Shown here: piece after piece, positions 1 through 64,000 of the stretch | Layout: each line of letters begins with the position of its first letter | Numbering within the stretch: position 1 is the first letter of the stretch | IMG/VR virus record: IMGVR_UViG_3300035698_020241 | Span: 1 to 64,000 of that record | Direction: 5' to 3' (one strand) | Length of the DNA: 64,000 bases | Source of the DNA: a virus | Position numbers and translations under genes: made by a program | The notes under the pieces: generated by a model | Database searches by the model: none | Seen by the model: only the letters and a program-made list of their open reading frames with translations | Told to the model about the DNA's origin: nothing

Positions 1-2
1 AC

Positions 3-755
3 GGAACATTAGCAGGTAATAGTGATGACGCTGTACCAACAGAACAGGCCGTTAAGGAATATGTTGACGCTCAGGTAATTGCAGACCATGATACAACGGC
101 AACAGGCACGGAACTAACAACACTAACCGACAATTCTATTGCGAATGCGTTGCATAGGCATAGTGAACTTGTTGCAAGTGATGGTACTCCTGATCCTGCA
201 TTAACCGTTGATGCTAATGGTGTTCTTATATTAACATCATTAGGAACAACCCAAACATCAGGAGGTCTTTATACAGGAACAACCGATCCTACTGACACAA
301 CAAGATTAAATTATGACGGTTACTTTTATGCAACTAGATGTTATAATCCAATATATAACGATATAGCAGATTTCCAGGATGTAATTGATGAAATAATACC
401 TGGTAAGTGTTACTATGATACATATGAAGGAGCTAAAATATGCACTGAAAGATGTCAAATGGCAGTTATGGGAATTGCCTCAGATACTTTTGGTCTAAGT
501 GTTGGTAGTGATAGTAATGAAGAAAAAATTCCAGTAGCGATTTCAGGATGGGTATTAGCTTATGTAGATAATATGTATCCTTGTGGAACACCATTAACAA
601 ATGATGAAAATGGACATCTAACTGAAATGAATAAAGAAGAAAAATGTTTATATCCAGAAAGATTGATAGCAACATATAAAAAATCTGAAAATTCTAAAAA
701 TTGGGGACCTGAAAATATAGATGTTAATGGTCGTCATTGGGTTAAGGTAAAATAG
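3..755 (+). CDS. Tail fibre/tailspike-like protein, C-terminal part (5'-truncated by window edge)
   Basis: The frame is open from position 3 (GTLAGNSDDAVPTEQAVKEYVD...), so the ORF-track start at 150 is internal. The VPTEQAVKEYVD motif is typical of phage fibre proteins. The C-terminus (DIADFQD...GIASDTFG...IPVAISGWV) resembles Peptidase_G2-type intramolecular chaperone domains. Confidence 0.6.
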   Translation, partial: GTLAGNSDDAVPTEQAVKEYVDAQVIADHDTTATGTELTTLTDNSIANALHRHSELVASDGTPDPALTVDANGVLILTSLGTTQTSGGLYTGTTDPTDTTRLNYDGYFYATRCYNPIYNDIADFQDVIDEIIPGKCYYDTYEGAKICTERCQMAVMGIASDTFGLSVGSDSNEEKIPVAISGWVLAYVDNMYPCGTPLTNDENGHLTEMNKEEKCLYPERLIATYKKSENSKNWGPENIDVNGRHWVKVK

Positions 756-767
756 GAGATTTTTGAT

Positions 768-3700
768 ATGACTGTAGGTACAGATGAATTTATAGCCGCA
801 ACAGATAAAAACACTTTAAAAGATTTATGTGATACCAAAGCTGTTGAAGCAGGAGTTGATGTAACTGGATTGAGTGATGTATCAGTAGGTGATTTAATAC
901 AAGCCTCATGGCATACAACACTTATTGATAAACATAATGATCTATCAGTTCTATCTAATGAAGAGGATTCTATACAAAGTACTGTATCCTCAGGTGATAT
1001 AATTACAGCAATTTTACACTCTACCATGTTGAGTCAATTGAATTCTATGACCTTTTTATTATTTCATGAATTTGAAAAGGTTGTCTGTGGTAATCATCAT
1101 TCAATGGCTATAGATGCTGACGGTGCAGGATGGTCATGGGGATATAATACTACTGGTCAGTTAGGAGATAATACATTAATTAGTAGGAGTATTCCAGTTT
1201 TAGTAGCTGGAGGTCATACATTTACAAAGATTGCCTGTGGTAATTATCACTCATTAGGAGTTGATTCTGCTGGTTCAGGATGGGCATGGGGAAATAATTT
1301 TTACGGGAATTTAGGAGATAATACAACTACTATTAAAAGTACTCCTGTTTCGGTTCATGGAGACCATATTTTTACAGAGATTGCAGGAGGAAATTCTTGT
1401 TCATTAGCTATAGATGTTAGTGGTGCAGGATGGGCATGGGGACATAATACTTACGGCCAATTAGGAGATAGCACAACTGTTAGTAAAAGCACTCCAGTTT
1501 CAGTTGTTGGAGGAAATGTATTTGAAAAGGTTGCCTGTGGTGATTATCATTCATTAGGAATTGATTCTGATGGTGCAGGATGGGCATGGGGACGTAATTC
1601 TTCCGGTCAGTTAGGAGATAACACAATAATTAATAAGAGCTCTCCAATTTCAGTTCATGGAGGACATGTATTTATAGAGATTGATTGTGGTGAATACCAT
1701 TCATTAGGAATTGATTCTGCTGGTGCAGGATGGGCATGGGGATATAATACTGTTGGTCAATTAGGAGATAATACAACTATTAATAAAAGCACTCCAATTT
1801 CGATTATTGGAGGTCATGTATTTGAAAATATTACAGGTGGTCGTCGTCATTCATTAGGAGTTGATTCTGCTGGTGCTGCCTGGGCATGGGGACGTAATAC
1901 TTATGGCCAATTAGGAGATGATACAGAAACAGATAGAAGTATTCCGGTTTCGGTTCATGGAGACCATATTTTTACAGAGATTTCAGGAGGGTATTCTCAC
2001 TCATTAGGAGTTGATTCTGCTGGTGCTGCCTGGGCATGGGGATATAATTTTTCTGGTCAGTTAGGAAATAATACAATAATTAATAAAAGTACGCCTGTTT
2101 CGGTACATAAAGGTTATGTGTTTGAAACAATAAATTGTGGTGATTATCATTCATTAGCTATTGATTCTGCTGGTGCAGGATGGGCATGGGGAAATAATAC
2201 TTACGGCCAATTAGGAGATAATACATTAACTAGTAGGAGTACTCCTGTTTCAGTTCATGGAGATCATGTATTTGAAAAAATTACCTGTGGTAGTAGTCAC
2301 TCATTAGGAGTTGATTCTGCTGGTGCTGCCTGGGCATGGGGACGTAATACTTATGGTCAGTTAGGAGATAATACAACTATTAGTAAAAGCACTCCAATTT
2401 CGATTATTGGAGGTCATGTATTTGAAAAGATTGCCTGTGGTGATTTTCATTCATTAGGAGTTGATTCTGCTGGTGCAGGATGGGCATGGGGTCATAATGG
2501 TTACGGACAGTTAGGAAATAATACATTTCTTTATAAGAGTATACCATTTTCAATAGTTGGAGGCCATGTTTTTACAGAGATTGCAGGAGGGTATTCTTAT
2601 TCATTAGGAGTTGATTCTGCTGGTGCAGGATGGGCATGGGGATATAATACTTATGGTCAATTAGGAGATAACACAACTGTTAGTAAAAACTCTCCTGTTT
2701 CTGTTATTGGAGAACATGTATTTGAAAAAATTGCCTGTGGTTATCAACATTCATTAGGAATTGATTCTGCTGGTGCTGCCTGGGCATGGGGACGTAATTC
2801 TTCCGGTCAGTTAGGAGACAATACATTAATTAATAAAAGTACTCCTGTTTCAGTAGTTGGAGAACATGTATTTGAAAAAATTGCTTGTGGTAGTTATAAT
2901 CATTCATTAGGAATTGATTCTGTTGGAGTAGGATGGTCATGGGGTCATAATGATTATGGTCAGTTAGGAGACAATACATTAATTAATAAAAGTATTCCTG
3001 TTTCAGTAATTGGAGAACATGAATTTACAGAGGTTTCAGGAGGGTATTCTCATTCATTAGGAGTTGATTTTGTTGGAGTAGCATGGGCATGGGGACATAA
3101 TACTTACGGCCAATTAGGAGATAATACAACTATTAGTAAGAGTAATCCTGTTTCCGTAATAATAAGAAATGTATTTACTAAAATTTCATCTTTTGGTGAA
3201 AGCACAATAGCCATAGATGTTAATGGTGCAGCATGGGCATGGGGAAATAATACTTACGGCCAATTAGGAGATAGCACAACTGTTAGTAGGAGTACTCCTG
3301 TTTCAGTTCACGGAGATCATGAATTTATAAAGATTAATAGTGGAAAATATCACTCATTAGGAATTGATTCTGACGGTGCAGGATGGGCATGGGGATATAA
3401 TACTACTGGTCAGTTAGGAGATAATACAGAAACAAATAGAAGTATTCCTGTTTTAATATCTGGAAGTCATGAATTTACGGAAATTTCTGGTGGTGATCAT
3501 CACTCATTAGGAATTGATTCTGATGGTGCAGGATGGGCATGGGGACTTAATACTTATGGCCAATTAGGAGATAATACAGAAACAAATAGAAGTATTCCAG
3601 TTTCGGTAGCTGGAGGTCATGAATTTACAGAGATTGCCGGTGGTTCTATTTATTCATTAACTATAGATGTTAGTGGTGGTGCCTGGGCATGGGGACGTAA

Positions 3701-4220
3701 TGATTATGGTCAATTAGGAGATAATACAATAATTAGTAAAAGCACTCCGGTTTCAGTTTACGGAGATCATATATTTAAAACAATAGATTCTGGTTATTAT
3801 CATTCATTAGGAGTTGATTCTGCTGGTGCAGGATGGACATGGGGATGGAACGATTTTGGTCAATTAGGAGATAACACAACTACTAGTAGGAGTACTCCAA
3901 TTTCGGTAGTTGGAGGACATGTATTTGAAAATATTACCTGTGGTTATCGTCATTCATTAGGAGTTGATTCTGCTGGTGCTGCCTGGGCATGGGGACGTAA
4001 TACTTATGGCCAATTAGGAGATAATACAGAAACAAATAGAAGTATTCCGGTTTCGGTACATAGAGGTTATGTAGTTGAAACAATAGATTGTGGTGATTTT
4101 CATTCATTAGCTATAGATTCTGTTGGAGTAGGATGGTCATGGGGTCATAATGATTATGGTCAGTTAGGAGACAATACATTAATTAATAAAAGTATTCCTG
4201 TTTCAGTACATAAAAATTAA
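768..4220 (+). CDS. RCC1/BLIP-II repeat beta-propeller protein (21 repeats)
   Basis: About 100-aa N-terminal domain followed by 21 repeats of about 50 aa, consensus F.kI.cG..HSLgiDsaGagWAWG.N..GQLGDNT...kStPvSv.g.h. Confidence 0.93.
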   Translation: MTVGTDEFIAATDKNTLKDLCDTKAVEAGVDVTGLSDVSVGDLIQASWHTTLIDKHNDLSVLSNEEDSIQSTVSSGDIITAILHSTMLSQLNSMTFLLFHEFEKVVCGNHHSMAIDADGAGWSWGYNTTGQLGDNTLISRSIPVLVAGGHTFTKIACGNYHSLGVDSAGSGWAWGNNFYGNLGDNTTTIKSTPVSVHGDHIFTEIAGGNSCSLAIDVSGAGWAWGHNTYGQLGDSTTVSKSTPVSVVGGNVFEKVACGDYHSLGIDSDGAGWAWGRNSSGQLGDNTIINKSSPISVHGGHVFIEIDCGEYHSLGIDSAGAGWAWGYNTVGQLGDNTTINKSTPISIIGGHVFENITGGRRHSLGVDSAGAAWAWGRNTYGQLGDDTETDRSIPVSVHGDHIFTEISGGYSHSLGVDSAGAAWAWGYNFSGQLGNNTIINKSTPVSVHKGYVFETINCGDYHSLAIDSAGAGWAWGNNTYGQLGDNTLTSRSTPVSVHGDHVFEKITCGSSHSLGVDSAGAAWAWGRNTYGQLGDNTTISKSTPISIIGGHVFEKIACGDFHSLGVDSAGAGWAWGHNGYGQLGNNTFLYKSIPFSIVGGHVFTEIAGGYSYSLGVDSAGAGWAWGYNTYGQLGDNTTVSKNSPVSVIGEHVFEKIACGYQHSLGIDSAGAAWAWGRNSSGQLGDNTLINKSTPVSVVGEHVFEKIACGSYNHSLGIDSVGVGWSWGHNDYGQLGDNTLINKSIPVSVIGEHEFTEVSGGYSHSLGVDFVGVAWAWGHNTYGQLGDNTTISKSNPVSVIIRNVFTKISSFGESTIAIDVNGAAWAWGNNTYGQLGDSTTVSRSTPVSVHGDHEFIKINSGKYHSLGIDSDGAGWAWGYNTTGQLGDNTETNRSIPVLISGSHEFTEISGGDHHSLGIDSDGAGWAWGLNTYGQLGDNTETNRSIPVSVAGGHEFTEIAGGSIYSLTIDVSGGAWAWGRNDYGQLGDNTIISKSTPVSVYGDHIFKTIDSGYYHSLGVDSAGAGWTWGWNDFGQLGDNTTTSRSTPISVVGGHVFENITCGYRHSLGVDSAGAAWAWGRNTYGQLGDNTETNRSIPVSVHRGYVVETIDCGDFHSLAIDSVGVGWSWGHNDYGQLGDNTLINKSIPVSVHKN
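1071..4217 (+). repeat. Tandem array of 21 coding repeats of about 150 bp
   Basis: Visible DNA periodicity. 2916-3008 is identical to 4116-4208 (93 nt), and 1845-1919 is identical to 3948-4022 (75 nt). Confidence 0.95.
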
Positions 4221-4394
4221 GGAAAAAAGTATTGATGTTATAGTAAAAACAACTAATAATTATGAATTTATGATTATTTCTGGATATTCAATATATACTT
4301 ATAATGCTGATGATTTTCTGGTAAGTTTAAAGGAATTTCTTACTAATCCAAAAAATGATACTATAACTTTATTAAAAATAAATTGCTGAATTTG

Positions 4395-4423
4395 TTTACA
4401 AATATAAAATTTTAATGTATAAT
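4395..4423 (+). promoter_or_regulatory. Sigma70-type early promoter
   Basis: TTTACA-N17-TATAAT with TG immediately upstream of the -10 box. Confidence 0.85.
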
Positions 4424-4454
4424 TATAGTATAATTTTATAATAAGGGAGAAAAA

Positions 4455-6074
4455 GTGAAAAGAGCAATAGTAACAATTTGTATAGGTGAAGATTATAAGA
4501 AGATTTCAAAAATAACACATCCTAGTATAAAAAAGTATGTAAAAAAATTAGGTAAAGATGTTGAATTCATAGTTATTAATGAGGATTATAAAAAAGAAAT
4601 AATATCTCCTCATTGGGTAAAATTTGAATTATTTAACCTACTAAAATTATATGACAGAATAATTTATTTAGATACAGATTTAATAATAAGGGAAGATTGT
4701 CCTGATTTATTTAAATTAGTACCAGAAGGTATGATTGGAATGTATGAAGAAGGTAAGCATGTTAGTAGAATATCTTCTTTAACCGAGGCTTCACTTGCAT
4801 ATGAACAAAAAATGAAAGTGAAACAAATAGATGCTAGATATTACAATACAGGTGTAATGGTATTATCAAAACAGCATAAAAGCCTTTTTGTCCCTGTTGA
4901 ACAAAAAAAGTTAGGCATGTACGAACAAGGATATTTAAATCTAAAAATAAACAATGATAAAATAAAGAATATATACGAATTAACCTACCATTTTAACAGA
5001 ATGGAAATGATAGATTCTCTAACAGGAGAAAATAGATTAGCATCCTATATTATTCATTATGCAGGACTTATTGATTCATATGGTATAGATAATGTATTAA
5101 AAAATATGGAAGGTGATTTAGAACAATGGTCGAAAGATAGTCCAGAGTTTAAATATAAAAGAAATATTATGATTAAAGTTGGTGGCGGTCTTGGTGATCA
5201 AGTATGTGCAGAACCAGTAATTAGATATTGTTTAGATAGATATTGGAAAGATGATAATGTAGAAATTTTAAGTGATTGGCCAGAACTATTTAACCATCTT
5301 GGTTGTAAAGTGTATGATAATGAAACCTATAAAATATCCAGAGATAATAATGCAAGATATATAGGTCACACACTTCCATTAGATGACGCTGTTTTATGGG
5401 GAACCTGTTCACAAACAACAATGCATCAAACAGATTTTGCCGCATTAAGTATTTTGAAAAGATATCTACCTGATGCTGAAAAAGAAATACAACTACACTA
5501 TAATGATCAAGATTTAGATTTTGTAAAAAAATTATATGATGTTGATTTAAAAACACTTATTCTTATACATCCAGGTAAAGGTTGGAAAAGTAAAACATTT
5601 CCCGTAACCTGGTGGAAAAATGTTATAGATGGACTAACTAAAAATGGTTATAATGTTGGTATAATTGGAAAAACTAACCCAGATGATGATGGTCAAGGTT
5701 ATGTTGATACTGATATTGACGGAACTTATGATTTTAGAAATATGTTATCTATAAAACAACTTATAACTATAATAAGTCAAGCACCAGTTCTTATTAGTAA
5801 TGATTCTTCTCCTGTTCATATTGCAGGAGCATTTGATAACTGGATTGTATTAATACCGACCTGTAAACATCCTGATTATATCTTACCTACAAGAAAAAGA
5901 TCCAAATATTATAAATCAGTTGCCTTATATAAAAAACTAACCATTGACTCTTATGATAGTTCACCAACATCATTGACATATCATGGTGAAATAAATAAAG
6001 TAGAAGGCGATATTGAAACATACTTACCTGATCCAAATTTCGTAATAAAAAATGTCGCAATCATGATGAAATAG
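4455..6074 (+). CDS. Two-domain glycosyltransferase (GT8-like GT-A plus GT9/heptosyltransferase-like GT-B)
   Basis: N-domain: WVKFELF, IIYLDTDLII (DxD), YYNTGVMVL, EQGYLN, IIHYAG. C-domain: GGGLGDQVCAEP, ILIHPGKGWKSKTFP, ISQAPVLISNDSSPVHIAGAF. Confidence 0.85.
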   Translation: MKRAIVTICIGEDYKKISKITHPSIKKYVKKLGKDVEFIVINEDYKKEIISPHWVKFELFNLLKLYDRIIYLDTDLIIREDCPDLFKLVPEGMIGMYEEGKHVSRISSLTEASLAYEQKMKVKQIDARYYNTGVMVLSKQHKSLFVPVEQKKLGMYEQGYLNLKINNDKIKNIYELTYHFNRMEMIDSLTGENRLASYIIHYAGLIDSYGIDNVLKNMEGDLEQWSKDSPEFKYKRNIMIKVGGGLGDQVCAEPVIRYCLDRYWKDDNVEILSDWPELFNHLGCKVYDNETYKISRDNNARYIGHTLPLDDAVLWGTCSQTTMHQTDFAALSILKRYLPDAEKEIQLHYNDQDLDFVKKLYDVDLKTLILIHPGKGWKSKTFPVTWWKNVIDGLTKNGYNVGIIGKTNPDDDGQGYVDTDIDGTYDFRNMLSIKQLITIISQAPVLISNDSSPVHIAGAFDNWIVLIPTCKHPDYILPTRKRSKYYKSVALYKKLTIDSYDSSPTSLTYHGEINKVEGDIETYLPDPNFVIKNVAIMMK

Positions 6075-6119
6075 TGAGGTACTACTAATCCGTCAACTTA
6101 ATTATTTCAACAATTTATG

Positions 6120-6148
6120 TTTACATTTTATTGAAAATGATATATAAT
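6120..6148 (+). promoter_or_regulatory. Sigma70-type early promoter
   Basis: TTTACA-N17-TATAAT. Confidence 0.85.
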
Positions 6149-6159
6149 AATAATATAAG

Positions 6160-6642
6160 TTGCGAATAAGAGGAGATATGTTAAAAAAAGGAAATTATTA
6201 TGTAAGAAATAAAGATTTAGTTCCAGAGATTCATAAATATAAAGAAACTGGAAAGATATCAGAAGAATTAGGATCTATGATATTTAAGATCGCTAAGAAC
6301 TATGCCAATAAAGGTAGTTTTTCCAGATATACTTGGAAGGAAGACATGATTGGTGAAGCTGTGCTGACCTGTGTGAAATATATTCATAACTTTGACCCCA
6401 GTAAACAAAAACATCCAAACCCCTTTGCATACATAACAACTATATGTCACAATGCCTTTATCAATTTCATTAGAAAACAGAAAAGACATTCTGAGATAAA
6501 AGATAGATGTTTCAAAAAGGTACAAGTTATTGAAAATTTCACAGGGTATGTAGTAAAGGGTATCAATTATGAATTGATAAAACCAGAAGTAAAAATTAAG
6601 AAAAAGAAAAAACTAGAGGAGAGTACAAAGAATGACAAATGA
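6160..6642 (+). CDS. gp55: T4 gp55-like late-transcription sigma factor (likely start ATG 6178)
   Basis: YVRNKDL...KIAKNYANKGSFSRYTWKEDMIGEAVLTCVKYIHNFDP...NPFAYITTICHNAFINFIRKQK. GGAG RBS before 6178. Located upstream of gp47 as in T4-like phages. Confidence 0.85.
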   Translation: MRIRGDMLKKGNYYVRNKDLVPEIHKYKETGKISEELGSMIFKIAKNYANKGSFSRYTWKEDMIGEAVLTCVKYIHNFDPSKQKHPNPFAYITTICHNAFINFIRKQKRHSEIKDRCFKKVQVIENFTGYVVKGINYELIKPEVKIKKKKKLEESTKNDK

Positions 6643-6859
6643 TGTAGAAGAAAAAATAGAAGATGTAGCACCTCAACAAGAAGTAGATTTCAAAGCTCTT
6701 TTTATCAAAGAAAGATATGAAAGACTTCAAATTGAAGGAGCAGCTATACAAAAGAGATTTGCTGAAATTCAAAGAGAAATGGGTGATATTGAAAAAATGA
6801 ATAAAGCAGCAGAAGCAATAAGTACAACAGAAACGCCAGAAGTGCCAATAGAAGGTTAA
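6632..6859 (+). CDS. Small coiled-coil hypothetical protein
   Basis: ORF with GGAG RBS, overlapping the gp55 stop. Confidence 0.6.
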   Translation: MTNDVEEKIEDVAPQQEVDFKALFIKERYERLQIEGAAIQKRFAEIQREMGDIEKMNKAAEAISTTETPEVPIEG

Positions 6860-6863
6860 AATA

Positions 6864-7856
6864 GTGGAAAAATTGTTATTAATAACTGATTCACATCTGG
6901 GGATAAAAAACTCCTCTAGTGTATGGCATAAAATTGTGATAGAAATCTTCAAAGAAGTATATGATTATTGTACCAAAAATGATATAAATCGTGTATTACA
7001 TTTAGGGGACTTTTTTGATAATCGTCGGTCATTGGATGGTAGAACATATGAGGCCGCCGGTGAGATAGTTGATATAATGAGAGGCCTTCCAATGGATATC
7101 ATAACTGGTAACCACGATACATACTATAAGAATAAATTGAAACCATCATTCTTAGATATTTTCAAGGATGAAAAGGACATAACAATTATTGATGAAACAA
7201 TTCAATATAGTGATGATATAGTAATAGTACCATGGAACAGTCCTATAGATGAGAAATTTGAAGGCAAGCATTTATTTGGACACCTTGAACTTAATGGTTA
7301 CAACATGAACAGTGGTTATGTTTGCAAGAGGGGAGAAGAACCAAGTAAATACTTGAATAGGTTTGAGAATGTGTTTTCGGGTCATTTTCATGCCCCATCT
7401 GATGATGGCAGGGTAACATATCTTGGCGCTCCTTATCAACAAACTTTTCATGATAAAGATGGTAAACGAGGATTCTATACTTTTGAAGATGGTGAGTTGG
7501 AATTTATAGAGTGTAATGTAGGACCTAAATTTATAGAACTACACACTGAGGACCTTGACTTATCTAATATAAAAGGTAACATAGTTAAAATAGTATTTGA
7601 TAGGAACTATGGTACTAATGAAAACAATAAATTGGTGGAAGAGGTCTCTATGAAAGAGCCTTTTCAAATGAATGTAGATTTTTCCAATGTTTCTGATGTG
7701 GGCACAGAGGAAGTTATGGAGGATTCAATTTGTGAGTTAGTGGATCATAAAGATATAATGATAGACTATATGAAGAAATCCGATCCTCCAGAGAACATCA
7801 ATTTAAAAATGGCGATTATGATGGTAACAAAACTTATGGAAGAGGTGAAAATATAA
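6864..7856 (+). CDS. gp47: gp47-like recombination endonuclease subunit (Mre11/SbcD family)
   Basis: Metallophosphoesterase motifs ITDSHLG, HLGDFFD, ITGNHD, FGHLE, FSGHFH, YLGAPYQ. Confidence 0.92.
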   Translation: MEKLLLITDSHLGIKNSSSVWHKIVIEIFKEVYDYCTKNDINRVLHLGDFFDNRRSLDGRTYEAAGEIVDIMRGLPMDIITGNHDTYYKNKLKPSFLDIFKDEKDITIIDETIQYSDDIVIVPWNSPIDEKFEGKHLFGHLELNGYNMNSGYVCKRGEEPSKYLNRFENVFSGHFHAPSDDGRVTYLGAPYQQTFHDKDGKRGFYTFEDGELEFIECNVGPKFIELHTEDLDLSNIKGNIVKIVFDRNYGTNENNKLVEEVSMKEPFQMNVDFSNVSDVGTEEVMEDSICELVDHKDIMIDYMKKSDPPENINLKMAIMMVTKLMEEVKI

Positions 7857-8107
7857 TGGTAATGGAACCAGGAATATATCATCAAGGTGTGCCATATAGA
7901 AATAAAGAACCAGAAACTTTTACAGAAGGTGATACATATTTTAATATTGACGCTAATAATGGTTCTGTAAAAATGTATATGTCTATAGGTGGTGAATGGA
8001 AACAATTACAAAATGCACCAACACCTTTTATAGGATACGATGAACCTATGATTGATGTATTGGATGATGAGCTGTTTGAGTTGAATATACAAGAGGTGAA
8101 ACAATGA
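7856..8107 (+). CDS. Hypothetical protein
   Basis: Translationally coupled ORF ending near an acidic DDELFEL motif. Confidence 0.55.
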   Translation: MVMEPGIYHQGVPYRNKEPETFTEGDTYFNIDANNGSVKMYMSIGGEWKQLQNAPTPFIGYDEPMIDVLDDELFELNIQEVKQ

Positions 8108-8652
8108 TAAATGAAGGAATAAGTTCAGCTAGTATACAAAATGATACTTATAATTATAATGGTACAAATGATGCTTATAATTATAATTATACTAGTGATG
8201 TTATAGTAGATACAGATAATTATATAACATCACATGGTCATGGAGAGTATACTAGTGATGTTATAGTAGATACAGGTAATTATACAATAATAAATGATGA
8301 TGGAGAATATAATCCTAATACTGAGTTATCAGATTATTCATATTATACTCCAGAAACCGTTAATGCTGCAACTATTGAATTTACGACTGTAGATACACAA
8401 GCAAATATAACTTTGAATGATGATATGTGGTTTAATACCAGTGATGATAGAAAAATAAGTTTAGAACAAATAGTAGCAACAATGGATGCCGTGAAATTAT
8501 TAGGAGACATATTCAAGCATGTACAATTTAAGCCTGCTATATCTAAGAGCTTAATGAGATTCATGGAAATTGCCAAAAACTTACCAGATGTAACAGAGCC
8601 GATTGAAAAGGAAAAACCTGAACATATAGAAAAGGAACTCTTTGAAATTTAA
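8104..8652 (+). CDS. Hypothetical low-complexity protein with internal repeats
   Basis: ATGA overlap with the previous gene. A 60-bp repeat encodes YTSDVIVDT twice. Ends EKELFEI. Confidence 0.6.
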   Translation: MINEGISSASIQNDTYNYNGTNDAYNYNYTSDVIVDTDNYITSHGHGEYTSDVIVDTGNYTIINDDGEYNPNTELSDYSYYTPETVNAATIEFTTVDTQANITLNDDMWFNTSDDRKISLEQIVATMDAVKLLGDIFKHVQFKPAISKSLMRFMEIAKNLPDVTEPIEKEKPEHIEKELFEI

Positions 8653-8653
8653 G

Positions 8654-8682
8654 TTTACTTTTATCTTAAATTATGTTATTAT
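8654..8682 (+). promoter_or_regulatory. Sigma70-type early promoter
   Basis: TTTACT-N17-TATTAT with a TGT extension. Confidence 0.7.
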
Positions 8683-8699
8683 TAAAATAATAACTATAA

Positions 8700-9428
8700 G
8701 TGGAGGTAGTAATGAAATTTTTCTTTTCGTCAGGAGCTATGGGCTATCATGGTGAAGGTTGGAAATGGCACAAGTTATTTGGATATAAGTTTCCAAATTT
8801 TCCTGTGATAACAAAAACTATAACTTTGAGGCCAAAAAAGGGATTGCCTTTTGCTATTATACCTTTCGGTAAATCCGTATGGAATAAGAATATGTGGAGT
8901 AATATGGGGTTTCATGCATGGAAGGATACATGGGATAGAATATGGCATGAAAATAGACCTTTGATCGTATCTCTTGGTGGAACAGATAGAGAAATGCAAA
9001 CTATGTGCAATGGCCTGTATAGATGTAACGGTATTGCAGGTGTTGAACTGAACTATTCCTGTCCAAATGTAAAAACCTTAAATTACAGACTCCCTGATAC
9101 GGATTATCCCCTATACCTGAAGCTTAACTGTACTCAGAGTCCTCTGTGGTATAGAAACCATTTTGACAAAATTGAACGAATACATATTAATTCAGTACCA
9201 AAATATTGGGGTGGTATATCTGGAAGAATGGCTAGAAAAGATAACTGGGATTTCATTAGAAGAATGATAAATGCTAGAGAAATACCAATACCAATTGCAG
9301 GATGTTCATTTTATGATAGAAAGGATATAGACACATTAAGTGAAATGGGTATAAAATATATAGGGGTGGGCTCAACTATAATAACGAATCCTAAATTAAT
9401 AGAAGGATTACAAGACTATATAATATGA
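8700..9428 (+). CDS. Dihydroorotate dehydrogenase-like FMN TIM-barrel protein (likely start 8712)
   Basis: SSGAMG, ITKTITL, N..G (WSNMG), PLIVSLGG, ELNYSCPN (catalytic Cys motif), LYLKL, GGISG, IGVGS. Confidence 0.7.
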   Translation: MEVVMKFFFSSGAMGYHGEGWKWHKLFGYKFPNFPVITKTITLRPKKGLPFAIIPFGKSVWNKNMWSNMGFHAWKDTWDRIWHENRPLIVSLGGTDREMQTMCNGLYRCNGIAGVELNYSCPNVKTLNYRLPDTDYPLYLKLNCTQSPLWYRNHFDKIERIHINSVPKYWGGISGRMARKDNWDFIRRMINAREIPIPIAGCSFYDRKDIDTLSEMGIKYIGVGSTIITNPKLIEGLQDYII

Positions 9429-9463
9429 GATTTATACAAAAAATGGAGTAATTAAAAGTTTTA

Positions 9464-10348
9464 ATGGGAAAGAAATTAACAATAGAAAAAGTGAAAGAAT
9501 ATATAGAGAAAGAAGGTTATAACCTTCTAAGCGATACATATATAAATAACAAAACTAAGTTAGAAATGCAATGTCCTGAAGGTCATAAATTGAAAATGAT
9601 ATTTAATAGTTTTCAGACCGGAAATAGATGTTGTATATGTTTTGGTAAGAAAAAATTTACCTACGAATATGTAAAGGAACAATTTGAAAAGGAAGGTTAT
9701 AAACTTCTAAGTGATACATATGTGGATAATATAACTAAATTAAAAGTACAATGTCCTGAAGGTCACAAATTTGGAATTAGATTGAATCATTTTAAGACAG
9801 GAATTAGATGCGCTGAATGTGCTGGTAATAAAAAACATACATACGAATTTGTAAAAGTACAAATTGAGAAGGAAGGTTATGAAATATTAAGCAAGGAATA
9901 TAAGAATAATGAAACTAAGTTACAATTACAATGTCCAAAGGGTCATAAAATGGAAATGAAATGGAGTAGTTTTAATAGAGGTGAAAGATGTCCTATATGT
10001 TGGGAAGAACAATCATTCTCAAAACCTGAAAAGGAAGTATTGGAAATAGTAAAATCATTTACAGGTGAATTGGTAGTTGAAAATGATAGAACACAAATAA
10101 TAAATCCTAAAACAGGTAATAACTTAGAATTAGATGTTTGGATACCTTCATTGAGTAAAGCAATTGAATTCAATGGTACATATTGGCATAGTAGTGATTA
10201 TTCCAAATATAAGGATAAACAAAAGGTAATACAGTGTAAAGAAAAAGGTATTGATTTAATGGTAATAACTGATGAAGATTGGTTAAAAAATAGAAAAATG
10301 TTGGAAAGAAAAATAAAAAAATATGTAAGGAGAGATAAAAATGAGTAG
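9464..10348 (+). mobile_element. Free-standing putative homing endonuclease (zinc-ribbon repeats plus Vsr/PD-(D/E)XK-like domain)
   Basis: Three repeats of EKEGY.LLS..Y..N.TKL...CP.GH...CxxC. C-terminal ELDVWIPSLSKAIEFNGTYWH. Confidence 0.75.
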
Positions 10349-10808
10349 ATTTGAAGACGTAACAGAGGAAGTATATAATGTACTTAAAGATGTGAAAGAT
10401 GCAAAATTTCCGGTACTTGCCGGAGCAAATATCAAAGTTCTTTTTGATACAAAGAAAAGAATGAGTGGAGGAAAAATAATATTAGGAAGGATTCAAAAGA
10501 CCAATGACTTATTGAGACATTTGACCATAAGTGAGTCGGATAATGACGAGGGTTTTGATTATATAATGTACCTGGATAAAATGATATGGGACAATATTGA
10601 AAGAATTGATAGAGTTCGTTTAGTAAGGCATGAACTGCGTCATACTCTGGTTGATTTAGAGTCTAACACCAACCCCTTCAAAATAGTTCCTCATGATATT
10701 GAGGATTTTGTAGAGGAAATAAGCCTAAACGCAGATGATGTGAATTGGGCAAGTAGAGTTGGTGAATTAGGCAGGCATTTGTACGACCAAGAGAGTGATG
10801 ATAGATAA
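10341..10808 (+). CDS. Putative phage metallopeptidase
   Basis: LVRHELRH (HExxH) followed by PHDIEDF. Confidence 0.7.
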   Translation: MSRFEDVTEEVYNVLKDVKDAKFPVLAGANIKVLFDTKKRMSGGKIILGRIQKTNDLLRHLTISESDNDEGFDYIMYLDKMIWDNIERIDRVRLVRHELRHTLVDLESNTNPFKIVPHDIEDFVEEISLNADDVNWASRVGELGRHLYDQESDDR

Positions 10809-10885
10809 TGAATGAAGAAGAATTAAAAGAACATTGTGATGATTGTGAGAATTGTTCAAAATGTAATCTAATACAGGAGAGATAA
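10808..10885 (+). CDS. 25-aa Cys-rich micro-ORF (not in ORF track)
   Basis: MNEEELKEHCDDCENCSKCNLIQER*. TAATG overlap with the upstream stop; fills the gap exactly. Confidence 0.55.
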   Translation: MNEEELKEHCDDCENCSKCNLIQER

Positions 10886-10888
10886 AAC

Positions 10889-11473
10889 ATGAATAAATTA
10901 ATAAGTGTTATTTTGAATATACGATCATGGGTTGTAAATACATTTCGTAAGTTTCTAAAAAAACATGGAATATGGAAGAAGTTTCAAGCATATACTATTC
11001 CAAGTAAAGTAAGACAATGGCAAGAAAGAGAGAGAAAGGATTTAGGATATGTAAAAATGCAAAAAGGTGTGGTTGATATGGTATTAGCTAAAAAACTACA
11101 TAAAGAAATGCTTAGAGATATTAAGTACATATCAGATAAAGAAAATTATGGTAAAAAGGAATACTGGGCATCCTCTAAAGAAGTAATAGAGAGAATGCAG
11201 GACGATTGTGATGGACAAGCCGTGTATATGTGGAGAAAATTAAGAGATGCTGGATTTCCTGATGATAAAATAGGTATCTGTATAGTAAAACAACATGCAT
11301 TTTGTATAATAATAATTAACGATAAAGATTTTTGGTTGTTAGACAACGGTGCTATTTCAAGACAAATCGTAAAGGCAAGTAATACATTCCCAATAATAAT
11401 ACAGGGTGTATATAGAGAACCTCTTTATGGTTTTAATCTTTTTGATTATTGGTTATACGGTGGTGTAAAATAA
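10889..11473 (+). CDS. Transglutaminase-like cysteine peptidase
   Basis: DDCDGQAV (GDCED-like), HAF, WLLDNG catalytic-triad pattern. EYW motif upstream. Confidence 0.7.
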   Translation: MNKLISVILNIRSWVVNTFRKFLKKHGIWKKFQAYTIPSKVRQWQERERKDLGYVKMQKGVVDMVLAKKLHKEMLRDIKYISDKENYGKKEYWASSKEVIERMQDDCDGQAVYMWRKLRDAGFPDDKIGICIVKQHAFCIIIINDKDFWLLDNGAISRQIVKASNTFPIIIQGVYREPLYGFNLFDYWLYGGVK

Positions 11474-11475
11474 TA

Positions 11476-11646
11476 ATGTTAGTATGTGAAACAGGTGAAT
11501 ATATGTACAATCCCGCAGATATTTTATGTATCTATTGTGGGTTTGCTACATTGTGTAGATTTGATATATGGGGAAAAAGAGCAGGTAAGCCACTAATAAA
11601 TTTGGAAGAATATGAAATGGAATTATTAGGGGTTGTACCTATATGA
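11476..11646 (+). CDS. Small Cys-containing hypothetical protein
   Basis: ATG at 11476, in frame with track ORF 11449..11646. Contains CxxC...C. Confidence 0.45.
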   Translation: MLVCETGEYMYNPADILCIYCGFATLCRFDIWGKRAGKPLINLEEYEMELLGVVPI

Positions 11647-11652
11647 GGTAAA

Positions 11653-11865
11653 ATGAAAATAGAGTTAAAAGATGTGAAATTTAAAAACTTCCTCAGTTTT
11701 GGAAGTAAGTGGCAAGAGGTTAAACTTAGACACGGTGTGAATTTAGTCTTAGGATATGATGAAGAAAACGATAAAAGTAATGGTAGTGGTAAGTGTGTTG
11801 CGTTTAATACCCTTATCAATATTGAATGTTCTAAGGAAATTAGGAAAATTTTAGAAGGCATGTAA
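11653..11865 (+). CDS. gp46: gp46 (Rad50/SbcC) N-extein (47 aa) fused to a 23-aa split-intein N-fragment
   Basis: IELKDVKFKNFLSFG...NLVLG...NGSGK, then CVAFNTLINI (intein block A, Cys at 11794), then a stop after 23 residues. Confidence 0.88.
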   Translation: MKIELKDVKFKNFLSFGSKWQEVKLRHGVNLVLGYDEENDKSNGSGKCVAFNTLINIECSKEIRKILEGM

Positions 11866-11909
11866 ACAACCTTGGAATATAAAATAAACGGGAGTGGAAT
11901 ATAAAAGTA

Positions 11910-12923
11910 ATGATATGTAAATATCCTAATTGCAATAATGAAACACATACTTATAAAGGAAAGAAAACACCAGATTTATTCTGTAAAAAACACTGTACAA
12001 TTCAGAATCTAATTACTTTTCAAATTAGATTTGGAGAGAAAGAAGGAAAAAATAGATATTCTAAAATGTTAGAAAAAAGACGGAGATCAAAAACTCTTGA
12101 AGGTATGGTTGAAAAATATGGAGAAATTAATGGTAAAAAGAGATGGGAAGATTATTGTTATAAGCAAGGAAAAAGAAATACTCTTGAAGGTCAGATTGAA
12201 TATTGGGGTAAAGAATTAGGAATTAAAAAATATAAAGAACGATGTTATAATTGTGGTAAACCAGTAAGAATAGATTATTTTCTTGAAAAAACAAATGGAA
12301 ATAGAGAATTAGCAGAACAAATGTTGAAAGAAAGGCAAGCAACATTCTCAAAAGAAAAATGTATAGAAAAACATGGGAAAATAAAAGGATTAAAAGTTTG
12401 GAAAGATAGACAAGATAGATGGCAAAAAACTTTAAAATCTAAATCACCTGAGGAAATAGAAAGGATAAACAAAAAGAAAGCCATAACAAAAGAAAATCTT
12501 ATAAAAATATATGGTGAAGTAATTGGTAAACAAAAACACAATGAATGGTTGAAAAAAATAACAAACTGTTTACCAAATTCTATTTCAAAAGCATCCAAAG
12601 AATTTTTTATAGATATAGAAAAAGAATTATCTATAAAAATATTAAAAGAACAAGTAATTGGAAATTATATTGTTGACGGAAAATTCAATAATATTATAAT
12701 AGAATTTTATGGTGATTATTGGCATTGTAACCCAAAAATATATAAAGATGATTATTATCATGCTAAATTAAAAATGTTTGCTAAACAAAAATGGAAAATA
12801 GATAGAAAAAGAGAAAAAACATTAAAAGAGTTAGGATATGATGTATTAGTTGTATGGGAAAATAATTGGACGAATAATAAGGAGAATATTATAAAAAAAT
12901 GTTGTGTGAAATTGGTAAAATAG
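11910..12923 (+). mobile_element. Free-standing Vsr-like homing endonuclease inserted between the split-intein halves
   Basis: Repeated EKYGE..GKKRW-type motifs. C-terminal YIVDG...IIEFYGDYWH...DRKRE..LKELGYDVLVVWE. Lies in a different frame from both gp46 pieces. Confidence 0.8.
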
Positions 12924-15337
12924 TAAAATTATACAAAGAACATCCAGAATATATTGGTAAAGTTTTTGTTGATACTCCTTATGGTAAAAAAAGAATACTT
13001 TATGCTGACATTGTTGAAAAAAACACAGAAGTATATAAACTGAAAACAGATATATATGAACTTATAGGTTCACCACAACATAGAGTAGAATGTAATAACA
13101 AGTGGATGTATTTAAAAGATATTTCCAATGGTGATTTTGTTAGCACAATAAATGGTAAAAAGAAAGTATTGTTATGTCAAAAAGAAAATGATTTATATGA
13201 TTTATATGATATACAAGTTGAAGATGTAGAACAATATTATTCTAATGGAATACTTTCTCATAATTCATCTTTCCTTGAAACTATACCTTTTGCACTATTT
13301 GGTAAAGTTCATAAGGATATAAAAAAAGACCAAATAGTTAATTGGAAAAATAGAAAAGGTTGTGAGGTTCACCTAACATTTACGAAAGGTGAATCAGAAT
13401 ATAGAGTATATAGAGGTATCAAACCTGATAAGTTTGAAATATATAAAGACGAAGTATTGGTTGATAAGCCGGCACATGTCAAGGATTATCAGTTAATACT
13501 TGATGGTATTATAGGCTTAAATTACAACGTCTTCATGAGCCTTGTCCATTCTAATATCAATTCATCTGCACCAATTCTGGCGATGAAAAAACCCGATAAA
13601 CGAAAATTTATAGAGAAATCGTTTGGTCTTGAGTTATATACAAAACTTCATGAGATTTGTAATGAAAAACTCAAGAAAGGTAATGAGAAGATAAAAGAAA
13701 TGGAATTCTCTACACTTAAAAACAATGAGGCTGTAAAATTAGCCGAGGAAAGAGTCGCATCTATTAATAGAAAATTAAAGGAAATGGGATCATCAGTAAT
13801 TGAATTAAAAGATGCAGAAGAAAAACTGAAGGAACTTATTGATGGTGATGAAGACTGGGACGAACAACTTGATGCTGCAAGTACTGAACTTAAAATAGTT
13901 GATGAGGCTGATTCACATCATTCATGGCTTGTAAAAGCTATAGAAGGTAAAATGGCTCTTACAACTCAAAAGATAAAAATGATGATTAACCAAGTTCAAA
14001 GTTTAAAATCTGATATAAGTAAAACAGAAGACATAGAGACCAAAAAAAGGAAGATAACAGCCATTCTGAAATTATGGGGTGATGAAGATATAATATCAGA
14101 AAAAATAGGGTTAACAAAAGCTCTTATCAATGACTATAATATAAGAATAGATCATCATTTAGAAAATACACAAAAACTACAAATTGATGTTACAAGTTGT
14201 AAAAAGAATGTCAAAAAGATACAACACCAATGGGGTGTATTGAAAATAGATAAAAAATGTCCAACATGTAATACGAATGTTGAAGGTACTGACATTCTAA
14301 AGAACTTGGAAAGAGATATGAAAGAAGATCAGGATTTTGCGGATAGACAAACTGAACAAATTAAAAAAATAGTTGCAGATGTTGATGAAATAAGAAAAAG
14401 TCATAAAACGAATAGTGGACTTTTGAAAGAGTTGGAAGATGTAAAGATGCAATACTTATTACTTGAAAAAGAGGTAACAAGTAGTAATTATGATGAACTT
14501 ATAGAAAGATTAGATATATTAAATAATAAAATAACTCGTACACGGTCTGTTGCTGATAAGTTGAGGACTAAAAGGGATGAAATTGATGCTTATAGGGAGA
14601 AGTCTATAAGTAGAATTGAGATTTTGAAGGAAGAGAAAAATGATTTTCTTAATAAGATCAATAATATATCAGATGCTCAAAAACAAGTAGATAAATTAGA
14701 TGAGAAGGTATCACTTGAAGTAGATAACAAATCAACATATGTTACACTGGTTAAAAAAGATGAGAAAAATATAAAAAGGTTACTATCTGAAAATAGAAGT
14801 TTTATTGCAAAGGTTAGTAAGTTGTCCGATCTCAAGGATTATATTAATTTTATAAAAACATGTTGCGGTGATGATAAGGTAAAACAATATGCAATAAGTT
14901 CAATAATGCCGTATCTTAACAAACAAACGAACCATTATTTATCAGATGTAGGCCATAATTTCTGGGTAAAACTAGATAAATGGTTAGAAGCCCGGATAGA
15001 AGGACCTGGTATTATTAATGGTAGTTATGGTTCATTAAGTGGAGGTGAAGGACGAGTTATAGATTTATCACTTCAATTTGCCTTTCTTGATATTGCGAGA
15101 CTTAGAGCAGGTGTATTTCCATCTATATTAATTTTTGATGAAATACTTGACAGTAGTATTGATGTTCAAGGGTTACAAAAAATTATAGATATCGTTAAAA
15201 TTAAACAGAAAGAAGATAATTCACAAGTATTCATAATTAGTCATAGGCAAGAAATAGATGAACTTGAGGTTGATGATGTTTATTTTGTTACAAAAAGTGA
15301 AGGATATTCAAGTATTGAAATCAAGGAATCTATATAA
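12899..15337 (+). CDS. gp46: Split-intein C-fragment (122 aa, 12899-13264) fused to gp46 C-extein
   Basis: Block B GSPQH, block F LYDIQVEDVEQYYSNG, block G LSHN|S. Then SSFLETIPFALFGK, coiled coil, zinc hook CPTC, signature LSGGE, Walker B IFDE, ISH. Confidence 0.92.
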   Translation: MLCEIGKIVKLYKEHPEYIGKVFVDTPYGKKRILYADIVEKNTEVYKLKTDIYELIGSPQHRVECNNKWMYLKDISNGDFVSTINGKKKVLLCQKENDLYDLYDIQVEDVEQYYSNGILSHNSSFLETIPFALFGKVHKDIKKDQIVNWKNRKGCEVHLTFTKGESEYRVYRGIKPDKFEIYKDEVLVDKPAHVKDYQLILDGIIGLNYNVFMSLVHSNINSSAPILAMKKPDKRKFIEKSFGLELYTKLHEICNEKLKKGNEKIKEMEFSTLKNNEAVKLAEERVASINRKLKEMGSSVIELKDAEEKLKELIDGDEDWDEQLDAASTELKIVDEADSHHSWLVKAIEGKMALTTQKIKMMINQVQSLKSDISKTEDIETKKRKITAILKLWGDEDIISEKIGLTKALINDYNIRIDHHLENTQKLQIDVTSCKKNVKKIQHQWGVLKIDKKCPTCNTNVEGTDILKNLERDMKEDQDFADRQTEQIKKIVADVDEIRKSHKTNSGLLKELEDVKMQYLLLEKEVTSSNYDELIERLDILNNKITRTRSVADKLRTKRDEIDAYREKSISRIEILKEEKNDFLNKINNISDAQKQVDKLDEKVSLEVDNKSTYVTLVKKDEKNIKRLLSENRSFIAKVSKLSDLKDYINFIKTCCGDDKVKQYAISSIMPYLNKQTNHYLSDVGHNFWVKLDKWLEARIEGPGIINGSYGSLSGGEGRVIDLSLQFAFLDIARLRAGVFPSILIFDEILDSSIDVQGLQKIIDIVKIKQKEDNSQVFIISHRQEIDELEVDDVYFVTKSEGYSSIEIKESI

Positions 15338-16090
15338 GTGAAAAACTTTGGTATAATATATAAGGTAACTAATATTCTTAATGGTAAAATTTATATAGGA
15401 CAGACTATTAGAGGTTTAGAAGTAAGGGGGCAATGTCATATATCTGAATCAAAAAATGGTAATACATATTTTAATAGAGCTTTAAGAAAATATTGTCCGG
15501 AAAACTTTGAATGGGAAGTTATTGAAGAATGTTATTCAAAGGAAGATTTAGATTTAGCCGAAGAATGGTATATTAGATATTATAACACTTTCGGATCAAA
15601 TGGATATAATTTGACGTTTGGTGGAGAGGGAACTATAGGTTGGAAACCTTCAGAAGAGACAAGGAAAAAGATTAGTAAATCCATGTGTGGTGAGAATAAT
15701 CCTAACTATGGTAAGGAACGTTCTGAAGAGTATAGAAAAAAATTAAGTGATACATTAAAAGGTAGAAAACACTCAGAAGGACATAAGAGAAAGTTAAGTG
15801 AAGTTAATAAAGGTAAAAAACTTTCAGAAGAGACAAGGAAAAAGATGGGCGAATCGCGTAAAGGTGAAAAAAATGTAAGAGCAAAGAAGAGGGTTGTTAT
15901 AAGACCCGATGGTAGAAAATATTTTTGTCACGGAACATTTACTAAACTTTGTAAAGAATTTAGTAAAGAGTTTAAAAAGAATATGTTAAGATTTTTGATT
16001 GATGTTAATAAGTCCGGGAAAGAAATAAATGGTTGGGTGGTTTTTGATGTTGATGATACACCTACAAATGAAAATATTATCATATATTAG
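15338..16090 (+). mobile_element. GIY-YIG homing endonuclease with NUMOD3-like repeats
   Basis: GIIY...IYIGQT, FNRALRKY, GYNLTFGGEG, HSEETRKK-type repeats. Abuts the gp46 stop. Confidence 0.88.
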
Positions 16091-16102
16091 AAAAAACAAT
16101 AG

Positions 16103-16131
16103 TTTACAATTTTATTCAATTGTGTTATAAT
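16103..16131 (+). promoter_or_regulatory. Sigma70-type early promoter
   Basis: TTTACA-N17-TATAAT with TGT. Confidence 0.85.
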
Positions 16132-16154
16132 TTATTTAATGAAAGGAATATGAA

Positions 16155-16337
16155 ATGAGGATATCAGAAAAACAATTACAAGCATTGATGGTTATTTTGA
16201 AAGATTCTATAAACCAGAATATTGTTGGTATATTTAGTTTAACATGGGAAGATAGACGAGACTTAATTAATGAGATAGTTAATCAACAAAGTGATGTATT
16301 AATAGATGTGGAGGGAGATAAACAAATTGAAAGTTAA
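16155..16337 (+). CDS. Hypothetical protein
   Basis: First ORF after the promoter; AAGGA RBS. Confidence 0.55.
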   Translation: MRISEKQLQALMVILKDSINQNIVGIFSLTWEDRRDLINEIVNQQSDVLIDVEGDKQIES

Positions 16338-16803
16338 CAGTGTGGAATATGACGATACCCATATTGAATTGTTCCTTGAGAAACTATTCTGGAGTGCAGG
16401 AGAAGGAGGAGGAGCAGCTCAACTGTTATTAGAAAAACTAGCTTACGGTGATAATATTATTATTGCTGATAAAACACATGAGGAAACTCTTAATCAAGTA
16501 GCAGAGTTAAAAAATGAACTTAAATTGGTAAATAATGATTTGGAAAGTTATACAGATGAATTTACAAAATCTAGAAAATCATTAAAAGATGCTCAATTTA
16601 CGATATATAATCAAAATAAAGAAAAGAGAAAACTAATAATTGAGTGTGATAGTTATGCAGATCAAGTAACAGAATATGAAAGAATATGCGGCCTTGTTAA
16701 TTTATGGGAAAAAAGACCAAAAGAAAATATGATAGAAGTTGATAGAACCGATTTAGTATCAGGATTATTTGAAGATGAAGATGAAGATGAAGTACAATTT
16801 TAA
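16306..16803 (+). CDS. Hypothetical coiled-coil protein with acidic tail
   Basis: ORF within the operon; start uncertain. Confidence 0.55.
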   Translation: MWREINKLKVNSVEYDDTHIELFLEKLFWSAGEGGGAAQLLLEKLAYGDNIIIADKTHEETLNQVAELKNELKLVNNDLESYTDEFTKSRKSLKDAQFTIYNQNKEKRKLIIECDSYADQVTEYERICGLVNLWEKRPKENMIEVDRTDLVSGLFEDEDEDEVQF

Positions 16804-16812
16804 GGAGAAAAT

Positions 16813-17670
16813 ATGAAAAATTTAGAACCGATAAAAATATCGGCTATTAATTTACCAGATGCATGGTTTCAAACCCTTTATACATGTGTTGATGTTGGTA
16901 AAAAATTTATGATTGATAGAGGGTCTTATGCTGGACAGGAAAGGTTAGAATTTGATTTTATAGAAATTGATATTGAGTATCCTGGTCAAGAACCATTGAT
17001 ACCTCAAGTACCTGAACATCATAACTTTCCGAATCCTGTGGATGACGATTACTTGGCTAACTATATACCATATCTTCTCACAGGTGATGAAAAAGAAGGA
17101 GAAGCTTATACATACGGACAAAGATTGAATAAGTTTTTAGTTCCTGAGAGTGTTATGTATTACAGGAGAAATAAAGCTTATCTGAAAGAAGGTATGTTAA
17201 AAATAATTGTATCGGAAGATGAGATTTGGGAAAATACAGATATACTATATAAAGCTAGAAATAGTAACTGGTATTTGAATCAAGTTGAATTAATGATATG
17301 GACTTATAAAAAATATGGTGAGAGAAATAACCAAATGATATTACAAATTGGTATGGGCTCTGACCTATTACTACAGGATCCGCCTTGTCTCAGGCATATT
17401 GATACCAGAGTACAAAACGGAAAATTACATTTTTTTCCATATTTTAGATCATGGGATTTATTCAATGGATTCTCAGCAAACCTTGCGGCAATTGAGACTT
17501 TAAAACAATACTGTGCAGACAGAATAGGTGTAGAAAATGGAAGTATAATAGCAACAAGTAAAGGATTACACATCTACGATCATGTATGGGAAATTTCAGA
17601 GTCGTTAAGAGGTAAATCAATTCACGAATGGCGTGAAGAAACCATGGCCGTTCAGAAAGGTATAAAGTAG
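16813..17670 (+). CDS. thyA: Thymidylate synthase (ThyA fold)
   Basis: YTYGQRL, DPPCLRHI (catalytic Cys), FRSWDLFNGFSAN (dUMP-specific Asn), GLHIYD. Confidence 0.88.
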   Translation: MKNLEPIKISAINLPDAWFQTLYTCVDVGKKFMIDRGSYAGQERLEFDFIEIDIEYPGQEPLIPQVPEHHNFPNPVDDDYLANYIPYLLTGDEKEGEAYTYGQRLNKFLVPESVMYYRRNKAYLKEGMLKIIVSEDEIWENTDILYKARNSNWYLNQVELMIWTYKKYGERNNQMILQIGMGSDLLLQDPPCLRHIDTRVQNGKLHFFPYFRSWDLFNGFSANLAAIETLKQYCADRIGVENGSIIATSKGLHIYDHVWEISESLRGKSIHEWREETMAVQKGIK

Positions 17671-17930
17671 TGGAAAAGAGAGACGAAATACCAGATATTG
17701 TAACACAAGATAGATCAGATATTTGTGATATAATAAGTGAAATGTTGGATAATCCTGATAAACATGGTATATATCAAACCACAATAGCTTATAATAAACT
17801 TGAAGATTTAATGCGTGACATTAGAAAAGAAACTATTGAATGGTTATTTAATGAAATTTGTGAGTTTAATTTTTCCGATGTTATAGAAAAGTCTCAAGCT
17901 GAACTCAATCCTGAATGGAAAGGAAAGTAA
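17670..17930 (+). CDS. Hypothetical protein
   Basis: Coupled ORF. Confidence 0.5.
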   Translation: MEKRDEIPDIVTQDRSDICDIISEMLDNPDKHGIYQTTIAYNKLEDLMRDIRKETIEWLFNEICEFNFSDVIEKSQAELNPEWKGK

Positions 17931-18442
17931 TGAAAAAAGAACTTGAAATGAAGTTAGTGGAAAAATATCCAAAATTGTTCAAACATTATGGTAAAAGTCC
18001 TCAAGAAACATGTATGGCTTGGGGTTGTGAACATGGTGATGGATGGTATAATATACTTGATGAATTATGTGAAAAGTTGTCTCAACTAAAATTTCATAAA
18101 ACTCTTGTAGAATGTACAAGAGTTCCCAGAAATCCCTTATGTGAATGGTTATTTAATAGATCGCCTTCATGGAATATACTTGATAAGTTATTCTTAAAAG
18201 AAATATATAATACTATTCATGTTGAAGGTATTACATTTGATCAAATTAAAGAAAAATTTGGAACTCTTAGAATTTATACAAATGGATGCCCAGAAGTAAT
18301 ATATACGGAATCAAATAATTATATCCAAGAAGCCGAATCAAAATCAGAGACAACTTGTGAACAATGTGGAGAAATAGGAACTTTAAAAGTTACTGGTTGG
18401 CATGGAGTAACATGTGATAAATGTGAAGAGAAAAAGGAATAA
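17915..18442 (+). CDS. Phage hypothetical protein with C-terminal zinc ribbon
   Basis: GDGWYNILDELC, QIKEKFGTLRIY, CEQCG...CDKC. Confidence 0.65.
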   Translation: MERKVMKKELEMKLVEKYPKLFKHYGKSPQETCMAWGCEHGDGWYNILDELCEKLSQLKFHKTLVECTRVPRNPLCEWLFNRSPSWNILDKLFLKEIYNTIHVEGITFDQIKEKFGTLRIYTNGCPEVIYTESNNYIQEAESKSETTCEQCGEIGTLKVTGWHGVTCDKCEEKKE

Positions 18443-18450
18443 GGTAAATA

Positions 18451-18654
18451 ATGAGTGAAAAAAGGTTTAAGTACGGTAAAATTAATATAAATTCTTTAAA
18501 GAAGGAAATATGTGGTTACAAGGATGACTGCCAAATGTATAGGACAACTGAAAAAGATTGTATGTGTATGTGTGCATTTTGTTTACATGCAGCTAAGCTT
18601 GATGTACCTAAAATAATTAACGAATTACTAAAAAAGAAAGGATATGAAATATAA
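18451..18654 (+). CDS. Small Cys-rich hypothetical protein
   Basis: CGYKDDC...CMCMCAFC. Confidence 0.5.
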   Translation: MSEKRFKYGKININSLKKEICGYKDDCQMYRTTEKDCMCMCAFCLHAAKLDVPKIINELLKKKGYEI

Positions 18655-19025
18655 TGTTTGATGATATGATAGAAAAAGAAGAAGATTTAAAAATGCCAGA
18701 GGTAACACAAGAATATGATAAACTAAAAAAAGGTGGAGGTCCAAGAACAGGAACAGTATCAGGTCCAAGAACAGGTGCAGGAACAGGACAAAAGTACCCT
18801 AAAGCAACGACTATTATAGGTAGTGGCCCTAATGTATATCCATGTAATATTCCTGATTGTAGATATTACAGTAAGTGGACAATTGATCATCCAGCTAATT
18901 TTGGTATTGCAAGAAAAGGAAGCGGACTTGGAAATGGCTCTATAACACCAGATAATGGTTTGAATCCTGAGTGGTGTATGGCTTGTGAAGATTTCGAAGG
19001 AGTTACTGTAAGGAGAAAAAAATAA
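18654..19025 (+). CDS. Hypothetical protein with GPRTG repeat and Cys motifs
   Basis: TAATG coupling; 24-bp internal repeat. Confidence 0.5.
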   Translation: MFDDMIEKEEDLKMPEVTQEYDKLKKGGGPRTGTVSGPRTGAGTGQKYPKATTIIGSGPNVYPCNIPDCRYYSKWTIDHPANFGIARKGSGLGNGSITPDNGLNPEWCMACEDFEGVTVRRKK

Positions 19026-20218
19026 TGGGATTATTAGAATTACAACACAGATTAGAAAAAGTGAAAGGTACTCATGTAAGTATACTATCACAATCGGAGA
19101 TAGCCTCTACTAAAGAGTGGATGCCAACGCCGGCGTTAGATTTAAACCGCATATTATCAGGGTCACTATTCAAAGGACTTCCAAGTAAAACCTTTACTCT
19201 ATTTATAGGACCCGAAGCTACTGGAAAAAGTAGTTTCATGTGTTTGTGTTTATCAGAAGCCCAGAAACAAGGATATACCCCTGTGGTTATTGACACAGAG
19301 GGTGCATGGACTTCTGACTTTGTGACCAGATGGAACCTTAACCCTGATAATATGCTTTATATATACACACCATGGATTGATAAAGTAATATCAACACTTG
19401 GTGAGATAATACAATCAGGAGAAGAAAAAATTGCTATTGTTCTTGATAGTATTGGTGGTCTTGAAAGATATAAAGTAATGACTGATATTATCGGTAAAGA
19501 CGGAGCAGTTGCAAATGCGGCAAAAGCTGACCAAGGACAACTTCAAAAAGAGATCAAAAGAATGTTGAAGATGTTAGTGAATATATGTAAGGCTCAAGGA
19601 AGTATAGCAATGGGTGCAGGACATTATTATGGTAATCCTACTGGATATGGTGATCCTGATCAAATAGGTGGTGGAAAATATATAAGACTGGCAGCTGATA
19701 CTATAGTGTCTCTTAAAAGATCAAAACTATTTGAAAATCCAAATGCATCAGGTCCTGCAAGAGGTGATGTAATAGGAAGTTTAGTTAAGGCGTGTACTTT
19801 AAAAAATAGATATTATCCTCCATTTGAAGAAGCAATAGTTGAAATAAACTATAAGGATGGTATAAACAAATATGCAGGTATTATGGAATTACTTGTAAAG
19901 GCTAATATAGTTTCATTAGGTGGCGGTGGTTGGTATGATATTGGTGGACAAAAATATCAAGGTAAACCTAAAGCAGAAGCTGCTTTAAGTACTATGCCCG
20001 ATATTTTCAATAAACTTAATAAGTGGTTAGAATCAACTGGATATTCAACTGTCAATGAAAATGTAAAGGCAGCCGAGGAATTACTTGTTGAACCAAAAGA
20101 AAAAACAGGAAAACCAGAACCACCAGAAGACAGAAAGGTAAAAGAAGGCACACAACCAACTGCTATAAAGAAGAAAAAACCTGTAAAAAAAAGTACCACA
20201 AGGATAACTAAAAAATAA
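19025..20218 (+). CDS. uvsX: RecA/UvsX-like recombinase
   Basis: Walker A GPEATGKS, VVIDTEGA, IVLDSIGGL, GGGKYIRLAAD, KNRYYPPF. Lys-rich C-terminal tail. Confidence 0.92.
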   Translation: MGLLELQHRLEKVKGTHVSILSQSEIASTKEWMPTPALDLNRILSGSLFKGLPSKTFTLFIGPEATGKSSFMCLCLSEAQKQGYTPVVIDTEGAWTSDFVTRWNLNPDNMLYIYTPWIDKVISTLGEIIQSGEEKIAIVLDSIGGLERYKVMTDIIGKDGAVANAAKADQGQLQKEIKRMLKMLVNICKAQGSIAMGAGHYYGNPTGYGDPDQIGGGKYIRLAADTIVSLKRSKLFENPNASGPARGDVIGSLVKACTLKNRYYPPFEEAIVEINYKDGINKYAGIMELLVKANIVSLGGGGWYDIGGQKYQGKPKAEAALSTMPDIFNKLNKWLESTGYSTVNENVKAAEELLVEPKEKTGKPEPPEDRKVKEGTQPTAIKKKKPVKKSTTRITKK

Positions 20219-20457
20219 TGAAAGAAGATACAGCTAATAGAATAGCACAAAGTCTTGAAAATTTAGTGGCATCAATGAATTGTATAGAAGGTAGTATAAC
20301 ATTGTTAAATGAAAGGTTATACTCACTAGATGATATCAATAATAATATTAGTGGTATGAATTCTAATATGTACATGGTTTCTACTTATTTACAACAAAAT
20401 AATGAAACTATGGCAAAACTGATGGAAAAAATAGAAAAAAATGGAGTGTGGATATAA
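20218..20457 (+). CDS. Hypothetical coiled-coil protein
   Basis: Coupled ORF. Confidence 0.5.
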   Translation: MKEDTANRIAQSLENLVASMNCIEGSITLLNERLYSLDDINNNISGMNSNMYMVSTYLQQNNETMAKLMEKIEKNGVWI

Positions 20458-20825
20458 CACAAGGGGGTGATAATATGAAGTGTGTTGAACAATGTGAGTT
20501 TCAGAAGTTTGCAGAAGGATGTTTCTACTGTTTATTTTATGATGGAATTATACTTACAGCTGATAAACCTCTTTCTATAGACAAAGGTGATAAAATTATC
20601 ATACATAGGTGTGAAAAGTGTGTAGAAGAAGAACTTATTGGTAGTAATACCACATTAGAAACTGCTAGAAAACTTAAACAATATTTAGGTACAATGGCAG
20701 ATGAATTTTATACTTTTAAAGATGAATTTGAAACAGGTCTAACAGAAATGTATAGACTTATTAAAGGTATTGAATATAATGCAGAAAATGAATCAGAAAT
20801 GAAGGAAGTAAAAGATGAAAGCTGA
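20448..20825 (+). CDS. Hypothetical Cys-containing protein
   Basis: ORF within the operon; probable start at MKCVEQC. Confidence 0.5.
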   Translation: MDITQGGDNMKCVEQCEFQKFAEGCFYCLFYDGIILTADKPLSIDKGDKIIIHRCEKCVEEELIGSNTTLETARKLKQYLGTMADEFYTFKDEFETGLTEMYRLIKGIEYNAENESEMKEVKDES

Positions 20826-21033
20826 TGAATGGTTTAGAGTAAAAATAGTAGAAGATATGACCACAAGTAAGCTTAAAGTGGGTGACAAATTTCTTACTGG
20901 TAGTAATGTAATAGGACAGAAAGAAAATAAAAAAATAGGCGATCAAATAACCTATTTTGAAGTTATTAGTATCAATAATAATAACGTGAGGTATATAATG
21001 AAAATTGAAATATTAAAGGAGGTAAAAAGGTAA
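20815..21033 (+). CDS. Hypothetical protein
   Basis: Overlapping, coupled ORF. Confidence 0.5.
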   Translation: MKADEWFRVKIVEDMTTSKLKVGDKFLTGSNVIGQKENKKIGDQITYFEVISINNNNVRYIMKIEILKEVKR

Positions 21034-21034
21034 C

Positions 21035-21292
21035 ATGAATGAGTTAGGAGTATACAAATTTGGGTATGAAAAGAGAAATGTTAACGGAGATACCACAAAC
21101 TGGAAAATATGTATTGGCGCTTATAATATAGACGATGCACAAGAAGCATTAGTAAAAGCTGTAGGTAATGTTAACATTACAGAACGTGGTTTTGAATGCA
21201 GACTTGATCATCTTAGTGATAGACTAAGAAATAAGATTGTAGAGAATGCTCAACCTAAGAAAAAAGGACCAGGCAGACCACCAAAGAAATAA
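21035..21292 (+). CDS. Hypothetical protein with AT-hook-like C-terminus
   Basis: GGAGG RBS; ends KKGPGRPPKK. Confidence 0.55.
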   Translation: MNELGVYKFGYEKRNVNGDTTNWKICIGAYNIDDAQEALVKAVGNVNITERGFECRLDHLSDRLRNKIVENAQPKKKGPGRPPKK

Positions 21293-21313
21293 AAATAAGA
21301 AAGGAAAAGTGTT

Positions 21314-22159
21314 ATGTTAATAGGCGAATACAATTTGTGTGAACACTTAAAAATTACTTTAAGTAAAAAAGGTTTCACAGTTTTAAATCTTGAAGGTAGT
21401 GATTTCCCAAGAGTTGATGGTATTATTATTGATTGGGTAACAAAAAATAATAAAAAATTTACACACCAAGCAGCTCTTGTGGATCACTATGCAAGGAAGA
21501 TACCAACATTTTTATATGATAGATTTTCAGCTCTAACATATAAAGAGTATAAGTGGCTTAGTAAATTTAAGGTAAAGTTCTATGAACCCTTAATGTTAGG
21601 TAGGAGAGGTTTTGACTATCTACCTCAATGGACCCGTATGCTCGAATATGAGGAGATACCAAACACTGAGACAATGTATAGAATTGGATATACAGGGGAA
21701 TTATCAAATGATAGGATAAAATCATTTGAGAAGTATTATAAAGAATATGCGTCCCTATATCCAAAAGATAAAGTTGTATATAGTGATGGAATATCACATA
21801 GAAAGACAGAAGAATATAGGAACTTTAATTTAAATCATAAAACATTCCATTGGAGTAATACAAGTTTTACAATACTTATAGATTCTTTGAAGAATTATAA
21901 TTCTGGGTTTTTAGACCCTCTTATATTCTCAGCTATGAAGAATGGTTGTTGTCCTTTACTACCTATTGAACATAAATATTTTCATGCTATGTTCAAAAAT
22001 TTAGTAGTAAAGGATGTTGATGATATTTCTTTCCTTTCAGGTTCATGTAAAGGAATTAGGGATGTTTTAATAGAAGAAATATACCAAAATATCAAAAACT
22101 TTTACCCTGAATTTACAATAGATTACGCTACAAGTACAATAATAGATAGTTTTAAATAG
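21314..22159 (+). CDS. Putative GT-B glycosyltransferase-like protein
   Basis: IGYTG...NDRIKSF and GFLDPLIFSAMKNGCCPL resemble the C-terminal donor-binding region of GT-B enzymes. Confidence 0.45.
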   Translation: MLIGEYNLCEHLKITLSKKGFTVLNLEGSDFPRVDGIIIDWVTKNNKKFTHQAALVDHYARKIPTFLYDRFSALTYKEYKWLSKFKVKFYEPLMLGRRGFDYLPQWTRMLEYEEIPNTETMYRIGYTGELSNDRIKSFEKYYKEYASLYPKDKVVYSDGISHRKTEEYRNFNLNHKTFHWSNTSFTILIDSLKNYNSGFLDPLIFSAMKNGCCPLLPIEHKYFHAMFKNLVVKDVDDISFLSGSCKGIRDVLIEEIYQNIKNFYPEFTIDYATSTIIDSFK

Positions 22160-22164
22160 GAGAA

Positions 22165-22464
22165 ATGATGAAAGCAGATATAACGATAAATAGACAGATT
22201 ACCATAAACACAGGCAATTATAGTGCTGTTAGACCATCAGTATCGGTAACTCTTAAAGATGTTGATGCTAATAAAATGGGTGATTCTTACAAACAACTTG
22301 AAACAATAGTTGATGGTCTTTTTGCTCTTGAAATGGCAACATTATTAAAAGATCAAGATGAACTAAACGGTGTGCCTTTGAATCTTAAAAGGACCATAGA
22401 AAGCATAGAATCACATAGAGATCAAATATTTGAAAGTTTAGAGGAGGATATATTCAAAGTATGA
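22165..22464 (+). CDS. Hypothetical protein
   Basis: GGAG RBS; ends EEDIFKV. Confidence 0.55.
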   Translation: MMKADITINRQITINTGNYSAVRPSVSVTLKDVDANKMGDSYKQLETIVDGLFALEMATLLKDQDELNGVPLNLKRTIESIESHRDQIFESLEEDIFKV

Positions 22465-22670
22465 TACCTGATAATATAGACAAATTAAAAGACCTACCAA
22501 ACCTGGTAGTAAATATAAAGCCGGGCAAAGCATGTTTTTTTTTGCGCATATGTCCATTAAGTAAAGGATGTATTGGAGCTATAAAAAATAGTAAACTGAG
22601 AAATAAGAAATGGCAATGTGATATAAAAGCATTGAAGGAGATGTACAAAATTGAGAGTGATTCGTTCTGA
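22461..22670 (+). CDS. Small Cys-containing hypothetical protein
   Basis: ATGA-coupled ORF. Confidence 0.45.
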   Translation: MIPDNIDKLKDLPNLVVNIKPGKACFFLRICPLSKGCIGAIKNSKLRNKKWQCDIKALKEMYKIESDSF

Positions 22671-23322
22671 TAAGAACCCGAAAGTATTAGTAGTAACACC
22701 TTTATTAAAAGGTCATAAAATTTCAAAAGATACAAAGAAAACAATTAAAAGAAATACAACTCCCATTGTATGGATAGCCAGTGAAGGAAATAATAATATA
22801 CCTATAAACATACAAAATGGTATCAATTTTTGGAAAAAAGAAGGTAACGAATTACCACCTTATCTTTTACCATTGGATAATGATATAATTTTAGGTCGTC
22901 ATATAATAGATAGACTTGTAAAGAAATTGGATAGGACTGGTGATGAAGTTGGATATGCATATGCATCATTTGAATATAAGGGTCATATAAATAAAAGATT
23001 CCCAGCAGTACCTTTTGAAGCACAAAATTTAGTTAATGCTAATTATATTAGTAGTAATTCTTTGATTAAGATAGGTCATTTAATTGCGGTAGGCGGTATG
23101 GTTACCGATGAGAAATACAAGCGACTTCTTGACTATTGCATGTGGTTAAGATTTCTATATTTTGGCGTGGTTGGTGTACCTTGTCCAGAGGCTTCATTTG
23201 TAGCCGTTTCATCTAAAGATGATATATCAGCAGGCACATCAGAAGATTACCAGTTGAAATATCAAAGAGTTAAAAAGGATTTTATTGAACCAATTATAGA
23301 GAAATACAGCGCCAATTCTTAG
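22651..23322 (+). CDS. GT-A (GT2-like) glycosyltransferase
   Basis: VLVVTPL, YLLPLDNDIIL (DxD), NYISSNSLIK, LLDYCMWLRF. Confidence 0.72.
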   Translation: MRVIRSDKNPKVLVVTPLLKGHKISKDTKKTIKRNTTPIVWIASEGNNNIPINIQNGINFWKKEGNELPPYLLPLDNDIILGRHIIDRLVKKLDRTGDEVGYAYASFEYKGHINKRFPAVPFEAQNLVNANYISSNSLIKIGHLIAVGGMVTDEKYKRLLDYCMWLRFLYFGVVGVPCPEASFVAVSSKDDISAGTSEDYQLKYQRVKKDFIEPIIEKYSANS

Positions 23323-24001
23323 ATTTACCATTTCTGAGCATACATTGGTAAGATATACTTCTTCGTTTGCAAAATTCTTGAATTGTTGAACTATTAACAA
23401 TGAACTTTTTACGAAGGGGAGATGTAAATTCATAATATCTTCTACCTTTTTCACTAATTTTCTTTTTTGCATCGTCAGTATGCGTTTTACCAAAGAATGG
23501 ATGATTTTTACCAGATAATTTTTTACTAATCAATTCCCTATGTTTTTCATCTTTCCACATCTTCTTAGATGCTTTACTTATTTTTCTTTTCGCATCATCT
23601 GTATGTGTTTTACCTTTCATATGGTGGTTATTTGATACTGTAAAACTTATTTTCTTTCTAACTTCCGGTCTCGTTGAAGGATTTATAAATCCTTCAGGTC
23701 TTTTATATCCCAACACACCTTCTCCACCAAATGTTAAATTATATCCACCATTTTTACAATATGTATTATAATATCTAATGTACCATTCTTCTGCTAAATC
23801 TAATTCTTCTTTGGAATTACATTCTTCTATAATTTCCCATTCAAAATTTTCCTTGCCATATTTTCTCAAAGAATTATGAAAATATGTTGATGATGTCTTA
23901 GAAAGTCTTATATGTGTAGCCTTTCTATATTCAAATTTTTGTGTTGTTTGGCCTATATAGGACTTTCCAGTTATAATATTTTTGGATTTATAAATTAACA
24001 T
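23294..24001 (-). mobile_element. GIY-YIG homing endonuclease with NUMOD3 repeats
   Basis: LIY...SYIGQT, FHNSLRKYG, GYNLTFGGEG, KTHTDDAK repeats. Sits at the convergence of the two gene blocks. Confidence 0.88.
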
Positions 24002-24006
24002 ATTTT

Positions 24007-24282
24007 CTACTTAGAACGCCAAACATCTTCGGTTTCACCTGTACTCCAACCCTCACCAGTGTCCCATATTTTATCCTTTTCATCACTACCGGTATCTTTC
24101 CAGCCATCATTTTTAGGTGAACTACCCCCCATTTGTTTTACAGTTTCGTCAATGATATCATCAAGGAATCCTCTTCCTGGTTCTGTTATTTCATTTTTTT
24201 CAGCATCACCATTTATTTCACCATGATTAGGTATAGGATCACTAACATCATCCTTGTCATATATATCGTCAAATATTCCCAT
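24007..24282 (-). CDS. Acidic hypothetical protein
   Basis: Strong RBS; D/E/G-rich. Confidence 0.55.
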   Translation of the reverse strand: MGIFDDIYDKDDVSDPIPNHGEINGDAEKNEITEPGRGFLDDIIDETVKQMGGSSPKNDGWKDTGSDEKDKIWDTGEGWSTGETEDVWRSK

Positions 24283-24302
24283 CTTTTTCCTTCCTTTCTT
24301 TG

Positions 24303-25121
24303 TTAAGGTTTAAATAATTCACAGTAGGATTTAACACTCATACTGGTTTCAAAATTCAACATTTCCTTAGCATCTTTAATATTTGCTAAATTCCACGCTA
24401 CACCAATTCTATCACTTTTTAGATTAGATGTAAACGAACTTTTAAAGTAAGAGGCCAAAGTAGCCACAGAGACAGGAATTCCTGAACCTATATCAATAGG
24501 AGAAAATATGGTGCTTTTATTACAAAGTGCTTTGTATATAGCCCTACATACATCCACTACATTTATAAAATCTCTTACCTGAGAACCATCTCCATTTACT
24601 ATCATTGGTTCACCATTCTTTACAGCTTTGGCAAATTCTGAAACTACTGAATCTTTTGTCTCTATATAATCATTACCACCGTATACATTACAGAGTCTCA
24701 AAACTTTTATATTGGCATCTTTTCTGTTGAGTCTTTTCGCCTCAACTTCTGCCATGTACTTTGTCATAGCATAAAAATTTGCGTCGGGTTGTTTTGCTGC
24801 CTGTGATGAAGTAAATACTGTGGGTATACGATACTTGTGAGCCAAATTGAATAAATGATAACTAGCCGATATATTACTTATTACAGCTTGTTTCATATCA
24901 TCCATACAATCCTTGATACTTGATATAGCGGCTAAATGTACTATACCGTCATATCTTTTGAATTTTCTATTATCTTTAATACATTCAACATTATTACCAT
25001 CAAGTTTATCAGCAATATCCACTTTAACTTTATAGTTTTTTAAAAAGTTTTTTAAATTTTTTCCAATATATCCACGACCACCAGTAATAAGAACTCTTTT
25101 CATATTAATTTGTACCTCCAT
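24303..25121 (-). CDS. NAD-dependent epimerase/dehydratase (extended SDR)
   Basis: VLITGGRGYIG, IVHLAA, FTSS, YAMTK (YxxxK), LRLCNVYG, NGDGSQVRDFINV. Confidence 0.92.
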   Translation of the reverse strand: MEVQINMKRVLITGGRGYIGKNLKNFLKNYKVKVDIADKLDGNNVECIKDNRKFKRYDGIVHLAAISSIKDCMDDMKQAVISNISASYHLFNLAHKYRIPTVFTSSQAAKQPDANFYAMTKYMAEVEAKRLNRKDANIKVLRLCNVYGGNDYIETKDSVVSEFAKAVKNGEPMIVNGDGSQVRDFINVVDVCRAIYKALCNKSTIFSPIDIGSGIPVSVATLASYFKSSFTSNLKSDRIGVAWNLANIKDAKEMLNFETSMSVKSYCELFKP

Positions 25122-25288
25122 TTTTTATTTTTACAATAATTCATAATAATTTTTACATGTTTACCAGTTGTCCAATGAAGTATCGGCGCTGCCTGGGTTA
25201 TAACACAATTCTTGTTGACTACAATCCCAGCACAAAAATGAGGAGCTGTAATCTGAATAAGTCTATATTTCTTTAATATCTTTCTCAA
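25100..25288 (-). CDS. Hypothetical protein
   Basis: APHFCAGIV...AAPILHW small phage ORF. Confidence 0.5.
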   Translation of the reverse strand: MRKILKKYRLIQITAPHFCAGIVVNKNCVITQAAPILHWTTGKHVKIIMNYCKNKKWRYKLI

Positions 25289-25460
25289 TATGTCCTGTTT
25301 TCTTCGACGGCATCGCTAAAACATTTACAGTATGACTGAACACATCATCAAGATACACATCAATATGCACGTTATACTTTTCACCCTCAACTCTACGATA
25401 TTTTAAATCAATTTTTCCATGTTTTATAAACCATAAACACAACTTTTTGAAAAATTTCAT
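25263..25460 (-). CDS. Hypothetical protein
   Basis: Coupled ORF. Confidence 0.45.
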   Translation of the reverse strand: MKFFKKLCLWFIKHGKIDLKYRRVEGEKYNVHIDVYLDDVFSHTVNVLAMPSKKTGHIEKDIKEI

Positions 25461-26212
25461 TATTCTACACCTTTCTCTAATATTTTATTAATTGCATCTT
25501 GAATTGCATCTACTGTAAATGCAAAACTTATACCCTTACTCTCAGGTATAACAGCCCAAGTAATACCTATAATTTCATATCTGGCATTTCTGTTATTATA
25601 TATGAGTACTGGTGCTCCACTATCACCAGGATTTGTTGGTATTGTAGTAACAAAACTAAGTGGCATATAACCACTTTGACTATTATAATTACCTTTTACT
25701 AAATCTGTTGCTGAGATAATACCTCGTTTAACATTAGGACCTTCACCTAAAGACCAACCTCTTGTGATAACTTCTCTACCTACTATAGTTTCAGATACAT
25801 CAGCAAAATATAATCCTTCAAATGGTAAGTGTGTTTTAAAAAGGCTAATATCGTTATCTCTTCCTAATAATATTATCTGGTGCTCACCTATATAATGTTT
25901 TTCATTAAGCATTTTTACCTTCATTTCTATAAGAACATTTTTTGATGTTTCAACAAATACCGGATCTTCATCTTCTTTTGTCGCATGTGTTAAGGCTATT
26001 ATATATCCATTTTCTAAACTTATAGCAAGACCATGTTTATTACAAATCTTAACCTCTTCACCTATTTGCATTTCTGACACTGTTTCTATCAGAGTTATAT
26101 TTTCAATTATACAGTCCCATTTACTTGATTTCAGTACATTCCCACTACCATAAATACCACTGGCACATGAAATAAAAAATAAAACAAATAACAATAATAC
26201 ACAATTTTTCAT
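25460..26212 (-). CDS. Trypsin-like (S1) serine protease with putative lipoprotein signal
   Basis: N-terminal MKN...LLLFVLFFISC. Catalytic His (ALTHA), Asp (DISL) and Ser (NPGDSGAP). Confidence 0.78.
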   Translation of the reverse strand: MKNCVLLLFVLFFISCASGIYGSGNVLKSSKWDCIIENITLIETVSEMQIGEEVKICNKHGLAISLENGYIIALTHATKEDEDPVFVETSKNVLIEMKVKMLNEKHYIGEHQIILLGRDNDISLFKTHLPFEGLYFADVSETIVGREVITRGWSLGEGPNVKRGIISATDLVKGNYNSQSGYMPLSFVTTIPTNPGDSGAPVLIYNNRNARYEIIGITWAVIPESKGISFAFTVDAIQDAINKILEKGVE

Positions 26213-26224
26213 AATATAAATCTC

Positions 26225-26896
26225 CTATAATCCTTTAAACCACTCTTTTTTAACCATTTTACATCTTCTCATTTCTCTTATAACTTCACCATAATTTGAT
26301 ACAATAACTTTAGTACTTGGGTATCCATGTTTACTCAATGGCACATCTATTATGGGGTTTTTATTTATTCTCAATAAATTATAAATCTTACCAACATGCA
26401 TCATACCTCTATTTTTATCGGTCAATTCTTCATATGATATTTTCAAATATCTTTTACCTTTAAAATATTTTGTAAGCTCTTTATTAGCCTTGTTTATCTT
26501 GTTAATTTTACTAGGTATTTTAGTCATATCTATTTTAGGAGAAACCTTTACATCCTCTAATATTATTTGTTTTATTACATTTTCCCTGTAAAGATGTATT
26601 ACATAAATATCATTATTCTTTATATAATCTTTAACAAGTGGTGTTTTTGATAAATGTTTATGAAATAATTTGAAACCGTCATATTTGTTATTAGATAACA
26701 TTTCGTTCAAACAATTTGATACATCAATCAAATTTTCTAATTTAATAAGGTCTTTATTATTTTCATATACATTAAAATCTCCTAAATTTCTTAATGCTGA
26801 TGTTAGCCTTGATATTCCTGCCCCTGGCATTGATGTTATTACGAACTTCTTATTACGTTTATTCATACAACCTTGTTGGCTTTGCCTCCTATACAT
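26225..26896 (-). CDS. Sulfotransferase-like (Stf0-type) protein, divergent
   Basis: KFVITSMPGAGISRL (degenerate 5'-PSB loop), GFKLFHKHL, VIHLYREN, ISYEEL. Confidence 0.55.
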   Translation of the reverse strand: MYRRQSQQGCMNKRNKKFVITSMPGAGISRLTSALRNLGDFNVYENNKDLIKLENLIDVSNCLNEMLSNNKYDGFKLFHKHLSKTPLVKDYIKNNDIYVIHLYRENVIKQIILEDVKVSPKIDMTKIPSKINKINKANKELTKYFKGKRYLKISYEELTDKNRGMMHVGKIYNLLRINKNPIIDVPLSKHGYPSTKVIVSNYGEVIREMRRCKMVKKEWFKGL

Positions 26897-27828
26897 TCTA
26901 ATATATTTTTCATTCTTACTTTACAACTATGTTTTTCCTGAATATAAGTAAAAGCTTTGACTCTCCTCTCCATAGTGTTTCTATCCTTCCAATTATTCCA
27001 TTTATCAAGTACATAAAATAAATCAGATTGTGTATAACCATAAAAAGGTACATACAAATCATCTGGTATTATTGATTCCATACCCTTAAATTTTCTTGCT
27101 ATAAAGAAAGCTCCTGTACCTAAATACTGAAATGGTCTAACATCAATAAATCCATCTATATCATATCCTGTGCATAGTCCTAATATACACTTTGCAGATA
27201 TAGATAGTTTAGCAGTTAGATGTCTTTTATCACGACGACTTTGTGTGGGAAATATCATTATATCTTGATGTTTTTGCATCAATTCAATAAATTGTTTTCT
27301 ATCTGGATGTTCATCTACATCACCTGTAAATACAGGTATATCATAAGATAGTACATTATCATGTACAGCAAGTTCATCATAACATAATGATGAATATGGA
27401 CTATAATGAACAGGTACCTTCCATGCTTTACTCATATTTTCTACACCACATCTATTACTTATAAATGCCATATGTATAGCGTGGGAGATATCTCCCATAT
27501 ATCTATCTTGCATTCCGTTTGATTCAATTTGTGCGTCACCGAGTGTATGAATAACTTTAACTCCAAGTTTCTTATTCAATTTTTCATACAAATCTAATAC
27601 TTTAGCGACCGTGTTTACTTTACCGTAGAAACTCAAGTTGGTAAAAACGATATCAGGTTTTATTTCTTCACATTTTTTATATATCTGTGGGATTGATGTG
27701 GTCTTATAATCTATTTCAAAGACCTCATGACCGTTGGCTCTACAACCTTCAATATGTGTAAGACAAAACCAACTATATATACCTTTACCCGTAAGTGATT
27801 TAACAGTACCTAATATTACAATTTTCAT
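26863..27828 (-). CDS. GT-B glycosyltransferase (CgeB/Glyco_trans_1_2-like)
   Basis: PVFTG...PDRKQFI, RPFQYLGTGAFFI, KHSCKVRMKNI. Confidence 0.7.
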   Translation of the reverse strand: MKIVILGTVKSLTGKGIYSWFCLTHIEGCRANGHEVFEIDYKTTSIPQIYKKCEEIKPDIVFTNLSFYGKVNTVAKVLDLYEKLNKKLGVKVIHTLGDAQIESNGMQDRYMGDISHAIHMAFISNRCGVENMSKAWKVPVHYSPYSSLCYDELAVHDNVLSYDIPVFTGDVDEHPDRKQFIELMQKHQDIMIFPTQSRRDKRHLTAKLSISAKCILGLCTGYDIDGFIDVRPFQYLGTGAFFIARKFKGMESIIPDDLYVPFYGYTQSDLFYVLDKWNNWKDRNTMERRVKAFTYIQEKHSCKVRMKNILECIGGKANKVV

Positions 27829-28217
27829 ACTTTAAATAATTCATCCTCCATCTGATCTATTTCTGGATCATCACTTACTGTTCCTTCACTATCAGGAGGC
27901 CATTTTTTATATATTTTCTCATAATCAAAAAGTGTCTTCATATATCTATCTTTAATAAGTTCTTTTAAAACATCAGTCAACTCATCATTTGAAAGTGCGA
28001 AATTTAAACAATATTGGTTTAATTCCTGAAAAGGATCTTCCTCTCTAATTTCTAACTTCATGGATGGCGGTTCTGTTCCTATTCCTATATTATCATTAAC
28101 ACTAAATGAAAAATAATCCTTCTTTTCATATTCACGCATTTCTCGTCTTATATTTATTCCAAAACTTACTGAGCCTGGTCCATTATCATACCAATCTCCA
28201 TAACTATCATATTCCAT
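27825..28217 (-). CDS. Hypothetical protein
   Basis: Coupled ORF. Contains NIGIGTEPPSMKLEI and ends EDELFKV. Confidence 0.5.
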   Translation of the reverse strand: MEYDSYGDWYDNGPGSVSFGINIRREMREYEKKDYFSFSVNDNIGIGTEPPSMKLEIREEDPFQELNQYCLNFALSNDELTDVLKELIKDRYMKTLFDYEKIYKKWPPDSEGTVSDDPEIDQMEDELFKV

Positions 28218-28247
28218 TACAAATCTCCCTGAATTCTTTCTATTTTA

Positions 28248-29201
28248 TTAACAAATCTCTTTAACATGTTCTATAAACTCCTTTGCACGTATCTCAACTG
28301 TATGTCTTTCTTTAATTAATTTTTGACCTTCTATTGATATTCGTTCTATTTTATCATTATTTTTTAAAAGACTCTCAATCTGTTTAGAGATATTATTCTC
28401 ATTAAGAACAACTATGTTCTTATTTGGCTCAAAACCTAAATCACTCAATTCATTAAACCAATTAGATAATAACAATGTCCCACATGCAGGTATTTCCATA
28501 AATTTCATTACTGGATAATTAACTGTCGCACCTGTTGCTATGGAAATTTTAGCACTACTAATTAATTTAGCATATTCTAATCCTTGTGGATATTTGTAAA
28601 TCTTCTCAAGGGTTTCTTGGGATCTATTATAGTAATGGAAATATGACTTTCTTTTTAGTTCTTGAACAATCTTCCATCTTAATGGGTAATGAGTGGAAAT
28701 TGTTGCACCAGTAAACACGACATCTTTGTTCTTTTTACTATAATTTTTAAATATGGAATCTACCGCATGTGGTAACCATATACACTTATTTGTTTCTCTT
28801 AATCCTGGATGAAACACATCTAATGAGTTATTATAACGATGTAATATTATAAAATTATGCTTCTTTGCTAACTCAACTTGTTTTTCAATAACAGGACCAT
28901 GAAGATCCTCTAATATCATAAAAACAGGTATATCAATATTAGACCAGTCCTCATTCATATAGGCAAATAAGGCATCACATACAATTATATCATATTGGTT
29001 TATATTTAATAAAAAATCTAAGACCATAGGTTCTACTAATTTATTAGAAGTTGTTAATTTACTATATTGACCTGCTGTCATTGGCAATTTCTTAAAATGA
29101 GTAAACACCTTTGTTTCTTTGACCACGGCATCCCTTAGAGTATCAAAATGCCGTGCAACTCTTGCTGATCTATCAATTGCTAACCATAATATTTTAGACA
29201 T
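28248..29201 (-). CDS. GT-B glycosyltransferase (CgeB/Glyco_trans_1_2-like)
   Basis: WLPHA, DVVFTG...YPLRWKI, KFMEIPACGTLLLS, HTVEIRAKEF. Confidence 0.8.
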   Translation of the reverse strand: MSKILWLAIDRSARVARHFDTLRDAVVKETKVFTHFKKLPMTAGQYSKLTTSNKLVEPMVLDFLLNINQYDIIVCDALFAYMNEDWSNIDIPVFMILEDLHGPVIEKQVELAKKHNFIILHRYNNSLDVFHPGLRETNKCIWLPHAVDSIFKNYSKKNKDVVFTGATISTHYPLRWKIVQELKRKSYFHYYNRSQETLEKIYKYPQGLEYAKLISSAKISIATGATVNYPVMKFMEIPACGTLLLSNWFNELSDLGFEPNKNIVVLNENNISKQIESLLKNNDKIERISIEGQKLIKERHTVEIRAKEFIEHVKEIC

Positions 29202-29906
29202 TTAAATCATCCGATCTTTATGCATTCTGGACATATGTGTCTTAACACCTCTTGCTGATTTCAATACTTTACCACATATAAGACAAGTATTATCAACTAC
29301 TGGTTCTTCTTTGACTTTATTTACCTCTACTATATATCTATCTCCATTACCTACTGTCATACTATTTTTATATTTCACTTTATATTTATTGAAAAAAGAT
29401 TCTATATACTTTGGAGAAATTCTTGATTTCAAAACGCCTTTATGATTTTTTTCTTCTACATATAATATGTTATTATTCATTTGATGTTTTGTAGGTGGAG
29501 ATATCATAAAAAACATTCTTTCATTAGATAATAAATCCATTTTATTTAAAAATGTTTCTATGTTTTTTTCATTTGCTATATGATGTAGTATATTTAAACA
29601 TAACACAAAATCAAATTTCTTGTCAGTCTTATAATTATAAAAATTTTTTTGTAAAAAATCAACATCTTTAAATTTTAATCTATTTTTTATATCATTTGCA
29701 ATTCTCAAAGGTGTTGGACTCAAATCAATACCTAAACAATATTTTGCGCCTTCATATAATGATTGTAATGAAAAAAATCCAGTATAACATCCAATATCTA
29801 ATATAGTCTTTCCTTTTACTTTATTAGAAAGCATCCATTTGTAATCTTTCATTCTATCTGTTCCATCTATTTTTACATCATTTATATGTATTTTTTGATA
29901 ATTCAT
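29202..29906 (-). CDS. Class I SAM-dependent methyltransferase with C-terminal C2H2 zinc finger
   Basis: TILDIGCYTGFF, LGID, FDFVLCLNILHH. Tail is CLIC-x12-H-x4-H. Confidence 0.82.
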   Translation of the reverse strand: MNYQKIHINDVKIDGTDRMKDYKWMLSNKVKGKTILDIGCYTGFFSLQSLYEGAKYCLGIDLSPTPLRIANDIKNRLKFKDVDFLQKNFYNYKTDKKFDFVLCLNILHHIANEKNIETFLNKMDLLSNERMFFMISPPTKHQMNNNILYVEEKNHKGVLKSRISPKYIESFFNKYKVKYKNSMTVGNGDRYIVEVNKVKEEPVVDNTCLICGKVLKSARGVKTHMSRMHKDRMI

Positions 29907-29950
29907 ACTACTTTTCTATCTCCTTTTGTCTCTATTTTTTTATAGTTCAT
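29903..29950 (-). CDS. 15-aa micro-ORF from a 44-nt duplication of the gene junction
   Basis: MNYKKIETKGDRKVV*. ATGA overlaps at both ends. AAGGAGATAGAAAAGTA(A/G)TATGAA occurs twice, 44 nt apart. Confidence 0.5.
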   Translation of the reverse strand: MNYKKIETKGDRKVV

Positions 29951-30588
29951 ATTACTTTTCTATCTCCTTCTATCTCTATATCAAGAACAATAAAATTGTC
30001 ATTATATAATCCTAATTGTCTTATAGAAAAAGTGTCAGGTTTTAAATGTATTCCATCACTCTCAAAAACTCTCCTTATTTCTTGTTTATTTTTAGCTGAA
30101 AGTATTTCAGGTTTTTTATATAATCTTTGTATACACGCAGGATAATAAATATCAACATCACTTCCATGTGTATTAGTTTTCCATCCACCTTTTACATATT
30201 TTCCAGTATGTTTTATAACAAGCCAATCATATACTTCAGGTAAATATTTTCTACAATTATTTGTTTTATTAAAAAATTTTTTCCATTTTTCATTTCTATA
30301 TTTTTTTTCCATTTCAGCTACATCATAACAAGAACATCTTCTATTATTATATATTTTTATTCCCATATCTTTACTTAATGGAATCCACCAGATACAAGAC
30401 CCATAGTTACCTTTTAATTTTAAATTATTAGATAAAGTTAATTTTCCTTTAGGAAAAAATTGTTTTATATCTTCATGATCACCTTTTAATTCTAAATGTG
30501 GATTATATAAAATTAAATCTCCTTTAGCAAAAAATTGTTTTATATCTCCATTTATCTTTATAAGTTTTTGAGGGTCACTTTTCTGCAT
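29947..30588 (-). CDS. Hypothetical protein, possibly atypical kinase-like fold
   Basis: GIKIY, YLPEVY and a QLGLYNDNFIVLD tail loosely follow a kinase layout. DIKQFF.KG.L repeated at the N-terminus. Confidence 0.35.
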   Translation of the reverse strand: MQKSDPQKLIKINGDIKQFFAKGDLILYNPHLELKGDHEDIKQFFPKGKLTLSNNLKLKGNYGSCIWWIPLSKDMGIKIYNNRRCSCYDVAEMEKKYRNEKWKKFFNKTNNCRKYLPEVYDWLVIKHTGKYVKGGWKTNTHGSDVDIYYPACIQRLYKKPEILSAKNKQEIRRVFESDGIHLKPDTFSIRQLGLYNDNFIVLDIEIEGDRKVI

Positions 30589-31386
30589 TTATTTTTCCAC
30601 TCTAAGAAGTGTTTTAATGTCTTCATTTCTCTCTAAAATAGTCAATCCATTATTATTTGTAAATATTTCCTTTATAACCCACGAATAATTATCAAGTAAA
30701 AATTCATTTATTGCTTTCGTTAAACCAAAATCTATATCACCAAATCCAACTCTATATCCAACATCATAATCACATGTATCGAAAACCTGTCGTCTAACAA
30801 CTATAGTTGCCGCTCCAAGTGAAATTGATTCATTATATACTTTTTTAGGCCAACGATAAATAATTTGATTTTTTTTATTAATACTCCAAACATTTGAATT
30901 TGGTAAAGTTTTTATGCAAACAGCTCCTAATTCTGAACGGTCTTTCAGTAATGATATCATTAACTCTATCGCATATTTAGGCAATCGCATATCATCGTCA
31001 GTGAAGTGTATAAAAGGAGTATTCCATTTTTCCAATGCTCTATGTAATGTTTTATGCCGTGGTGGTATACTTCCTTCATTTTTATCAGTAAATACAACAT
31101 CGCTATCATAAAAATATTTCATTTTCATTTTCAGTTCATCTTGACGTTTTTTTCTAGTATTTTCCTGTGAAGTAATACACATATTTGTTGGTGTTGTTTG
31201 TTGTTTATTTATATGTTCTAAACTTTCCATAAAAATACCCCATCTAAGCCAATTTACCATAACTGTTGAATATAGTGGCTCTTTAGATTTAACAACATCA
31301 TATACCGTATCTTTGTCAAATTTATCACATTTTGATATTAATGTATTCAAGTGTGTTTCATTTACTATCATATTATATATCCCCAT
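30589..31386 (-). CDS. Chimeric truncated GT-A glycosyltransferase (recent copy of the third domain of 31368..34406 with a foreign tail)
   Basis: Near-identical protein over about 210 aa (FIHFTDDD). Diverges after GDIDFGL into TKAINEFL...FTNNNGLTILER. Confidence 0.75.
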   Translation of the reverse strand: MGIYNMIVNETHLNTLISKCDKFDKDTVYDVVKSKEPLYSTVMVNWLRWGIFMESLEHINKQQTTPTNMCITSQENTRKKRQDELKMKMKYFYDSDVVFTDKNEGSIPPRHKTLHRALEKWNTPFIHFTDDDMRLPKYAIELMISLLKDRSELGAVCIKTLPNSNVWSINKKNQIIYRWPKKVYNESISLGAATIVVRRQVFDTCDYDVGYRVGFGDIDFGLTKAINEFLLDNYSWVIKEIFTNNNGLTILERNEDIKTLLRVEK

Positions 31387-32168
31387 TTATCTTTAAATCT
31401 TTTAATACTTTCATTAACAATTTTTTTATTATGCCGTTCTTTGTTATATATCTTATTATTACTACCACTATTTTTATTTGTAGCATGAAACCCCGGAATG
31501 TCAAGCATAATCATTTTCCATCCAGCTTTATTCATTTGTAAACCAAAATCTATATCACCACATCCAATTTTATATCCCGCATCATAATCACATGTATCAA
31601 AAACTTGTCTTCTAACAACTAAAGTTGCTGATCCAAGTGAAATTGATTCATTATATACATTTTTAGGTTTATAATAATAAAGTTGATTTTTTTCATTAAT
31701 ACCCCAAACATTTGAATATGGTAAGGTTCGTATGCAAACAGCTCCTAACTCTAAATGGTCTTTCAATAATGATATCATTAACTCTATCGCATATTTAGGT
31801 AATCGCATATCATCGTCAGTGAAATGTATAAAAGGAGTATTCCATTTTTCTAATGCTCTATGTAATGTTTTATTTCGTGGTGGACCACTTCCTTCATTTT
31901 TATCAGTGAATACAACATCACTATCATAAAAATATCGCATCTTTGATTCTAATTGATTTTGATGTTTTTTACTAGTATTTTCCTGTGAAGTAATACACAT
32001 ATTTATCGGCGTTGTTTGTTGTTTGTTTATATGTTCTAATGTTTCCATAAAAATAGGCCATCTAAGCCAGTTTAACATAACTGTTGAATATAATGGTTTT
32101 TTAGATTTAATAATCTCATACACCGTATCTTTGTCAAATTTATCGCATTTTGATATTAAGGTATTCAA
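30721..32168. repeat. Direct repeat of about 630 bp (30721-31350 and 31539-32168)
   Basis: Two highly similar copies offset by 818 nt, readable by eye. Confidence 0.92.
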
Positions 32169-34406
32169 TTTTCTTTCATATTTCACATTGGATTTCTTAA
32201 ATCCTCCGTTCTTTTTATTTGTATTACCGTATATATTAATACCCCATTTATTAAAAAAATTATCAGCACTTTTTTGTGCATATTGGTTATTATATCTTAC
32301 TTTTCTATATTCTGGTGGATCTTGCGATACATCATTAACTGCTTTTAATTCATTTAGTGCTAATATTGCCCACAACCATCCGTCTTGTTTAATTTGCATA
32401 GACAGATCAGTATCTCCCCAACCCACATAATAATTTTCCCAATCATAGTCACATTTTTCAAATACTTCTGATCGCATCATTGTTGTTGCACTACCAGATG
32501 CGTCCGCATATTCAAAAGGAGGTTTAGGTTGGCTACCTCGTAACATATTTCCTGACACATTATATGATGTATATCCTGGAGAACACCAAGAAGCAACAGC
32601 ACCTAAATTCTTCTTAGATATTAACAATGACGCAAGTGCCTCTACACCACCTGGTTGATGTGTTGTATCATCATCACCAAATAATATAAATGGTGTATTA
32701 AATTCCAAAGCTTTATGTAATGTCTCCCATCTAGGTTTACCTGAACCGTGATTATGTTCTGTAAAAGATACATGTCCATTATAAAATTTATCTACAATAT
32801 TTGAAATTTCTTTTCTACCCTTTTCATCCAATCTTCTCGCACCCTGAACTCTCAATGCTATGTTAATAGGAATTCCTATGGTATCAAGAAAATGGTTTAA
32901 TGTTTTTTTTAATTTATCATAGCGTATATATGAAAGCATAACTATAGTTATCAAAGGTTCTTTCGTGTAATAAACTTCTTCTAATGCCTTTCTATCAAAT
33001 CCATCCCACATATTACATAATCTATCTATTTCTGGTTTTTTCGGACGGACATGAAACGGCGTGATCTTCATGTAAGGATCACATACATCAGTCTTGTAAT
33101 CATTAGACCGGTCACATATTCCCCAATTATTACCTATTTCTTTTATATGCTGTTTCCATTCAGGTTTATTCCATTTCAAAATTTGGCCACTTCTAACTCT
33201 TAAATCATTCGCGTCTTTTGTTCTATGAGAATGGAATAAATGATGTATTTTTGTCTGAAACCTTTTAGGAGGATATCCCATAGTATAGAATTTTGAAAGA
33301 GTTACATTATCTTCAAAACCCCACCCTTCTACCTCAAACATACCACGCATTTTATAAAACACATCTCTTTTTATAAATGTGGCGCCGCCAGCGGCACCAA
33401 ATATATTAGGTACTCGTTTTTTTACAACACGATGTTCTTCAATTTTTCCTGATTTCATATATTCTTTTGTTGCGTCCTCATTTAAAAATGGTAAAACACC
33501 CCAAGCAGCAGCAATAGGATAATCACAAGTAAACGCTTCATTAATCCAATCATTATTAACTATCAAATCAGAATCCATCAATATTAATGACTGGCCTGTT
33601 GATAATTCCTTTACACCAACATTAAATGCCCAGCCTCTATTAAATAATCCATCATACTTAGTGAATTTATAATTAAAATTCTTTACAAAATCAGAATCTA
33701 ATCCACGGATTGGACCAATTTCATGAATACATATTTCTAAATTCGGGTAATCTCTTTTATATGGCAATTTTTCTATGCATTTTTTAAATAATTCAAATCT
33801 TTCAGGATTATGCATATAAGGTATAATTATCGACACACTTCTATTTTCTGATAATATAACTTTATCAGTATCAGTTATTTTTATTAAATCTTTACGCATA
33901 TCACTATCAATATCGTTTCGTCTTCTACTAATATTAACAAATGTTTTTTGATATATATTACTCATACCTTTCACAGTCGCTTTTTGTTTCATATTATTCA
34001 CAGATACGATTTTATACATATTATCATCAATAACTTTTTGTCTTCTATTCTTACTAACATATGCGTTTTTATATATAGCCTCTGTAGCGGCTTTTTGTTT
34101 GATATTATTCTCAATAGCTTTTTGTTTCATATTATTCACAGGAGATTTATATATCGTATTATTCTCAATAGCTTGTTGTCTTCTAGTAGTATGAACAACG
34201 GCCTTTTGTTTCAAAGCCTCCACCGCTGCTTTTTGTTTAATACTATTCTCAATAGCTTGTTGTCTTCTAGTAGTATGAACAACGGCCTTTTGTTTCAAAG
34301 CCTCCACCGCTGCTTTTTGTTTAATACTATTCTCAATAGCTTTTTGTTTCATATTATCCATATGATTATTTTTTTTCATATCATTATCTGTGACTCTAAT
34401 ATCCAT
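31368..34406 (-). CDS. Multi-domain glycosyltransferase (three GT-A domains) with repetitive N-terminus
   Basis: Domain 1: SIIIPY, FNRGWAFNVG, DSD, GWGFED (GT7/GT2-like). Domain 2: FILFGDDD, GWGDTD. Domain 3: FIHFTDDD, GCGDID. Confidence 0.9.
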   Translation of the reverse strand: MDIRVTDNDMKKNNHMDNMKQKAIENSIKQKAAVEALKQKAVVHTTRRQQAIENSIKQKAAVEALKQKAVVHTTRRQQAIENNTIYKSPVNNMKQKAIENNIKQKAATEAIYKNAYVSKNRRQKVIDDNMYKIVSVNNMKQKATVKGMSNIYQKTFVNISRRRNDIDSDMRKDLIKITDTDKVILSENRSVSIIIPYMHNPERFELFKKCIEKLPYKRDYPNLEICIHEIGPIRGLDSDFVKNFNYKFTKYDGLFNRGWAFNVGVKELSTGQSLILMDSDLIVNNDWINEAFTCDYPIAAAWGVLPFLNEDATKEYMKSGKIEEHRVVKKRVPNIFGAAGGATFIKRDVFYKMRGMFEVEGWGFEDNVTLSKFYTMGYPPKRFQTKIHHLFHSHRTKDANDLRVRSGQILKWNKPEWKQHIKEIGNNWGICDRSNDYKTDVCDPYMKITPFHVRPKKPEIDRLCNMWDGFDRKALEEVYYTKEPLITIVMLSYIRYDKLKKTLNHFLDTIGIPINIALRVQGARRLDEKGRKEISNIVDKFYNGHVSFTEHNHGSGKPRWETLHKALEFNTPFILFGDDDTTHQPGGVEALASLLISKKNLGAVASWCSPGYTSYNVSGNMLRGSQPKPPFEYADASGSATTMMRSEVFEKCDYDWENYYVGWGDTDLSMQIKQDGWLWAILALNELKAVNDVSQDPPEYRKVRYNNQYAQKSADNFFNKWGINIYGNTNKKNGGFKKSNVKYERKLNTLISKCDKFDKDTVYEIIKSKKPLYSTVMLNWLRWPIFMETLEHINKQQTTPINMCITSQENTSKKHQNQLESKMRYFYDSDVVFTDKNEGSGPPRNKTLHRALEKWNTPFIHFTDDDMRLPKYAIELMISLLKDHLELGAVCIRTLPYSNVWGINEKNQLYYYKPKNVYNESISLGSATLVVRRQVFDTCDYDAGYKIGCGDIDFGLQMNKAGWKMIMLDIPGFHATNKNSGSNNKIYNKERHNKKIVNESIKRFKDKWGYII
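34161..34342 (-). repeat. Perfect 84-bp tandem repeat (two units plus partial)
   Basis: The unit encodes AIENSIKQKAAVEALKQKAVVHTTRRQQ. The same 12-mer starts at 34161, 34245 and 34329. Confidence 0.92.
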
Positions 34407-34407
34407 A

Positions 34408-35580
34408 CTACCCCCATAATACCTTAGGAATTACAAGTTTTTTTAATATTTCTTTTTGTTCTGTGCTCCATTTAGGTATAAGATTAAGAACATATTCAAC
34501 TTCTTGTTCAACGGTTCTTGTAGGTTTATAACCTAAATCAGTAAGATTTTTAGTTATATACTTATAGTAATGGTCTCCGGTATGCTCATTACGAGGTGTT
34601 GTTATGTTTACTCGTTCAACATTCTTTATACCACATTTATCTGCTGTTTTAATTACCATATTTGCTACATCATTCATTGAAAACCACTCTGATAACTGAT
34701 TCCATACTTGTGGTCTACATTTCTTTGCTGGATTCTTTACAGCCAACATCATAGCCTGTACTGAATCATTCAATGATAAAAATCCTCTTTTATGATCTCC
34801 ATCTCCATATATTGTTAACGGTACACCAAGTAAGGCTTGAATTATAAATCTATTTAACACTGTACCAAAACATTCATCTGAATTAAAATCTGAATAGATT
34901 TTTGATTTATCTATAACATCTGTATATAATCCAAATACTATTGATTGTTGAGGATCTGTACATCTTAAACCCCATGATCTTGAACAAAAATCTATAAGAT
35001 ATGTTGATCCTGTTTTACTTGAATGATATATGGATCCAGGTTTTCGTGGAAATATCTGTTCTGTGGATTGTCTACCCTTATGTTCAAATTTAAAATATCC
35101 TTCTTCAATATCTATATTTGATTGATGATCATATTCACCAGTAGTTCCTATGGTTATATAATGAATTTCAGGATCATTATTCTTTATAGCCCATAATAAG
35201 TTATTGGTTCCCATAGTATTATTTTGTAGGGTAATTTCGGCGTGTCTCCGATCTATCATAGAATATGGACCAGAGTTGATGTGTGCTAAGTTAATAATCG
35301 TAGATGGTTTCCATTTTTGGATTATTATGTTCAAATGAGAAAAATCCTCTGCAATATCTATTCTTTCAAAGATATATTTCCCCATTTTTTTATACTTCTT
35401 TGTTTTTTCTAATTGTGTTAAAGTTGGACCTGCAGGAAATGAATTCATCTCCTTTATCAAGTCAATCTTCATAAGATTATCAAGTCCGATAACCGTATAA
35501 CCCTCACTCAAAAGGGTTTGTGTAAGGGCATTTCCTATGTAACCATTACAACCACACAATACAATTGTTTTTTCATTCAT
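34408..35580 (-). CDS. sqdB: UDP-sulfoquinovose synthase (SqdB/SQD1/Agl3 family)
   Basis: GCNGYIG, SGPYSMIDRRHA..TLQNN..GT.NLLWAI, IGTTGEY, IDIEEGY, PRKPGSIYHSSK, WGLRCTD, FGTVLNRFIIQA..G.PLTIYGDG..RGFL, NPA...VWNQLSE.FS. Confidence 0.88.
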   Translation of the reverse strand: MNEKTIVLCGCNGYIGNALTQTLLSEGYTVIGLDNLMKIDLIKEMNSFPAGPTLTQLEKTKKYKKMGKYIFERIDIAEDFSHLNIIIQKWKPSTIINLAHINSGPYSMIDRRHAEITLQNNTMGTNNLLWAIKNNDPEIHYITIGTTGEYDHQSNIDIEEGYFKFEHKGRQSTEQIFPRKPGSIYHSSKTGSTYLIDFCSRSWGLRCTDPQQSIVFGLYTDVIDKSKIYSDFNSDECFGTVLNRFIIQALLGVPLTIYGDGDHKRGFLSLNDSVQAMMLAVKNPAKKCRPQVWNQLSEWFSMNDVANMVIKTADKCGIKNVERVNITTPRNEHTGDHYYKYITKNLTDLGYKPTRTVEQEVEYVLNLIPKWSTEQKEILKKLVIPKVLWG

Positions 35581-35596
35581 ACAAATTAATCTCCTA

Positions 35597-36718
35597 TTAA
35601 TATACTTTAATAAATTCTGACGAATTGCCTCCTGTTGATTTAGCTCCTTGGTACCATGTGTTTACTATATCGTCAGCTACACTTTTATGTGTATTCAAAA
35701 AGGCACCAATTTCAAGGGAATGTAATATTGATTGCCAGTAACCTACAGCATCTATCACTATACCACTTTTATCTATTACATTTTTACCTTTAATTCTCAT
35801 TTTCATATTCTTTTCAATATCAGATGAAGAAAACTTATATCCGGTTTGTTTCCATAAGTTTAAAACTAATTTTGTAAGTTTTTGAGGTCCTTCATCAACA
35901 TACTGTTTTATACGGGACTTTGGCATTTGAGGTATCTTATACTTATCAACCATTTCTTTTTTGGCAGATGATGGAACCTTACCATGTCTAGCTGCTCCGC
36001 CTTTCATGATTACCTCACCACCGATATCTGCTTGTTTACTGATTCTAAAACTTCTAAAATTTATACCTATACTTTCTTTAGTAGTTATAACCAACATACC
36101 TGTAGGATATATTGCTTTAGGTTTTCTGATAATTTTGTATCCCACTATTTCAAAGTCACCACCTGTTCCTTCATGGGTAACCTTGGCTGATTTACCAACC
36201 TTTTTTAATGATATTGGTAAAACAATTCCTCTTTTCAAACTCTTTGATATATACATATTGAGTTCCGCTAAATGTCCAAACTGTGGTAACACCTCATCAA
36301 CAGATGCCCATATATCAGCAGGGTTCCATTTATCGTTTGCTAATTTTATACCATCAACATTTTTAAGTTTATTAAATTCTGAGTAAACAAGATTCATAAA
36401 TCCTGTACCTCTATAAAAGGTATAATCACCTCTTTTTAAAAACTTTGAAGATTTTAAAGCATTTGAAGCTTTTACTACACTTTCGGCCCAATCAGGTTTT
36501 TCTTGTGCAAATTCAAATAAATCACTTTGACCTGCATCAACTTTACAATACTTATCATATGATTGACCAAAAAGTTTACCATTTAATAAGTCTTCAACTG
36601 TAATATTTTTCTTCTTTTGTGCTATACCTAACGCAACACAATGAAGTCCTTCTTGTAATCTTGTAGTATTAGACGCTTCACCAGCAACCTCATTTATATA
36701 ATCATTAAATCTACTCAT
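35597..36718 (-). CDS. Hypothetical T4-like phage protein, possible PD-(D/E)XK nuclease fold
   Basis: DKWNPADIW...PISLKK pattern. N-terminus MSRFNDYINE. Confidence 0.45.
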   Translation of the reverse strand: MSRFNDYINEVAGEASNTTRLQEGLHCVALGIAQKKKNITVEDLLNGKLFGQSYDKYCKVDAGQSDLFEFAQEKPDWAESVVKASNALKSSKFLKRGDYTFYRGTGFMNLVYSEFNKLKNVDGIKLANDKWNPADIWASVDEVLPQFGHLAELNMYISKSLKRGIVLPISLKKVGKSAKVTHEGTGGDFEIVGYKIIRKPKAIYPTGMLVITTKESIGINFRSFRISKQADIGGEVIMKGGAARHGKVPSSAKKEMVDKYKIPQMPKSRIKQYVDEGPQKLTKLVLNLWKQTGYKFSSSDIEKNMKMRIKGKNVIDKSGIVIDAVGYWQSILHSLEIGAFLNTHKSVADDIVNTWYQGAKSTGGNSSEFIKVY

Positions 36719-36733
36719 TGTTATTCTCCGTTA

Positions 36734-36991
36734 TTAACCTTCTGGCACAACAACATTTTTTCCTTCAGCTTTTTGTTTTTTATAATCATTCCAATACATT
36801 GACGAATTGCCTTCCCAATCACAGCAATCTGTTTTATTGTTATATTTTAACTCAAATCTAAATGTAGAAGGTATTTTAGTCATTATATTTCTACACTTTT
36901 GACACTTCCTTGGCCAATCACACTCTTTTACTGGTATTAATTTTTCTACTATTTCTTCACATTCATAACACACGAATTCGTATAGTGGCAT
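36734..36991 (-). CDS. FmdB-family zinc-ribbon protein
   Basis: MPLYEFVCYEC...CQKC...MTKIPS. Confidence 0.8.
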   Translation of the reverse strand: MPLYEFVCYECEEIVEKLIPVKECDWPRKCQKCRNIMTKIPSTFRFELKYNNKTDCCDWEGNSSMYWNDYKKQKAEGKNVVVPEG

Positions 36992-37035
36992 TACTTAATC
37001 TCCTTTACATATTTTTATTATATTCATTTTTATTA

Positions 37036-37902
37036 TTAAACTTCTTTTAAAAAATGTGAAAGCATTCTTAACACACCTTTTGGTTTTATATCTTTATATG
37101 TAGGAAAAGCGAAAGACTTTTCATTACCTAAATAATGTATTCCACCTTCTCTATATTGTCCTACTGATTCTCCCCATGAAAAAACAGGAGATTTCTGCAT
37201 ATTTGCTATTACTGTCCAATGTCCTAATGGACATACAACAGCTTTAGCCATTGTAATATATTTCAAAATTTTCAAATATCCATTTTCAAAATAATTTATA
37301 TCTGAAAGTATTTTATTTTCATCAGGAAAATTAGTTTTCATATCACCAATTATCATGAATCCCTTATCTTTTAAGAATTCTAATATATGATCTGTTAAAA
37401 CTAAATTTGTAGTCGTATCCGGTATAAAAATCAACTTATCTTTATATTCATCTTCCACATCACCCAAAGGTATCTTTTCAAATATCTTCTTATGTATAGG
37501 ATATGAAGGTGTTGATTTGATATATTTTAAAAAGTGTATATCAATATCCTTTTTACTACATTTTTCCTTCTCTACTATTTCTTCTTTAAACATCTTAATG
37601 ATTGTATTGAAATCTTTCTGATTTAAGGAACCATAAGTATATCCATGTTGGCCATTTTCATCCCTTGATATATGTTCACCTACAGGTATAAATTTATGTG
37701 GGAAGTTATAAAGAAAGGAACGATTCCTATGCGTACAAACATACACATTATCTATTCCAACAACTTCATGTATCCATTTAATATGAGGCTGAAAATTTAA
37801 TATCTCATTCTTAAAATCACCAATATATGGTCCTAATGCTAACACAGTTTTTTTCATACAGTTTCGTTTCACCTTTATTTTATTATCACATTTCCATTCC
37901 AT
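37036..37902 (-). CDS. Putative GT9-like glycosyltransferase
   Basis: GPYIGDFKNEILNFQPHIK; AKAVVCPLGHWTVIANMQKSPVFSWG. Confidence 0.5.
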   Translation of the reverse strand: MEWKCDNKIKVKRNCMKKTVLALGPYIGDFKNEILNFQPHIKWIHEVVGIDNVYVCTHRNRSFLYNFPHKFIPVGEHISRDENGQHGYTYGSLNQKDFNTIIKMFKEEIVEKEKCSKKDIDIHFLKYIKSTPSYPIHKKIFEKIPLGDVEDEYKDKLIFIPDTTTNLVLTDHILEFLKDKGFMIIGDMKTNFPDENKILSDINYFENGYLKILKYITMAKAVVCPLGHWTVIANMQKSPVFSWGESVGQYREGGIHYLGNEKSFAFPTYKDIKPKGVLRMLSHFLKEV

Positions 37903-38333
37903 TCATTGAGAATCATTTCCTTCTCATCGAATGTTTGTTTATCAATCATAATAACTTCCGTATTTTTTAACACATCTCTAAACATACCATCAACCAAAAT
38001 CAATGACAGTTCAACACCTTCAAAGTTTAAAAAATTTATTAATACCTTGTTATTTCTCCTGAAGAATGAAATCAACCTATCTTCAGTGGTGTTCATAATA
38101 TAATACTTCTTAGAAGTCTTTCTTAGGATGTAATTATAAGTTCTTACATCTTTCTCAATAACAAACCTATTAGTCAATGGGTATAGTGATAGAACATCCT
38201 TAATTTTGTTTTCATTTGGATTATCAAAATCTAGTTTTATCAAATGTACTCTTGGTAGACCAGTAAGTTTTTCATCGTATAAATTTTCCTCATTAACAGT
38301 AATATAATCAGATCCAATTTTAGTTATACGCAT
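37875..38333 (-). CDS. Hypothetical protein
   Basis: GGGAGG RBS; directly downstream of primase. Confidence 0.6.
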   Translation of the reverse strand: MRITKIGSDYITVNEENLYDEKLTGLPRVHLIKLDFDNPNENKIKDVLSLYPLTNRFVIEKDVRTYNYILRKTSKKYYIMNTTEDRLISFFRRNNKVLINFLNFEGVELSLILVDGMFRDVLKNTEVIMIDKQTFDEKEMILNEWNGNVIIK

Positions 38334-38347
38334 TTACATTTTCCTCC

Positions 38348-39403
38348 CTATTTTATCCACTTATTTGTGTGTAATTTTACATACGCTTCAGACCAATCAT
38401 AACTGTTATTAACTATAAAAGAAAAAACATCACTAAATCCGTACTTTACACTATACATATTTATATCTTTACACTCTTTATATTTACGAGGGAATAAAAA
38501 GTATTTAACTTTTTTTGCATATTTACTTGGTGATATATCCAATCGTCTACCCTTTCTTTTTTTACCAATCATAAATTTTGTCATTAAATCAATTCCGGCT
38601 TTATCATTATCCGGCGCCACAATTATATATTCATCTGTTAATTTAAATATCTCTTTCATCAAATCGTCTGATATTTCTGCACCCAGACAAGTTGTTCCCT
38701 GCGAACCAATAGTCATGGCATCTAATAACCCCTCTACAATTATGATAGGTTTTTTTCTATCAAATTTATGTTTGTTATGTATGATACTACCTTTTGCTAT
38801 CGTTGGATTTTTATACTTTGGATCCATATCGGACCCTGGAGGACGACGAGCCTGAAAATAAATAATATCTTTATTTTCATCGTATATAGGAATAATTATT
38901 CTACCTTTATAATCATCTTTAAAAGCATATAATAATTCATATTCCTTAGATAGTTTCCTACTTTCACGAAAATCACATAAGAGTTTCAAATATTTCTTAG
39001 CCATAACTCCTTCTTGAGGAAGCATATCCGTTATACAACTATCTAATATATAATTATGATTCTCGGTAGATATCTCTTTTACAATCTTTTCTTTCTTTTT
39101 ATTGGAAAGTTTTTGAATAAGATAATCTGGATTATATTTGAAAAGATCCTTTTTGGCTTGATTTATATCAACACCTTTTATCATTGTATATAATTCAAGG
39201 AATGAACCACTTTTCATACAGTTAAAGCAGTGATACATAGGATTACCATTATTGAAATCAAGATGGAATCTTTTTTTGGTTTGACTTTTTTGTGAATCAC
39301 CACATAATAAACATCGAGCATGAAAATGTGTACCATTTTTTGATACAGTAACTAAAGCAAAAAATTCATACATAAAATCATCCACAACTTGTAAGTCTAA
39401 CAT
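38348..39403 (-). CDS. gp61: DNA primase, T4 gp61-like
   Basis: Zinc domain ARCLLCGDS...YHCFNC; RIIIPIY..YFQAR..PKY; TOPRIM IIVEGLLDA and APDNDKAG. Confidence 0.92.
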   Translation of the reverse strand: MLDLQVVDDFMYEFFALVTVSKNGTHFHARCLLCGDSQKSQTKKRFHLDFNNGNPMYHCFNCMKSGSFLELYTMIKGVDINQAKKDLFKYNPDYLIQKLSNKKKEKIVKEISTENHNYILDSCITDMLPQEGVMAKKYLKLLCDFRESRKLSKEYELLYAFKDDYKGRIIIPIYDENKDIIYFQARRPPGSDMDPKYKNPTIAKGSIIHNKHKFDRKKPIIIVEGLLDAMTIGSQGTTCLGAEISDDLMKEIFKLTDEYIIVAPDNDKAGIDLMTKFMIGKKRKGRRLDISPSKYAKKVKYFLFPRKYKECKDINMYSVKYGFSDVFSFIVNNSYDWSEAYVKLHTNKWIK

Positions 39404-39417
39404 TTAATCTCCTTAAT

Positions 39418-39449
39418 AAAAAAACCCACACGGTAAAAACCATGTGGGT
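39418..39449 (-). terminator. Intrinsic terminator
   Basis: 11-bp stem ACCCACAUGGU/ACCGUGUGGGU, UUUU loop, followed by a U-tract. Confidence 0.8.
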
Positions 39450-39451
39450 CC

Positions 39452-39480
39452 ATTATACACTAACTAATTGTAATTGTAAA
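39452..39480 (-). promoter_or_regulatory. Sigma70-type promoter for primase
   Basis: TTTACA-N17-TATAAT with TG on the minus strand. Confidence 0.85.
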
Positions 39481-39494
39481 TATAAATTATATTT

Positions 39495-39686
39495 TTATGC
39501 TAACTCAAAAAAGTAACATTCAAAATCCAATGGTGTATATATTATAGGCTTATTTTTATCCATATCTTCAAAATAACCTTTTATACAATACACTTTACCT
39601 TTTCGTGTTTTGCAATGATGGCAATTTACACAAAGTAATAATTTATTTTTTAATTCCTGGCATTCTTTTAACGGCATCATCTTCAA
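39495..39686 (-). CDS. Small Cys-rich hypothetical protein
   Basis: CVNCHHC...C..G...C pattern. Confidence 0.5.
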   Translation of the reverse strand: MKMMPLKECQELKNKLLLCVNCHHCKTRKGKVYCIKGYFEDMDKNKPIIYTPLDFECYFFELA

Positions 39687-39978
39687 TCTCTTTCCTTATT
39701 TTTGGTGGGAATAATTTAAAAAACTTTGACATTTCAACTTCATCAACATTGAACATTATTGACATTGCGGCGGCAACTTCAAAAGGACCCCAACCTTTTT
39801 CTACTTTTTTTGTTTCGACATAAACCTTAGCCATAGCCCTCTTTAGTGTCTGTGAAACAGCTTGTCTTGAAATACCAAGTTCTTTTGCTATCTCTGCACC
39901 TGTCTTTGCCAAAACTTCTTCTTCAAAGACCATTTCTTGTCTTTCGCAATCTTCTATATGTTCTCTTAAACTACCCAT
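39643..39978 (-). CDS. Helix-turn-helix protein (sigma70 region-4-like)
   Basis: KTGAEIAKELGISRQAVSQTLKRAM. Confidence 0.75.
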   Translation of the reverse strand: MGSLREHIEDCERQEMVFEEEVLAKTGAEIAKELGISRQAVSQTLKRAMAKVYVETKKVEKGWGPFEVAAAMSIMFNVDEVEMSKFFKLFPPKIRKEIEDDAVKRMPGIKK

Positions 39979-40017
39979 GTTATTTATCTCCTAAAGTTTG
40001 TTGTTTATTAATATTAT

Positions 40018-40686
40018 TTATACGGTTTCAAACTCTTTTAGAACTTCTGGTTTATATTTTCTTAAAAAATTTATACAGTATTTAGTCTTATCGTTTACCC
40101 TCTGACCTGCTGGGTGAGATTTATCCCAAAGTTCTAAATTTTCAGGATCATTATCATTTCTAATACCATTTTTATGATGTACCTCTTCGTTTTTAGTTAA
40201 AGGTCTTCCTAATACACCGCTCATTATTTTTATATGTTCTCTAACTTGTCCATTACTATTAGAATTAGGATGTTTAGGTTCTCTAACTAAAATATATCCA
40301 CTCTCTGTCAAACTTTTATTTCCCCAAGCTAAACATCCACAAGATTTATGTCTATTGTTTCTTATATTACCAGATTCAGCAATGGTAATATTTCCACAAT
40401 CACATTTACATAACCATCTAGTACCTTTTTTATCATCAAATACTCTTTCAATAACCGTTAATTTATGAAATCTTTTTCCTGCTATATTATATTTTATACT
40501 TCGTTCTTTTTTCTGACATCCACAGTGGGTTTTTCTTTTTAGGTTTAAATCAGAAGTTTTTACTACTATTTCACTTCCACAATCACATTTACATAACCAT
40601 CTAGTAGGTTTTTTATCAACCATTTTAATGATATTTAAAATTCCATTTCTTTGTCCTGTTTTATCTTTCAGATTTGACATAAACAC
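40018..40686 (-). mobile_element. HNH homing endonuclease
   Basis: Two RWLCKCDCG...SCGC repeats; EEVHHKNGIRNDNDPENLELW. TATAAATT late-type box at 40692-40699. Confidence 0.88.
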
Positions 40687-40734
40687 TCCTCAATTTATAT
40701 ACATTCTTATCAATATGTAATGTTTTAATTGTAT

Positions 40735-41109
40735 TTATACTTTACTTGAAAATTCTTTTTGGATAAAATCCAAAAATTTCTTATCAATAAAATCACGTTT
40801 ATACATTTCTCTTATAATATACCAGACAGACTTTTTCATATCATTATAGCAATCATCTTTAAAATCAGCTCGCCATAAATATTTCATAGAATTACCAAGA
40901 TTAAAACCCATATGCTCTACAACATCTATACATTCTACTGGTATATGATTATAATGTGATGGGTGATTTGACCTTTCAGGTCCTATATCTTCACTACCTC
41001 TCAGTATACCATCAGCATCAAGTCCCATTGCTATATCACATATATGATTCTCGAACTTTTCACACAATTTTCCACAATGCGTACATGTCCATTTAGTATC
41101 TTTTTGCAT
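40735..41109 (-). CDS. DUF3310/SaV-like protein
   Basis: NHPSHYN...ECIDVV...FNLGNSMKYLWRA..K...DMKKSVWYI. Confidence 0.85.
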   Translation of the reverse strand: MQKDTKWTCTHCGKLCEKFENHICDIAMGLDADGILRGSEDIGPERSNHPSHYNHIPVECIDVVEHMGFNLGNSMKYLWRADFKDDCYNDMKKSVWYIIREMYKRDFIDKKFLDFIQKEFSSKV

Positions 41110-43985
41110 TATATTAACTCACATCCTCCTGCAGAACATGCCAACTCTGTGGCTCCTATAGTATAGTCGGAACTTTCGTATATATTCAAATCTTCAAAGT
41201 TTATCTTACGAGGAAAATCTTTTACCAGTTCTTTATATTTTTCTTCATCAATCTCCTCATAAGGAGGTAACTGATAAATTCCTGTATCATATGGTAAAAA
41301 ACTAATACCTGATACTATATCCCAATTCTTGTATACCCAAGCACCAACTTCAAGCCATTCATCATCCCTTACATAACAAGTAATACTTGGTTTATGCTCA
41401 CACCACGCAGTTTGCATTATTCTCCAATGCTCAAGTTGTGCTATTGCAGTTTTATCATTTCTGAATATTGCTCGTTTTGTGGGTGATTTAATTGGAAAGT
41501 CAAAGACAACTGTTGAACATTCATCAACTGTTCCTTGTTCCAATTCAGGGGTATGATTTACTCCTTTGTCTATTAAAAATTTACATATTGGATCTGTTCT
41601 TGAAACTCTTACTCTCCTGATATAATACATTGAATATCGTGGATGAATACCAGAAGATGTGTTAACTAACTGAGATACCGTACCACTTGGTTTGATAGCT
41701 GTAATGGCTGTAGGCATATTAATTCCTAAATTTTTACTCCACTTTTCTGCTACTTTTATAGCAGTGGTTCTCATAGACTCCAACCAATCAGATACTTTCT
41801 CAGATTTATTCTCATTACTCAATACTGGGTGATCCATTATACCTGTAAGTGATACACCAAGTAATCGTTCCTCATCACAATTCACCTTCCAACTTTTATC
41901 AAGAAATTTGAAATCTGTAAGTGTGGATTGTAATACACCAAGTATAGTTGCAAACTTAACTTTTTCAGTTAGATCATTCAGTTTATCACTATATCTAACT
42001 ACTACTTCTGAAAGGTTACAGAACTGGTTTGGTCTTAGAATAATTTCACTACATGGATTTGTACCGAAATCCCAATTTGCATCCCTTCTACCATTTATTG
42101 CTGCTATTCTCTTGGCACCTTCTCTATTGAAAATACCTCTTTCACCTGTACCTGACTTAATAAGTCTTCCCCATTCTTCCATGAATATTGGTATTTCAGG
42201 TCTTTCAGTATAAGCCACAGAATTGTTTGATAACTGTCTGTAAGGCGTTGACATCCAAAATTGTCCCTCTTTAGCCTTCATCATTCTTTGATCTGATAAA
42301 TTTGAAAGACTGATAGATGCGCTCCTTCTTACACCACCTACAACTACAATACTCGCAATATAACAAGCTAAATCATGAACCTCAAGTGAATTGAGTTTCC
42401 TGCCTTTAGCATTATGAAATGTTTGTATTGTAAATTCAATTAATCTTTTCAATGGACCAGGACCCGATGCCCTGCCACCAAATGTTTTCAGTATGGAACC
42501 TTTAGGTCTTATAAGGGTAAAATCAGTGTCAATTTCCTTACCTATGTATAATCCCTCTATGAATTGGCGATAGCCCTCTGCCCAACCAAACTTTGAATCT
42601 TCAAATATTATTACTTCATCACATCTGTTTATCATTGCTGGTATTTCTGGCAGTTTATTAATATGTTGTCTCTCTACTGAAAAACCTACACCACAACCGT
42701 TCATCATGATATACATGATCTCGGAGAGTGCTTTTACTCTATCTATTATTGTATAGGCACAATTTCCTGTTACGATACCATTAGGCATTACAAATGATTT
42801 ATCATCTTCCACTTCAAGACACCATACATCTGATTTAAAAGTATTACCTATATTTTTGACCTTCCAAGCAGTTCTACCATAATTATGCTTATTTTCATCA
42901 AAACCTAACTGATACGATGATATGAAATACCTATATGCTTTATTACTATATTTACCAAGATTTGTTTCTTGATTAACATCACCTTTTGATGTTATATAAA
43001 CACCGGCAATAGGAAAACACTTTTCAATAAAATCTTGTGCTTCTTTAGATACCTGTACTATATTTCTATAACGGGAAATCTTTATATTATCATCATCTTT
43101 TCTTTTGAGATTTGTGTTTTTACCACCATCTCCGTCTAAAAATCCTCTAATAAAAGCCCTTAATAATCTTGGATCATCCACTGAAGGATCTGGTAAGGTT
43201 TTTAAATATTTACCAGTATATACCATAAAATCTCCATCAAGTGAATTACTTGAAGATGTTTTAAATCCTAATTCTTCAAATCTATGTTTATATCTTATAT
43301 CATCTCCACACAATCTTATCATTGATCGTCTTGGTGATCCATCATCATTCTTTGTTACTGTTCCGTCTGCATATACAAGACCGTAAGCCCAATATACCCT
43401 CTCATCTGTAGGGGCTCCATCATACACAAAATCTTCAAACATATTAGGTTGTCCTAATAATGTATGTCCTTCTTTTAATTCGGTAGTTTCACTACCATCC
43501 TTTAATAACCATCTATGGTCCTTTGTTGTATTAACAACAAAAGGTTTTGAATTTCCTTTTTTAAATGTTACAGGATAAAGAAAATCTTTACCATAATTTC
43601 TTACTTTTGCTTTTTTCCAATTACCTTTATGTGTTAATACTACTGTAAAATCACCATCTTTAAAATCTTTAAATGATTTTACACCACATTTTGTAACAAA
43701 CTCTGTTTCTCGTCCAAAGCAGTTGTACCCTGCTATGTTATCATTCTCAAGTGCTGGGCCTGCACTCCACAATGCCCTCATTGAAGGCATTATTTTCTTT
43801 TCAAGAACAAATTCCTTTGCTTTGTCAAAAGCCCTTTGTAAGTTAGTGGGAACCCTATCTCCAAAAAAATCAAAATACCGATCAACAGTCTCTTCCCATG
43901 TTTCTCTTCTCTGCTGATCCCATATCCATCTACTGTAAGTTCTTTTATAAATGAACTCACTGTAAAAACTACTAATGTCCCTCAT
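41109..43985 (-). CDS. nrdJ: Class II (B12-dependent) ribonucleotide reductase with intein
   Basis: YKRTYSRW...ETWEETVDR, MPSMRALW, GCGVGFSV, GGVRRSA, GTNPCSEI, TAIKPSGTVSQL, C-terminal ACSAGGCEL. Confidence 0.95.
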   Translation of the reverse strand: MRDISSFYSEFIYKRTYSRWIWDQQRRETWEETVDRYFDFFGDRVPTNLQRAFDKAKEFVLEKKIMPSMRALWSAGPALENDNIAGYNCFGRETEFVTKCGVKSFKDFKDGDFTVVLTHKGNWKKAKVRNYGKDFLYPVTFKKGNSKPFVVNTTKDHRWLLKDGSETTELKEGHTLLGQPNMFEDFVYDGAPTDERVYWAYGLVYADGTVTKNDDGSPRRSMIRLCGDDIRYKHRFEELGFKTSSSNSLDGDFMVYTGKYLKTLPDPSVDDPRLLRAFIRGFLDGDGGKNTNLKRKDDDNIKISRYRNIVQVSKEAQDFIEKCFPIAGVYITSKGDVNQETNLGKYSNKAYRYFISSYQLGFDENKHNYGRTAWKVKNIGNTFKSDVWCLEVEDDKSFVMPNGIVTGNCAYTIIDRVKALSEIMYIMMNGCGVGFSVERQHINKLPEIPAMINRCDEVIIFEDSKFGWAEGYRQFIEGLYIGKEIDTDFTLIRPKGSILKTFGGRASGPGPLKRLIEFTIQTFHNAKGRKLNSLEVHDLACYIASIVVVGGVRRSASISLSNLSDQRMMKAKEGQFWMSTPYRQLSNNSVAYTERPEIPIFMEEWGRLIKSGTGERGIFNREGAKRIAAINGRRDANWDFGTNPCSEIILRPNQFCNLSEVVVRYSDKLNDLTEKVKFATILGVLQSTLTDFKFLDKSWKVNCDEERLLGVSLTGIMDHPVLSNENKSEKVSDWLESMRTTAIKVAEKWSKNLGINMPTAITAIKPSGTVSQLVNTSSGIHPRYSMYYIRRVRVSRTDPICKFLIDKGVNHTPELEQGTVDECSTVVFDFPIKSPTKRAIFRNDKTAIAQLEHWRIMQTAWCEHKPSITCYVRDDEWLEVGAWVYKNWDIVSGISFLPYDTGIYQLPPYEEIDEEKYKELVKDFPRKINFEDLNIYESSDYTIGATELACSAGGCELI
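42762..43721 (-). mobile_element. Cis-splicing intein (320 aa) with LAGLIDADG endonuclease in NrdJ
   Basis: GYN|CFGRETEF...TKDHRW (block B)...AYGLVYADG...FIRGFLDGDG...VWCLEVEDDKSFVMPNGIVTGN|CAY. Confidence 0.92.
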
Positions 43986-44019
43986 TAAATATTACATGTC
44001 TCCCCGTTCTCCTTTATAT

Positions 44020-44520
44020 TTAAAGGTTAAACTTGTTTATTTCTACTTTTGTTACTTTACCTGTTACACTTACCAATTTACCACATTTAACACAATGCAA
44101 TGTTTCAGCGTGAATAGTTATATCCTGATATAAACCTACATAATCAAGAGTTCCAGCAGGACTTTCCCGTGTATAATCTATCCAAATAACATATGATACA
44201 CCGCATTCACAATCATAAGGTGAGGGTTTAGAGGTCTGTTGTGTTTGCCATAGTCTTTCTCTTATTTGGTCCTCACCTTCCCATATTCTTCTTCTTACTC
44301 GGTCCTCATGGCGATCTCTTTCTAGATTGTAACGGCTAATACCTCTATCCATATCATCATATGATACAGCATTATTTCTTGCAGTTGCCTTTACAGTTTC
44401 AACAACAATATCATCCACTAGTTCTTTACCAAACTTATCTAGTGTTTCACCTATTTCATCAAAAATCTCGTCCACATTATCACCAAGCAAAACCAGGAGC
44501 CTTGGGCTCCTGGTTTTCAT
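44020..44520 (-). CDS. Hypothetical protein with zinc-ribbon-like C-terminus
   Basis: CEC...CVKC; preceded by TATAAATA. Confidence 0.55.
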   Translation of the reverse strand: MKTRSPRLLVLLGDNVDEIFDEIGETLDKFGKELVDDIVVETVKATARNNAVSYDDMDRGISRYNLERDRHEDRVRRRIWEGEDQIRERLWQTQQTSKPSPYDCECGVSYVIWIDYTRESPAGTLDYVGLYQDITIHAETLHCVKCGKLVSVTGKVTKVEINKFNL

Positions 44521-44533
44521 ATTTATATTTATA
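44520..44533 (-). promoter_or_regulatory. T4-late-type promoter (overlapping TATAAATA boxes)
   Basis: Minus strand reads TATAAATATAAATATG; a gp55 homolog is present in the window. Confidence 0.55.
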
Positions 44534-44538
44534 TCTCG

Positions 44539-44745
44539 TTATATTCTGAGATATTCTCTTGCATCATCTGTTATTCTTTCAACTTTCAGATCCTCACGAA
44601 ATTTCTCAGGTATTTTTTTAAATACCGCTATTATTTCCTCTCTGTCCGTAAAGATTTTAAACGAACCATATCCATATGGAATTTGATGTTCTTTTTCAAA
44701 AGAATCTCTAACTTTCGGGTCAACAATAGCATATCTCTCAATCAT
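44539..44745 (-). CDS. Hypothetical protein
   Basis: AAGGAG RBS; coupled ORF. Confidence 0.5.
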   Translation of the reverse strand: MIERYAIVDPKVRDSFEKEHQIPYGYGSFKIFTDREEIIAVFKKIPEKFREDLKVERITDDAREYLRI

Positions 44746-45044
44746 TTCTGCTCCTTTTTATGAAAAAAGATTGTATTTCTTTTTTCCTGTCTACGTTTCT
44801 CAATTATACTTACTAACACATCACCATGACATGGTTTCGGTTTACACCAACATCCTAATATCTTACCTTCTAACTCATCCAGTGACGACATTAAATGTTT
44901 TTGAGTCAATATCCACTTTTCATACTTCTTAATCCTATCACATCTAGTTCCATTTGTAAATGGATTTTTCCACTTAGATGGGTTTGCGATTAGAACATCG
45001 TAAGTATCATTTTTTAAATGAACTACTTTCGTTTTATTTTTCAT
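44742..45044 (-). CDS. DUF4326 protein
   Basis: VVHLK..YDVLI..PSKWKNPF...LDELEGKILGCWCKPKPCHGDVL. Confidence 0.85.
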   Translation of the reverse strand: MKNKTKVVHLKNDTYDVLIANPSKWKNPFTNGTRCDRIKKYEKWILTQKHLMSSLDELEGKILGCWCKPKPCHGDVLVSIIEKRRQEKRNTIFFHKKEQK

Positions 45045-45396
45045 AATGACTACAACAAAAGTCCTCTCTTGTTACAAATTCTGGGTTAAGAGCTGTATGG
45101 GTTTCAATCGTAAACAAACAATCCTCCCTGTCAGTCTTATCACAGTATCCATATCTTGGTGTAATTTCTCTCTCTTTTCGTAACCAAAATGCACATGCAC
45201 CACAATTTTTTTCTCCATCCTTAACAATCATATGCTCATAGTCTTTAGATTCCATATGAATAATATGTTCAAATCTTTTAAGGGCCTGTCTTATTGTTTC
45301 CGCTTTGCTTGGAGAATCTATTTCCTTGGTCAACTCATTTAATCTTTTGACTGCCTCTTTTGAAAAGTCAAAACTTATTCTTTTATATACTTTCAT
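45034..45396 (-). CDS. Ribbon-helix-helix protein with Cys-rich C-terminus
   Basis: KRISFDFSKEAVKRLNEL...SKAETIRQAL; CGACAFW...C...CC. Confidence 0.6.
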   Translation of the reverse strand: MKVYKRISFDFSKEAVKRLNELTKEIDSPSKAETIRQALKRFEHIIHMESKDYEHMIVKDGEKNCGACAFWLRKEREITPRYGYCDKTDREDCLFTIETHTALNPEFVTREDFCCSHYEK

Positions 45397-45409
45397 TAGT
45401 GTCCTTTCC

Positions 45410-46294
45410 TTAGTATAAACTCATTAGCTTTCGTTCAATATTTGTAAAGTCATCCAAAAATCCACGCATATTATATTGTTTAAAGAATTTACGAATGTTT
45501 TGAGGTGGTGGGAAAGTTGATCGTTTATATGATATTGTGATTCTATCTCTCATTGACTGTGGTATATAACCAAAGTCCATAAGAATTCTATTTCGTTTAA
45601 AATTGTCCTGTAAATCTTTCTTTTCAAGCCATTCTTCATAACCTTCTTTCATCACTTTATCACAAGATTTTGGACCAAAACCTGGCTTTCTTTTACCTGC
45701 AGTTTCGGGCGTCTGGCCCCAATTATTTGGTGTTATTACATTAAATATATCATCTTTTGCTTGTCCCATTAAACTTTTTCTTATAACAAAAAGTTCTGTA
45801 TCATCACATTGAGAATATTTTTTATTCTTGGGATTCCATACCCGTACACTATCACTACATAGTTGTAAATAATCTTCATCATTGCTTATAACTATACTCT
45901 CACCTCTATTTTCCATGGCGAGTATGCCTATAATATCATCTGCTTCTGCACCTCTAACTTTTAATACTTTATAGGGCATGAAATGCTTCAAGTCAGCCGC
46001 AAGTCTATCTATAGCACCATAAAGTAAGTTAAAATCTACCTCTGTTTTATCTCTTTTCTTTTTTCTGGATTCTTTATATCTGGGGAAATAGGATTTTCTC
46101 CAGGTGTTCTTGTCGTCCACAGCAATCACAACTTCGTTGATACCTTTCTCAAGATACATCCACTTATGGATTACTTCACATACCATGTATCTCCATATGT
46201 CAAAATTCGGTTTAGGCGTGTACACTGCCACTTCTTTTAGGAAGAAATAGCGGAAGGCTAGATTATTAAAATCTATCAGTATCGTTTTTTTCAT
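45410..46294 (-). CDS. rnh: T4-type RNase H / 5'-3' exonuclease
   Basis: ILIDFNN, AVDD..TWRK..FPRYKESR, EADDIIG, ISNDEDYLQL. Confidence 0.9.
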   Translation of the reverse strand: MKKTILIDFNNLAFRYFFLKEVAVYTPKPNFDIWRYMVCEVIHKWMYLEKGINEVVIAVDDKNTWRKSYFPRYKESRKKKRDKTEVDFNLLYGAIDRLAADLKHFMPYKVLKVRGAEADDIIGILAMENRGESIVISNDEDYLQLCSDSVRVWNPKNKKYSQCDDTELFVIRKSLMGQAKDDIFNVITPNNWGQTPETAGKRKPGFGPKSCDKVMKEGYEEWLEKKDLQDNFKRNRILMDFGYIPQSMRDRITISYKRSTFPPPQNIRKFFKQYNMRGFLDDFTNIERKLMSLY

Positions 46295-46324
46295 TTTTAC
46301 ATCCTTTCATATTTCACTACTTAT

Positions 46325-46353
46325 AGTATAACATATGAAGATGTTTTTGTAAA
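46325..46353 (-). promoter_or_regulatory. Sigma70-type promoter
   Basis: TTTACA-N17-TATACT with TGT. Confidence 0.8.
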
Positions 46354-46551
46354 CTAATCGTTTTTCTTCTTGTTTTTCTCTATTAAAAATGACTTAGCAA
46401 ACGCTATCAATTTCTTGATTTGGGTTTTTGATTGTTTATGACACATGAATATAGGAAGCATGTTAAGTACTTCCTCATTCGTAGGCTCATATTGCTCCAA
46501 ATACCCTTGTGCTGTATTAGGTTCAATTTCTTTCATTATGTTTCCTTTCAT
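46354..46551 (-). CDS. Hypothetical protein
   Basis: ORF between two promoters. Confidence 0.5.
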   Translation of the reverse strand: MKGNIMKEIEPNTAQGYLEQYEPTNEEVLNMLPIFMCHKQSKTQIKKLIAFAKSFLIEKNKKKND

Positions 46552-46566
46552 TATTTTAATACCTAT

Positions 46567-46595
46567 ATTATAACATATAAAGGTAGTATTGTAAA
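46567..46595 (-). promoter_or_regulatory. Sigma70-type promoter
   Basis: TTTACA-N17-TATAAT with TGT. Confidence 0.85.
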
Positions 46596-46596
46596 C

Positions 46597-47052
46597 CTAT
46601 GGTTTACCTTTATACAACGCCGTTTCTGCCGCATATACTTTATTAAAACATTCAGCATAACTTAAAATATTTAATCCATTTGAATACTTCATCCAACTAT
46701 AAAGATATAAAGATTTTATTTTACCAATAGGCAAAGTACACCTTGTACTTTTATATTCTTTACATGTAAGGGTTGATGCTCCATATGGAAACAATGATCT
46801 TACTTTAGTTGAACTATAATTAATAGGTGATACAAAAAATGTCTTAGTTATAACAACATCTAATATTTCAACAGAACTACTTAATATCTTTTTCAATACA
46901 TCTATCTGTGTGTTTCTATCTGGTTGTTTAATTACTCCTGCTAAACTACCAAGTTTAAATATCAATGAATCTGTTTGTTCTCTTACTCTATCTACAACAT
47001 CATAAACACAGATTGCTCCTTCCTTTTTAGGTGAAATTAAATCATCAAACAT
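46597..47052 (-). CDS. Hypothetical protein
   Basis: TAATG-coupled ORF starting MFDDLI. Confidence 0.5.
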   Translation of the reverse strand: MFDDLISPKKEGAICVYDVVDRVREQTDSLIFKLGSLAGVIKQPDRNTQIDVLKKILSSSVEILDVVITKTFFVSPINYSSTKVRSLFPYGASTLTCKEYKSTRCTLPIGKIKSLYLYSWMKYSNGLNILSYAECFNKVYAAETALYKGKP

Positions 47053-47345
47053 TATTTAATCTTCCTTGTGTATCCATCATGACTTATATGAAATGCTTGT
47101 TTATACATAGAACCTGCCATATATTTTGATGCAGATGTGCCGTTTTTAAATCTTACCCTTTTACGTCCATGACGCATATTTTGATGAAACTCATCTTTAC
47201 TTACATTAAATACAGGTAGACCTCCCTTCTCACCGTCAGCAAAACAATCAGCTACACATGTTTTTACTTTTCCGAGTTCTCCTGTTACAGCATGATCTTT
47301 AGCTGCTAAATCTTCTGGTCTTATATTACCACCTATTTCACTCAT
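47052..47345 (-). CDS. Hypothetical protein
   Basis: GAGG RBS; coupled ORF. Confidence 0.55.
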   Translation of the reverse strand: MSEIGGNIRPEDLAAKDHAVTGELGKVKTCVADCFADGEKGGLPVFNVSKDEFHQNMRHGRKRVRFKNGTSASKYMAGSMYKQAFHISHDGYTRKIK

Positions 47346-47773
47346 TAAACTTCCTCCTCATTTAATATTTCTTCCACTAACATTTCTAATCCTTCATCAG
47401 ATATGGAATGACTATTTCCTAACATTTTCATTGCTGCCATTTTAACAATTTTCTTCAATTTTTTAAGTTTACTTTTTTTCTCAGGTTCCTCTACTCTTTT
47501 AGTATCATCAGATTTTACTATATTTATAGTATTCGTTCCCATTTCCTCATCATTAAATGCATCTTTTAATCTTTTATATTTTACTCTCATTTCCGAATTC
47601 ATGGAAATATAGTATCTCAATAACAAAGGTTTCATACCTTTTTTTTCCATAGTAGTGGCCAATTTATTAAAATCTTTATTGTTAGATATAACCTCATTAG
47701 GGTTTACCAATTTGTCAAATAAAAATGCCACTGTAAAATCTGCATACTCATTGGGTGTTATATTTATCTTCAT
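47345..47773 (-). CDS. Hypothetical protein
   Basis: Coupled ORF. Confidence 0.55.
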   Translation of the reverse strand: MKINITPNEYADFTVAFLFDKLVNPNEVISNNKDFNKLATTMEKKGMKPLLLRYYISMNSEMRVKYKRLKDAFNDEEMGTNTINIVKSDDTKRVEEPEKKSKLKKLKKIVKMAAMKMLGNSHSISDEGLEMLVEEILNEEEV

Positions 47774-48312
47774 TTTATCTCCGCCAATTCTTTAATATTT
47801 TCAGGTGTTATAATATTGAAAAAATTCTCAAATGAAAAGAACTCAACAGATGGTAAATAATCACATTCCCATGTCATAACAATAGATGGAAGTTCACAAA
47901 GTTTCTCATTTATACAACTAAGTGTCCATGATACTTCTTCCTCTATACCAACTATATGTTTTTGACCCTTTTTCCTATATATAAGCATTCCTGCTTTATC
48001 ACCTTTTTTAGCATCGTCCATACATTGTATCCAAAAATCTCTAATATTAAAATTTTTTATGTTTTTAAAATGTTGCCAGAAAGATGTTTTTGGATAACCA
48101 TTTTTACATTCAATGCTAAAATAATCTGTTAAAAACTCCGCATCAGGTGCTAAAGCTCTTATATCACCTGATAGATCAACATTCTCCTCATGTATAGTGG
48201 CTAAACCACCACTACCTGGCATTCGCCAATATTTATAAGGTTTTGGTTTTCCTGTTAACCATGATGTAAGTTCCTTACTTACATCCCTTTCAAAATCTCC
48301 TCCTTTCCCCAT
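47770..48312 (-). CDS. Holliday junction resolvase (PD-(D/E)XK type)
   Basis: KGGDFERDVSKEL...WRMPGSGG...GDI...FSIECKNG...FWIQCMDDA. Confidence 0.82.
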   Translation of the reverse strand: MGKGGDFERDVSKELTSWLTGKPKPYKYWRMPGSGGLATIHEENVDLSGDIRALAPDAEFLTDYFSIECKNGYPKTSFWQHFKNIKNFNIRDFWIQCMDDAKKGDKAGMLIYRKKGQKHIVGIEEEVSWTLSCINEKLCELPSIVMTWECDYLPSVEFFSFENFFNIITPENIKELAEIK

Positions 48313-48428
48313 ACACTAATCACCTCGTTTATATTTTGTCGCACAACTGTAAGTCTGTAGAATATATCTATACAGACATTTATTTTAAAAAATTCTTATT
48401 ATGTTTACCATAAAAAAATTACACTCTC

Positions 48429-48584
48429 CTACTTATGTGAATCACATGTATCGCAATCACCAGCACAGTCACAATCTTTACAATCATCACCCCATTTATC
48501 TTCATCTGGTTCTGGTTGTGTAGTCTCTGACACTTCTTGATCGCATCCACCAGTACATCCTTGGCATCCATCTCCATCACTCAT
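48429..48584 (-). CDS. 51-aa Cys/Asp-rich micro-protein (not in ORF track)
   Basis: MSDGDGCQGCTGGCDQEVSETTQPEPDEDKWGDDCKDCDCAGDCDTCDSHK*; GGGAGGT RBS 7 nt upstream of ATG. Confidence 0.7.
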   Translation of the reverse strand: MSDGDGCQGCTGGCDQEVSETTQPEPDEDKWGDDCKDCDCAGDCDTCDSHK

Positions 48585-48603
48585 AACAATTACCTCCCTT
48601 ATG

Positions 48604-48628
48604 AAAAGGACCTCCCAATGGGAGGTCC
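48604..48628 (-). terminator. Intrinsic terminator-like hairpin
   Basis: GGACCUCCC-AUU-GGGAGGUCC followed by UUUU, just after the GIY-YIG stop. Confidence 0.7.
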
Positions 48629-48641
48629 CGATTTAAAACTA

Positions 48642-49448
48642 TTACATATTTTCAAGTCGTTCACACTTGAAACCTTTATACTGTTTTATTCTTCCACTAA
48701 CTATATGTTGAAAATTACTTTGATATAATTTTATACCAGTATTTTCTTCATAATCTCTACAAAAACTAGTTAAACAATTTGTAAAAATTTCTTTACCATC
48801 TGGATGAATAATTTTCCACTTAATATTTTTCAAACCTTTATTATAATTAGGATTATTCTCTCCAATCTTACCATACATAGGATTACTTTTCCCTTTATTA
48901 TGTATTTTTCCTTTCTCACTCAAAATTATTTTCGTTTCAATAGAATGTTTTTTCCCATACATACCATTATTTTTACCACTAAATTTTTTTCTATATGAAC
49001 CACTCTCATAAAGAACTTTCATTTTTTTCTGGAAATCTTCATCCTGTAATAATTTCTTACGTGCTTTACTAATATTTTTCCTATGTTCTTTTGAAAATTT
49101 TCTACCTATTAATGAATTTGATAATTTATTTCTCTGTTCCTTACTGGCCTTCCAACCATAATGTCCCTCACCACCCCAAGTCATATTATATCCATTTTCC
49201 GATATATGACTGTGATATTGTTTAATGTAATGAAACTCCATCTCATCCAATTCTTCTTTGGAATTACATTCTTCAACTATAGTCCATTCAAAAACATCTT
49301 CATTATATTTTTTAAGAGCCCTATGAAAATAAAAGTTAGTATTCTTAGATTTCCAATAATGTTCCTTTATTCTATTATCTAAATCAAATTTTGTTTGTCC
49401 TATATAACATTTTGAATTTATTTTATTTTTAACTTTATAAATTATCAT
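48642..49448 (-). mobile_element. GIY-YIG homing endonuclease next to gene 32
   Basis: IIY...CYIGQT, FHRALKKY, GYNMTWGGEG, NUMOD3-like repeats. Confidence 0.88.
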
Positions 49449-49472
49449 ATAAATATCTCCATTTCTATAAAG

Positions 49473-49480
49473 TATTTATA
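49473..49480 (-). promoter_or_regulatory. T4-late-type promoter TATAAATA for the endonuclease
   Basis: Exact TATAAATA on the minus strand, followed by GGAG RBS and ATG at 49448. Confidence 0.7.
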
Positions 49481-49541
49481 TACCTTCTACTAAACGAACT
49501 GGAAATAATATAAAAATTGTAAACGCCTATTATTATTACGA

Positions 49542-50567
49542 TCACATTGATTCTAATTCTTTTAAAAGGTCCGAATCTAATATATCACCATCATCAGTAT
49601 CCATAGAACTAACCTTTTCTTTTTCAGATTGTTCTAAAGGAGTATCTGTAGATGTATCTGGACTATCCCACTGGGAATCATCTATATCATCTTCGGTTGT
49701 ACTTCCGAGGCCGCCTGTTATTTTAGCTACTCTGTCCTCTTTAGCTTTATTTTTTTTGATATCGTCCTCAACTATCTCATAAACCATTTCGTCTTTGAGA
49801 ACTTTGATTACGAATTCTTCACCCCTATCAAGACTCTTAATATATTCATCAAGTCCAACAGTTGTTTTCATTATCTTATCTATCTCATCATCCGTACCGA
49901 TTGCTGATGAGCGTCTTGCAAATGTTGACTGACTATAATCAGGCCATATGTTGCCTCTTGCATCCTTTTTTGTGGAAAGTACTTTAAGAATGAAATTATA
50001 TCCTTCATCACTTGGATCAAATATTGAATGACCAAGGCCATTTTTTGTATCTGTAATTTCTTCTTTAAGTTTCATTTCAACTTTACCAGGAAACTCATAT
50101 AATCTTACATTTCCAGAAACTTTCTTATCATCCTCAAGTTCTGAATCCCGTGGATCGTCAACAATATAAAAGTTACCAACGAACTTTTCCTTTCTTTTAA
50201 AATTACTAGCCATTGCCTTATCTGCAGCAACACCCATGTATAACTTTGAAGTTGCTGTGCATAATGGACAGAATGCATCAAAATTATGTGTTTTTGGACA
50301 TACTATAAATGCCCATTGCTCACCAGATTTGAACATATGATAGTAATATTTATTATAAAAGTTACCATCCTTATCAGGTATAAATCTACCCTCATAAACT
50401 TTTGCTCTTGAATCTGTTCCCTTTTCAGGGGTTTTCCATACGAACTCTGAGCGTCTTATACCACCGCTTTTTGGCTCGTCTTTCTCATCCGTTTTCTTAC
50501 TTTGGAATTTGTTAAATTTTTCCTTGTTTATCCATTTACTCAATCTTTCTCCTCTTATATCACCCAC
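49542..50567 (-). CDS. gp32: Single-stranded DNA-binding protein, T4 gp32-like (probable start TTG 50543)
   Basis: YYHMF, CPKT...CPLC, RKEKFVGNFYIVDDP, LYEFPGK, IFDP...GYNFILKV, YSQSTF; acidic tail ending LLKELESM. Confidence 0.9.
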   Translation of the reverse strand: MGDIRGERLSKWINKEKFNKFQSKKTDEKDEPKSGGIRRSEFVWKTPEKGTDSRAKVYEGRFIPDKDGNFYNKYYYHMFKSGEQWAFIVCPKTHNFDAFCPLCTATSKLYMGVAADKAMASNFKRKEKFVGNFYIVDDPRDSELEDDKKVSGNVRLYEFPGKVEMKLKEEITDTKNGLGHSIFDPSDEGYNFILKVLSTKKDARGNIWPDYSQSTFARRSSAIGTDDEIDKIMKTTVGLDEYIKSLDRGEEFVIKVLKDEMVYEIVEDDIKKNKAKEDRVAKITGGLGSTTEDDIDDSQWDSPDTSTDTPLEQSEKEKVSSMDTDDGDILDSDLLKELESM

Positions 50568-50643
50568 TGCGGTTGATTAGTTGTAAAGTGATATAATTTT
50601 TATAATTTATTTTTTTATCGTACCGCAGATTTCTTCATATTTT

Positions 50644-50672
50644 ATAATAACATATAAATTATAAAATGTAAA
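50644..50672 (-). promoter_or_regulatory. Sigma70-type promoter for gene 32
   Basis: TTTACA-N17-TATTAT with TGT. Confidence 0.8.
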
Positions 50673-50685
50673 CTATTTAAAATAA

Positions 50686-50967
50686 CTATTCACACCACAT
50701 CATATCACGGATATTATCTTTCCAATACTCAAAATCTCCGTCATTATCAAGGCCGTTTATACTGGTTAAGCCTTTATGATGAGCATAACAAAATTTGAAG
50801 ATTTCGTTCTGAGCGTCTGTAATACTTACCAAATGTTCTTCCAAAAGGTCTTCTCTTAAAATATCAACAACAGCCTTTTCAACAAGAAGATCATTTTCTT
50901 CCTTATTTGTTTCAATTGTTAAAACAGCACTACCATCATCATTTTCTTTAATTTCCAAAACTTCCAT
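50686..50967 (-). CDS. Hypothetical protein
   Basis: AAGGA RBS; acidic. Confidence 0.55.
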   Translation of the reverse strand: MEVLEIKENDDGSAVLTIETNKEENDLLVEKAVVDILREDLLEEHLVSITDAQNEIFKFCYAHHKGLTSINGLDNDGDFEYWKDNIRDMMWCE

Positions 50968-50989
50968 TTTACTTTCCTTTCACAATTTA

Positions 50990-51169
50990 TTATTCATTTA
51001 ATGGTTCTTGTTTACCGTCTGTCTCGTTTAACTTTTTCTTTTTTGTCCACAGGGGGTCGCCCTTCAACTTTTCGTTTTTTAGATAATCCTTCTTTGGGTC
51101 TTTCCATAGTGGATCGCCCTCTATTCTTTTTTCCTTTATAAGGTCTTTTCTTTTTATTACTTTTGCCAT
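50990..51169 (-). CDS. Small basic protein with GDPLW repeat
   Basis: AGGAG RBS before ATG 51169; MAKVIKRKDL...GDPLWKDPKK...GDPLWTKKKK. Confidence 0.5.
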   Translation of the reverse strand: MAKVIKRKDLIKEKRIEGDPLWKDPKKDYLKNEKLKGDPLWTKKKKLNETDGKQEPLNE

Positions 51170-51263
51170 ATCTCTCCTTAGTAACCCCTTTATCATCCAT
51201 AAGGTCATTCCATGCATGTTCCATTGCGGTTCGTGGGTTCTTAATCTTAAATAGTTCTTTCAT

Positions 51264-52157
51264 TTATTTTCCTTTCTTTTCAGTTTCTTTCATCATCTTC
51301 AATAGCTTAACCAATTCATCTTGAGCAGGTGCTGTATCTTTAACACTCCAAACAGACTTTTCCTCATCTTTTTCCATTGCTGATTTTACTTTATCTTGTA
51401 TCTCTGCAAGATCGGCCATAATAACTTCAGGAGTTTTTTCTACAACATATTCTTTTTCTCCCTCATCTTCATAGAAACTCTTTACAGACTTAACACCCAT
51501 TTTTCTTGATGTGTAATAATTACTAATTGCAGTATTCATAGTGTGTTTTGCATCATTGACACCTTTAGAGGTAGCGTCAAATGACATAGTATTACCAGCA
51601 CCCATACTGAAACCTGTAACAGCTGTTGCCTCAACATCAATATTAGCTCCCAGAAATGTGAATGTCCAGTTACCTTGTTTCTCAAGTTTCTCAATCTTCT
51701 CTTTTATCATAATACGGCCTGGTTCTCTTTTGAACTCTTGTGATGCATTCTCACCACCATCTGTTATGATTATGAAAAGAACTGAATGATCTTTTGATAG
51801 GTCTTTTATATACTCATTCTTTTCAAATTTAGATATTGTCAATCCTATAGCATCGTATAATGCTGTCAGACCGCCTGTCCAATAACCATTAAGTTCGGCA
51901 ACATTTTCAAGATATGTATCAAGATGTCGTGTTTTTATTTCATTATCAAACTCAACAACCGTTATCAGTGTTTTGATACCCTCTGTCTCTTCCTTTATCT
52001 TTTTAATTTGATCATTGAAATTATCCATTGATTCTTTTCTGATATTTGACATTGAACCACTATGGTCCATAATGAATACAACATGATTTACAGCCTCAGG
52101 TTTTTCACCTGTTATAGCCTCTTCCAATAAATCAAACAAATTTTTTTGTTCTTCCAT
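51264..52157 (-). CDS. von Willebrand factor A domain protein
   Basis: MIDAS DHSGSMS, TALYDAIG, IITDGGENAS, FTFLGAN. Confidence 0.9.
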   Translation of the reverse strand: MEEQKNLFDLLEEAITGEKPEAVNHVVFIMDHSGSMSNIRKESMDNFNDQIKKIKEETEGIKTLITVVEFDNEIKTRHLDTYLENVAELNGYWTGGLTALYDAIGLTISKFEKNEYIKDLSKDHSVLFIIITDGGENASQEFKREPGRIMIKEKIEKLEKQGNWTFTFLGANIDVEATAVTGFSMGAGNTMSFDATSKGVNDAKHTMNTAISNYYTSRKMGVKSVKSFYEDEGEKEYVVEKTPEVIMADLAEIQDKVKSAMEKDEEKSVWSVKDTAPAQDELVKLLKMMKETEKKGK

Positions 52158-52170
52158 TACAAATTCTCCT

Positions 52171-52704
52171 TTATGATGTTAACATTTCATCTATCTTATC
52201 TATTAAATCGTTATTTATTATATCAGGTAAATTATCAAATGATTTTACAAATTCTATATCAGGTAAATCATCAAAATCTTCGGATATTTCACCAGCTAAT
52301 TCTTTAAATGGTATCTTCATACCTCTACCAACTTCTGCCTTTATATCTACAAGTATTTCACCATCATATTCTCTAAAGTCAGGTGTTCCTTTTAATAATG
52401 TTTTAGCCCAATTTATAATAAATTTTCTATTTTTTGGATTCAGAATATATGTGTTTATTGACCAAAAATTATCACCGTATCTTCTTATTCTAATCCAACC
52501 ACGATTAACTAACATTAAAATTATAGATTCTCTTGCTTTTCCTTCTTGACCCATTCTTTCATTATACTTCTCATATTGATCTTTTATAAACTCTTTTGAA
52601 ATACCAAACTTATTGGGATTTCTAATAATTGCTGTTATGTGGTTAGACACATAAACAACCTTACCTTTTGGACTTATGAAATATGCAGGACTAAATCCAG
52701 CCAT
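52171..52704 (-). CDS. Hypothetical phage protein
   Basis: GGGAGG RBS; ISPKG...GWIRIR motif. Confidence 0.6.
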   Translation of the reverse strand: MAGFSPAYFISPKGKVVYVSNHITAIIRNPNKFGISKEFIKDQYEKYNERMGQEGKARESIILMLVNRGWIRIRRYGDNFWSINTYILNPKNRKFIINWAKTLLKGTPDFREYDGEILVDIKAEVGRGMKIPFKELAGEISEDFDDLPDIEFVKSFDNLPDIINNDLIDKIDEMLTS

Positions 52705-52714
52705 ATTGCCTCCC

Positions 52715-53398
52715 TTAATATAATAAATTCATCGCCTTATAGAGTTTATTAGATGAGTTGGAGGGGTTAGGAATTGATATACCTTCAAGTATAATATTGA
52801 TAATTCTTCCTTTATTTCTCGTTTTCTTTAACTCTGTAAAACCTTGTAACCCTATAATTCTATTAAATCCATAATCTATAGATTTACCTGATATTGCTCC
52901 AAAATCTTCCCATTTCTTACCATTTTTACCAAATAATCCAAAATCTTTACCTATTCTAGCGACTATAGCATCTTGTTTATACTTTCTTGCCATTTCAAGT
53001 GTAACATCAAAAAATTTTGGATTTTTTTGATCGTTTAATATAAGCCATGATTCTTCAAGTGTGTCTTGTATCTTACCATCATATTCAGAACATTTATCAA
53101 TTGTTATATTATCAGGTAATTCAACACTACATTCTTTCCAATGACCAACTAATCTATACGCGCCATATGCTTTTATATTTCCAAGTTTCTGTCTTAATGA
53201 TTTTATTAGAGAATTATTATTTTGTTGATTCTGTTTATATGTATTATTCTTTCTAAATGCAGTAATCATCACAAAATCATCATCACCTTTAAGTTTTGAT
53301 AGTATTCTGCTTAAAGACGCTCCTGATTCTAATAATGTTCTTTCTTCAATTTCATTATCTTGTTTATATATTAATTCTAAATAATTTTTAAATTTCAC
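52715..53398 (-). CDS. Hypothetical T4-like phage protein
   Basis: MKFKNYLE...SLSRI...FVMITAFR...KYKQDA. Confidence 0.6.
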   Translation of the reverse strand: MKFKNYLELIYKQDNEIEERTLLESGASLSRILSKLKGDDDFVMITAFRKNNTYKQNQQNNNSLIKSLRQKLGNIKAYGAYRLVGHWKECSVELPDNITIDKCSEYDGKIQDTLEESWLILNDQKNPKFFDVTLEMARKYKQDAIVARIGKDFGLFGKNGKKWEDFGAISGKSIDYGFNRIIGLQGFTELKKTRNKGRIINIILEGISIPNPSNSSNKLYKAMNLLY

Positions 53399-54003
53399 TA
53401 TAGTTTATCCTTTAACTTTTTTAAAAAATTCTCTGAACCTTTTAAACTTAATATTATATCTCTATATTGTTCAATAATATATGGCACTTGTACTCTCTCA
53501 TCATCCGTTAAGTTTAACATTTTCATATGTATCAACCAGACAATAAAATACTTATCAACTTTATTATTAAGATAATGATAAACAACAAGTTTCAATTCAT
53601 CTTTTTCTATCATACAATAACGACTAACAGAGGATATGGTTTTCTCCTTCATGTATAGTTTTACAAACTTTAAGGAATTGATTATTCCTTCTTTAGTCAT
53701 TCGTATATCTCTTTTTATATGTTTATCGTGTTGTATATATAAGTTTATTATTCTTTGATCAAAAAATTGAACATATGTAAATGATTTAAGTATTTCAAAT
53801 CCACATTGCATGAATCTATATACATCTATTTTATTCCATTTTGTGTTGAAATATTTGGAAGCAAGTGTCAACGCCTCTCTATTCTTATCTGACATTTTCT
53901 TTTGAAAATGGTCGTCCCAGTTCTTTGGCATTCTATAAGGTCTATTCTTAGACTCTGCCTGGGCCCGTCTAAATCCAAAATATATATCATATTCAGTTAT
54001 CAT
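53398..54003 (-). CDS. Hypothetical protein (start ATG 54003; track start 54021 lies inside the promoter)
   Basis: Long ORF directly after the promoter at 54010-54038. Confidence 0.65.
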   Translation of the reverse strand: MITEYDIYFGFRRAQAESKNRPYRMPKNWDDHFQKKMSDKNREALTLASKYFNTKWNKIDVYRFMQCGFEILKSFTYVQFFDQRIINLYIQHDKHIKRDIRMTKEGIINSLKFVKLYMKEKTISSVSRYCMIEKDELKLVVYHYLNNKVDKYFIVWLIHMKMLNLTDDERVQVPYIIEQYRDIILSLKGSENFLKKLKDKL

Positions 54004-54009
54004 ATTATA

Positions 54010-54038
54010 ATTATACACCAAAATTTAGTATTTGTAAA
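54010..54038 (-). promoter_or_regulatory. Sigma70-type promoter
   Basis: TTTACA-N17-TATAAT with TG. Confidence 0.85.
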
Positions 54039-54064
54039 CAAATTCAGTTATAGTAATATTATTA

Positions 54065-54304
54065 CTATGCTACTTCATCAGGAGGTATAGTTGATCCGCC
54101 TTTTTCTACATCTACACACCAAACTCCATTTTTATTTTCATAAGCATTTGAGTCACATGTAAAAATAGTTTCACAATGTCCATTTTTCACAGGGTCATCA
54201 TTAGGTTCAAACATTTTAAATATATCACCTTTTCGTAAAAAGGACATGCTTGTACTTTCCCATTTATCTCCGACTTTTTTAAAAACCTTTCTTTTGAGAT
54301 TCAT
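54065..54304 (-). CDS. Hypothetical protein
   Basis: AAGGAG RBS. Confidence 0.55.
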   Translation of the reverse strand: MNLKRKVFKKVGDKWESTSMSFLRKGDIFKMFEPNDDPVKNGHCETIFTCDSNAYENKNGVWCVDVEKGGSTIPPDEVA

Positions 54305-54647
54305 AAAATTTCTCCTTTATTCTTATTGCTTCTGTGCAGATATCACAAAAATATCTAACTGAATAAGGTCTTTTACAATAAATACGACTTATTATTAATA
54401 ATCCTTTGTTAGTAACAAACTTATTAGTTTCTACTTTGTTAAGTTTTGTATTACCTACTACTCCATTGGTTTTTGAACTTATATAAAATTTAACATCATT
54501 CATCTTATATGAATGAAACTGACATAAAGGATTAGCACAAAACTCTTTTTGTATCATTATTTTCCGTTCTTTTTTGGTAATCTTTTTCCAAAAAGTTTCA
54601 AGTATGTATTTAAATATCGTTTCAAATTGTTTCCTTCTTCCCACCAT
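54279..54647 (-). CDS. Hypothetical Cys-containing protein (probable start MIQKEFC)
   Basis: CANPLC...CDIC. Confidence 0.45.
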   Translation of the reverse strand: MVGRRKQFETIFKYILETFWKKITKKERKIMIQKEFCANPLCQFHSYKMNDVKFYISSKTNGVVGNTKLNKVETNKFVTNKGLLIISRIYCKRPYSVRYFCDICTEAIRIKEKFYESQKKGF

Positions 54648-55678
54648 AATTGTGTTCCTACAGCCTCCCTATCTTTCTTATATGTTTTAGCTCTTTGATC
54701 TATATCACCTGCAAGAAGTTCAATATGACTTATCATTTCTTCATCAGTTTTAGCTCTTAACTTTGTGTTTTTATAAGGGTATACATCACTGAATACACCT
54801 GGCGCTCCACATGCAGAGAATTCTAACATCTTAATATTACTCTTACAACTATTGAATACACTATCTTCCAATGGAGCTATACATATATCAGGCTCTATTG
54901 ATTTCATAACATGTGGATAATTAAATACTGATGCCCATGGTACGAATGTTATTTTATTCTTTATATTATTGAGTTCCTCAGGCATAGCACCCATAAACAC
55001 CCAATCATATTTATCCGTTGTTTTTCTTATGAAGTTTAATAATCCGTTACTAAAGTCTCCACCTTTTATACCTTTTTTTACCATCTTTTTCAAAGCAAAA
55101 TGATTCTGTGAACCTCCCCAAAAAATACGAGGCCTTCTTTCTCTTGGTTCATTATGATGTTTAGGATATATATCACCCCAAATAAATTTTGGAAGATGAT
55201 TTGGTATAACCTCTATTCTTTTATTATATTCTGAATATATTTTCTTTAGTGGCTCTGTGGAACATATCATACCATCAGCCCACGACATCATTCTTTTAAC
55301 ATTTTCTTCATTCTTAACATAATAATCACTGGCAAAATTCCATGAAGGTATGCCAAGTAATAGATCATCAATTTCATATATTACAGGTATTTTTATTTTT
55401 TTCTGGATTTTTTCTTTATAATGTGCAAAGATTTTAACATGTTCGGATGTTGACGCTCTTTGGAATTGAACATATGATATATTTTTATAAAAGCCTATAT
55501 CAGATGCATAATGACCAATCATTTCTGTGCTCGCTTGAACACCATTCTCACGATAATGATTTAATAATAAATACGGGTAAATCATACGGATTGTACCACA
55601 TCCTTGAGTATCTCCTAGGTAACCTAGGAATGATAATCTGGTAGGTGTCTTAATTACTTCTAATTTCTTTATACTCAT
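54557..55678 (-). CDS. GT-B glycosyltransferase
   Basis: GCGTIRM..P, YEIDD, ADGMICST, VIPN, IFWGGS..H, DICIAPL...FNSCKSNIKMLEFSACGAP. Confidence 0.85.
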   Translation of the reverse strand: MSIKKLEVIKTPTRLSFLGYLGDTQGCGTIRMIYPYLLLNHYRENGVQASTEMIGHYASDIGFYKNISYVQFQRASTSEHVKIFAHYKEKIQKKIKIPVIYEIDDLLLGIPSWNFASDYYVKNEENVKRMMSWADGMICSTEPLKKIYSEYNKRIEVIPNHLPKFIWGDIYPKHHNEPRERRPRIFWGGSQNHFALKKMVKKGIKGGDFSNGLLNFIRKTTDKYDWVFMGAMPEELNNIKNKITFVPWASVFNYPHVMKSIEPDICIAPLEDSVFNSCKSNIKMLEFSACGAPGVFSDVYPYKNTKLRAKTDEEMISHIELLAGDIDQRAKTYKKDREAVGTQLWWEEGNNLKRYLNTYLKLFGKRLPKKNGK

Positions 55679-55681
55679 ATT

Positions 55682-55951
55682 TCACAGTTTCTCCTCTACA
55701 AAATGTATGGACATTATATCATCAAAACTAATATCCTGTTCTAATATATTATCTATAATATTATTGAATATCATTGACAATACTTCTTTCTCCATTGATT
55801 TACCAAAAAGTTTATACATTTTTGATTCATCTGTTTTCTTGAAGGTGGTGTATAATTTAACACTACTACCATCCTTCATATTTACTTCAACACATTTTTC
55901 TTTAACTTCTGACATCTTATCTCCTAAATAGTTACTTGTATAACTCCTCAA
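55682..55951 (-). CDS. Hypothetical protein (probable start MSEVKEK)
   Basis: AGGAG RBS. Confidence 0.5.
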   Translation of the reverse strand: MRSYTSNYLGDKMSEVKEKCVEVNMKDGSSVKLYTTFKKTDESKMYKLFGKSMEKEVLSMIFNNIIDNILEQDISFDDIMSIHFVEEKL

Positions 55952-56432
55952 GTACTTTTTCTATACCTAATTTTTCCATTTTCTTTCTGATAAACTCCAT
56001 TACAGTTGGAGCAACTGGTTTTACTCTCAAATACATACCAATCTCTCGGCAGGTTTTATCCTCTTTTTTATTGTTACATGGTTTACATGCAGCAACACAA
56101 TTCTCAAAAGTAGATTTACCTCCCTTAGCTTTTGGTATTATATGATCTATAGTCAACTTTGAAGGCTTTGCTCCACAGTATGCGCAAGTAAGTCCGTCTC
56201 TTATTATAACAGCTCTTTTACTGAACGGTACTTTGCTTCTATAAAGAGTTCTAATAAGTTTAACAAGTTTCATTACTAAAGGTATTTGATAAACAGATGT
56301 AATAGTATTCATTACATCTTTAGAATATTTCAATACTTCTACTTTACCTTTAGCCACCATCTTAAATGCCTTTTTGATACTAACAACATTTAAAAATGTA
56401 TGATCAGAATTTAGAATTATACAATTAGTCAT
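55932..56432 (-). CDS. HNH endonuclease (McrA/HNH_5 type)
   Basis: IILNSD, RDGLTCAYCG...TIDHIIPKAKGG...ENCVAACKPCNNKK. Confidence 0.88.
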   Translation of the reverse strand: MTNCIILNSDHTFLNVVSIKKAFKMVAKGKVEVLKYSKDVMNTITSVYQIPLVMKLVKLIRTLYRSKVPFSKRAVIIRDGLTCAYCGAKPSKLTIDHIIPKAKGGKSTFENCVAACKPCNNKKEDKTCREIGMYLRVKPVAPTVMEFIRKKMEKLGIEKVLEELYK

Positions 56433-56433
56433 G

Positions 56434-56718
56434 CTATCTCCTTTCAGATTTTAAATCAATTACTCCTGCATCCATAATCCTTTTTGCTATGGTTGGTTTA
56501 TCTGCAAGCATTCTAAGGAACTTTCTATAATCCTCTGATGCCTCTGTTTTTGTATATCTTGTTTCTATACCCAATTTTTCAACTGTGATATAATCTTGTC
56601 CTATTTTACAAAAAACACATTCTTTATCGTCTTCTTTCCCTGGTGATACTATTTGTCCTGGTATTACCCACATGAAATCAGGTACAAAAAAGTGTTTACA
56701 TTTTACACATTGTGACAT
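56434..56718 (-). CDS. Zinc-finger hypothetical protein
   Basis: CVKC...CVFC. Confidence 0.55.
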   Translation of the reverse strand: MSQCVKCKHFFVPDFMWVIPGQIVSPGKEDDKECVFCKIGQDYITVEKLGIETRYTKTEASEDYRKFLRMLADKPTIAKRIMDAGVIDLKSERR

Positions 56719-56727
56719 TACTCCTCC

Positions 56728-57135
56728 TTATAACAGAGTTAAATCTCCTGTTATAACATCTATTTTTTTATTATTTCCTGGTCCCACAGCCAAGCATGTA
56801 ATGGTAGGCACACCTTTAAACTCTGTAAGTCCTGCATCTTTTATAAGTGCATGCGGCACTTCATGAAATAAACATTCATCCCTAAGTGTGAGTAATTCCA
56901 ACTCACTTTTCACATATACAACTATCTTTGTATATCTATCTCTTAACCATAACCTCATTGGATCATCATAATCCATTGTAAGTTTCAAATGCATTTGGCC
57001 TTCAAAATTTGAACATCGCATTCTATCAAGCATAACCCTCATAGAGGCATGTGCCACTTGAGCACACATTTTACCTTTCCTCATATTAAGGTCCTTTCTT
57101 ACAACTATAACTTGTTTTACATTGCCATCTTCCAT
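56728..57135 (-). CDS. pth2: Peptidyl-tRNA hydrolase 2 (Pth2)
   Basis: KQVIVVRKDLNMRKGKMCAQVAHAS...KIVV...IKDAGLTEF..PTITCLAVGP. Confidence 0.92.
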   Translation of the reverse strand: MEDGNVKQVIVVRKDLNMRKGKMCAQVAHASMRVMLDRMRCSNFEGQMHLKLTMDYDDPMRLWLRDRYTKIVVYVKSELELLTLRDECLFHEVPHALIKDAGLTEFKGVPTITCLAVGPGNNKKIDVITGDLTLL

Positions 57136-57171
57136 ATTTATCCTTTTTTACCAATTATAAATACTATAAAA

Positions 57172-57960
57172 TTAAGTATCTAATATCACCATAAGTTGTT
57201 CGTATGATATAATATCAATACCATATTTCCTCGCCTTTTTGGACTTACCACTCTGACTATCAGGATCATCAGTTACCAACATATTAACATCTTTACTTAT
57301 ACCCTTTACGGTTCCACCAAGAGATTCTATTTTCTTTTTAATAGCAGGTCTACTCATGTTTCCCTTACCTGTAAGAGTGAATTTCTTACCCTGTAATTTC
57401 TGTCCTACCTCAAACTTCAAACCTTGTTCAAGAAGAAATGTATATAATGGATAAAATTTACCACGATTTATAACAATGGATTCTGCTATAACCTCACCTA
57501 TACCATCTATATCCTCAAAGAAATCTTCATCATCTGAGAAAAATTGTAACATCATATCTTTAGGTGATATATCAGAATATGTATCACATATTGACTTACC
57601 AACCGATCTACCAACATTAGGCATTCCAAATGCTGATATCAGTTTATTTGGAGTAGTTCGTAATGTTCCTTGAATCTCATTAACGATCTGTTCTCCTCGT
57701 TTCATTCCGAAACCTTCTATCGTTGCAATTTCAAACTCATCAATCTCATACGCTTTCTGTATAGTGTTAATATTTAATTTCTTGAGGGTTTTTTCAGTTA
57801 TATACTCTGCTCCAAGGCGTACCAAAAAGTGTTCAACTTCTTTATAGGCTTTAGCAAGACAATCTACATTATTACATACCATATCAACACCTCTTGGAAC
57901 AGCACGGCCTCCACATGATGGACAAAATTCCGGAACATAATTAAAACCATTCATTTTCAT
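57172..57960 (-). CDS. ligA: NAD-dependent DNA ligase C-terminal half (Zn finger, HhH, BRCT)
   Basis: CPSCG...C.NVDC, IEGFGMKRG, FGMPNVG, IDGIGEV, BRCT FTLTG...GGTV...LVT...KSKKARKYGI.II. Confidence 0.88.
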   Translation of the reverse strand: MKMNGFNYVPEFCPSCGGRAVPRGVDMVCNNVDCLAKAYKEVEHFLVRLGAEYITEKTLKKLNINTIQKAYEIDEFEIATIEGFGMKRGEQIVNEIQGTLRTTPNKLISAFGMPNVGRSVGKSICDTYSDISPKDMMLQFFSDDEDFFEDIDGIGEVIAESIVINRGKFYPLYTFLLEQGLKFEVGQKLQGKKFTLTGKGNMSRPAIKKKIESLGGTVKGISKDVNMLVTDDPDSQSGKSKKARKYGIDIISYEQLMVILDT

Positions 57961-58091
57961 ATCCTTTCACACATGTATCCCTTATTATTAGCATTACATT
58001 TATGGCCTTTTATTCTATCATTTAATGTTCTTATTGTTTGTCCTACGTAAGACTTTCCTGTAATTTTGTTTATTGATTTATATATTATCAT
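57957..58091 (-). pseudogene. 44-aa remnant of a GIY-YIG homing endonuclease between the ligase halves
   Basis: MIIYKSINKITGKSYVGQTIRTLNDRIKGHKCNANNKGYMCERI*. Matches the N-termini of the three intact GIY-YIG genes in this window. Confidence 0.85.
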
Positions 58092-59125
58092 TTATAAACC
58101 TTTGAAATGAAAGGTATTACATCACCAGATCTCTGGATATCAATCATTGATCCTTTACATATTTTATTCTCTTGGATGTATTTTGCATTATGACCTGTGG
58201 CCCTTTGTATACTAACACCGTTTATTATAATAGTTTTAACAATAACTGTTGGAATTATTCTTCCAGTTCGTGAGGTATTCCATTCAACATCTATAACCTC
58301 TGTTTTAACACCTTTTTCATTTACTTTGAACGCTATTTTATTTTCAGGATAAAGAACATCCTCTCTTACATAATTGTCAGGTGTAATAACAAGACCATCA
58401 ATATCTTTCAGGTGAGATTTACACATCGTCAAGAAGTCTGTTAAAGATTCTATAACATCTGGAGAATTTGACATATGCATAATATTAGGAGTTTTCAATC
58501 CCATACTTTGCATCAATGTGAATTTGCTTATTTCACTATCATGTTCAACAGAACCCCCATCAAGTATCTCATAGAAGTATGGAACTATATATTTTGCATT
58601 CTTTATACCATCTTTATTCAGTATACCTGCAGTGCCATTTCTACGAGTTTTAAATCCAAGTTTCTTATGTGTGTCTCCTATCAACATAGCTTCACATCTG
58701 AAGGAAAAGTTATGTTTAAGATTTTTTATAACAGGACAGAACATCTTTGCCTTATCTGTTATATCACTACCCTGATAGCCATCACCTCTGGTTGTAGCAG
58801 AAATAACCTTACCGTCTTTAAATCCATATGTAACCATGAAACTTACACCATCAAGTTTTTCTGATATACAATGTGGTCCTGGGTGTTTCTCAATCCACTT
58901 TTCTATTGTATCCGTCTTTTTTTTATGAAGGCTGCCGAGTACAAAAGGTAGGTCTACCTTTTTACCAGAAATAGGAGCACCAATATCATCAAAGTAAGGA
59001 TGGTCAGGTCTTATAGCCCTTGCCTTATCTTTCAAATCATCATAATCGGCGTCTGTTATTTCAACATCACCGTTATAATAGGCATCATCGTGTTCCTTTA
59101 AGGTTCTTATCATCAAATCAAACAT
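58088..59125 (-). CDS. ligA: NAD-dependent DNA ligase N-terminal half (adenylation plus OB domains)
   Basis: AYYNG...DADYD, EKLDG (motif I), TRGDG, IDGLVI, IAFK, SRTGRIIP, ATGHN, RSGDVIP, then stop. Confidence 0.92.
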   Translation of the reverse strand: MFDLMIRTLKEHDDAYYNGDVEITDADYDDLKDKARAIRPDHPYFDDIGAPISGKKVDLPFVLGSLHKKKTDTIEKWIEKHPGPHCISEKLDGVSFMVTYGFKDGKVISATTRGDGYQGSDITDKAKMFCPVIKNLKHNFSFRCEAMLIGDTHKKLGFKTRRNGTAGILNKDGIKNAKYIVPYFYEILDGGSVEHDSEISKFTLMQSMGLKTPNIMHMSNSPDVIESLTDFLTMCKSHLKDIDGLVITPDNYVREDVLYPENKIAFKVNEKGVKTEVIDVEWNTSRTGRIIPTVIVKTIIINGVSIQRATGHNAKYIQENKICKGSMIDIQRSGDVIPFISKVYK

Positions 59126-59134
59126 CTTATCTCC

Positions 59135-59476
59135 TTAGTGTAACCCATCTACAAGTCCTAATGAACTTGCAATAATCAACCAACCTTGTATATCAGTTAA
59201 ACCTTCACTAACAAACCATTCAACAGCTTTATATGGAAAATCCCTTAAAAATTCATCTTTCAAAATTTTATAATTCTGAGAATTTATTAACTCTAATATT
59301 GTTATACCGTTATCATCGGCGATCATTTTATTTAATTGTTTCTTATTTGACAACCCTTTAAATTTTTCACCAAATTTTTCACCGATTCTATCCGATTCTT
59401 CATTTGTCATGTTATTAAGAGTAACAATAGCCGCTCTTAATTCAAAAACATTATAAGGTATTTCCATCTTTTCCAT
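59135..59476 (-). CDS. Hypothetical protein
   Basis: AGGAG RBS. Confidence 0.55.
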   Translation of the reverse strand: MEKMEIPYNVFELRAAIVTLNNMTNEESDRIGEKFGEKFKGLSNKKQLNKMIADDNGITILELINSQNYKILKDEFLRDFPYKAVEWFVSEGLTDIQGWLIIASSLGLVDGLH

Positions 59477-59492
59477 ATTTTTATCTCTCCTA

Positions 59493-60251
59493 TTAAACTA
59501 TATCTATATCAGAGTTTCTATCTTTTCCATCTTTTCCATCCTTTTCATCACCATATACTTCTCTTTTATGATATACATCTTCAAGTTCTTTACAAAGAAC
59601 CCTTTTTATTTTTTTTAAGTCTCCTACTTTCATATCATCCAGTTGATCATCATACATAAGTCTTTTTATAGTTGAGTCTACAACTGCTTGTCTACCCTTT
59701 GACTCACCTAATTCACCTACTGCAGAAAGAGAACGAACCGTGGCTTCCACAGAGTCACATATCATCAAAACGGCTGCCTCTATACTTTGAGGAGGACTAC
59801 ACTTATATCTGAATAAATCCTCTGGAATATCAGGGTTTATATCTATTGCCTTTTTATAAAAAAATTGTAGTACAGTACTACCATGATGCTGTGCGATTAT
59901 ATTCATCACATCCATTGGCATATCTTTTATATCCAAAAGCATAACAACACTATCACCAACATGTCTTGTAAGTATCTGATAAGATAATATAGGATCAATG
60001 TTTTCATGAATATTTTTCCCACCATTCTGATTCTCACTGAAAGCCTCAGGATAATTTATTTTACCTATATCATGGTAATGTGCCGCAACAAGTAAAGTAT
60101 CAACATCAAGTCCTAGTTTCAAAGCAACACTTTCACAAAAACTAGCAACATTCTTACAATGTTTAAAGGTACCAGGTGCTACCTCTCTAAATTTTTCAAG
60201 TAAGGGATACTTTGAATCCAAAAATTTTTTAATATCTACCTTGTCTGGCAT
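59493..60251 (-). CDS. Stand-alone HD-domain phosphohydrolase of the PgpH/YqfF (7TM-HDIG) family, lacking the membrane region
   Basis: PLLEKFREVAPGTFKH, HYHDIGK..P..FSENQ, H, IIAQHHGST.L.FFYKKA, FRY...PQS.EAAVLMICDSVEATVRSL, DDQLD. Confidence 0.85.
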   Translation of the reverse strand: MPDKVDIKKFLDSKYPLLEKFREVAPGTFKHCKNVASFCESVALKLGLDVDTLLVAAHYHDIGKINYPEAFSENQNGGKNIHENIDPILSYQILTRHVGDSVVMLLDIKDMPMDVMNIIAQHHGSTVLQFFYKKAIDINPDIPEDLFRYKCSPPQSIEAAVLMICDSVEATVRSLSAVGELGESKGRQAVVDSTIKRLMYDDQLDDMKVGDLKKIKRVLCKELEDVYHKREVYGDEKDGKDGKDRNSDIDIV

Positions 60252-60294
60252 TTTGTTTGCTCCTTTTCATTTAATTTCTATACCTATTACTTTT

Positions 60295-60323
60295 ATTATA
60301 TCACAGTGATCCTGTCTTGTAAA
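60295..60323 (-). promoter_or_regulatory. Sigma70-type promoter
   Basis: TTTACA-N17-TATAAT. Confidence 0.85.
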
Positions 60324-60325
60324 CC

Positions 60326-60350
60326 AAAAAAACCGTAGTAATCCACGGTT
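60326..60350 (-). terminator. Intrinsic terminator after the tRNA cluster
   Basis: AACCGUGG-AUUA-CUACGGUU plus a U-tract. Confidence 0.75.
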
Positions 60351-60355
60351 GAATA

Positions 60356-60433
60356 TGGTAGCGAAGGTGGGAGTCGAACCCACAAAGACGCTTACTTTTG
60401 AGGCAAGCCGATATACCAGTTCTCTACTTCGCC
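60356..60433 (-). tRNA. tRNA-Leu(CAA), short variable region
   Basis: Acceptor GGCGAAG/CTTCGCT-A-CCA; anticodon arm GCTTGC-CTCAAAA-GTAAGC; T arm GTGGG-TTCGACT-CCCAC. Confidence 0.82.
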
Positions 60434-60434
60434 T

Positions 60435-60508
60435 TGGAAGCGATGATGGGTGACGATCCCATATACTAACGGGGTTGCAATCCGTTGCCCAGGCCGCTGG
60501 TCATCGCT
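60435..60508 (-). tRNA. Atypical tRNA-Cys(GCA)
   Basis: Acceptor AGCGATG/CATCGCT-T-CCA (U73); anticodon arm ACGGA-TTGCAAC-CCCGT; T arm ATGGG-ATCGTCA-CCCAT; non-canonical D region. Confidence 0.7.
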
Positions 60509-60520
60509 CTATGTTTTTTC

Positions 60521-60820
60521 TTATTTAAGTTTGACGCCTGTTATTTTTCTTATCATGTTCTTGAATTTATCCCAGTCCGCCGCTCTTACTATCATTTCCA
60601 TTTCTTCAATCTGTTTATGTGTAGCCTTCTGATAAAACTGGGCCATTTCCTGAAATCCTATATTAGCCTCATAAGACGCTTCATCCTTACGAGGACTTAA
60701 GATATAATTTTTAAATGTTGGCATATATTTCTTCCATTCCTTTAATCTTAAAGCACTTGTACAACTGTTTGACGGTTTCACAGGGAAACTTGTACGACTT
60801 TTCATAGTTATTTTACCCAT
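60521..60820 (-). CDS. Hypothetical protein inside the tRNA cluster
   Basis: AAGGAG RBS; TATAAACA late-like box at 60839-60846. Confidence 0.55.
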   Translation of the reverse strand: MGKITMKSRTSFPVKPSNSCTSALRLKEWKKYMPTFKNYILSPRKDEASYEANIGFQEMAQFYQKATHKQIEEMEMIVRAADWDKFKNMIRKITGVKLK

Positions 60821-60856
60821 TTATATATCTCCTTAGATTGTTTATAAAAAGGTGTT

Positions 60857-60932
60857 TGGAGCGGGTACTTAGGAATCGAACCTAAAATCTCTAGTCGGGT
60901 AGACCATTGTAATACCATTATACCATACCTGC
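60857..60932 (-). tRNA. tRNA-Gly-type body with anticodon ACC
   Basis: GCAGGTA/TACCCGC-T-CCA; Gly-like D arm GTATAATGGTATTAC; anticodon loop CT-ACC-CG; T arm TTAGG-TTCGATT-CCTAA. Confidence 0.72.
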
Positions 60933-60947
60933 ACATTGTACCTTTAT

Positions 60948-61316
60948 TTATGAAATTCTTGGTAAATCTTCAATAGAAGTTTTCTCTACCAATTTTATAT
61001 TTGAGGAATATAACTGCCTTTTTGTTCTACTACCGAAATGAACGGCGAATAATTCCCTCTCGTAATCCCATAGAACTTCAACAAAATTATCTTCATCCTT
61101 TATAAATGTTCTATAAAAAACTCCTCTTTCATTTTGAACTATCGGTATACGATGGTTTTTACGAAAAGAGTGTCTTTCAGCATATTCTGGGTTCAAGAAA
61201 TCCTCATTTTCCTTTTCAAGGACTTTTATTCTATCTCTCGTTTTACACCCTATACTACCTATAATTAATCCAAATACAACACTTAAACAAATTACTATCG
61301 CAATATCCCAAAACAT
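60948..61316 (-). CDS. Hypothetical single-pass membrane protein
   Basis: N-terminal hydrophobic helix. Confidence 0.6.
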   Translation of the reverse strand: MFWDIAIVICLSVVFGLIIGSIGCKTRDRIKVLEKENEDFLNPEYAERHSFRKNHRIPIVQNERGVFYRTFIKDEDNFVEVLWDYERELFAVHFGSRTKRQLYSSNIKLVEKTSIEDLPRIS

Positions 61317-61317
61317 A

Positions 61318-61455
61318 TTATTTCTTCTCCTTTTTCATTTCTTCTACTTTACATTTATGGAAAAAATTACCAAATAATTGGAAAATTCCAATCCATCCTA
61401 TTTGTTCACCACATGATTGACAACACCAACTATTATATTTTACATTCTTCATCAT
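61318..61455 (-). CDS. 45-aa micro-ORF with CxxC...HxC (not in ORF track)
   Basis: MMKNVKYNSWCCQSCGEQIGWIGIFQLFGNFFHKCKVEEMKKEKK*; TAATG overlap. Confidence 0.5.
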   Translation of the reverse strand: MMKNVKYNSWCCQSCGEQIGWIGIFQLFGNFFHKCKVEEMKKEKK

Positions 61456-61994
61456 TAAAATCTATAAACCGTTGATTTTTCAGGTATTAATACATTTTCA
61501 TCTGGACCTAAAGTATTGATAACACTTGCTGAGTATGCCCAATCTATTACACTCTGCTTTTTACCTTCATGGGTACAAAGTTTTTTCGGATCTGGTCTAT
61601 AACCAACACGGCCAAGGTCAAGTCTATCCATATCCCAGCATGTCGTAATAGTGACATCATGAGATCGTGTTCCACCCATATTATGATGTTTAATGGCATA
61701 CATTAAACAATCAATTTGCTTATGTGTATATTCTTTAAGTTCATATTTGAGTAAAGACGCAACATATCTTGCACCTCTTATACCATGGAAATCGTCAGGA
61801 CCTTCTGTTACTCTTTGTGAATCATGGAGTAAAGCGAACAAATCACAAACATCTTGATCTGCTCCTGTCAAAGGTGCAAGGTATCTACCTATCCTTAACA
61901 CTCTGGACCAGTGGGACATACCATGTGTACCTTCAATTCTCAGTCTATATTGACCCAGCACTTTTGACATTATACTATTTGTATCAACTGACAT
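61455..61994 (-). CDS. HD-superfamily phosphohydrolase
   Basis: HGMSHWSRV, FALLHDS, HH, CWDMDRLDL. Confidence 0.82.
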   Translation of the reverse strand: MSVDTNSIMSKVLGQYRLRIEGTHGMSHWSRVLRIGRYLAPLTGADQDVCDLFALLHDSQRVTEGPDDFHGIRGARYVASLLKYELKEYTHKQIDCLMYAIKHHNMGGTRSHDVTITTCWDMDRLDLGRVGYRPDPKKLCTHEGKKQSVIDWAYSASVINTLGPDENVLIPEKSTVYRF

Positions 61995-62014
61995 ATTATT
62001 CCTTTCTATCTATT

Positions 62015-62043
62015 ATTATACATGGTTTTATTCAAAATGTAAA
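62015..62043 (-). promoter_or_regulatory. Sigma70-type promoter
   Basis: TTTACA-N17-TATAAT with TG. Confidence 0.85.
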
Positions 62044-62044
62044 C

Positions 62045-62794
62045 CTACTCTGGGAGCCAATCCCACCATCCTTCCTCATGAGTCATTGAGAGTGCTGTCC
62101 AATCACAACCCTTGTATGAGTTTCTACGATAATGATGAAAATGTCCAAAATACCATTTTTTCGGTCTATACTTGTCAAAAGCGATATTTAAAGCTACACA
62201 ACTCGGGTCTGTATGTTTCCCTAGGTACATCTCCATTTTCATTCCATCGAAGAAATATCTCGGGCATGTATGGGATATAATGATATCCACATCAATATCC
62301 GGTAGCGCATCAACATCCGCTTGATCTATGACCTCAGTTTTCCACCAGTCGAGACCTTGAGTTCTATATTCAAAGTCAATACTATGTCCACCGCCGATGA
62401 AAAGTACAACCCTTCCATCAGGTAGAGTCACATAGGACCCTCTGGGACAATGCCACACATCACTGAAATTTGGCATAGGAAAAGGCTCACGTTTATCTAT
62501 AAGAACCTTTAGTGAATCATGGTCGTCATGATTTCCATCACACCAGTAAAATCTTATATCATTACCATTTATGTCTCTATTCTTTAGACCAAACTGATCC
62601 CAAGGCTTACGTTTAACACAGCCATTCATATTCATTTCTGTATTTTGATGGAGTTTAGGAAAATACCCAAAGTCACCGCACTGGAGTATCATGTGAGGTT
62701 TCCTGCTACTAATCAATTGATTAACAGGATACCAAACTCCATGTGTGTCACCGAGTACCATTATTCTATCTTTATTTGGTTTACTAATCTGCAT
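62045..62794 (-). CDS. Calcineurin-like metallophosphoesterase
   Basis: GDTHG, GDFG, DGNHD, SHTCP, GHFH. Confidence 0.9.
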   Translation of the reverse strand: MQISKPNKDRIMVLGDTHGVWYPVNQLISSRKPHMILQCGDFGYFPKLHQNTEMNMNGCVKRKPWDQFGLKNRDINGNDIRFYWCDGNHDDHDSLKVLIDKREPFPMPNFSDVWHCPRGSYVTLPDGRVVLFIGGGHSIDFEYRTQGLDWWKTEVIDQADVDALPDIDVDIIISHTCPRYFFDGMKMEMYLGKHTDPSCVALNIAFDKYRPKKWYFGHFHHYRRNSYKGCDWTALSMTHEEGWWDWLPE

Positions 62795-62808
62795 TCTCTT
62801 TACTCCTT

Positions 62809-63444
62809 TTAAAACACTTTCAATAGGAAAAGATATAGTTTTTCTTCTTTTCCTTCTTCTATTCTTTCCATTTCATAGGCTATACCAACATCAATCAATT
62901 TATTAACCTTCTTTTTTATAATTAAGAATGTTTCATAAAACCGTATATCATAGCCTATTGTATAATCTATATTTTTATAAATCCATATAACCTTTGTTGT
63001 GGGACATGGTTTTGAATCTTTAATATATAACGAAAAACCAAAAGATAATCTATAATCATATTCATATTCATCAATTTTTCTATTGATATCACCTGGTAAA
63101 TATAAATTTGCATTCTCTGAATTTCGTTTTTTACTATATTCTATTCTACCATATGAGGTTAATACATCAAACTTTCGTAATGTATATTGACCTATTGGAG
63201 TCTTTTTAAATTTATTACCTATAAATTTTGTTGTATAATCTATTGCGGCATCCCTTCTTATATCCTCAAGTTCCTCTCTACCATATGAATTTTCAAGAAA
63301 CTCCTCATCATAAGACAAGGCATAATAAGGACTATTATAATTTGATTGTTCTTTTTCAAGGATATCAGCATTTGATGTGAACGTGAGCGCACAGAGAAAC
63401 AAAGTAAAGAGGACGATTTTTAGAATATGGACCGTCGCCCTCAT
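62809..63444 (-). CDS. Secreted or envelope hypothetical protein
   Basis: Signal-peptide-like N-terminus; aromatic beta-strand-rich C-half ending in Phe. Confidence 0.5.
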   Translation of the reverse strand: MRATVHILKIVLFTLFLCALTFTSNADILEKEQSNYNSPYYALSYDEEFLENSYGREELEDIRRDAAIDYTTKFIGNKFKKTPIGQYTLRKFDVLTSYGRIEYSKKRNSENANLYLPGDINRKIDEYEYDYRLSFGFSLYIKDSKPCPTTKVIWIYKNIDYTIGYDIRFYETFLIIKKKVNKLIDVGIAYEMERIEEGKEEKLYLFLLKVF

Positions 63445-63447
63445 AAA

Positions 63448-63999
63448 TTACAATGCTTCTTGTAACATTTTTACTATCCACTTGGCATGGTTATACACAT
63501 ATTGGGTTTCTTTTTTGTCAAGACTTTCCATATATCCGCTATTGTCTTTAAGAAAATCTTTTTTAGCGTCTTTAAGCATATATTTTATATATTCTCCCAG
63601 TTGCTTATTTTCTTTCATCTCACCATATTTAGAGAATATTCCCTGTATCCGCATTGGTGTGAGATATGATCTAAATTCATCATGTAGGTCAAGGAGTTCC
63701 TGAGATATAGGGTCTTTTTGACTCTTAACTCTTTTCTTTCTTTTCATTTTTTCTATGAATTTTTCATTCTTTTTCTTCAAATATACTGTATGTCCGCCAG
63801 AATTTATGTAATATTCATAGTAAGGTTTAATAACCACACCTTCCATTATATTATCACCTTCTGCAATAGGATATATACAACTTTTAAGAACCACATCATA
63901 CTCTATAGCTTTTCTTAATCCCGTTACCATATCAACCGTAGGACATAACAGGTATAACAGTCCTCTATCTCCAAAGAAACATTCCATTCCTTTATCAGA
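63448..63999 (-). CDS. RNA ligase, Rnl2-like (5'-truncated by window edge)
   Basis: Frame is open to the window end. Nucleotidyltransferase motifs IV (EGVVIKP) and V (LKKKNEKF), followed by a helical C-domain. Confidence 0.72.
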   Translation of the reverse strand, partial: SDKGMECFFGDRGLLYLLCPTVDMVTGLRKAIEYDVVLKSCIYPIAEGDNIMEGVVIKPYYEYYINSGGHTVYLKKKNEKFIEKMKRKKRVKSQKDPISQELLDLHDEFRSYLTPMRIQGIFSKYGEMKENKQLGEYIKYMLKDAKKDFLKDNSGYMESLDKKETQYVYNHAKWIVKMLQEAL

Positions 64000-64000
64000 A

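Follow-up and report, generated by a model that had tools for sequence, protein, structure and literature searches.

Predicted trans-splicing of a fractured gp46 gene in an uncultured T4-like phage: an atypically split intein in the Walker A motif with a Vsr-like endonuclease gene between its halves

The stretch of DNA analyzed here (IMGVR_UViG_3300035698_020241:1-64000; 64,000 nucleotides, hereafter the window) comes from an uncultured T4-like phage of salt-lake metagenomes, and all the features described below lie on the plus strand. As the first-pass annotation had stated, and as both the ORF listing and the coordinates bear out, the gp46 gene is found in two ORFs of different frames, piece 1 at 11653-11865 (70 aa) and piece 2 at 12899-15337 (812 aa). 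Piece 1 consists of a 47-aa N-extein (11653-11793), which ends in the first half of the Walker A motif, NGSGK, with the Lys47 codon at 11791-11793, and of a 23-aa IntN with its stop codon (11794-11865); its C-terminus reads ...SNGSGK, followed by CVAFNTLINIECSKEIRKILEGM and the stop. Piece 2 opens with a 122-aa IntC (12899-13264) that terminates in ...YYSNGILSHN and is continued by SSFLETIPFALFGK, the beginning of a C-extein of 690 aa plus stop (13265-15337) whose first residue, Ser+1, completes GSGK-S. The gap is filled by the ORF of a free-standing Vsr-like homing endonuclease of the EDxHD or I-Bth0305I type (11910-12923, 337 aa) in the third frame, the start positions leaving a remainder of 1 for piece 1 (11653), 0 for the endonuclease (11910) and 2 for piece 2 (12899) on division by 3. 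A 44-nt spacer with GGGAG at 11890-11894 separates the IntN stop from the endonuclease start (11866-11909), the endonuclease ORF runs 25 nt into piece 2, and the intein halves, on separate ORFs in different frames, are 1033 nt apart; the short upstream spacer and the third-frame endonuclease ORF claimed at first reading are both present in these coordinates.

The gene order gp55, gp47, gp46, UvsX is that of T4-like phages, with the partner gene gp47, encoding an SbcD(Mre11)-like nuclease, at 6864-7856 (phrog_100 SbcD-like, 2.4e-64; Pfam Metallophos). A single copy of gp46 is present in the 126-kb record, which is itself only about 53% complete, so that another, undivided copy may exist in the remainder of the genome. 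A GIY-YIG/NUMOD3 homing-endonuclease gene is located at 15338-16090 (Pfam NUMOD3 7e-22 and GIY-YIG 8e-7; phrog_314 2.5e-46), its first base directly after the gp46 stop and outside the intein.

The two exteins together account for one conserved host protein. Residues 1-47 of piece 1 correspond to positions 294-333 of phrog_77, the PHROG SbcC-like profile, and residues 123-809 of piece 2 to positions 334-955 (2.5e-83), the exteins abutting exactly at 333/334, which indicates that the split layout is not a matter of chance. In addition, the C-extein aligns without gaps to residues 48-735 of an intein-less homologue (P0002; 64% identity) in which residue 47 is the Walker A Lys, and the predicted spliced protein (47 + 690 = 737 aa) has the same length as that homologue. 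Removal of the intein therefore leaves an uninterrupted gp46, and the expectation that the joined exteins restore GSGKSS is upheld by the profile abutment and by this collinearity. The N-extein is recognized by an N-extein HMM (E 1.6e-26) and the C-extein by Pfam SMC_N, the latter carrying a CPTC zinc hook (454-457; 14258-14269), an LSGGE signature (713-717; 15035-15049), the Walker B DE inside 15131-15145 and the H-loop His782 inside 15236-15250; with the joined Walker A motif and the gp47 partner gene, all the hallmarks of gp46/Rad50/SbcC are present.

What has to be removed has the features of an intein, with a 23-aa IntN on one ORF and a 122-aa IntC on the other, as in atypically split inteins. 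The IntN (block A) begins with the nucleophile Cys1 directly after Lys47, its CVAFNTLINI fits the C-V-x-x-x-T-x-I-x-I of the relatives, and it can be aligned both with related split loci (CV.G.T.I.I) and with the beginning of the intein in P0004, a contiguous relative (see below). The IntC contains block B (S58-P59-Q60-H61), block F (L102-Y103-D104) and block G (S120-H121-N122), with Ser at +1; in an alignment of 19 IntC sequences H61, D104 and N116 (the last being the first Asn of block G) do not vary, and H121 and N122 hardly do. Searched as a profile against the PDB, the IntC retrieves VidaL (7e-14), gp41-1 (9e-14) and CatC (7e-13), and its best 18 distinct sequences, headed by VidaL, are all inteins or intein-like HINT domains; as a single sequence it matches VidaL with an E of 7e-4. 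The AF2 model of the IntC alone has a pLDDT of 95.2 and, in Foldseek, finds VidaL first (TM 0.81, rmsd 1.9 A), those among the matches listed with E <= 1e-3 being solely inteins or intein-like HINT domains. A Pfam search gives no match for the IntC or IntN of this locus, and it takes a profile of the family, or a comparison of folds, to recognize them; two contiguous relatives, P0051 and P0126, do exceed the PF14890 (Intein_splicing) threshold (37.0 and 37.4 vs 35.8), the first of them also that of PT-HINT. Catalytic residues, profile and fold agree with the initial identification of a split intein with a 23-aa IntN and blocks B, F and G within 122 aa.

Inteins of the AceL-TerL and GOS-TerL type are reportedly the subject of work by Thiel in 2014 and by Bachmann and Mootz in 2015. 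The characterized natural atypically split inteins are a handful, namely AceL-TerL, GOS-TerL, VidaL and PolB16, with an IntN of 15-37 aa (PMC13014065). VidaL (PDB 6vgv/6vgw), the best match to this IntC in both sequence and fold, is likewise naturally atypically split and cysteine-dependent with Ser at +1, but it is only about 25% identical to this IntC and has a 16-aa IntN, being split right after strand beta2; the IntC described here begins at about VidaL residue 22-24, hence the longer IntN of 23 aa. AceL-TerL, GOS-TerL and the consensus intein Cat (PDB 6dsl) are also atypically split, with an IntN of 25, 37 and 30 aa, respectively, and an IntC of 104-115 aa, and they too are inserted in a phage P-loop ATPase, in their case the large terminase rather than gp46; TerL-hosted relatives occur among the homologues of this IntC, and the source of AceL-TerL, an Antarctic saline lake, is a saline habitat like that of the present locus. 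Their nucleophiles are Cys1/Cys+1 or Ser1/Cys+1, whereas here they are Cys1/Ser+1, and they have been characterized biochemically, while the gp46 intein is known from sequence and model.

The assignment of the intervening ORF to the Vsr-like endonucleases also holds. It matches Pfam DUF559 with 22.5 bits, slightly over the cut-off of 20.6, and phrog_22677 with 3e-24, and its N-terminus bears a motif rich in Cys (C3, C8, C25, C29); the protein further contains a region of helical repeats and, at about aa 227-337, the catalytic domain. A phmmer search against the PDB gave no match, and the kinship emerged from the fold search: AF2 models the C-terminal domain with a pLDDT of 88-95, and the best Foldseek match is I-Bth0305I (3r3p; target TM 0.73), followed by NGO0050 (3hrl) and Vsr (1vsr). 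Among 16 homologues D256, E265 and H272 are invariant, and this Asp/Glu/His set falls at the positions described as Vsr Asp51, Glu at the Phe62 position and His69 (PMC2677866), while D269 is kept in 11 of the 16. D298, one of the usual acidic residues, varies within the family (kept in 13/16). The likeness to I-Bth0305I lies in the catalytic-domain fold and in a long N-terminal helical, repeat-rich region, here presumed to bind DNA; sequence identity is about 17%, and I-Bth0305I is encoded within a phage recA group I intron, the present enzyme by a free-standing gene inside a split intein.

Group I introns are carried by T4-like phages, and this favors an explanation at the RNA or translational level, in which either ribosomal bypass or a group I intron that houses the endonuclease ORF would unite the pieces and the intein-like motifs would be coincidental; the occurrence of Vsr-like endonucleases in group I introns, as in the recA introns, points the same way (PMC2677866). 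A search of 11000-16500 with Rfam, however, returned no intron family at E <= 1 but only two chance eukaryotic matches, in agreement with the first-pass annotation, which had considered the spacer too short for a self-splicing intron; the 44-nt spacer has no stable RNA fold (z 0.72), and the junction regions fold no better than shuffles. Furthermore, joining at the RNA level would leave unexplained 23 + 122 residues that score and fold as an intein, and a contiguous in-frame protein version exists in P0004, so this explanation has a negligible probability.

Equally far-fetched is an artefact of assembly or sequencing, such as a frameshifted continuous ORF or a chimeric contig, despite the fact that the record is metagenome-assembled and of low depth (contig word depths 2-6). 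The question whether reads might reveal one continuous ORF is addressed by Logan contigs, assembled independently, from four salt-lake metagenome runs, one of which may be the source sample: these are identical to the stretch, with zero substitutions or indels, and bridge both the piece 1/endonuclease junction (X2 11817-12255; X3 11761-11941) and the endonuclease/piece 2 junction (X1 12570-13005; X2 12817-12967; X3 12815-13008; X4 12886-13075). Moreover, what has been inserted is a complete endonuclease gene, unlike the product of a frameshift, and the three-ORF layout with its IntC/endonuclease overlap recurs in dozens of unrelated contigs.

The recurrence of the layout is best appreciated from the relatives. 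An 881-aa protein, P0004, has an unsplit mini-intein at the same gp46 site and is covered by the two pieces together, residues 1-65 of piece 1 (N-extein with IntN) being 48% identical to its residues 1-65 and residues 3-265 of piece 2 corresponding to its residues 80-342, with only about 14 loop residues of P0004 remaining at the split. A search for gp46 inteins at the P-loop site, as had been proposed, yielded with an alignment as query about 38 viral contigs in which a short ORF for N-extein and IntN is followed, across some 1.0-1.1 kb that hold an endonuclease ORF, by an ORF for IntC and C-extein; single-protein scans with piece 2 and P0002 produced no match, a metagenome scan recovered intein-less alleles alone (32-65% identity), and a DNA search of a phage collection gave short matches to the endonuclease gene only and no close relative. 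The endonuclease lies between the halves in L003, L005-L008 and L018 and in about 25 loci that form a second class, and in all the relatives examined the IntC begins within the 3'-terminal part of the endonuclease ORF. By contrast, the split is kept where no intact endonuclease is found, L004 having a remnant and L025 and L028 none, which indicates that the split form is maintained without the endonuclease.

These relatives also weigh on the possibility that the gene is simply broken, i.e., that the insertion killed both the intein and gp46, the pieces being remnants or non-covalent partners, and that the phage uses the host SbcCD or another nuclease. In its favor are the facts that splicing is deduced here from sequence and fold, that Pfam gives no intein match at this locus, and that a Vsr-like endonuclease has been reported to fracture an SbcD-like gene in which no intein is present (PMC2677866), so that split phage repair genes without splicing do exist. 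Yet both ORFs are intact and all the catalytic intein residues are retained, the intein residues are conserved as strongly as the extein among close relatives and at least as strongly across relatives whose exteins are 33-47% identical, the split layout is found in about 38 contigs, in some of them after loss of the endonuclease, and a P-loop severed between Lys and Ser would be unlikely to bind ATP unligated. A broken gene is accordingly an unlikely, though not a fanciful, account of the locus.

The arrangement as a whole has precedents in the fractured genes, in which a host gene in two ORFs carries split-intein halves around a homing-endonuclease gene (Dassa, London, Stoddard, Schueler-Furman and Pietrokovski, 2009; PMC2677866), so that the earlier statement that the layout had been described for phage genes was correct. 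Eight types of host enzyme are reported there: the gp41 helicase, IMPDH, DnaE, NrdA, NrdJ, DNA ligase, terminase and an unknown one (PMC2677866). The present locus resembles them in its same-strand ORFs with overlapping frames, in the free-standing endonuclease (GIY-YIG or Vsr-like in those cases) between the halves, and in the DNA-metabolism host, mainly phage-borne and from environmental metagenomes. It differs in that gp46/Rad50/SbcC is absent from that paper (0 occurrences), in that most of the inteins reported there are canonically split, with a long IntN, as opposed to 23 aa here, and in that the SbcD-like example there has the endonuclease but no intein.

Taken together, the data make it very probable that the locus is a fractured gp46 gene of a T4-like phage, with an intein in Walker A at GSGK|S that has been split by a Vsr-like endonuclease gene and with the pieces joined, as we infer, by protein trans-splicing; the atypically split intein is, judging by its residues and modeled fold, genuine and probably active. 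According to this model, a free-standing Vsr-like endonuclease gene would have inserted, in another frame, into the coding sequence of the intein, in a loop about 23 residues into it, and this would have generated the 23-aa IntN and the 122-aa IntC. Both halves would be translated, probably from one transcript, and the IntN would dock onto the nearly complete IntC, completing the HINT fold; class-1 protein trans-splicing would follow, with formation of the Cys1 thioester, transfer to Ser+1 and cyclization of Asn122, and would yield a gp46 of 737 aa whose P-loop is normal and which acts together with gp47. The spliced-junction peptide would include the Walker A Lys and would thus be cleaved by trypsin; the junction peptide for Glu-C would be NDKSNGSGKSSFLE. 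Among public sequencing runs no RNA run containing this stretch was found, and scans for sigma-70 promoters and terminators, as well as for the T4 late-promoter motif TATAAATA, performed no better than shuffles. During co-infection the endonuclease would presumably cut intein-less gp46 alleles near the conserved site coding for SNG[AS]GK|SSFLE, and recombinational repair would then copy the entire cassette of intein and endonuclease (homing). The putative target region, [KR]SNG[AS]GK|SSFLE, is conserved as protein in 20 intein-less loci, its DNA being 57-71% identical, values that are purely descriptive.

The type of element is known and the mechanism is not new; the gp46 host is new in the literature searched, where queries combining intein with gp46, SbcC or Rad50 found no description of such a host. 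The earlier suggestion of a possible new split-intein allele stands as regards this host, but not as regards rarity, the family being abundant in metagenomes. Short-IntN inteins are sought after for protein semisynthesis and labeling because their IntN is within reach of peptide synthesis, and this locus contributes one of 23 aa, with Cys1 and Ser+1 as the nucleophiles, from a saline environment. The large natural family to which it points, with a single insertion site, would also allow sequence variation, cross-reactivity and the evolution of the split site to be compared side by side, and the set of relatives illustrates the cycle of invasion, splitting and endonuclease decay proposed for fractured genes.

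More tentatively, and with somewhat less than an even chance of being right, the Walker A GK|S of phage gp46/SbcC may be a hot spot for a series of forms of one intein lineage, comprising mini-inteins in contiguous form, at least two classes that are split with a short IntN (23-31 and 32-42 aa), one class split canonically (about 100 aa) and split forms that have lost the endonuclease, with endonuclease modules apparently swapped between classes, the present locus pairing an intein of class 1 with a nuclease domain of the class-2 type. Should most members of such a series be active, they would constitute an uncharacterized natural library of split inteins that may be orthogonal to one another and are accessible to peptide synthesis. 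If the gene described here is spliced, an essential phage recombination ATPase arises only after ligation within its P-loop; the element also sits in a recombination nuclease needed for T4-type homing, and may thereby couple its own spread to the very function that it interrupts.

The window covers the opening 64 kb of its source record (126 kb, judged about 53% complete), and that record has one copy each of gp46, the endonuclease and the intein. By gene content the neighbourhood is T4-like, with the late sigma factor gp55 (6160-6642), an SbcD/gp47-like nuclease (6864-7856), the gp46 locus (11653-15337, + strand), a thymidylate-synthase-like gene and UvsX (19025-20218). As the first-pass annotation had it, gp46, a Rad50/SbcC-type ATPase, lies in two ORFs with a third between them, and the ORF listing places the three in three frames of the + strand. 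Piece 1 (11653-11865, 70 aa) encodes the gp46 N-terminus up to NGSGK, followed by 23 residues from a Cys (IntN) and a stop. After a spacer of 44 nt comes the gap ORF (11910-12923, 337 aa), and piece 2 (12899-15337, 812 aa) starts 25 nt before the gap-ORF end, its first 122 residues (IntC) ending in YYSNGILSHN, followed by SSFLETIPFALFGK and the remainder of gp46. The gene has mobile nuclease genes inside it and alongside it, since a seg-like GIY-YIG/NUMOD3 homing-endonuclease gene (15338-16090) begins on the base next to the gp46 stop codon. An HNH/CapR-like endonuclease gene (9464-10348; phrog_559, 1e-56) is placed between gp47 (6864-7856) and gp46, which are about 3.8 kb apart; the five ORFs in that stretch include genes for a metallopeptidase and for a BTLCP-like protease, and around gp46 there are three homing-endonuclease-like genes in 7 kb.

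The cut in gp46 is exact. Positions 294-333 of the PHROG SbcC-like profile correspond to piece 1 residues 1-47 and positions 334-955 to piece 2 residues 123-809, and the C-extein (690 aa) aligns with zero gaps and 64% identity to residues 48-735 of P0002, a 737-aa intein-less homologue with GSGKTS at residues 44-49. Joining the exteins, proposed to restore gp46, does so in that profile positions 333 and 334 abut and the joined length (47 + 690 = 737 aa) is that of P0002; piece 2 also has the features typical of a Rad50 protein, namely the CPTC zinc hook, the LSGGE signature, Walker B and the His of the H-loop. That the interruption is an assembly artefact is unsupported, as Logan contigs of four metagenome runs on salt lakes, one of which may be the source sample, match 11400-13600 without substitutions or indels and bridge both junctions. 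Joining of the pieces by RNA splicing is unsupported too, no intron family or credible RNA family matching 11000-16500 and RNA folding giving junctions without structure.

Block residues, profile comparison and predicted fold agree that the first 122 aa of piece 2 are an intein half. In a single-sequence comparison with the PDB, the top match of IntC is VidaL, an atypically split intein (E 7e-4). When 19 IntC sequences, drawn from the window, from related loci and from short database proteins, were combined in a profile, the 18 best-scoring matches were all inteins or intein-like HINT domains, including VidaL (7e-14), gp41-1 (9e-14), CatC, which is the consensus atypical intein (7e-13), DnaX, NrdJ-1, CDC21, RadA and others. 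With the AF2 model of IntC (mean pLDDT 95.2), Foldseek places VidaL at the top (TM 0.81, rmsd 1.9 Å), and every match listed at E <= 1e-3 is an intein or an intein-like HINT domain. The catalytic set is complete, comprising Cys1 in IntN, S-P-Q-H61 in block B, D104 in block F, H121-N122 in block G and Ser+1; H61, D104 and N116 are invariant in the 19 sequences, H121 and N122 nearly so, and among the eight closest full-length relatives intein and extein positions are equally conserved. A Pfam search with the window's IntN and IntC matched neither half; of the contiguous relatives, two pass Intein_splicing and one passes PT-HINT.

Unsplit versions occupy the same site in the database proteins P0004 (881 aa), P0051 (727 aa) and P0112 (933 aa), with G.GK-C...SHN-SS in a single frame. 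P0004 residues 1-65 align with piece 1 residues 1-65, and 80-342 with piece 2 residues 3-265; the residues covered by neither piece form a loop of about 14 residues, the place of which is occupied in the window by the endonuclease gene. Judged from these alignments, IntN and IntC are the predicted halves of one intein. In the profile alignment the window IntC starts at about VidaL residue 22-24, a few residues past VidaL's own split (16/17) and slightly ahead of the CatC start, and the split, being near both, is therefore atypical and N-proximal, with a 23-aa IntN and a 122-aa IntC as annotated at first pass; its exact placement relative to the S1/S2 nomenclature (PMC13014065) is one that we infer.

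The gap ORF is a predicted Vsr-like homing endonuclease, and here too the original assignment holds. In Pfam it scores just over the cut-off for DUF559 and under it for MTES_1575, and in PHROG it matches phrog_22677 (3e-24). Confidence in its AF2 model, built from an alignment of 16 gap ORFs, is limited to the C-terminal domain, for which the best Foldseek match is the catalytic domain of the homing endonuclease I-Bth0305I (3r3p, target TM 0.73), other best matches being the DUF559 protein NGO0050 and E. coli Vsr. D256, E265 and H272 are invariant in the alignment and correspond to the Asp, family-specific Glu and His of the Vsr-like family (Dassa et al., 2009; PMC2677866). The N-terminus has a Cys-rich motif (C3, C8, C25, C29) that is absent from the aligned relatives. 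Over 12610-12725, other contigs from the same salt-lake metagenomes match 30-40 nt at the endonuclease catalytic motif only and then diverge, which suggests that related endonuclease genes may reside in other elements of this community.

An exhaustive HMMER search with IntC returned 287 clusters (50% identity) at E <= 1e-3, of which 78 also reach E <= 1e-10. A rough count of motifs makes about two thirds of the best 150 matches SbcC-like proteins, with IntC at the start (split) in about 73 and a contiguous, internal intein in about 25; the remainder have the intein in DnaB/gp41-like and TerL-like P-loops. Relatives hosted by helicases (DnaB/gp41-like P-loop, HN-SW...GKN) and by large terminases (HN-TT...) come in both split and contiguous forms (P0180, P0210, P0247, P0251, P0260; P0191, P0207, P0227, P0259). 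In IMG/VR, relatives are encoded by 274 stretches, and in the best 80 loci an N-extein HMM found a small upstream ORF with a G.GK end and a short Cys-initiated tail at about 38 besides the window's. In the window-like class (L003-L008 and L018; IntN 23-31 aa) the gap is 1.0-1.1 kb with an endonuclease ORF of 337-367 aa, except for the remnant in L004; in a second class (about 29 loci; IntN 31-42 aa, apart from a single truncated tail of 16 aa) the gap is mostly of the same kind; and L024 (3444-4969) and L045 (3618-4962) have a canonical split at the same GK-S site, with an IntN of about 100 aa and a different nuclease ORF (290-347 aa) after the IntN ORF. At the loci examined, the 3' end of the endonuclease ORF runs past the start of IntC. 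The window endonuclease looks modular: its nuclease domain shares 30-40% identity with second-class endonucleases but 17-24% with the endonucleases of its own intein class, and its central module resembles the two sets to about the same extent.

Some loci remain split without a full endonuclease. L004 (4421-5366, IntN 23 aa), whose intein is the nearest to the window's among the loci examined, has in its 355-nt gap an ORF that keeps the nuclease catalytic domain (52% identity with residues 214-335 of the window endonuclease) but neither the N-terminal two thirds nor an obvious start; from its sequence this looks like an endonuclease decaying inside a still-intact split gene. No endonuclease ORF is present at L025 (4553-5243) and L028 (4371-5069), where the gaps measure 67 and 54 nt, or at L011 (3648-3863), where the gp46 pieces overlap by 17 nt, and IntN is 31-40 aa long in these three. 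That the split gp46 is itself a degenerating gene is hard to reconcile with the intact ORFs, the intact intein catalytic set and the recurrence of the same layout across loci.

The window extein is 64% identical to intein-less P0002 as against 33-47% to the intein-bearing alleles found, to which its IntC is 41-56% identical. The extein is much nearer to P0002 than to any intein-bearing allele found, a pattern that would fit either a cassette gained laterally or one lost recently from the P0002 lineage. Dassa et al. (2009; PMC2677866), who defined both the layout of fractured genes and the Vsr-like family, report an SbcD-like gene fractured without an intein and leave gp46, Rad50 and SbcC unmentioned; PMC13014065 gives AceL-TerL, GOS-TerL, VidaL and PolB16 as the natural atypically split inteins known. 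The kind of element is already known, and for its gp46/SbcC host literature searches on inteins in gp46, SbcC or Rad50 turned up no description. The window locus has a genuine atypically split intein, very probably a functional one, in a fractured gp46 gene; it is a candidate tool for protein ligation and one member of a rich natural series at the gp46 P-loop site.

What the first reader, a model, noticed from the sequence alone, without database searches (positions are those of the whole stretch)
34408..35580. Phage-encoded UDP-sulfoquinovose synthase
Seen: a full-length SqdB-family sequence retaining the residues equivalent to SQD1 Thr145, Tyr182, His183 and Lys186 (IGTTGEY, YHSSK), plus family-specific segments (PYSMIDR..A, FGTVLNRF..QA). 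Known: these enzymes make UDP-sulfoquinovose from UDP-glucose and sulfite, for sulfolipids (SqdB/SQD1) or for protein N-glycans (Sulfolobus Agl3). Inference: sitting directly upstream of a three-domain glycosyltransferase, it suggests the phage builds a sulfonated, anionic glycan on the virion, host surface or DNA. I am not aware of a characterised phage example.
Basis: partly seen in the sequence, partly recalled or inferred. Interest (0 to 1): 0.8.

Follow-up and report, generated by a model that had tools for sequence, protein, structure and literature searches.

The report
Phage-specific sulfoquinovose-synthase-like enzyme clade
An uncultured large T4-like phage carries a full-length relative of the enzyme that makes the sulfonated sugar donor UDP-sulfoquinovose; it belongs to a clade found only in phages, with an altered active-site fingerprint, and sits beside phage glycosyltransferases, so these phages probably build an unusual acidic sugar chain whose chemistry and target are still unproven.

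Summary
It is a full-length SqdB/SQD1/Agl3-family extended SDR: E 1.7e-68 to Arabidopsis SQD1, 35% identity to an algal SQD1. GxxGxxG, the catalytic Thr, YHxxK and the family-specific segments are all kept.

The contig is a fragment of a T4-like jumbo phage (IMG/VR record, about 53% complete).

What is new here:
- The protein belongs to a monophyletic clade seen only on phage contigs. That covers 28 IMG/VR loci, 121 close homologs and three phage backbones; the few 'MAG' copies are mis-binned phage.
- The clade departs from the published UDP-SQ-synthase fingerprint. It has [ST]-T/A/V-G instead of [ST]-M-G, plus fixed N97, H100, D151-H152 and H263.
- sqdB occupies a fixed slot after the primase, and a variable island of 0-12 soluble GT/MTase/SDR genes follows it. 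A GT-A (F6) and a probable GT-B (F1) are conserved with it.
- Rooting is unstable, so proven enzymes do not bracket the clade.

A UDP-SQ (or near-analogue) donor for a phage-built glycan is the best reading (about 0.5). The acceptor is unknown. This scan flagged the same theme before on other phage DNA, and one virome paper mentions a putative viral UDP-SQ synthase.

The parts
34408..35580 (-). SqdB/SQD1-family extended SDR (P0001, 390 aa), phage-clade type; predicted UDP-sulfoquinovose (or analogue) synthase
31368..34406 (-). 1012-aa soluble glycosyltransferase with three GT-A modules (about 188-430, 460-725, 740-1010), each with a DxD; the start codon abuts the sqdB stop
   Evidence: Pfam GT2 5.7e-14; module mapping by BLAST to single-domain relatives; no TM segment
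30589..31386 (-). 265-aa GT-A, 83% identical to module 3 of the 1012-aa protein (recent tandem duplication)
29947..30588 (-). 213-aa island ORF with no detectable family
29202..29906 (-). SAM-dependent methyltransferase (234 aa)
   Evidence: Pfam Methyltransf_31 9e-14
28248..29201 (-). 317-aa glycosyltransferase (Glyco_trans_1_2 C-terminal domain)
   Evidence: Pfam 2e-13; homologous to parts of multi-GT proteins in L019/L013
26863..27828 (-). 321-aa conserved island protein (family F32), weak GT-B-like signal
   Evidence: Pfam Glyco_trans_1_2 E 0.0066; 75% identical to the L002 ORF, present in 4 loci
26225..26896 (-). 223-aa ORF, 45% identical to an L002 ORF that has a weak precomputed Sulfotransfer_3 hit; no direct Pfam hit here
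25460..26212 (-). Trypsin_2-like serine peptidase with an N-terminal hydrophobic segment; the only non-soluble-looking island protein
24303..25121 (-). 272-aa NDP-sugar epimerase/reductase-type SDR, the last enzyme of the island
   Evidence: Pfam Epimerase 1.2e-30; NCBIfam weak hits
22651..23322 (+). F6: 223-aa GT-A glycosyltransferase with DxD, conserved with sqdB; it bounds the island and is directly adjacent to sqdB in island-less relatives
   Evidence: synteny; AF2 pLDDT 90; Foldseek SpsA/TarP/WrtF E about 1e-8; also in G003/G004
35597..36718 (-). F22: 373-aa protein of unknown function immediately upstream of sqdB (16-nt gap), in 6 loci
   Evidence: phrog_1462 4e-28, unknown function; synteny
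36734..36991 (-). F2: 85-aa Zn-ribbon backbone protein
   Evidence: synteny in 19-20 loci; Zn_ribbon_8 on the L002 ortholog
37036..37902 (-). F1: 288-aa backbone protein, probable GT-B (GT9-like) glycosyltransferase
   Evidence: 22 loci; AF2 pLDDT 69; Foldseek WaaC/WaaF E 2e-6, TM 0.45: moderate support only
38348..39403 (-). DnaG-type primase, first gene of the apparent transcription unit that runs into sqdB
   Evidence: TIGR01391 4.8e-17, Toprim
39452..39480 (-). Best sigma-70-like promoter match of the region (TTTACA-17-TATAAT, 11/12), upstream of the primase; a consensus match only

Best explanation
P0001 is an NAD-dependent extended SDR of the SqdB/SQD1/Agl3 family, of a type specific to large phages. 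By homology it should oxidise UDP-glucose at C4, eliminate water to the 4-keto-5,6-ene, add sulfite at C6 and re-reduce C4, giving UDP-6-sulfoquinovose. The sulfite would come from the host, since no phage PAPS reductase was found. The gene appears to be co-transcribed with early/middle replication genes. I infer that the product is the donor for phage-encoded, soluble, cytoplasmic glycosyltransferases: the conserved GT-A F6, the probable GT-B F1, and in this phage a triple GT-A protein plus further GTs, a methyltransferase and a second SDR. These would assemble an anionic, partly methylated glycan on a cytoplasmic acceptor, most plausibly phage proteins before assembly. Shown here: family membership, conserved catalytic residues, phage origin, clade structure and synteny. 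Inferred: the actual product (about 0.6 for UDP-SQ itself), the coupling to the GTs, and the acceptor.
For: Family: full-length match to SQD1 (E 1.7e-68) and to NF041015 (323.5 bits against 66.9 for the next family). The sub-cutoff score is uninformative, because genetically proven S. meliloti SqdB scores 332 and algal SQD1 scores 467. Residues: GxxGxxG, T146, Y185, H186, K189, S183, E149/Y150, Q212, R244 and R330 are invariant across the phage clade. The His of YHxxK is Gly in the outgroup SDRs. Purifying selection: the clade diverges to 45% identity internally yet keeps these sites, and all 121 close homologs keep YHxxK. Phage origin: IMG/VR record; gp46/47, UvsX, gp32-like, RNR, ligase and homing endonucleases; PolB split by an HNH endonuclease, plus helicases; synteny with contigs that carry gp23 and gp5. 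Coupling: the sqdB stop abuts the triple-GT start; sqdB and F6 flank every island and are adjacent when no island is present; F6 folds as a GT-A. Sulfur theme: sister phage lineages put Sulfotransfer_1 genes and an APS kinase in the same island. All island enzymes are soluble, with no flippase, polymerase or OTase.
Against: The clade breaks the published UDP-SQ-synthase fingerprint [ST]-M-G (PMC8987622). It has T/A/V at that position, and the equivalent M145A kills Agl3, as do H95A and R101A (PMC4388408); here these positions are N97 and N/P102. Further clade-fixed changes lie in or next to the motifs that line the active site in homologs (H100, D151 plus an inserted H152, H263 instead of the conserved Gln, F216). 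Proven enzymes do not robustly bracket the clade: FastTree nests it, but IQ-TREE with LG+C20 places it as sister to all the others. No activity data exist for any clade member. No phage-encoded sulfite source was found. Ten relatives have sqdB with no adjacent GT other than F6. The acceptor is entirely unobserved.
Confidence: 0.5

Rival explanations
1. Same fold and the same first half-reaction, but different chemistry. The phage clade has a remodelled pocket and makes something other than UDP-SQ: for example it releases the UDP-glucose-5,6-ene, adds a different nucleophile at C6, or accepts a different NDP-hexose.
For: Clade-fixed substitutions fall at positions that are essential in Agl3 or conserved family-wide: Met to Thr/Ala/Val, His to Asn, the D151-H152 insertion, Gln263 to His, Tyr216 to Phe (mutant data). 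The Met position corresponds to the catalytic acid of 4,6-dehydratases. The basal placement in the better-model tree allows an old functional split.
Against: The family-specific His186 and the E149/Y150 pair needed for the dehydratase half-reaction are invariant (PMC4388408). Arg101 is Pro in most of the family anyway. Position 147 varies T/A/V within the clade, which suggests it is not a precise catalytic group there. Sulfotransferase and APS-kinase genes co-locate in sister lineages, which fits a sulfo-sugar theme.
Confidence: 0.25
2. Auxiliary metabolic gene for host sulfolipid. The phage boosts UDP-SQ so that host (or phage) SQDG synthase replaces phospholipid with sulfolipid, sparing phosphorus for synthesis of a roughly 240-kb genome.
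For: SqdB's classical role is SQDG synthesis. Ten relatives carry sqdB without a large GT island. Early co-expression with nucleotide-metabolism genes is plausible. A virome paper interpreted a viral UDP-SQ synthase as an AMG (PMC7785012).
Against: The clade is old and phage-specific rather than recently captured from hosts. No SqdD homolog exists in the genome or the related loci (best E 2.4), and no Glycos_transf_1 (SqdX/SQD2-type) hit was found in the window. The gene is physically tied to multi-GT, methyltransferase and SDR islands that a single-step lipid pathway does not need. The host is unknown, and the contigs are not cyanophage-like.
Confidence: 0.12
3. DNA hypermodification. UDP-SQ (or its analogue) is transferred by phage GTs onto hydroxymethylated bases in phage DNA, as T4 does with glucose, giving sulfonated DNA that resists host nucleases.
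For: sqdB, F1 and F6 sit inside the replication module next to the primase and RNR and appear early-transcribed. The enzymes are soluble. A divergent thymidylate-synthase-family gene lies at 16813-17670. Module 3 of the triple GT gives a weak, sub-threshold hit to TET-associated glycosyltransferase (24.3 bits). Phage GTs are known to hypermodify DNA with diverse glycans (Pyle 2024, cited in PMC12619734).
Against: No TET/JBP and no T4 beta-GT homologs were found in five genomes; these negatives are weak because the controls did not ring. The TS-like protein keeps the uracil-specifying Asn and is closest to archaeal-type thymidylate synthase (TIGR03283), with no positive sign of a hydroxymethylase, and it is absent from two of the five related genomes. 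Methyltransferase- and peptidase-rich islands of up to 12 genes are atypical for DNA glycosylation.
Confidence: 0.08
4. The contig is cellular, or the gene is an ordinary epimerase/dehydratase mis-read as SqdB.
For: Some close homologs are deposited in MAGs labelled Parcubacteria, Patescibacteria, WOR-3 or Woesearchaeota. G000 itself carries no capsid gene on the 126 kb available.
Against: Those MAG contigs carry the same phage backbone genes. Relatives sharing the backbone encode gp23 and gp5. G000 has a T4-type replisome riddled with homing endonucleases. NF041015 outscores every other SDR family by more than 250 bits, and other SDRs form the outgroup in both trees.
Confidence: 0.02

Closest known systems
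Arabidopsis SQD1 (PDB 1qrr, 1i24) and cyanobacterial/algal SqdB: UDP-sulfoquinovose synthase for the sulfolipid SQDG
   Same: Full-length colinear homology (E 1.7e-68; 35% identity to algal SQD1). Shares GxxGxxG, the catalytic Thr, YHxxK with the family-specific His, PYSxxxR, GEY, FGTxxNRFxxQ, and the QxR-region Arg.
   Different: Has Thr/Ala/Val instead of the fingerprint Met; Asn for His96; Asn/Pro for Arg101; His for Glu99; a D-H insertion after GEY; His for the conserved Gln263. There is no SQDG synthase partner. It is encoded by phages beside multi-GT islands.
Sulfolobus acidocaldarius Agl3: UDP-SQ synthase feeding protein N-glycosylation
   Same: Same family. This is the closest functional analogy if the phage glycan decorates proteins, and the sugar would be one unit of a larger oligosaccharide (PMC4388408).
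   Different: Agl3 passes the NF041015 cutoff and P0001 does not (323.5 vs 575). Three of the residues whose Ala mutants kill Agl3 differ in the phage clade. Agl3's glycan is built on a lipid carrier and transferred by an oligosaccharyltransferase; no such machinery is encoded here.
Sinorhizobium/Rhodobacter SqdB in the sqdB-sqdD(-sqdC) operon
   Same: Same family and a similar NF041015 score (332 vs 323.5). A glycosyltransferase follows directly downstream.
   Different: Only 30% identical. SqdD has no homolog in the phage. Keeps the Met/His/Arg fingerprint residues.
Putative viral UDP-sulfoquinovose synthase reported as an AMG in a Mu-like virus from the Cariaco Basin (PMC7785012)
   Same: A virus-encoded, sequence-predicted UDP-SQ synthase, discussed in the context of glycosylation.
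   Different: That was a single Mu-like contig with annotation only, and its relation to the clade here is untested. Here the gene is a lineage-wide, syntenic feature of large T4-like and other big phages, with a distinct fingerprint.
Phage-encoded glycosylation systems: mycobacteriophage virion glycosylation (Freeman 2023) and T4-type or diverse DNA glycosylation (Pyle 2024)
   Same: Phage-encoded soluble GTs acting in the cytoplasm on phage components.
   Different: Those systems use host-made common nucleotide sugars. This one encodes its own specialised sugar-nucleotide synthase predicted to introduce a C-sulfonate. The target is unknown.

Membership tests
SqdB/SQD1/Agl3 UDP-sulfoquinovose synthase family | Extended-SDR architecture with an N-terminal GxxGxxG NAD site and full-length colinearity with SQD1 | tested here: met
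   G10-x-x-G13-x-x-G16; alignment 4-389 vs 2-382 of 1qrr, E 1.7e-68; Pfam Epimerase/GDP_Man_Dehyd
SqdB/SQD1/Agl3 UDP-sulfoquinovose synthase family | Catalytic Thr ... Tyr-x3-Lys triad | tested here: met
   T146, Y185 and K189; invariant (S/T at 146) in 33 clade members
SqdB/SQD1/Agl3 UDP-sulfoquinovose synthase family | Family-specific His directly after the catalytic Tyr (YHxxK; SQD1 His183) | tested here: met
   H186 is invariant in the clade and in 121/121 close homologs; Gly in the outgroup SDRs
SqdB/SQD1/Agl3 UDP-sulfoquinovose synthase family | Published reactivity fingerprint [ST]-M-G ... Y-x3-K (PMC8987622) | tested here: not met
   P0001 has T-T-G. The clade has T25/A8 at this position, and among 121 homologs T/A/V but never M. 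Elsewhere in the family Met appears in 72 of 85 sequences
SqdB/SQD1/Agl3 UDP-sulfoquinovose synthase family | Residues whose Ala mutants inactivate Agl3 (His95, Arg101, Met145, Tyr182, Lys186) | tested here: inconclusive
   Tyr and Lys are kept. His is Asn97 (invariant), Arg is Asn in P0001 and Pro in the clade (Pro is also the majority state family-wide), and Met is Thr. A natural substitution is not the same as an Ala mutant
SqdB/SQD1/Agl3 UDP-sulfoquinovose synthase family | Score above the curated equivalog cutoff of NF041015 (575 bits) | tested here: not met
   323.5 bits. But proven S. meliloti SqdB scores 332 and algal SQD1 467, and only 1 of 14 control genomes passes, so the cutoff defines Agl3-type proteins only
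SqdB/SQD1/Agl3 UDP-sulfoquinovose synthase family | Phylogenetic placement inside the span of experimentally proven enzymes | tested here: inconclusive
   Nested in the FastTree tree, but sister to all other members in the IQ-TREE LG+C20 tree. In both it is clearly separated from other SDRs
SqdB/SQD1/Agl3 UDP-sulfoquinovose synthase family | Converts UDP-glucose plus sulfite to UDP-sulfoquinovose | not testable with these tools
   Needs an enzyme assay
Sulfolipid (SQDG) pathway | A partner SQ-transferase to diacylglycerol (SqdD of GT8 type, or SqdX/SQD2 of GT4 type) | tested here: not met
   No SqdD homolog (best E 2.4); no Glycos_transf_1 hit among the window GTs. No SqdX reference sequence was available, so that comparison was made through Pfam only
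T4-type DNA glycosylation | A hydroxymethyl-pyrimidine source (dCMP/dUMP hydroxymethylase or TET/JBP) plus a DNA glucosyltransferase | tested here: inconclusive
   A divergent TS-family protein is present but closest to archaeal thymidylate synthase, with Asn kept. No TET/JBP or T4 beta-GT hits, although the controls did not ring either
T4-like (gp23-type) tailed phage | T4-type replisome and recombination genes, and virion hallmark genes | tested here: met
   gp46/47-like, UvsX, gp32-like, RNR, primase, PolB and helicases lie on G000. gp23 and gp5 were found only on syntenic relatives, because G000 is a roughly 53% fragment

The most novel reading that the evidence does not exclude
The phage-specific SqdB clade supplies a C6-sulfonated (or otherwise C6-substituted) glucose that the replication-module glycosyltransferases (F1, F6, the triple GT) attach to phage DNA, giving a sulfonated DNA hypermodification. 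A more probable reading, also unprecedented, is that phage-encoded cytoplasmic enzymes decorate the virion proteins of these jumbo phages with a sulfonated, methylated glycan (about 0.35).
Probability: 0.08. Interest if true: 0.95.

Novelty: new variant of a known kind. Interest (0 to 1): 0.62.

Why it matters
Sulfoquinovose is known from photosynthetic-membrane sulfolipid and from Sulfolobales N-glycans. No virus has been shown to make or use it. The gene here is not a sporadic capture. It marks a deep, phage-only clade with more than 100 distinct sequences and at least three large-phage backbones, held at a fixed genomic slot that seeds a hypervariable glycosyltransferase island.

If the product is UDP-SQ, these phages would build a permanently anionic C-sulfonate glycan in the cytoplasm. 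That would be a new kind of phage surface or nucleic-acid chemistry, with consequences for adsorption, immune or defence evasion, and organosulfur cycling in sediments.

If the altered fingerprint means a different product, the clade is a natural experiment on how the still-unresolved second half of the SQD1 mechanism is tuned; the acid/base residues are listed as 'unknown' in the 2022 review. Either outcome can be tested directly with a synthetic gene and LC-MS.

Tried and rejected
1. A single-sequence scan of IMG/VR found nothing because the patterns were too specific. The alignment-based scan then worked.
2. The genome-contig scan used clade-specific patterns, so it could not supply canonical cyanobacterial or Agl3 references. 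I used S. meliloti, Haladaptatus and Pseudonocardia plasmid copies and Mesostigma SQD1 as labelled anchors instead. No Agl3 or cyanobacterial sequence could be placed in the tree by name.
3. 'Phylogenetic bracketing by proven enzymes' looked true in the FastTree tree. I rejected it after the site-heterogeneous IQ-TREE run moved the root.
4. I first read the sub-cutoff NF041015 score as evidence against function. Calibration removed that reading.
5. My early figure of about 45% identity to SQD1 was wrong and is corrected to about 35%.
6. The SQD1 structure paper (PMC23906) is not held, so residue roles come from the Agl3 paper and the 2022 review.
7. The second SqdB-like paralogs (372-374 aa) in L011/L012/L028 lack the Tyr and Lys and sit on a very long branch, so they are not SqdB.
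8. Late-promoter motif TATAAATA: 15 hits against 20 expected, so not informative.
9. Searching the 1012-aa GT against PDB sequences returned no hit.
10. Sulfotransferase in G000: no Pfam hit. The only link is homology to an L002 ORF with a weak precomputed hit.
11. No model of P0001 was made; both structure-prediction jobs went to the unknown partners F6 and F1.
Full report
**1. Observation.** The ORF at 34408-35580 is open only on the minus strand, and it encodes 390 aa (P0001). The alignment to Arabidopsis SQD1 (1qrr) covers residues 4-389 at E 1.7e-68. It puts SQD1 Thr145/Tyr182/His183/Lys186 on T146/Y185/H186/K189. The best family hit is NCBIfam NF041015 (UDP-sulfoquinovose synthase), matched end to end at 323.5 bits; the next family, dTDP-glucose 4,6-dehydratase, scores 66.9. 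The 575-bit cutoff is not reached, but this carries no weight. Genetically proven S. meliloti SqdB scores 332, algal SQD1 scores 467, and only one of 14 control genomes passes the cutoff. Computed identities are 35% to Mesostigma SQD1, 34% to a Pseudonocardia homolog and 30% to S. meliloti SqdB. My first impression of about 45% was too high.

**2. The contig is a phage.** The window is the first 64 kb of a 126,240-bp IMG/VR record that CheckV rates at 53% complete. It encodes gp46/47-like SbcCD, UvsX, a gp32-like SSB, RNR, NAD ligase, DnaG-type primase, many homing endonucleases and two tRNAs. The other half carries a family-B DNA polymerase split by an HNH endonuclease, DnaB-like and other helicases, and a CCA-adding enzyme. 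No capsid gene lies on this fragment. However, contigs that share its gene order carry T4 gp23 and a gp5 baseplate hub. GenBank phages contain neither similar DNA nor a close SqdB homolog.

**3. A phage-only clade.** The big protein database holds thousands of family members. The top 120 are 53-78% identical to P0001. An alignment-based scan found 28 IMG/VR loci, on contigs of up to 234 kb. The same clade-specific patterns hit only four contigs among 185,579 species genomes, all short MAG contigs. Three of these carry the same phage backbone genes. The homolog labelled 'Patescibacteria' (P0061) sits between a GT/MTase island and a clamp-loader-PolA-dUTPase-RNR block identical in layout to viral contigs L011/L028. 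P0055, on contigs of up to 304 kb, lies in the L004/L025 jumbo-phage layout. The clade therefore occurs on at least three distinct large-phage backbones.
- In trees rooted on other SDRs the clade is monophyletic: support 100 in FastTree and SH-aLRT 84 in IQ-TREE LG+C20.
- Its position is unstable. FastTree nests it among the other SqdB proteins; the better model places it as sister to all of them, including S. meliloti SqdB and algal SQD1. I therefore do not claim that proven enzymes bracket it.
- Identity within the clade is 45-100% (median 61%). Identity to the rest of the family has a median of 34%.

**4. Active site.**
- Invariant in 33 clade members: GxxGxxG, D34, S/T146, E149, Y150, S183, Y185, H186, K189, Q212, G239-T240, R244, F245, Q248, R265, N294-Q295, R330 and E332.
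- His186 is specific to the family; the outgroup SDRs have Gly there.
- The clade also has its own fixed signature: N97 (His in SQD1/Agl3 and in 63 of 85 other members), H100 (Glu/Gln elsewhere), T/A147 (Met in 72 of 85), D151 (Gly elsewhere), an inserted H152, F216 (Tyr elsewhere) and H263 (Gln in 78 of 85).
- All 121 close homologs read G[ST]-(T/A/V)-GEY-(D/S/N)-H; none has Met.
- The 2022 review of nucleotide-sugar dehydratases gives [ST]MG...Yx3K as the fingerprint for UDP-SQ synthase and lists the acid and base as unknown (PMC8987622).
- In Agl3 the H95A, R101A and M145A mutants are inactive, and E147A and Y148A retain 12-15% of wild-type activity (PMC4388408).
- The phage clade thus keeps the redox/dehydratase core but is remodelled at positions that matter in Agl3. 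Arg101 is a weak criterion, because Pro is the majority state across the family.
- I put the probability that the product is UDP-SQ itself at about 0.6.

**5. Genomic anatomy.** Gene-family clustering over 35 loci shows this backbone: RNR (F7) - F5 - primase (F4) - F3 - F1 - (F8) - Zn-ribbon protein (F2) - (RNA ligase or F22) - sqdB - [island] - F6 - F9 - ... - gp5 hub (annotations).
- The island ranges from zero genes (L007-L010, L014-L017, L021) to about 12.
- In the window it comprises: a 1012-aa protein with three GT-A modules; a 265-aa GT-A that is 83% identical to module 3; a 213-aa orphan; a SAM methyltransferase; a 317-aa GT; a 130-aa orphan; a 321-aa conserved protein; a 223-aa ORF related to a weakly sulfotransferase-like ORF of L002; a trypsin-like peptidase; and a 272-aa NDP-sugar SDR.
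- F6 (22651-23322, plus strand here) gave a confident model (pLDDT 90) with a GT-A fold like SpsA, TarP and WrtF (E about 1e-8), and it has a DxD.
- F1 gave a weaker model (pLDDT 69) whose best matches are GT9 heptosyltransferases (E 2e-6, TM 0.45).
- Even the minimal genomes therefore keep SqdB plus one or two GTs.
- All island enzymes lack TM segments, and there is no Wzx/Wzy/OTase-type gene. This points to assembly in the cytoplasm.
- The strongest sigma-70-like site lies upstream of the primase, and the genes run with gaps of 15-44 nt into sqdB. That suggests early/middle expression, but it is inference only.

**6. What the sugar is for.**
- *Sulfolipid.* There is no SqdD homolog and no GT4 Pfam hit in the window. 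A deep phage-only clade tied to multi-GT islands is also not what a recent host-derived AMG looks like.
- *DNA.* The placement in the replication module and a divergent TS-family gene are suggestive. But that gene is closest to archaeal thymidylate synthase and keeps the uracil-specifying Asn. No TET/JBP or T4 beta-GT homologs were found, though these negatives are weak.
- *Phage proteins.* This is favoured by analogy with mycobacteriophage virion glycosylation and by the complexity of the islands (methyltransferases, several SDRs, and Sulfotransfer_1 and APS kinase in sister lineages). Nothing here shows it directly.
- *Sulfite.* It must come from the host, since PAPS reductase is absent from five related genomes.

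**7. Prior knowledge.** One virome study reports a putative UDP-SQ synthase on a Mu-like viral contig (PMC7785012). No paper in the library links sqdB with AMGs or with jumbo-phage sulfotransferases, and none reports sulfoquinovose made by a phage. This scan had already flagged and followed up related clusters on other phage contigs of 204 kb and 234 kb. My results agree with those notes and add the fixed-slot synteny, the fingerprint departure, the rooting caveat, the score calibration and the fold assignments for F6 and F1.

**8. Verdict.** This is a new variant of a known enzyme kind: a phage-specific SqdB clade with an altered active-site signature that anchors a variable glycosylation island. 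The product and the acceptor are unproven.

Noticed in passing
L031:9974-12310, L032:7973-10615, L003:3186-5606; proteins P0122, P0124, P0126-P0128, P0143 and others: SqdB-family genes carry inteins at three recurrent sites, all inside catalytic or substrate motifs: before the catalytic Thr of G-T-x-G-E-Y, inside Y-H-x|S-K, and before (C)FGTxxNRF. Some proteins carry two inteins (for example P0127 at 1164 aa). Several of these belong to the phage clade. An intein hotspot in a sugar-nucleotide enzyme is unusual.
   Followed up: partly
window 30589-31386 vs 31368-34406: The 265-aa GT-A gene is 83% identical to module 3 (residues 744-956) of the upstream 1012-aa triple GT, which indicates a recent tandem duplication. 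In relatives the same modules occur as separate genes (L027) or as 649-994-aa fusions (L005, L013, L019).
   Followed up: partly
window 34200-34218 and 34284-34302 (minus strand): An identical 19-nt hairpin plus 10-nt tail occurs twice, 84 nt apart, inside the 5' part of the triple-GT gene. This implies a 28-codon tandem repeat in its N-terminal region.
   Followed up: no
window 16813-17670 (+): A divergent thymidylate-synthase-family protein (285 aa). The catalytic Cys and the uracil-specifying Asn are kept, and the best model is the archaeal/methanogen-type TS TIGR03283 (93 bits, below cutoff). Only the C-terminal half matches bacterial ThyA. Whether it is a TS or a dUMP hydroxymethylase is unresolved.
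   Followed up: partly
L011:4175-5293, L012:4731-5855, L028:4175-5293: A second SqdB-like paralog (372-374 aa) lies in the same island in the PolA-type phage lineage. It sits on a very long branch and has lost the catalytic Tyr and Lys (W...Q), so it is probably a non-redox or pseudo-enzyme SDR.
   Followed up: partly
L033, L034, L035 (MAG contigs) and P0061: Contigs binned as Parcubacteria, WOR-3, Woesearchaeota and 'Patescibacteria group' carry the phage backbone genes around sqdB, so they are likely phage contigs mis-binned into MAGs. P0061 is listed in 102 index blocks of the collection and appears to come from a widespread phage.
   Followed up: partly
L004:12030-12404; L043/L044 about 6945-7700 and 13475-14769: A sister jumbo-phage lineage places an APS kinase and two Sulfotransfer_1 genes in the same island as sqdB, together with QueC, MazG, dCMP deaminase, Kdo8P-synthase-like and radical-SAM genes. 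This points to both O-sulfation and C-sulfonation capacity.
   Followed up: no
G000 120028-123708 (L041:16029-19709): The family-B DNA polymerase is split into 582-aa and 291-aa pieces by an HNH homing-endonuclease gene.
   Followed up: no
window 39422-39480 (minus strand): A near-consensus sigma-70 promoter (11/12) is followed immediately by a 13-bp-stem terminator-like hairpin, just upstream of the primase start. It could be a regulated early promoter/attenuator arrangement.
   Followed up: no

Follow-up and report, generated by a model that had tools for sequence, protein, structure and literature searches.

How does a phage obtain a NAD+-dependent DNA ligase (LigA) from a gene that stops in the middle and starts again 127 nt downstream, and what interrupted the gene? 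This question is raised by a locus in an AT-rich viral sequence of 126 kb from IMG/VR (record IMGVR_UViG_3300035698_020241), whose completeness is estimated at about 53%. We analysed positions 1 to 64,000 of this record, a stretch of 64,000 nt which is called the window here.

Organization of the locus

The minus strand carries three open reading frames (ORFs) head to tail, each in a different frame:

58088..59125, minus strand: ligase N-half, 345 amino acids, with the Ia, adenylation and OB domains; it ends ...SGDVIPFISKVYK, followed by the stop codon TGA.
57957..58091, minus strand: GIY-YIG relic mini-ORF of 44 codons, which bridges the N-half and the C-half.
57172..57960, minus strand: ligase C-half, 262 amino acids from its first ATG, starting MKMNGFNYVPEFCPSCGG, with the zinc finger, HhH and BRCT regions.

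The gap between the ligase halves is wholly occupied by the mini-ORF. At each junction, stop and start codons overlap in the 4-nt sequence ATGA, as a preliminary description of this DNA had claimed and as the coordinates confirm. The ATG of the mini-ORF (58091-58089) overlaps the TGA of the N-half (58090-58088), and the TGA of the mini-ORF (57959-57957) overlaps the first ATG of the C-half (57960-57958).

The two halves carry a complete ligase

The LigA domain set (adenylation domain, OB fold, four-cysteine zinc finger, HhH region and BRCT domain) is complete and is spread over the two ligase ORFs. In Pfam searches the N-half matched DNA_ligase_aden (PF01653, E 2e-14) and DNA_ligase_OB (PF03120, E 2e-17, profile positions 1-71 of 79). 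It aligns to residues 13-52 and 110-389 of Escherichia coli LigA (2OWO/4GLX). Its KxDG motif is K90-x-D92-G93, and its Ia-type NAD+ motif (YY..G...SD.EYD) contains Y16, D25, Y28 and D29; all of these residues are invariant in our alignment of relatives (A1), of which the N-half keeps all 26 invariant columns. The C-half matched BRCT (PF00533, E 6e-12), its HhH matches were below threshold, and the four zinc-finger cysteines are C13, C16, C29 and C34. Among 60 relatives, 39 columns of the C-half reach at least 90% conservation, and the C-half of the window retains every one of them. No stop codon or frameshift interrupts either half (345 and 262 codons). In separate trees, the nearest neighbour of both halves was the same intact ligase of 599 amino acids (P0007), with support values of 98 and 95, and the terminal branch lengths were ordinary (0.54 for the N-half and 0.58 for the C-half). 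From these sequence features both halves look functional, and we infer that the split enzyme would have ligase activity.

The N-half terminates 7 residues past the conserved GDVIP motif, and the C-half begins 12 residues before CPSC. In 22 intact relatives the spacing from VIP to CPxC is 14-21 residues, and the 7 + 12 = 19 residues of the window halves match this length. Thus no ligase residue has been lost at the break and there is no room for parts of an intein. The ORFs, the Pfam matches and the linker length therefore bear out the earlier observation that LigA stops after the OB domain and restarts at the zinc finger with no intein residues.

Three other ways of joining the pieces were considered. 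A split intein was rejected on the grounds that no Hint or intein match was found in Pfam and that the end points of the halves leave a linker of normal length; with neither intein residues nor room for them at the junction, the halves cannot be re-joined by trans-splicing. A group I intron was rejected because there was no Rfam match at E <= 1 in positions 56500-59800, the 127-nt gap is all ORF, and shuffled sequence folds just as well as this RNA (z = 0.10). An alternative genetic code was rejected too. Both stops are TGA, yet the three ORFs are in three different frames, so read-through of TGA cannot fuse the pieces; in the window, TGA is also the stop codon of 16 of the 92 ORFs, and with table 11 the long ORFs come out normal.

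The mini-ORF is a remnant of a GIY-YIG endonuclease gene

The preliminary description had matched the unannotated 44-codon ORF to the N-termini of the GIY-YIG endonucleases in the window, and this match holds. The mini-ORF hits the Pfam GIY-YIG family with E 3.8e-5 and 24.3 bits (cut-off 22.6) over profile positions 3-39 of 78. It shares 47-57% identity with the N-termini encoded by the three intact GIY-YIG/NUMOD3 genes of the window, which match GIY-YIG positions 2-78 and NUMOD3:

48642-49448, minus strand: intact GIY-YIG/NUMOD3 gene.
23294-24001, minus strand: intact GIY-YIG/NUMOD3 gene.
15338-16090, plus strand: intact GIY-YIG/NUMOD3 gene.

The neighbours of these three genes showed no sign of a further gene in pieces.

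A complete GIY-YIG homing endonuclease has the GIY and YIG motifs, an arginine, the catalytic Glu and an Asn, plus a DNA-binding domain. Of the catalytic domain, the mini-ORF retains only the first half, with IIY, YVG, R26 and H30. The second half, including the catalytic Glu region (Glu and Asn), and the NUMOD3/DNA-binding domain are absent. Seg-type GIY-YIG/NUMOD3 enzymes (T4 SegA-G and the three copies in the window) share with the mini-ORF the N-terminal 39 residues with the GIY, YIG, Arg and His motifs, but they also possess the second catalytic half and the NUMOD3 DNA-binding region, of which the mini-ORF has neither. It cannot therefore be an active endonuclease, and by its sequence it is a dead endonuclease relic rather than a functional member of the family.

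The same hinge has been cut repeatedly in relatives

A blastn search against phages gave no close relative. The best identity was 33% in tblastn against phages and 35% in IMG/VR with the single protein, and the best match among 5.8 billion proteins was 53% identical. Two very large libraries gave nearest proteins with only 45-55% identity, most of them contiguous ligases of about 600 amino acids. In the databases searched there was no relative closer than about 55% identity and no ancestor with a full same-strand endonuclease gene.

The ligase was full-length in 186 of 255 relatives. Another 33 of the 255 (about 13%) stop 3-12 residues past G[DE]VIP, at the same hinge between the OB fold and the zinc finger as in the window. 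DNA context was recovered for 160 loci, and the sequence after the N-half was inspected in each. The following arrangements were seen at the hinge:

L012/L100, L020/L112, L021 and L116: full-length GIY-YIG/NUMOD gene on the opposite strand.
L122: frameshifted GIY-YIG gene.
L008/L098: C-terminal GIY-YIG stump of 71 amino acids.
L009: other cargo, treble-clef zinc-finger ORFs.
L105: other cargo, an ORF with a domain like the C-terminal domain of ribosomal L7/L12.
L013/L015/L103/L104: only 67 nt between matched halves.

Every GIY-YIG gene seen at the hinge in relatives is on the opposite strand, whereas the stump in the window is N-terminal and on the same strand as the ligase. Two loci from one metagenome illustrate the difference between the states. 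The ligase of L091 is uninterrupted, whereas L116 has a cut version with about 80% identity to it.

The split state requires 23 changes on a FastTree of 209 N-regions. On a quick IQ-TREE tree of 85 rows it requires 12 changes, 9 of which are forced by supported branches. According to these trees, breakage of the hinge, or its repair by recombination, has happened many times, with at least 9-12 independent changes, and the split in the window is placed as independent of the other sampled events.

The ligase gene is thus contiguous in most relatives, endonuclease genes are found at the same hinge, and the window keeps a relic of one; together these are the marks of a gene in pieces. A comparison with relatives had been suggested, and it yielded both of the expected forms: intact ligA (P0007 and most others) and ligA with a full GIY-YIG gene at the hinge, the latter on the opposite strand. 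The full, frameshifted, truncated or lost GIY-YIG genes at the hinge of relatives indicate insertion followed by decay. The contiguous relatives and these stages of decay fit well the earlier suggestion that ligA was split in a flexible linker by an endonuclease which later decayed, and on comparative sequence grounds we regard this history as well supported. That the ancestor was a full-length endonuclease gene on the same strand is our inference from the stump itself.

Comparison with known split genes

A NAD+ ligase encoded by two genes is already known from T5 and its relatives, a precedent that the preliminary description had missed, and the arrangement in the window is not new in kind. 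In T5, ligA and ligB (T5.116/T5.117) are separated by a 202-nt spacer with two annotated promoters. In Proteus phage Stubb, a NADAR-domain gene lies in the gap between subunits A and B. PDB entries 9HU3/9I5I hold both chains of a T5-like ligase (339 and 248 amino acids), whose end points match those of the window halves. The literature that we searched contained no publication describing PDB 9HU3 or a phage NAD+ ligase that is heterodimeric or made of two subunits.

The T5-type systems (Demerecviridae ligA/ligB, Stubb and 9HU3/9I5I) break at the hinge that is broken in the window, and they consist of two adjacent same-strand genes with no intein or intron. Their subunit A ends 7-8 residues after VIP and at OB profile position 71 of 79, the same as in the window, and their subunit B begins a few residues before the CPxC zinc finger, as does the C-half. 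In contrast, identity to the window halves is only about 25-30% (24-25% between the C-half and the T5-like subunit B), and the gap holds a promoter spacer in T5 and the NADAR gene in Stubb but a GIY-YIG stump with ATGA overlaps in the window. Common descent with Demerecviridae ligA/ligB was considered and rejected on account of this low identity and the pairing of both halves with the intact P0007; the two systems are analogous and not orthologous. Because the nearest relatives of the window ligase are intact, its split arose independently of the T5 type. The T5-like phages, which are split at the same hinge and for which a two-chain structure has been deposited, make a two-subunit ligase by analogy the likely product in the window.

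The closest parallel in another enzyme is the nrdA-a/mobE/nrdA-b arrangement of phage Aeh1, for which the function of the split NrdA was shown (Friedrich et al. 2007, as reviewed in PMC2988022). In both Aeh1 and the window, a free-standing endonuclease gene splits an essential gene of DNA metabolism without an intron or intein, and the pieces must come together again as separate chains. The differences are that the Aeh1 endonuclease is the HNH enzyme MobE, the split enzyme is NrdA and its function has been shown, whereas in the window a GIY-YIG gene has decayed to 44 codons and the function of the split ligase is a prediction. The same review also describes T4 gene 39/60 with mobA and the split gene 43 of phage 25 (PMC2988022). 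A different class comprises phage genes of DNA metabolism, including that of a DNA ligase, which are fractured, carry split inteins and are interrupted by a free-standing endonuclease gene of the GIY-YIG or Vsr-like type (Dassa et al. 2009, PMC2677866). This arrangement is present in one relative (L116), at the KLDG site of the same ligase, where Pfam gives an intein match; the junction in the window, unlike that one, is without an intein.

Translation of the C-half

Shine-Dalgarno-like motifs precede 69 of the 92 ORFs in the window, typically AAGGAG at 5-9 nt upstream of the start codon. Three such motifs belong to the ligase locus:

59131..59136, minus strand: AAGGAG Shine-Dalgarno sequence, 5 nt upstream of the N-half ATG, in the 20-mer ...TAAGGAGATAAG.
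58099..58103, minus strand: weak AAAGG motif resembling a Shine-Dalgarno sequence (putative function), 7 nt upstream of the mini-ORF ATG and within the last codons of the N-half.
57962..57967, minus strand: AAAGGA Shine-Dalgarno sequence in the last codons of the mini-ORF, 1 nt before the first ATG of the C-half (ATG-1, 57960) and 7 nt before the second (ATG-2, 57954).

The K-V codons that form the AAAGG before the mini-ORF also occur in intact relatives.

The spacing of AAAGGA to ATG-2 matches that in other genes of this phage, and ATG-2 is therefore the better-supported predicted start of the C-half, giving a protein of 260 amino acids. By comparison with shuffled sequence the junction RNA is unstructured, and no structure masking the C-half Shine-Dalgarno sequence was predicted. 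Neither a promoter nor a terminator was found on the minus strand in the gap. These signals suggest that the three ORFs probably form one transcript and that the C-half can be initiated by itself. The weak AAAGG 7 nt before its ATG means that the stump may well be translated, and reinitiation at either ATG of the C-half after the stop of the stump would be feasible.

It had been proposed that just enough of the stump was retained to pass ribosomes from one ligase half to the other. Under this proposal selection keeps the stump as a relay: ribosomes would reinitiate at the stump ATG and then at the C-half ATG, which would set the subunits at 1:1 and make synthesis of the C-half dependent on the relay. 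The ATGA overlap at both junctions, a type of overlap shown by only 5 of the 90 pairs of same-strand neighbours in the window, agrees with this proposal, as do the open and still recognizable reading frame, the weak AAAGG before its ATG and the lack of a detected promoter in the gap. However, the C-half has its own AAAGGA at a typical spacing before ATG-2, unmasked by structure. The first ATGA may be inherited from the intact endonuclease gene, and the second needs only one frame of three after the deletion. ATGA overlaps are also not rare in the window if the 5 pairs are taken with another 10 of the 90 that overlap by 1 nt. An open frame of 44 codons is expected after a recent deletion, and split relatives with antisense inserts or with plain or promoter-bearing spacers manage without any relay. 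We therefore consider it unlikely that the stump was retained for this purpose, and this part of the preliminary description is not upheld.

Activity and integrity of the split ligase

A second explanation is that the insertion inactivated the ligase, which is dead or dying, that the phage relies on the host LigA or on another ligase, and that the two halves are neutral remnants. Bacterial hosts have an essential LigA, the activity of the split enzyme is a prediction, and the record is about half complete. An ATP-dependent ligase (PF01068), searched for as a second ligase, was absent from the 126-kb record; given the completeness of about 53%, a second ligase may lie elsewhere in the phage genome, beyond the 126 kb. 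Against a dead ligase, the halves are free of stops and frameshifts, they retain all columns that are invariant or at least 90% conserved, and the branch lengths are not inflated. A strong Shine-Dalgarno sequence precedes the N-half. The halves are also intact in many independent split lineages, and the T5-like enzyme has been solved as two chains. Loss of function is accordingly quite improbable.

The halves might instead be joined into one polypeptide by recoding, either through a ribosomal bypass from AAA to AAA like that of T4 gene 60 or through two successive -1 frameshifts across the stump. A bypass of the gene 60 type has matched take-off and landing codons, a stop codon, a take-off hairpin and a gap of about 50 nt. 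At the ligase locus an AAA codon directly precedes the N-half stop and AAA is also codon 2 of the C-half, as had been noted before, which provides matched codons for take-off and landing, the former directly before a stop. The predicted fold has a weak A-U hairpin across the take-off site, and a fused linker would have 17 amino acids, which is normal against the 14-21 of intact ligases. But the gap is about 130 nt instead of 50 nt, AAA is among the commonest codons of this AT-rich phage, and the fold is no better than that of shuffled sequences. Relatives with antisense inserts of 0.4-2 kb cannot bypass, yet they keep both halves. Slippery heptamers for frameshifting were not found at the junctions, and the T5-type enzyme consists of two chains. 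The preliminary description had rated bypassing low, and the length of the hop, the frequency of AAA and the relatives with antisense inserts justify that rating; recoding of either kind is very improbable.

That a contiguous ligA was broken by sequencing errors or a chimeric join is hardly credible either: the contig is metagenome-derived and has no close relative for comparison, but what interrupts the gene is no indel but an insert of 127 nt with significant homology to GIY-YIG, the break falls exactly at the hinge that is split in many unrelated assemblies, and the exact N-half also occurs on a database contig of 2,440 nt, although that contig need not have been assembled independently.

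Proposed history and its meaning

We consider it probable that insertion of an endonuclease gene split ligA in its linker, that a deletion left the stump, and that the halves are made as separate chains of a two-subunit ligase, with the C-half translated mainly from its own Shine-Dalgarno sequence. In this history a free-standing GIY-YIG gene would have inserted in the same orientation as the ligase into the variable linker that joins the OB fold to the zinc finger, so that a single ligase gene of about 600 codons became two. The endonuclease gene would later have lost everything beyond about codon 40 by deletion, leaving the catalytically dead stump of 44 codons. The three ORFs would be co-transcribed, and the N-half and C-half translated as separate polypeptides. 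On nicked DNA the two would come together by non-covalent contacts to form a two-subunit ligase, as the T5-type LigA and LigB do. Most translation of the C-half would start at the second ATG from AAAGGA; termination and reinitiation through the stump may add coupling but would not be needed. Within this scheme, formation of the heterodimer and the route of translation are the steps deduced indirectly, from the T5-type enzyme and the signals at the junctions.

Existing knowledge of ligases and homing endonucleases is unchanged by this case, and the only unusual detail is the relic ORF that exactly bridges both halves. If this ORF did act as a relay, a decayed selfish gene would have become a stoichiometry device for the two-subunit ligase which that gene had created. 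The locus would represent a two-subunit NAD+ ligase that arose independently of, and outside, the T5 family. The window and its relatives together present the life cycle of an endonuclease at one hinge, from invasion through frameshift and truncation from either end to a loss after which the gene remains split for good. Between the OB fold and the zinc finger, the linker of LigA appears as a recurrent and tolerated break point, where halves should not be annotated as pseudogenes, and the same hinge may also help in the design of split ligases.

GIY-YIG genes elsewhere in the record

Besides the relic within the ligase, the window contains three intact GIY-YIG/NUMOD3 genes; a fourth GIY-YIG match lies farther along the same record (G000).

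15338-16090, plus strand, intact GIY-YIG/NUMOD3 gene
23294-24001, minus strand, intact GIY-YIG/NUMOD3 gene
48642-49448, minus strand, intact GIY-YIG/NUMOD3 gene
G000 66310-66522, minus strand, fourth GIY-YIG match

All four appear to be intergenic and not within other genes. An SMC/SbcC-like ATPase gene (12899-15337) immediately precedes one of the intact genes.

Genes between ligase pieces in related loci

The interrupting genes of related split ligases were of several kinds.

L086:2180-2797 (MH830339.1 61053-61670), gene separating those for ligase subunits A and B in Proteus phage Stubb, NADAR domain (Pfam)
L105:4369-4944, same strand, gap ORF, ribosomal protein L7/L12 C-terminal domain match (E 1.2e-8)
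L009:4736-5381, antisense, two gap ORFs, weak treble-clef zinc-finger (DUF4379) matches

The Stubb gene, annotated as a hypothetical protein, encodes a NADAR-domain protein (E 1.6e-31) and overlaps the end of the subunit A gene by 8 nt. It is an NAD/ADP-ribose-related gene that sits inside an NAD+-dependent ligase. In the L105 locus, the L7/L12-like ORF occupies the gap in place of an endonuclease gene. The L009 ORFs may be a broken endonuclease of another type at the ligase hinge, the linker between OB fold and zinc finger.

A ligase in three pieces

The ligase of the closest split relative is broken into three pieces.

L116:142-4407, split ligase locus, metagenome contig Ga0307992_1004527

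Window positions 57172-60251 and this locus share the order HD-domain protein, ligase, small zinc-ribbon protein and HNH protein; in the window, an additional 113-residue ORF (59135-59476) separates the HD gene from the ligase. The L116 ligase is split at the hinge, where an antisense GIY-YIG gene is located, and also by a split intein that immediately follows the catalytic KLDG motif. The intein's N part begins with CLEENT and its C part ends with VHN, followed by Cys; the Pfam Intein_splicing and Hint matches are both sub-threshold. A Vsr/DUF559-like endonuclease gene lies between the two intein-bearing pieces. The L091 ligase, from the same metagenome and about 80% identical to that of L116, is uninterrupted. 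The intein and endonuclease at the KLDG site of L116 are laid out as in the "fractured genes" of Dassa et al. 2009 (PMC2677866).

Follow-up and report, generated by a model that had tools for sequence, protein, structure and literature searches.

The window analysed here, 64 kb of DNA in all, is the first part of a 126-kb IMG/VR virus record that is estimated to be 53% complete. It has a GC content of about 30%, and its coding strand flips near 23 to 24 kb, with a plus-coded arm to the left and a minus-coded arm to the right. Genes for a UvsX-like recombinase, an SbcC/gp46-like nuclease subunit, a ribonucleotide reductase, a primase, an NAD-dependent DNA ligase, and an RNA ligase are encoded in the window, and this gene content points to a large tailed phage of the T4-like or jumbo kind. 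A Pfam search of the record for T4 gp23 returned no match, as was also the case for the controls, and a megablast search with 8 kb of the window found no match among deposited phages. Our interest here is in a gene of the minus-coded arm whose product consists of a stand-alone HD domain of the PgpH type; the gene and the features surrounding it are listed in Table 1.

Table 1. Features at and around the stand-alone HD domain gene (window coordinates).
Feature	Position	Strand	Remarks
Stand-alone PgpH-type HD domain gene	59493..60251	-	252 aa, ATG start; matches to Pfam HD, HDIG, and 4S1B
Shine-Dalgarno sequence AAGGAG	60260..60265	-	8 nt before the ATG of the HD gene; read from the sequence
Sigma-70-type promoter, TTTACA, 17-nt spacer, TG-extended TATAAT	60295..60323	-	11/12 matches
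Intrinsic-terminator-like hairpin	60331..60350	-	8-bp stem and T-run; just 5′ of the promoter
tRNA-Leu (CAA)	60356..60433	-	ARAGORN; immediately upstream, context only
ORF without family match	59135..59476	-	113 aa; starts 14 nt past the HD stop codon
NAD-dependent DNA ligase	57172..59125	-	in two pieces here; conserved downstream neighbour of the HD gene
Rnl-like RNA ligase	63448-63987		phrog_548
Calcineurin-like phosphoesterase (metallophosphoesterase)	62045-62794
S-AdoMet-lyase-like anti-restriction gene	52715-53398		same leftward early region as the HD gene

An initial sequence-only reading of this DNA had proposed a soluble stand-alone HD protein of the PgpH type, and our analysis confirmed the ORF at exactly 59493-60251 on the minus strand, with the HD domain of Listeria Lmo1466/PgpH (4S1B/4S1C) as its sole strong sequence match in the PDB (E 1e-37). 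This alignment pairs residues 14 to 235 of the phage protein with residues 4 to 222 of the 4S1B chain and thus covers the whole crystallised construct, placing the N-terminus of the phage protein just 13 residues ahead of the construct boundary. The second PDB match, an HD-GYP protein (4MCW), scored at an E-value of 0.2. Searches against Pfam HD and TIGR00277 HDIG gave E-values of 9.8e-17 and 1.2e-14, respectively. Every motif named in the sequence-only reading is present in the 252-aa protein, namely, APGTFKH (residues 25 to 31), HYHDIGK (58 to 64), ENQ (73 to 75), QHHGST (121 to 126), FRYKCSPP (147 to 154), and DSVEATVRSL (166 to 175). In an AlphaFold2 (AF2) model, the folded core spans approximately residues 7 to 235 and is followed by a charged, disordered tail (residues 236 to 252, pLDDT <50).

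The proposed absence of any transmembrane or extracellular part also held up. The highest 19-residue Kyte-Doolittle mean in the protein is 1.27, well under the level of a membrane helix, and the Pfam search found HD alone, the 7TMR-HDED domain (PF07697) and the seven-helix membrane domain (PF07698) both being absent. Moreover, the DNA 5′ of the gene holds the promoter, the terminator, and the tRNA-Leu gene, and no membrane-domain exon. Taken together, the lone HD domain, the low hydropathy, and the content of the upstream DNA show that this protein is a member of the catalytic-domain family and does not have the full-length 7TMR-HD architecture.

The gene was also predicted to be the first one behind a promoter of its own, and we indeed found an 11/12 match to a sigma-70-type promoter at 60295-60323, with the terminator-like hairpin just upstream. 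Because this hairpin closes the upstream tRNA unit, we take the HD gene to be the first gene of a new transcription unit. The exact sequence TTTACA-N17-TATAAT occurs eight times in the window, compared to 0.08 copies expected by chance; the plus-coded left arm has three of these copies, all on the plus strand, and the minus-coded right arm has the other five, all on the minus strand. Such an excess, with all copies oriented like the local genes, marks a genuine promoter family. Loose sigma-70-like matches, by contrast with the exact ones, occur in this AT-rich window at chance level (49 versus 47.8 expected). As for the related loci described below, a promoter with at least 10/12 matches is seen within 200 nt 5′ of the homologue in 10 of 27 cases (background, 14%), and one with at least 11/12 matches within the same distance in 5 of 27 (background, 2.2%), the typical arrangement being TTTACA-17-TATxAT at 21 to 35 nt ahead of the start codon. 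By analogy with the T4 paradigm, we infer early expression of the HD gene from a host-type promoter.

Does the phage protein retain what PgpH needs for catalysis? The metal ligands of PgpH are H514, H543, D544, H580, H604, H605, and D648 (PMC8177086), while K547 is the catalytic lysine that stabilises the leaving group (PMC12072042). In a HMMER alignment to 4S1B, with PgpH numbering obtained by adding 493 to the 4S1B chain index, these residues map to H31, H60, D61, H97, H122, H123, and D166 and, for the lysine, to K64 of the phage protein. The loss of metal ligands, which the sequence-only reading had itself set against its proposal, was not found in this sequence alignment, with 7/7 ligands retained. 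All seven ligands and K64 are also invariant in a 22-member family alignment, in which every catalytic residue falls among 50 invariant columns, and the seven ligands are 100% conserved across 38 stand-alone sequences.

The likeness extends to positions outside the active site. Comparing 84 cellular PgpH HD domains with the 38 stand-alone sequences, we considered the columns in which the cellular domains reach at least 90% conservation, 39 in all; for 27 of these, at least 90% of the stand-alone sequences have the same residue as well, and for another 10 the majority residue is shared, leaving two that differ, G47 and G101, the latter mostly Ser in the stand-alone clade. Among the PgpH-specific residues that are retained are P68, F71, ENQ 73-75, N80, H82, P87, and S90, as well as Y149, P154, E158, M163, E169, Q203, and R230. 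Sharing 37/39 signature columns, the phage protein thus keeps a PgpH-specific signature that goes beyond the generic HD ligands. The AF2 model, which was built on the 22-member alignment and has a mean pLDDT of 87.5, tells a similar story: Foldseek aligns it to 4S1B/4S1C with target-normalised TM scores of 0.92 to 0.95 and an rmsd of 1.5 to 1.7 Å over ∼218 columns, at 36% identity to the PgpH HD domain, whereas the TM scores to the remaining solved HD proteins (HD-GYP, YqeK, dNTPases) do not exceed 0.5.

Looking for relatives, a word-indexed search restricted to proteins of 138 to 441 aa yielded 762 of stand-alone length, the best 120 of which are all 233 to 268 aa long and 53 to 76% identical to the query. 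Where these relatives have database names at all, they are called "putative nucleotidyltransferase with HDIG domain," "cyclic-di-AMP phosphodiesterase PgpH" (an automatic IMG annotation), or "HD domain-containing protein, viral metagenome." Longer proteins in the same search were 7TM-fused forms only, with 35 to 43% identity among the matches listed. A profile search of 1.84 billion representatives clustered at 50% identity returned 4210 proteins at an E-value of ≤1e-30; its top 26 are all short (164 to 278 aa), and fused forms predominate below. In the ESM Atlas, the HD protein falls into clusters that are 94 to 100% viral (Uroviricota). Two short "bacterial" clusters are also present there, and hence a few genuine cellular stand-alone forms may exist. 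PHROGs contained no family match for the protein, and BFVD no structural match at E ≤1e-3, although such phage collections, including the deposited phage records searched below, may lack entries for the window's own genome and its closest kin.

How often the truncated form occurs in phages, a question posed by the sequence-only reading, was addressed at the level of genomic loci. A scan of IMG/VR contigs with the single protein gave no match; an alignment-driven scan recovered 31 loci on contigs of up to 302 kb, and the gene is stand-alone in 31/31 of them. Five large carrier records are 64 to 100% complete according to CheckV. A tblastn search of 50,697 deposited phage records revealed no stand-alone relative, yielding nine weak matches, all of <37% identity. 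Two of these that we inspected (730 aa and 490 aa), which come from unverified deposited records, were rejected as members from cultured phages: they are N-terminally extended, of cellular type, and group with cellular sequences in the tree described below.

A survey of cellular genomes, with one genome per prokaryotic species, turned up three stand-alone copies of 49 to 57% identity, located on short metagenome-assembled genome (MAG) contigs labelled Thermoplasmata, Desulfobacteraceae, and Saccharibacteria. As these three labels are mutually inconsistent, the contigs are probably mis-binned phage DNA. Together with the 31 IMG/VR loci, this makes 34 viral-type copies, all of 227 to 280 aa. The same survey gave 77 cellular matches with no more than 41% identity; in 71 of them the HD domain is preceded by 286 or more residues, and the other six ORFs run off the contig end. 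We also built a maximum-likelihood tree from 122 HD domains by a quick IQ-TREE search, unrooted and with a cellular sample biased towards the best matches, and in it one branch (SH-aLRT 100; combined length, ∼1.6) separates the 38 stand-alone sequences from the rest. No cellular phylum was resolved in this tree as sister to the stand-alone clade that could be named as the donor lineage. We conclude that there is a large family of stand-alone PgpH-type HD proteins that is almost confined to viral DNA. Note that the changes at G47 and G101, combined with a long branch of ∼1.6 changes per site, leave room for a shifted substrate.

Regarding the genomic neighbourhood, the 113-aa ORF directly downstream is probably cotranscribed with the HD gene; it is conserved in 1 of the 31 related loci. 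The NAD-dependent DNA ligase gene recurs more often, with 13 related loci showing the HD gene followed by an intact ligase gene (590 to 640 aa); further on lie genes for a small Cys-rich protein, an HNH endonuclease, and two conserved proteins of unknown function. On the other side, a small conserved ORF is frequently found 5′ of the HD gene in the related loci. Within ∼4 kb of the HD gene in the present genome lie the RNA ligase, the metallophosphoesterase, a second, weak HD protein, two tRNAs, and Pth2; among the 31 related loci, the RNA ligase and Pth2 recur in 3 each and the metallophosphoesterase in a single one, compared to 13 for the NAD-dependent DNA ligase. We found no DHH/DHHA1 (pApA hydrolase) gene in the 126-kb record, no DHH gene in the five large carrier records, and no diadenylate cyclase gene in the 126-kb record.

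What might such a protein do in the infected cell? Bacterial PgpH, a membrane protein that carries an extracellular sensor domain, uses a binuclear metal centre to convert c-di-AMP to 5′-pApA and is subject to inhibition by (p)ppGpp (PMC8177086, PMC12072042, PMC10117814); it reportedly acts on c-di-AMP specifically and leaves c-di-GMP uncut (PMC8177086). From the 36% identity, the TM score of 0.94 to 4S1B, and the retained family signature, we infer c-di-AMP phosphodiesterase activity for the phage protein as well. Because PgpH is reportedly c-di-AMP-specific and the phage clade keeps its signature, 3′,3′-c-di-AMP is the favoured substrate, and we therefore rank host takeover above anti-defence. 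On balance, then, we lean towards an unregulated, soluble c-di-AMP phosphodiesterase that would be made early and collapse host c-di-AMP signalling.

Under this proposal, host RNA polymerase would transcribe the HD gene from its strong sigma-70-type promoter straight after infection. The resulting enzyme would hold a binuclear Mn/Fe centre through H31, H60, D61, H97, H122, H123, and D166, and a bridging water, activated by the metals, would attack one phosphodiester of 3′,3′-c-di-AMP, with K64 stabilising the leaving group and linear 5′-pApA as the predicted product, which host nanoRNases may degrade onward to AMP. The extracellular sensor and the seven-helix anchor, which tether bacterial PgpH and presumably regulate it, would have been lost in the phage form. 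An enzyme that is both unregulated and transcribed immediately can be expected to bring about a rapid collapse of the host c-di-AMP pool. Judging from c-di-AMP physiology, the consequences could include de-repressed uptake of K+ and osmolytes, higher turgor, and a wall more prone to lysis, in addition to the loss of a signal able to restrain phage production. In the bacteria studied, loss of c-di-AMP leads to uncontrolled influx of K+ and osmolytes, raised turgor, and a weakened wall (PMC10117814), and in Listeria, accumulation of c-di-AMP suppresses phage production (bioRxiv 10.64898/2026.05.13.725036).

There are also observations that count against a c-di-AMP phosphodiesterase, such as the RNA-repair and translation surroundings of the gene in this genome (RNA ligase, Pth2, tRNAs). 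Most alpha-, beta-, and gammaproteobacteria make no c-di-AMP, and the DAC domain was missing in our E. coli and Caulobacter controls. In Firmicutes, c-di-AMP loss also activates Rel and (p)ppGpp synthesis (PMC10117814), a response that might be unfavourable to a lytic phage.

An early-type, unregulated, soluble protein with a cyclic-dinucleotide phosphodiesterase fold in a phage is also what one would expect of an anti-defence nuclease, degrading either CBASS products (3′,3′-cGAMP, 2′,3′- or 3′,3′-c-di-AMP, cA3) or the cyclic oligoadenylates of type III CRISPR. The S-AdoMet-lyase-like anti-restriction gene in the same leftward early region (Table 1) fits such a role, as does the fact that the known phage enzymes degrading immune signals are likewise small stand-alone phosphoesterases (PMC12657218). 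Furthermore, c-di-AMP linkage isomers take part in phage defence, 2′,3′-c-di-AMP serving both as an activator of the CBASS nuclease AbCap5 and as the Panoptes decoy (PMC12657218). However, PgpH is reported to be c-di-AMP-specific and not to cleave c-di-GMP (PMC8177086), and the 37/39 signature columns kept by the phage protein argue that its substrate is still the housekeeping one and has not been broadened. Nor did any of the genome contexts examined show a link to CBASS, and the conserved neighbours of the HD gene are replication genes such as the NAD ligase gene and not known anti-defence genes. The role against CBASS or other immune signals put forward in the sequence-only reading finds no specific support in either sequence or context, and we consider an anti-defence nuclease possible but rather unlikely. 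A similarly tentative grade applies to a broader version of this idea, in which the stand-alone clade would represent a widespread counter-defence, that is, a fourth, HD-fold class of enzymes erasing adenine-containing immune cyclic oligonucleotides, or would play a dual role by collapsing c-di-AMP and blinding c-di-AMP-based immunity at the same time.

The local surroundings of the gene might instead suggest nucleic acid or nucleotide housekeeping, with the protein healing RNA ends (2′,3′-cyclic phosphate, 3′-phosphate) together with the RNA ligase, or degrading pApA, nanoRNA, or (p)ppGpp. HD domains serve as end-healing modules in some RNA-repair systems, and the neighbours named above, from the RNA ligase to Pth2, are all encoded within ∼4 kb; in addition, PgpH binds ppGpp as an inhibitor (PMC10117814). 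Yet the RNA-repair neighbours are present in only 1 to 3 of the 31 related loci, as opposed to 13 for the NAD-dependent DNA ligase, and the protein is specifically PgpH-like, its TM scores to generic HD hydrolases being ≤0.5. Since this neighbourhood is not conserved among the 31 loci, we rejected RNA repair as the main explanation and regard a housekeeping function in general as improbable. Least probable, to the point of being hard to sustain, is a nonfunctional remnant of a captured bacterial pgpH gene, be it a truncated pseudogene or a catalytically dead binder. Phage genomes do carry fragments of host genes, and the HD gene does resemble the 3′ third of the bacterial one; against this, however, its ORF is intact and has a promoter and a ribosome-binding site of its own, its product starts at a structural domain boundary, and 762 relatives of stand-alone length exist, with 50 invariant columns (22 members) that include all catalytic residues. 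The HD protein also belongs to a single old clade with no more than 43% identity to cellular forms among the matches listed.

If our preferred reading of a c-di-AMP phosphodiesterase is true, many large environmental phages would reprogram the osmotic and ionic state of their hosts by deleting a housekeeping messenger. c-di-AMP governs potassium, osmolyte, and cell wall homeostasis, and to our knowledge no other second messenger is at once essential and toxic in many bacteria. Alternatively, the family may mean that the HD fold was recruited as a new antisignalling weapon. In either case, the catalytic domain itself is a familiar one that, without its sensor and anchor, has become fixed in a large viral clade and probably serves a new biological use there. 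In our full-text literature searches we came across no PgpH-type enzyme encoded by a phage, and no virus-encoded enzyme aimed at c-di-AMP is described in the literature searched. On a practical note, the family could provide a minimal PgpH that is soluble by nature and might be used to deplete c-di-AMP in vivo.

Among known systems, the closest is PgpH itself (Lmo1466 in Listeria monocytogenes, YqfF in B. subtilis), with which the phage protein shares the HD fold (TM 0.94, rmsd 1.6 Å, 36% identity), the seven metal ligands, the catalytic Lys, the ENQ, N..H, FRY..P, and DSVEA motifs, and a C-terminal R and Y. In contrast to PgpH, it lacks the N-terminal 7TMR-HDED domain and the seven-helix membrane domain, carries a charged, disordered C-terminal tail, and belongs to a separate, phage-encoded clade that is without G47 and G101 and has no more than 43% identity to cellular members among the matches listed. 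The HD-GYP phosphodiesterases acting on c-di-GMP (PmGH 4MCW, Bd1817, PA4781, DvhD) are also cyclic-dinucleotide phosphodiesterases of the HD superfamily, with bi- or trinuclear metal centres, yet they are far more distant (TM 0.4 to 0.5, 14 to 20% identity, sequence E-value of 0.2), and the phage protein has no GYP motif. As cytosolic, unanchored enzymes that lower c-di-AMP, DhhP/Pde2 (DHH-DHHA1) and AtaC resemble the proposed phage enzyme in outcome (PMC10117814) but differ from it in fold and catalytic machinery, and they are cellular enzymes of homeostasis.

Finally, the phage enzymes known to destroy cyclic nucleotides of immune signalling, Acb1 (2H), Apyc1 (metallo-β-lactamase), and AcrIII-1 (DUF1874 ring nuclease), offer a parallel in that the HD protein, too, is a small, soluble, stand-alone phage phosphoesterase, presumably early, and expected to remove a cyclic-nucleotide signal. 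None of the three has an HD fold (PMC12657218), and the HD protein matched none of their families in Pfam or PHROGs. That its fold is distinct from those of Acb1 and Apyc1, as had been claimed from the sequence, is borne out by both Pfam and Foldseek, which assign it to HD as opposed to 2H and metallo-β-lactamase. These three enzymes are thus unrelated to the HD fold, whereas PgpH, the nearest characterised relative of the phage protein, acts on the housekeeping messenger 3′,3′-c-di-AMP.

Exact matches to the pattern TTTACA-N17-TATAAT occur eight times in the 64-kb window, compared with 0.08 expected, and all eight are oriented in the direction of the local genes (see table). As judged from sequence, these sites would chart phage transcription units of an early type, read by the host polymerase, and the preferred -35 element of this phage seems to be TTTACA, not TTGACA.

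Promoters and other features in the window
Feature	Position	Strand	Evidence
TTTACA-N17-TATAAT promoter	4395-4423	+	exact pattern match
TTTACA-N17-TATAAT promoter	6120-6148	+	exact pattern match
TTTACA-N17-TATAAT promoter	16103-16131	+	exact pattern match
TTTACA-N17-TATAAT promoter	39452-39480	-	exact pattern match
TTTACA-N17-TATAAT promoter	46567-46595	-	exact pattern match
TTTACA-N17-TATAAT promoter	54010-54038	-	exact pattern match
Promoter ahead of HD gene	60295-60323	-	exact pattern match
Promoter ahead of second HD protein	62015-62043	-	exact pattern match
SAM-lyase-like protein, 227 aa	52715-53398	-	PF23780, E 5.4e-7 (cut-off narrowly exceeded)
Pth2-type peptidyl-tRNA hydrolase	56728-57135	-	Pfam E 1.5e-32
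NAD-dependent DNA ligase, two ORFs (345 + 262 aa)	57172-59125	-	
99-aa ORF	60521-60820	-	
tRNA-Gly, anticodon ACC	60857-60932	-	ARAGORN
Small HD-domain protein, 179 aa	61455-61994	-	Pfam HD E 1.2e-3

The second HD-domain protein, encoded immediately downstream of its promoter copy and with 2PQ7 as its closest PDB match (E 0.017), is unrelated to the PgpH-type HD gene. Close upstream of the latter, homologues of the 99-aa ORF recur in nine related phage loci; a family search with this ORF returned no match, and it is a small conserved protein, putatively early.

The two NAD ligase ORFs are separated by a GIY-YIG-like remnant of 44 codons, and the enzyme is a single ORF of 590-640 aa in 13 related phages. 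Since the HD gene abuts the start of the ligase gene in the related phage locus L006 (13-696 and 697-2559) and overlaps that start in another, L015 (7983-8747 and 8740-10551), their arrangement suggests translational coupling.

Phage-type stand-alone HD genes (49-57% identity) were also found on contigs binned to Thermoplasmata (JAEHCK010000188.1), Desulfobacteraceae (JASFHE010000010.1) and Saccharibacteria (CAZNER010000097.1) MAGs. Their HD sequences group within the viral clade, and the contigs are probably mis-binned phage.

To our knowledge, bacteria do not normally use anticodon ACC; the tRNA-Gly is either an unusual phage tRNA or carries a mis-assigned anticodon. The phage-encoded Pth2 is of the archaeal/eukaryotic type. 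Finally, the SAM-lyase family match suggests that counter-defence genes share the HD gene's leftward region, this family being that of the T3-type anti-restriction, SAM-depleting enzyme.
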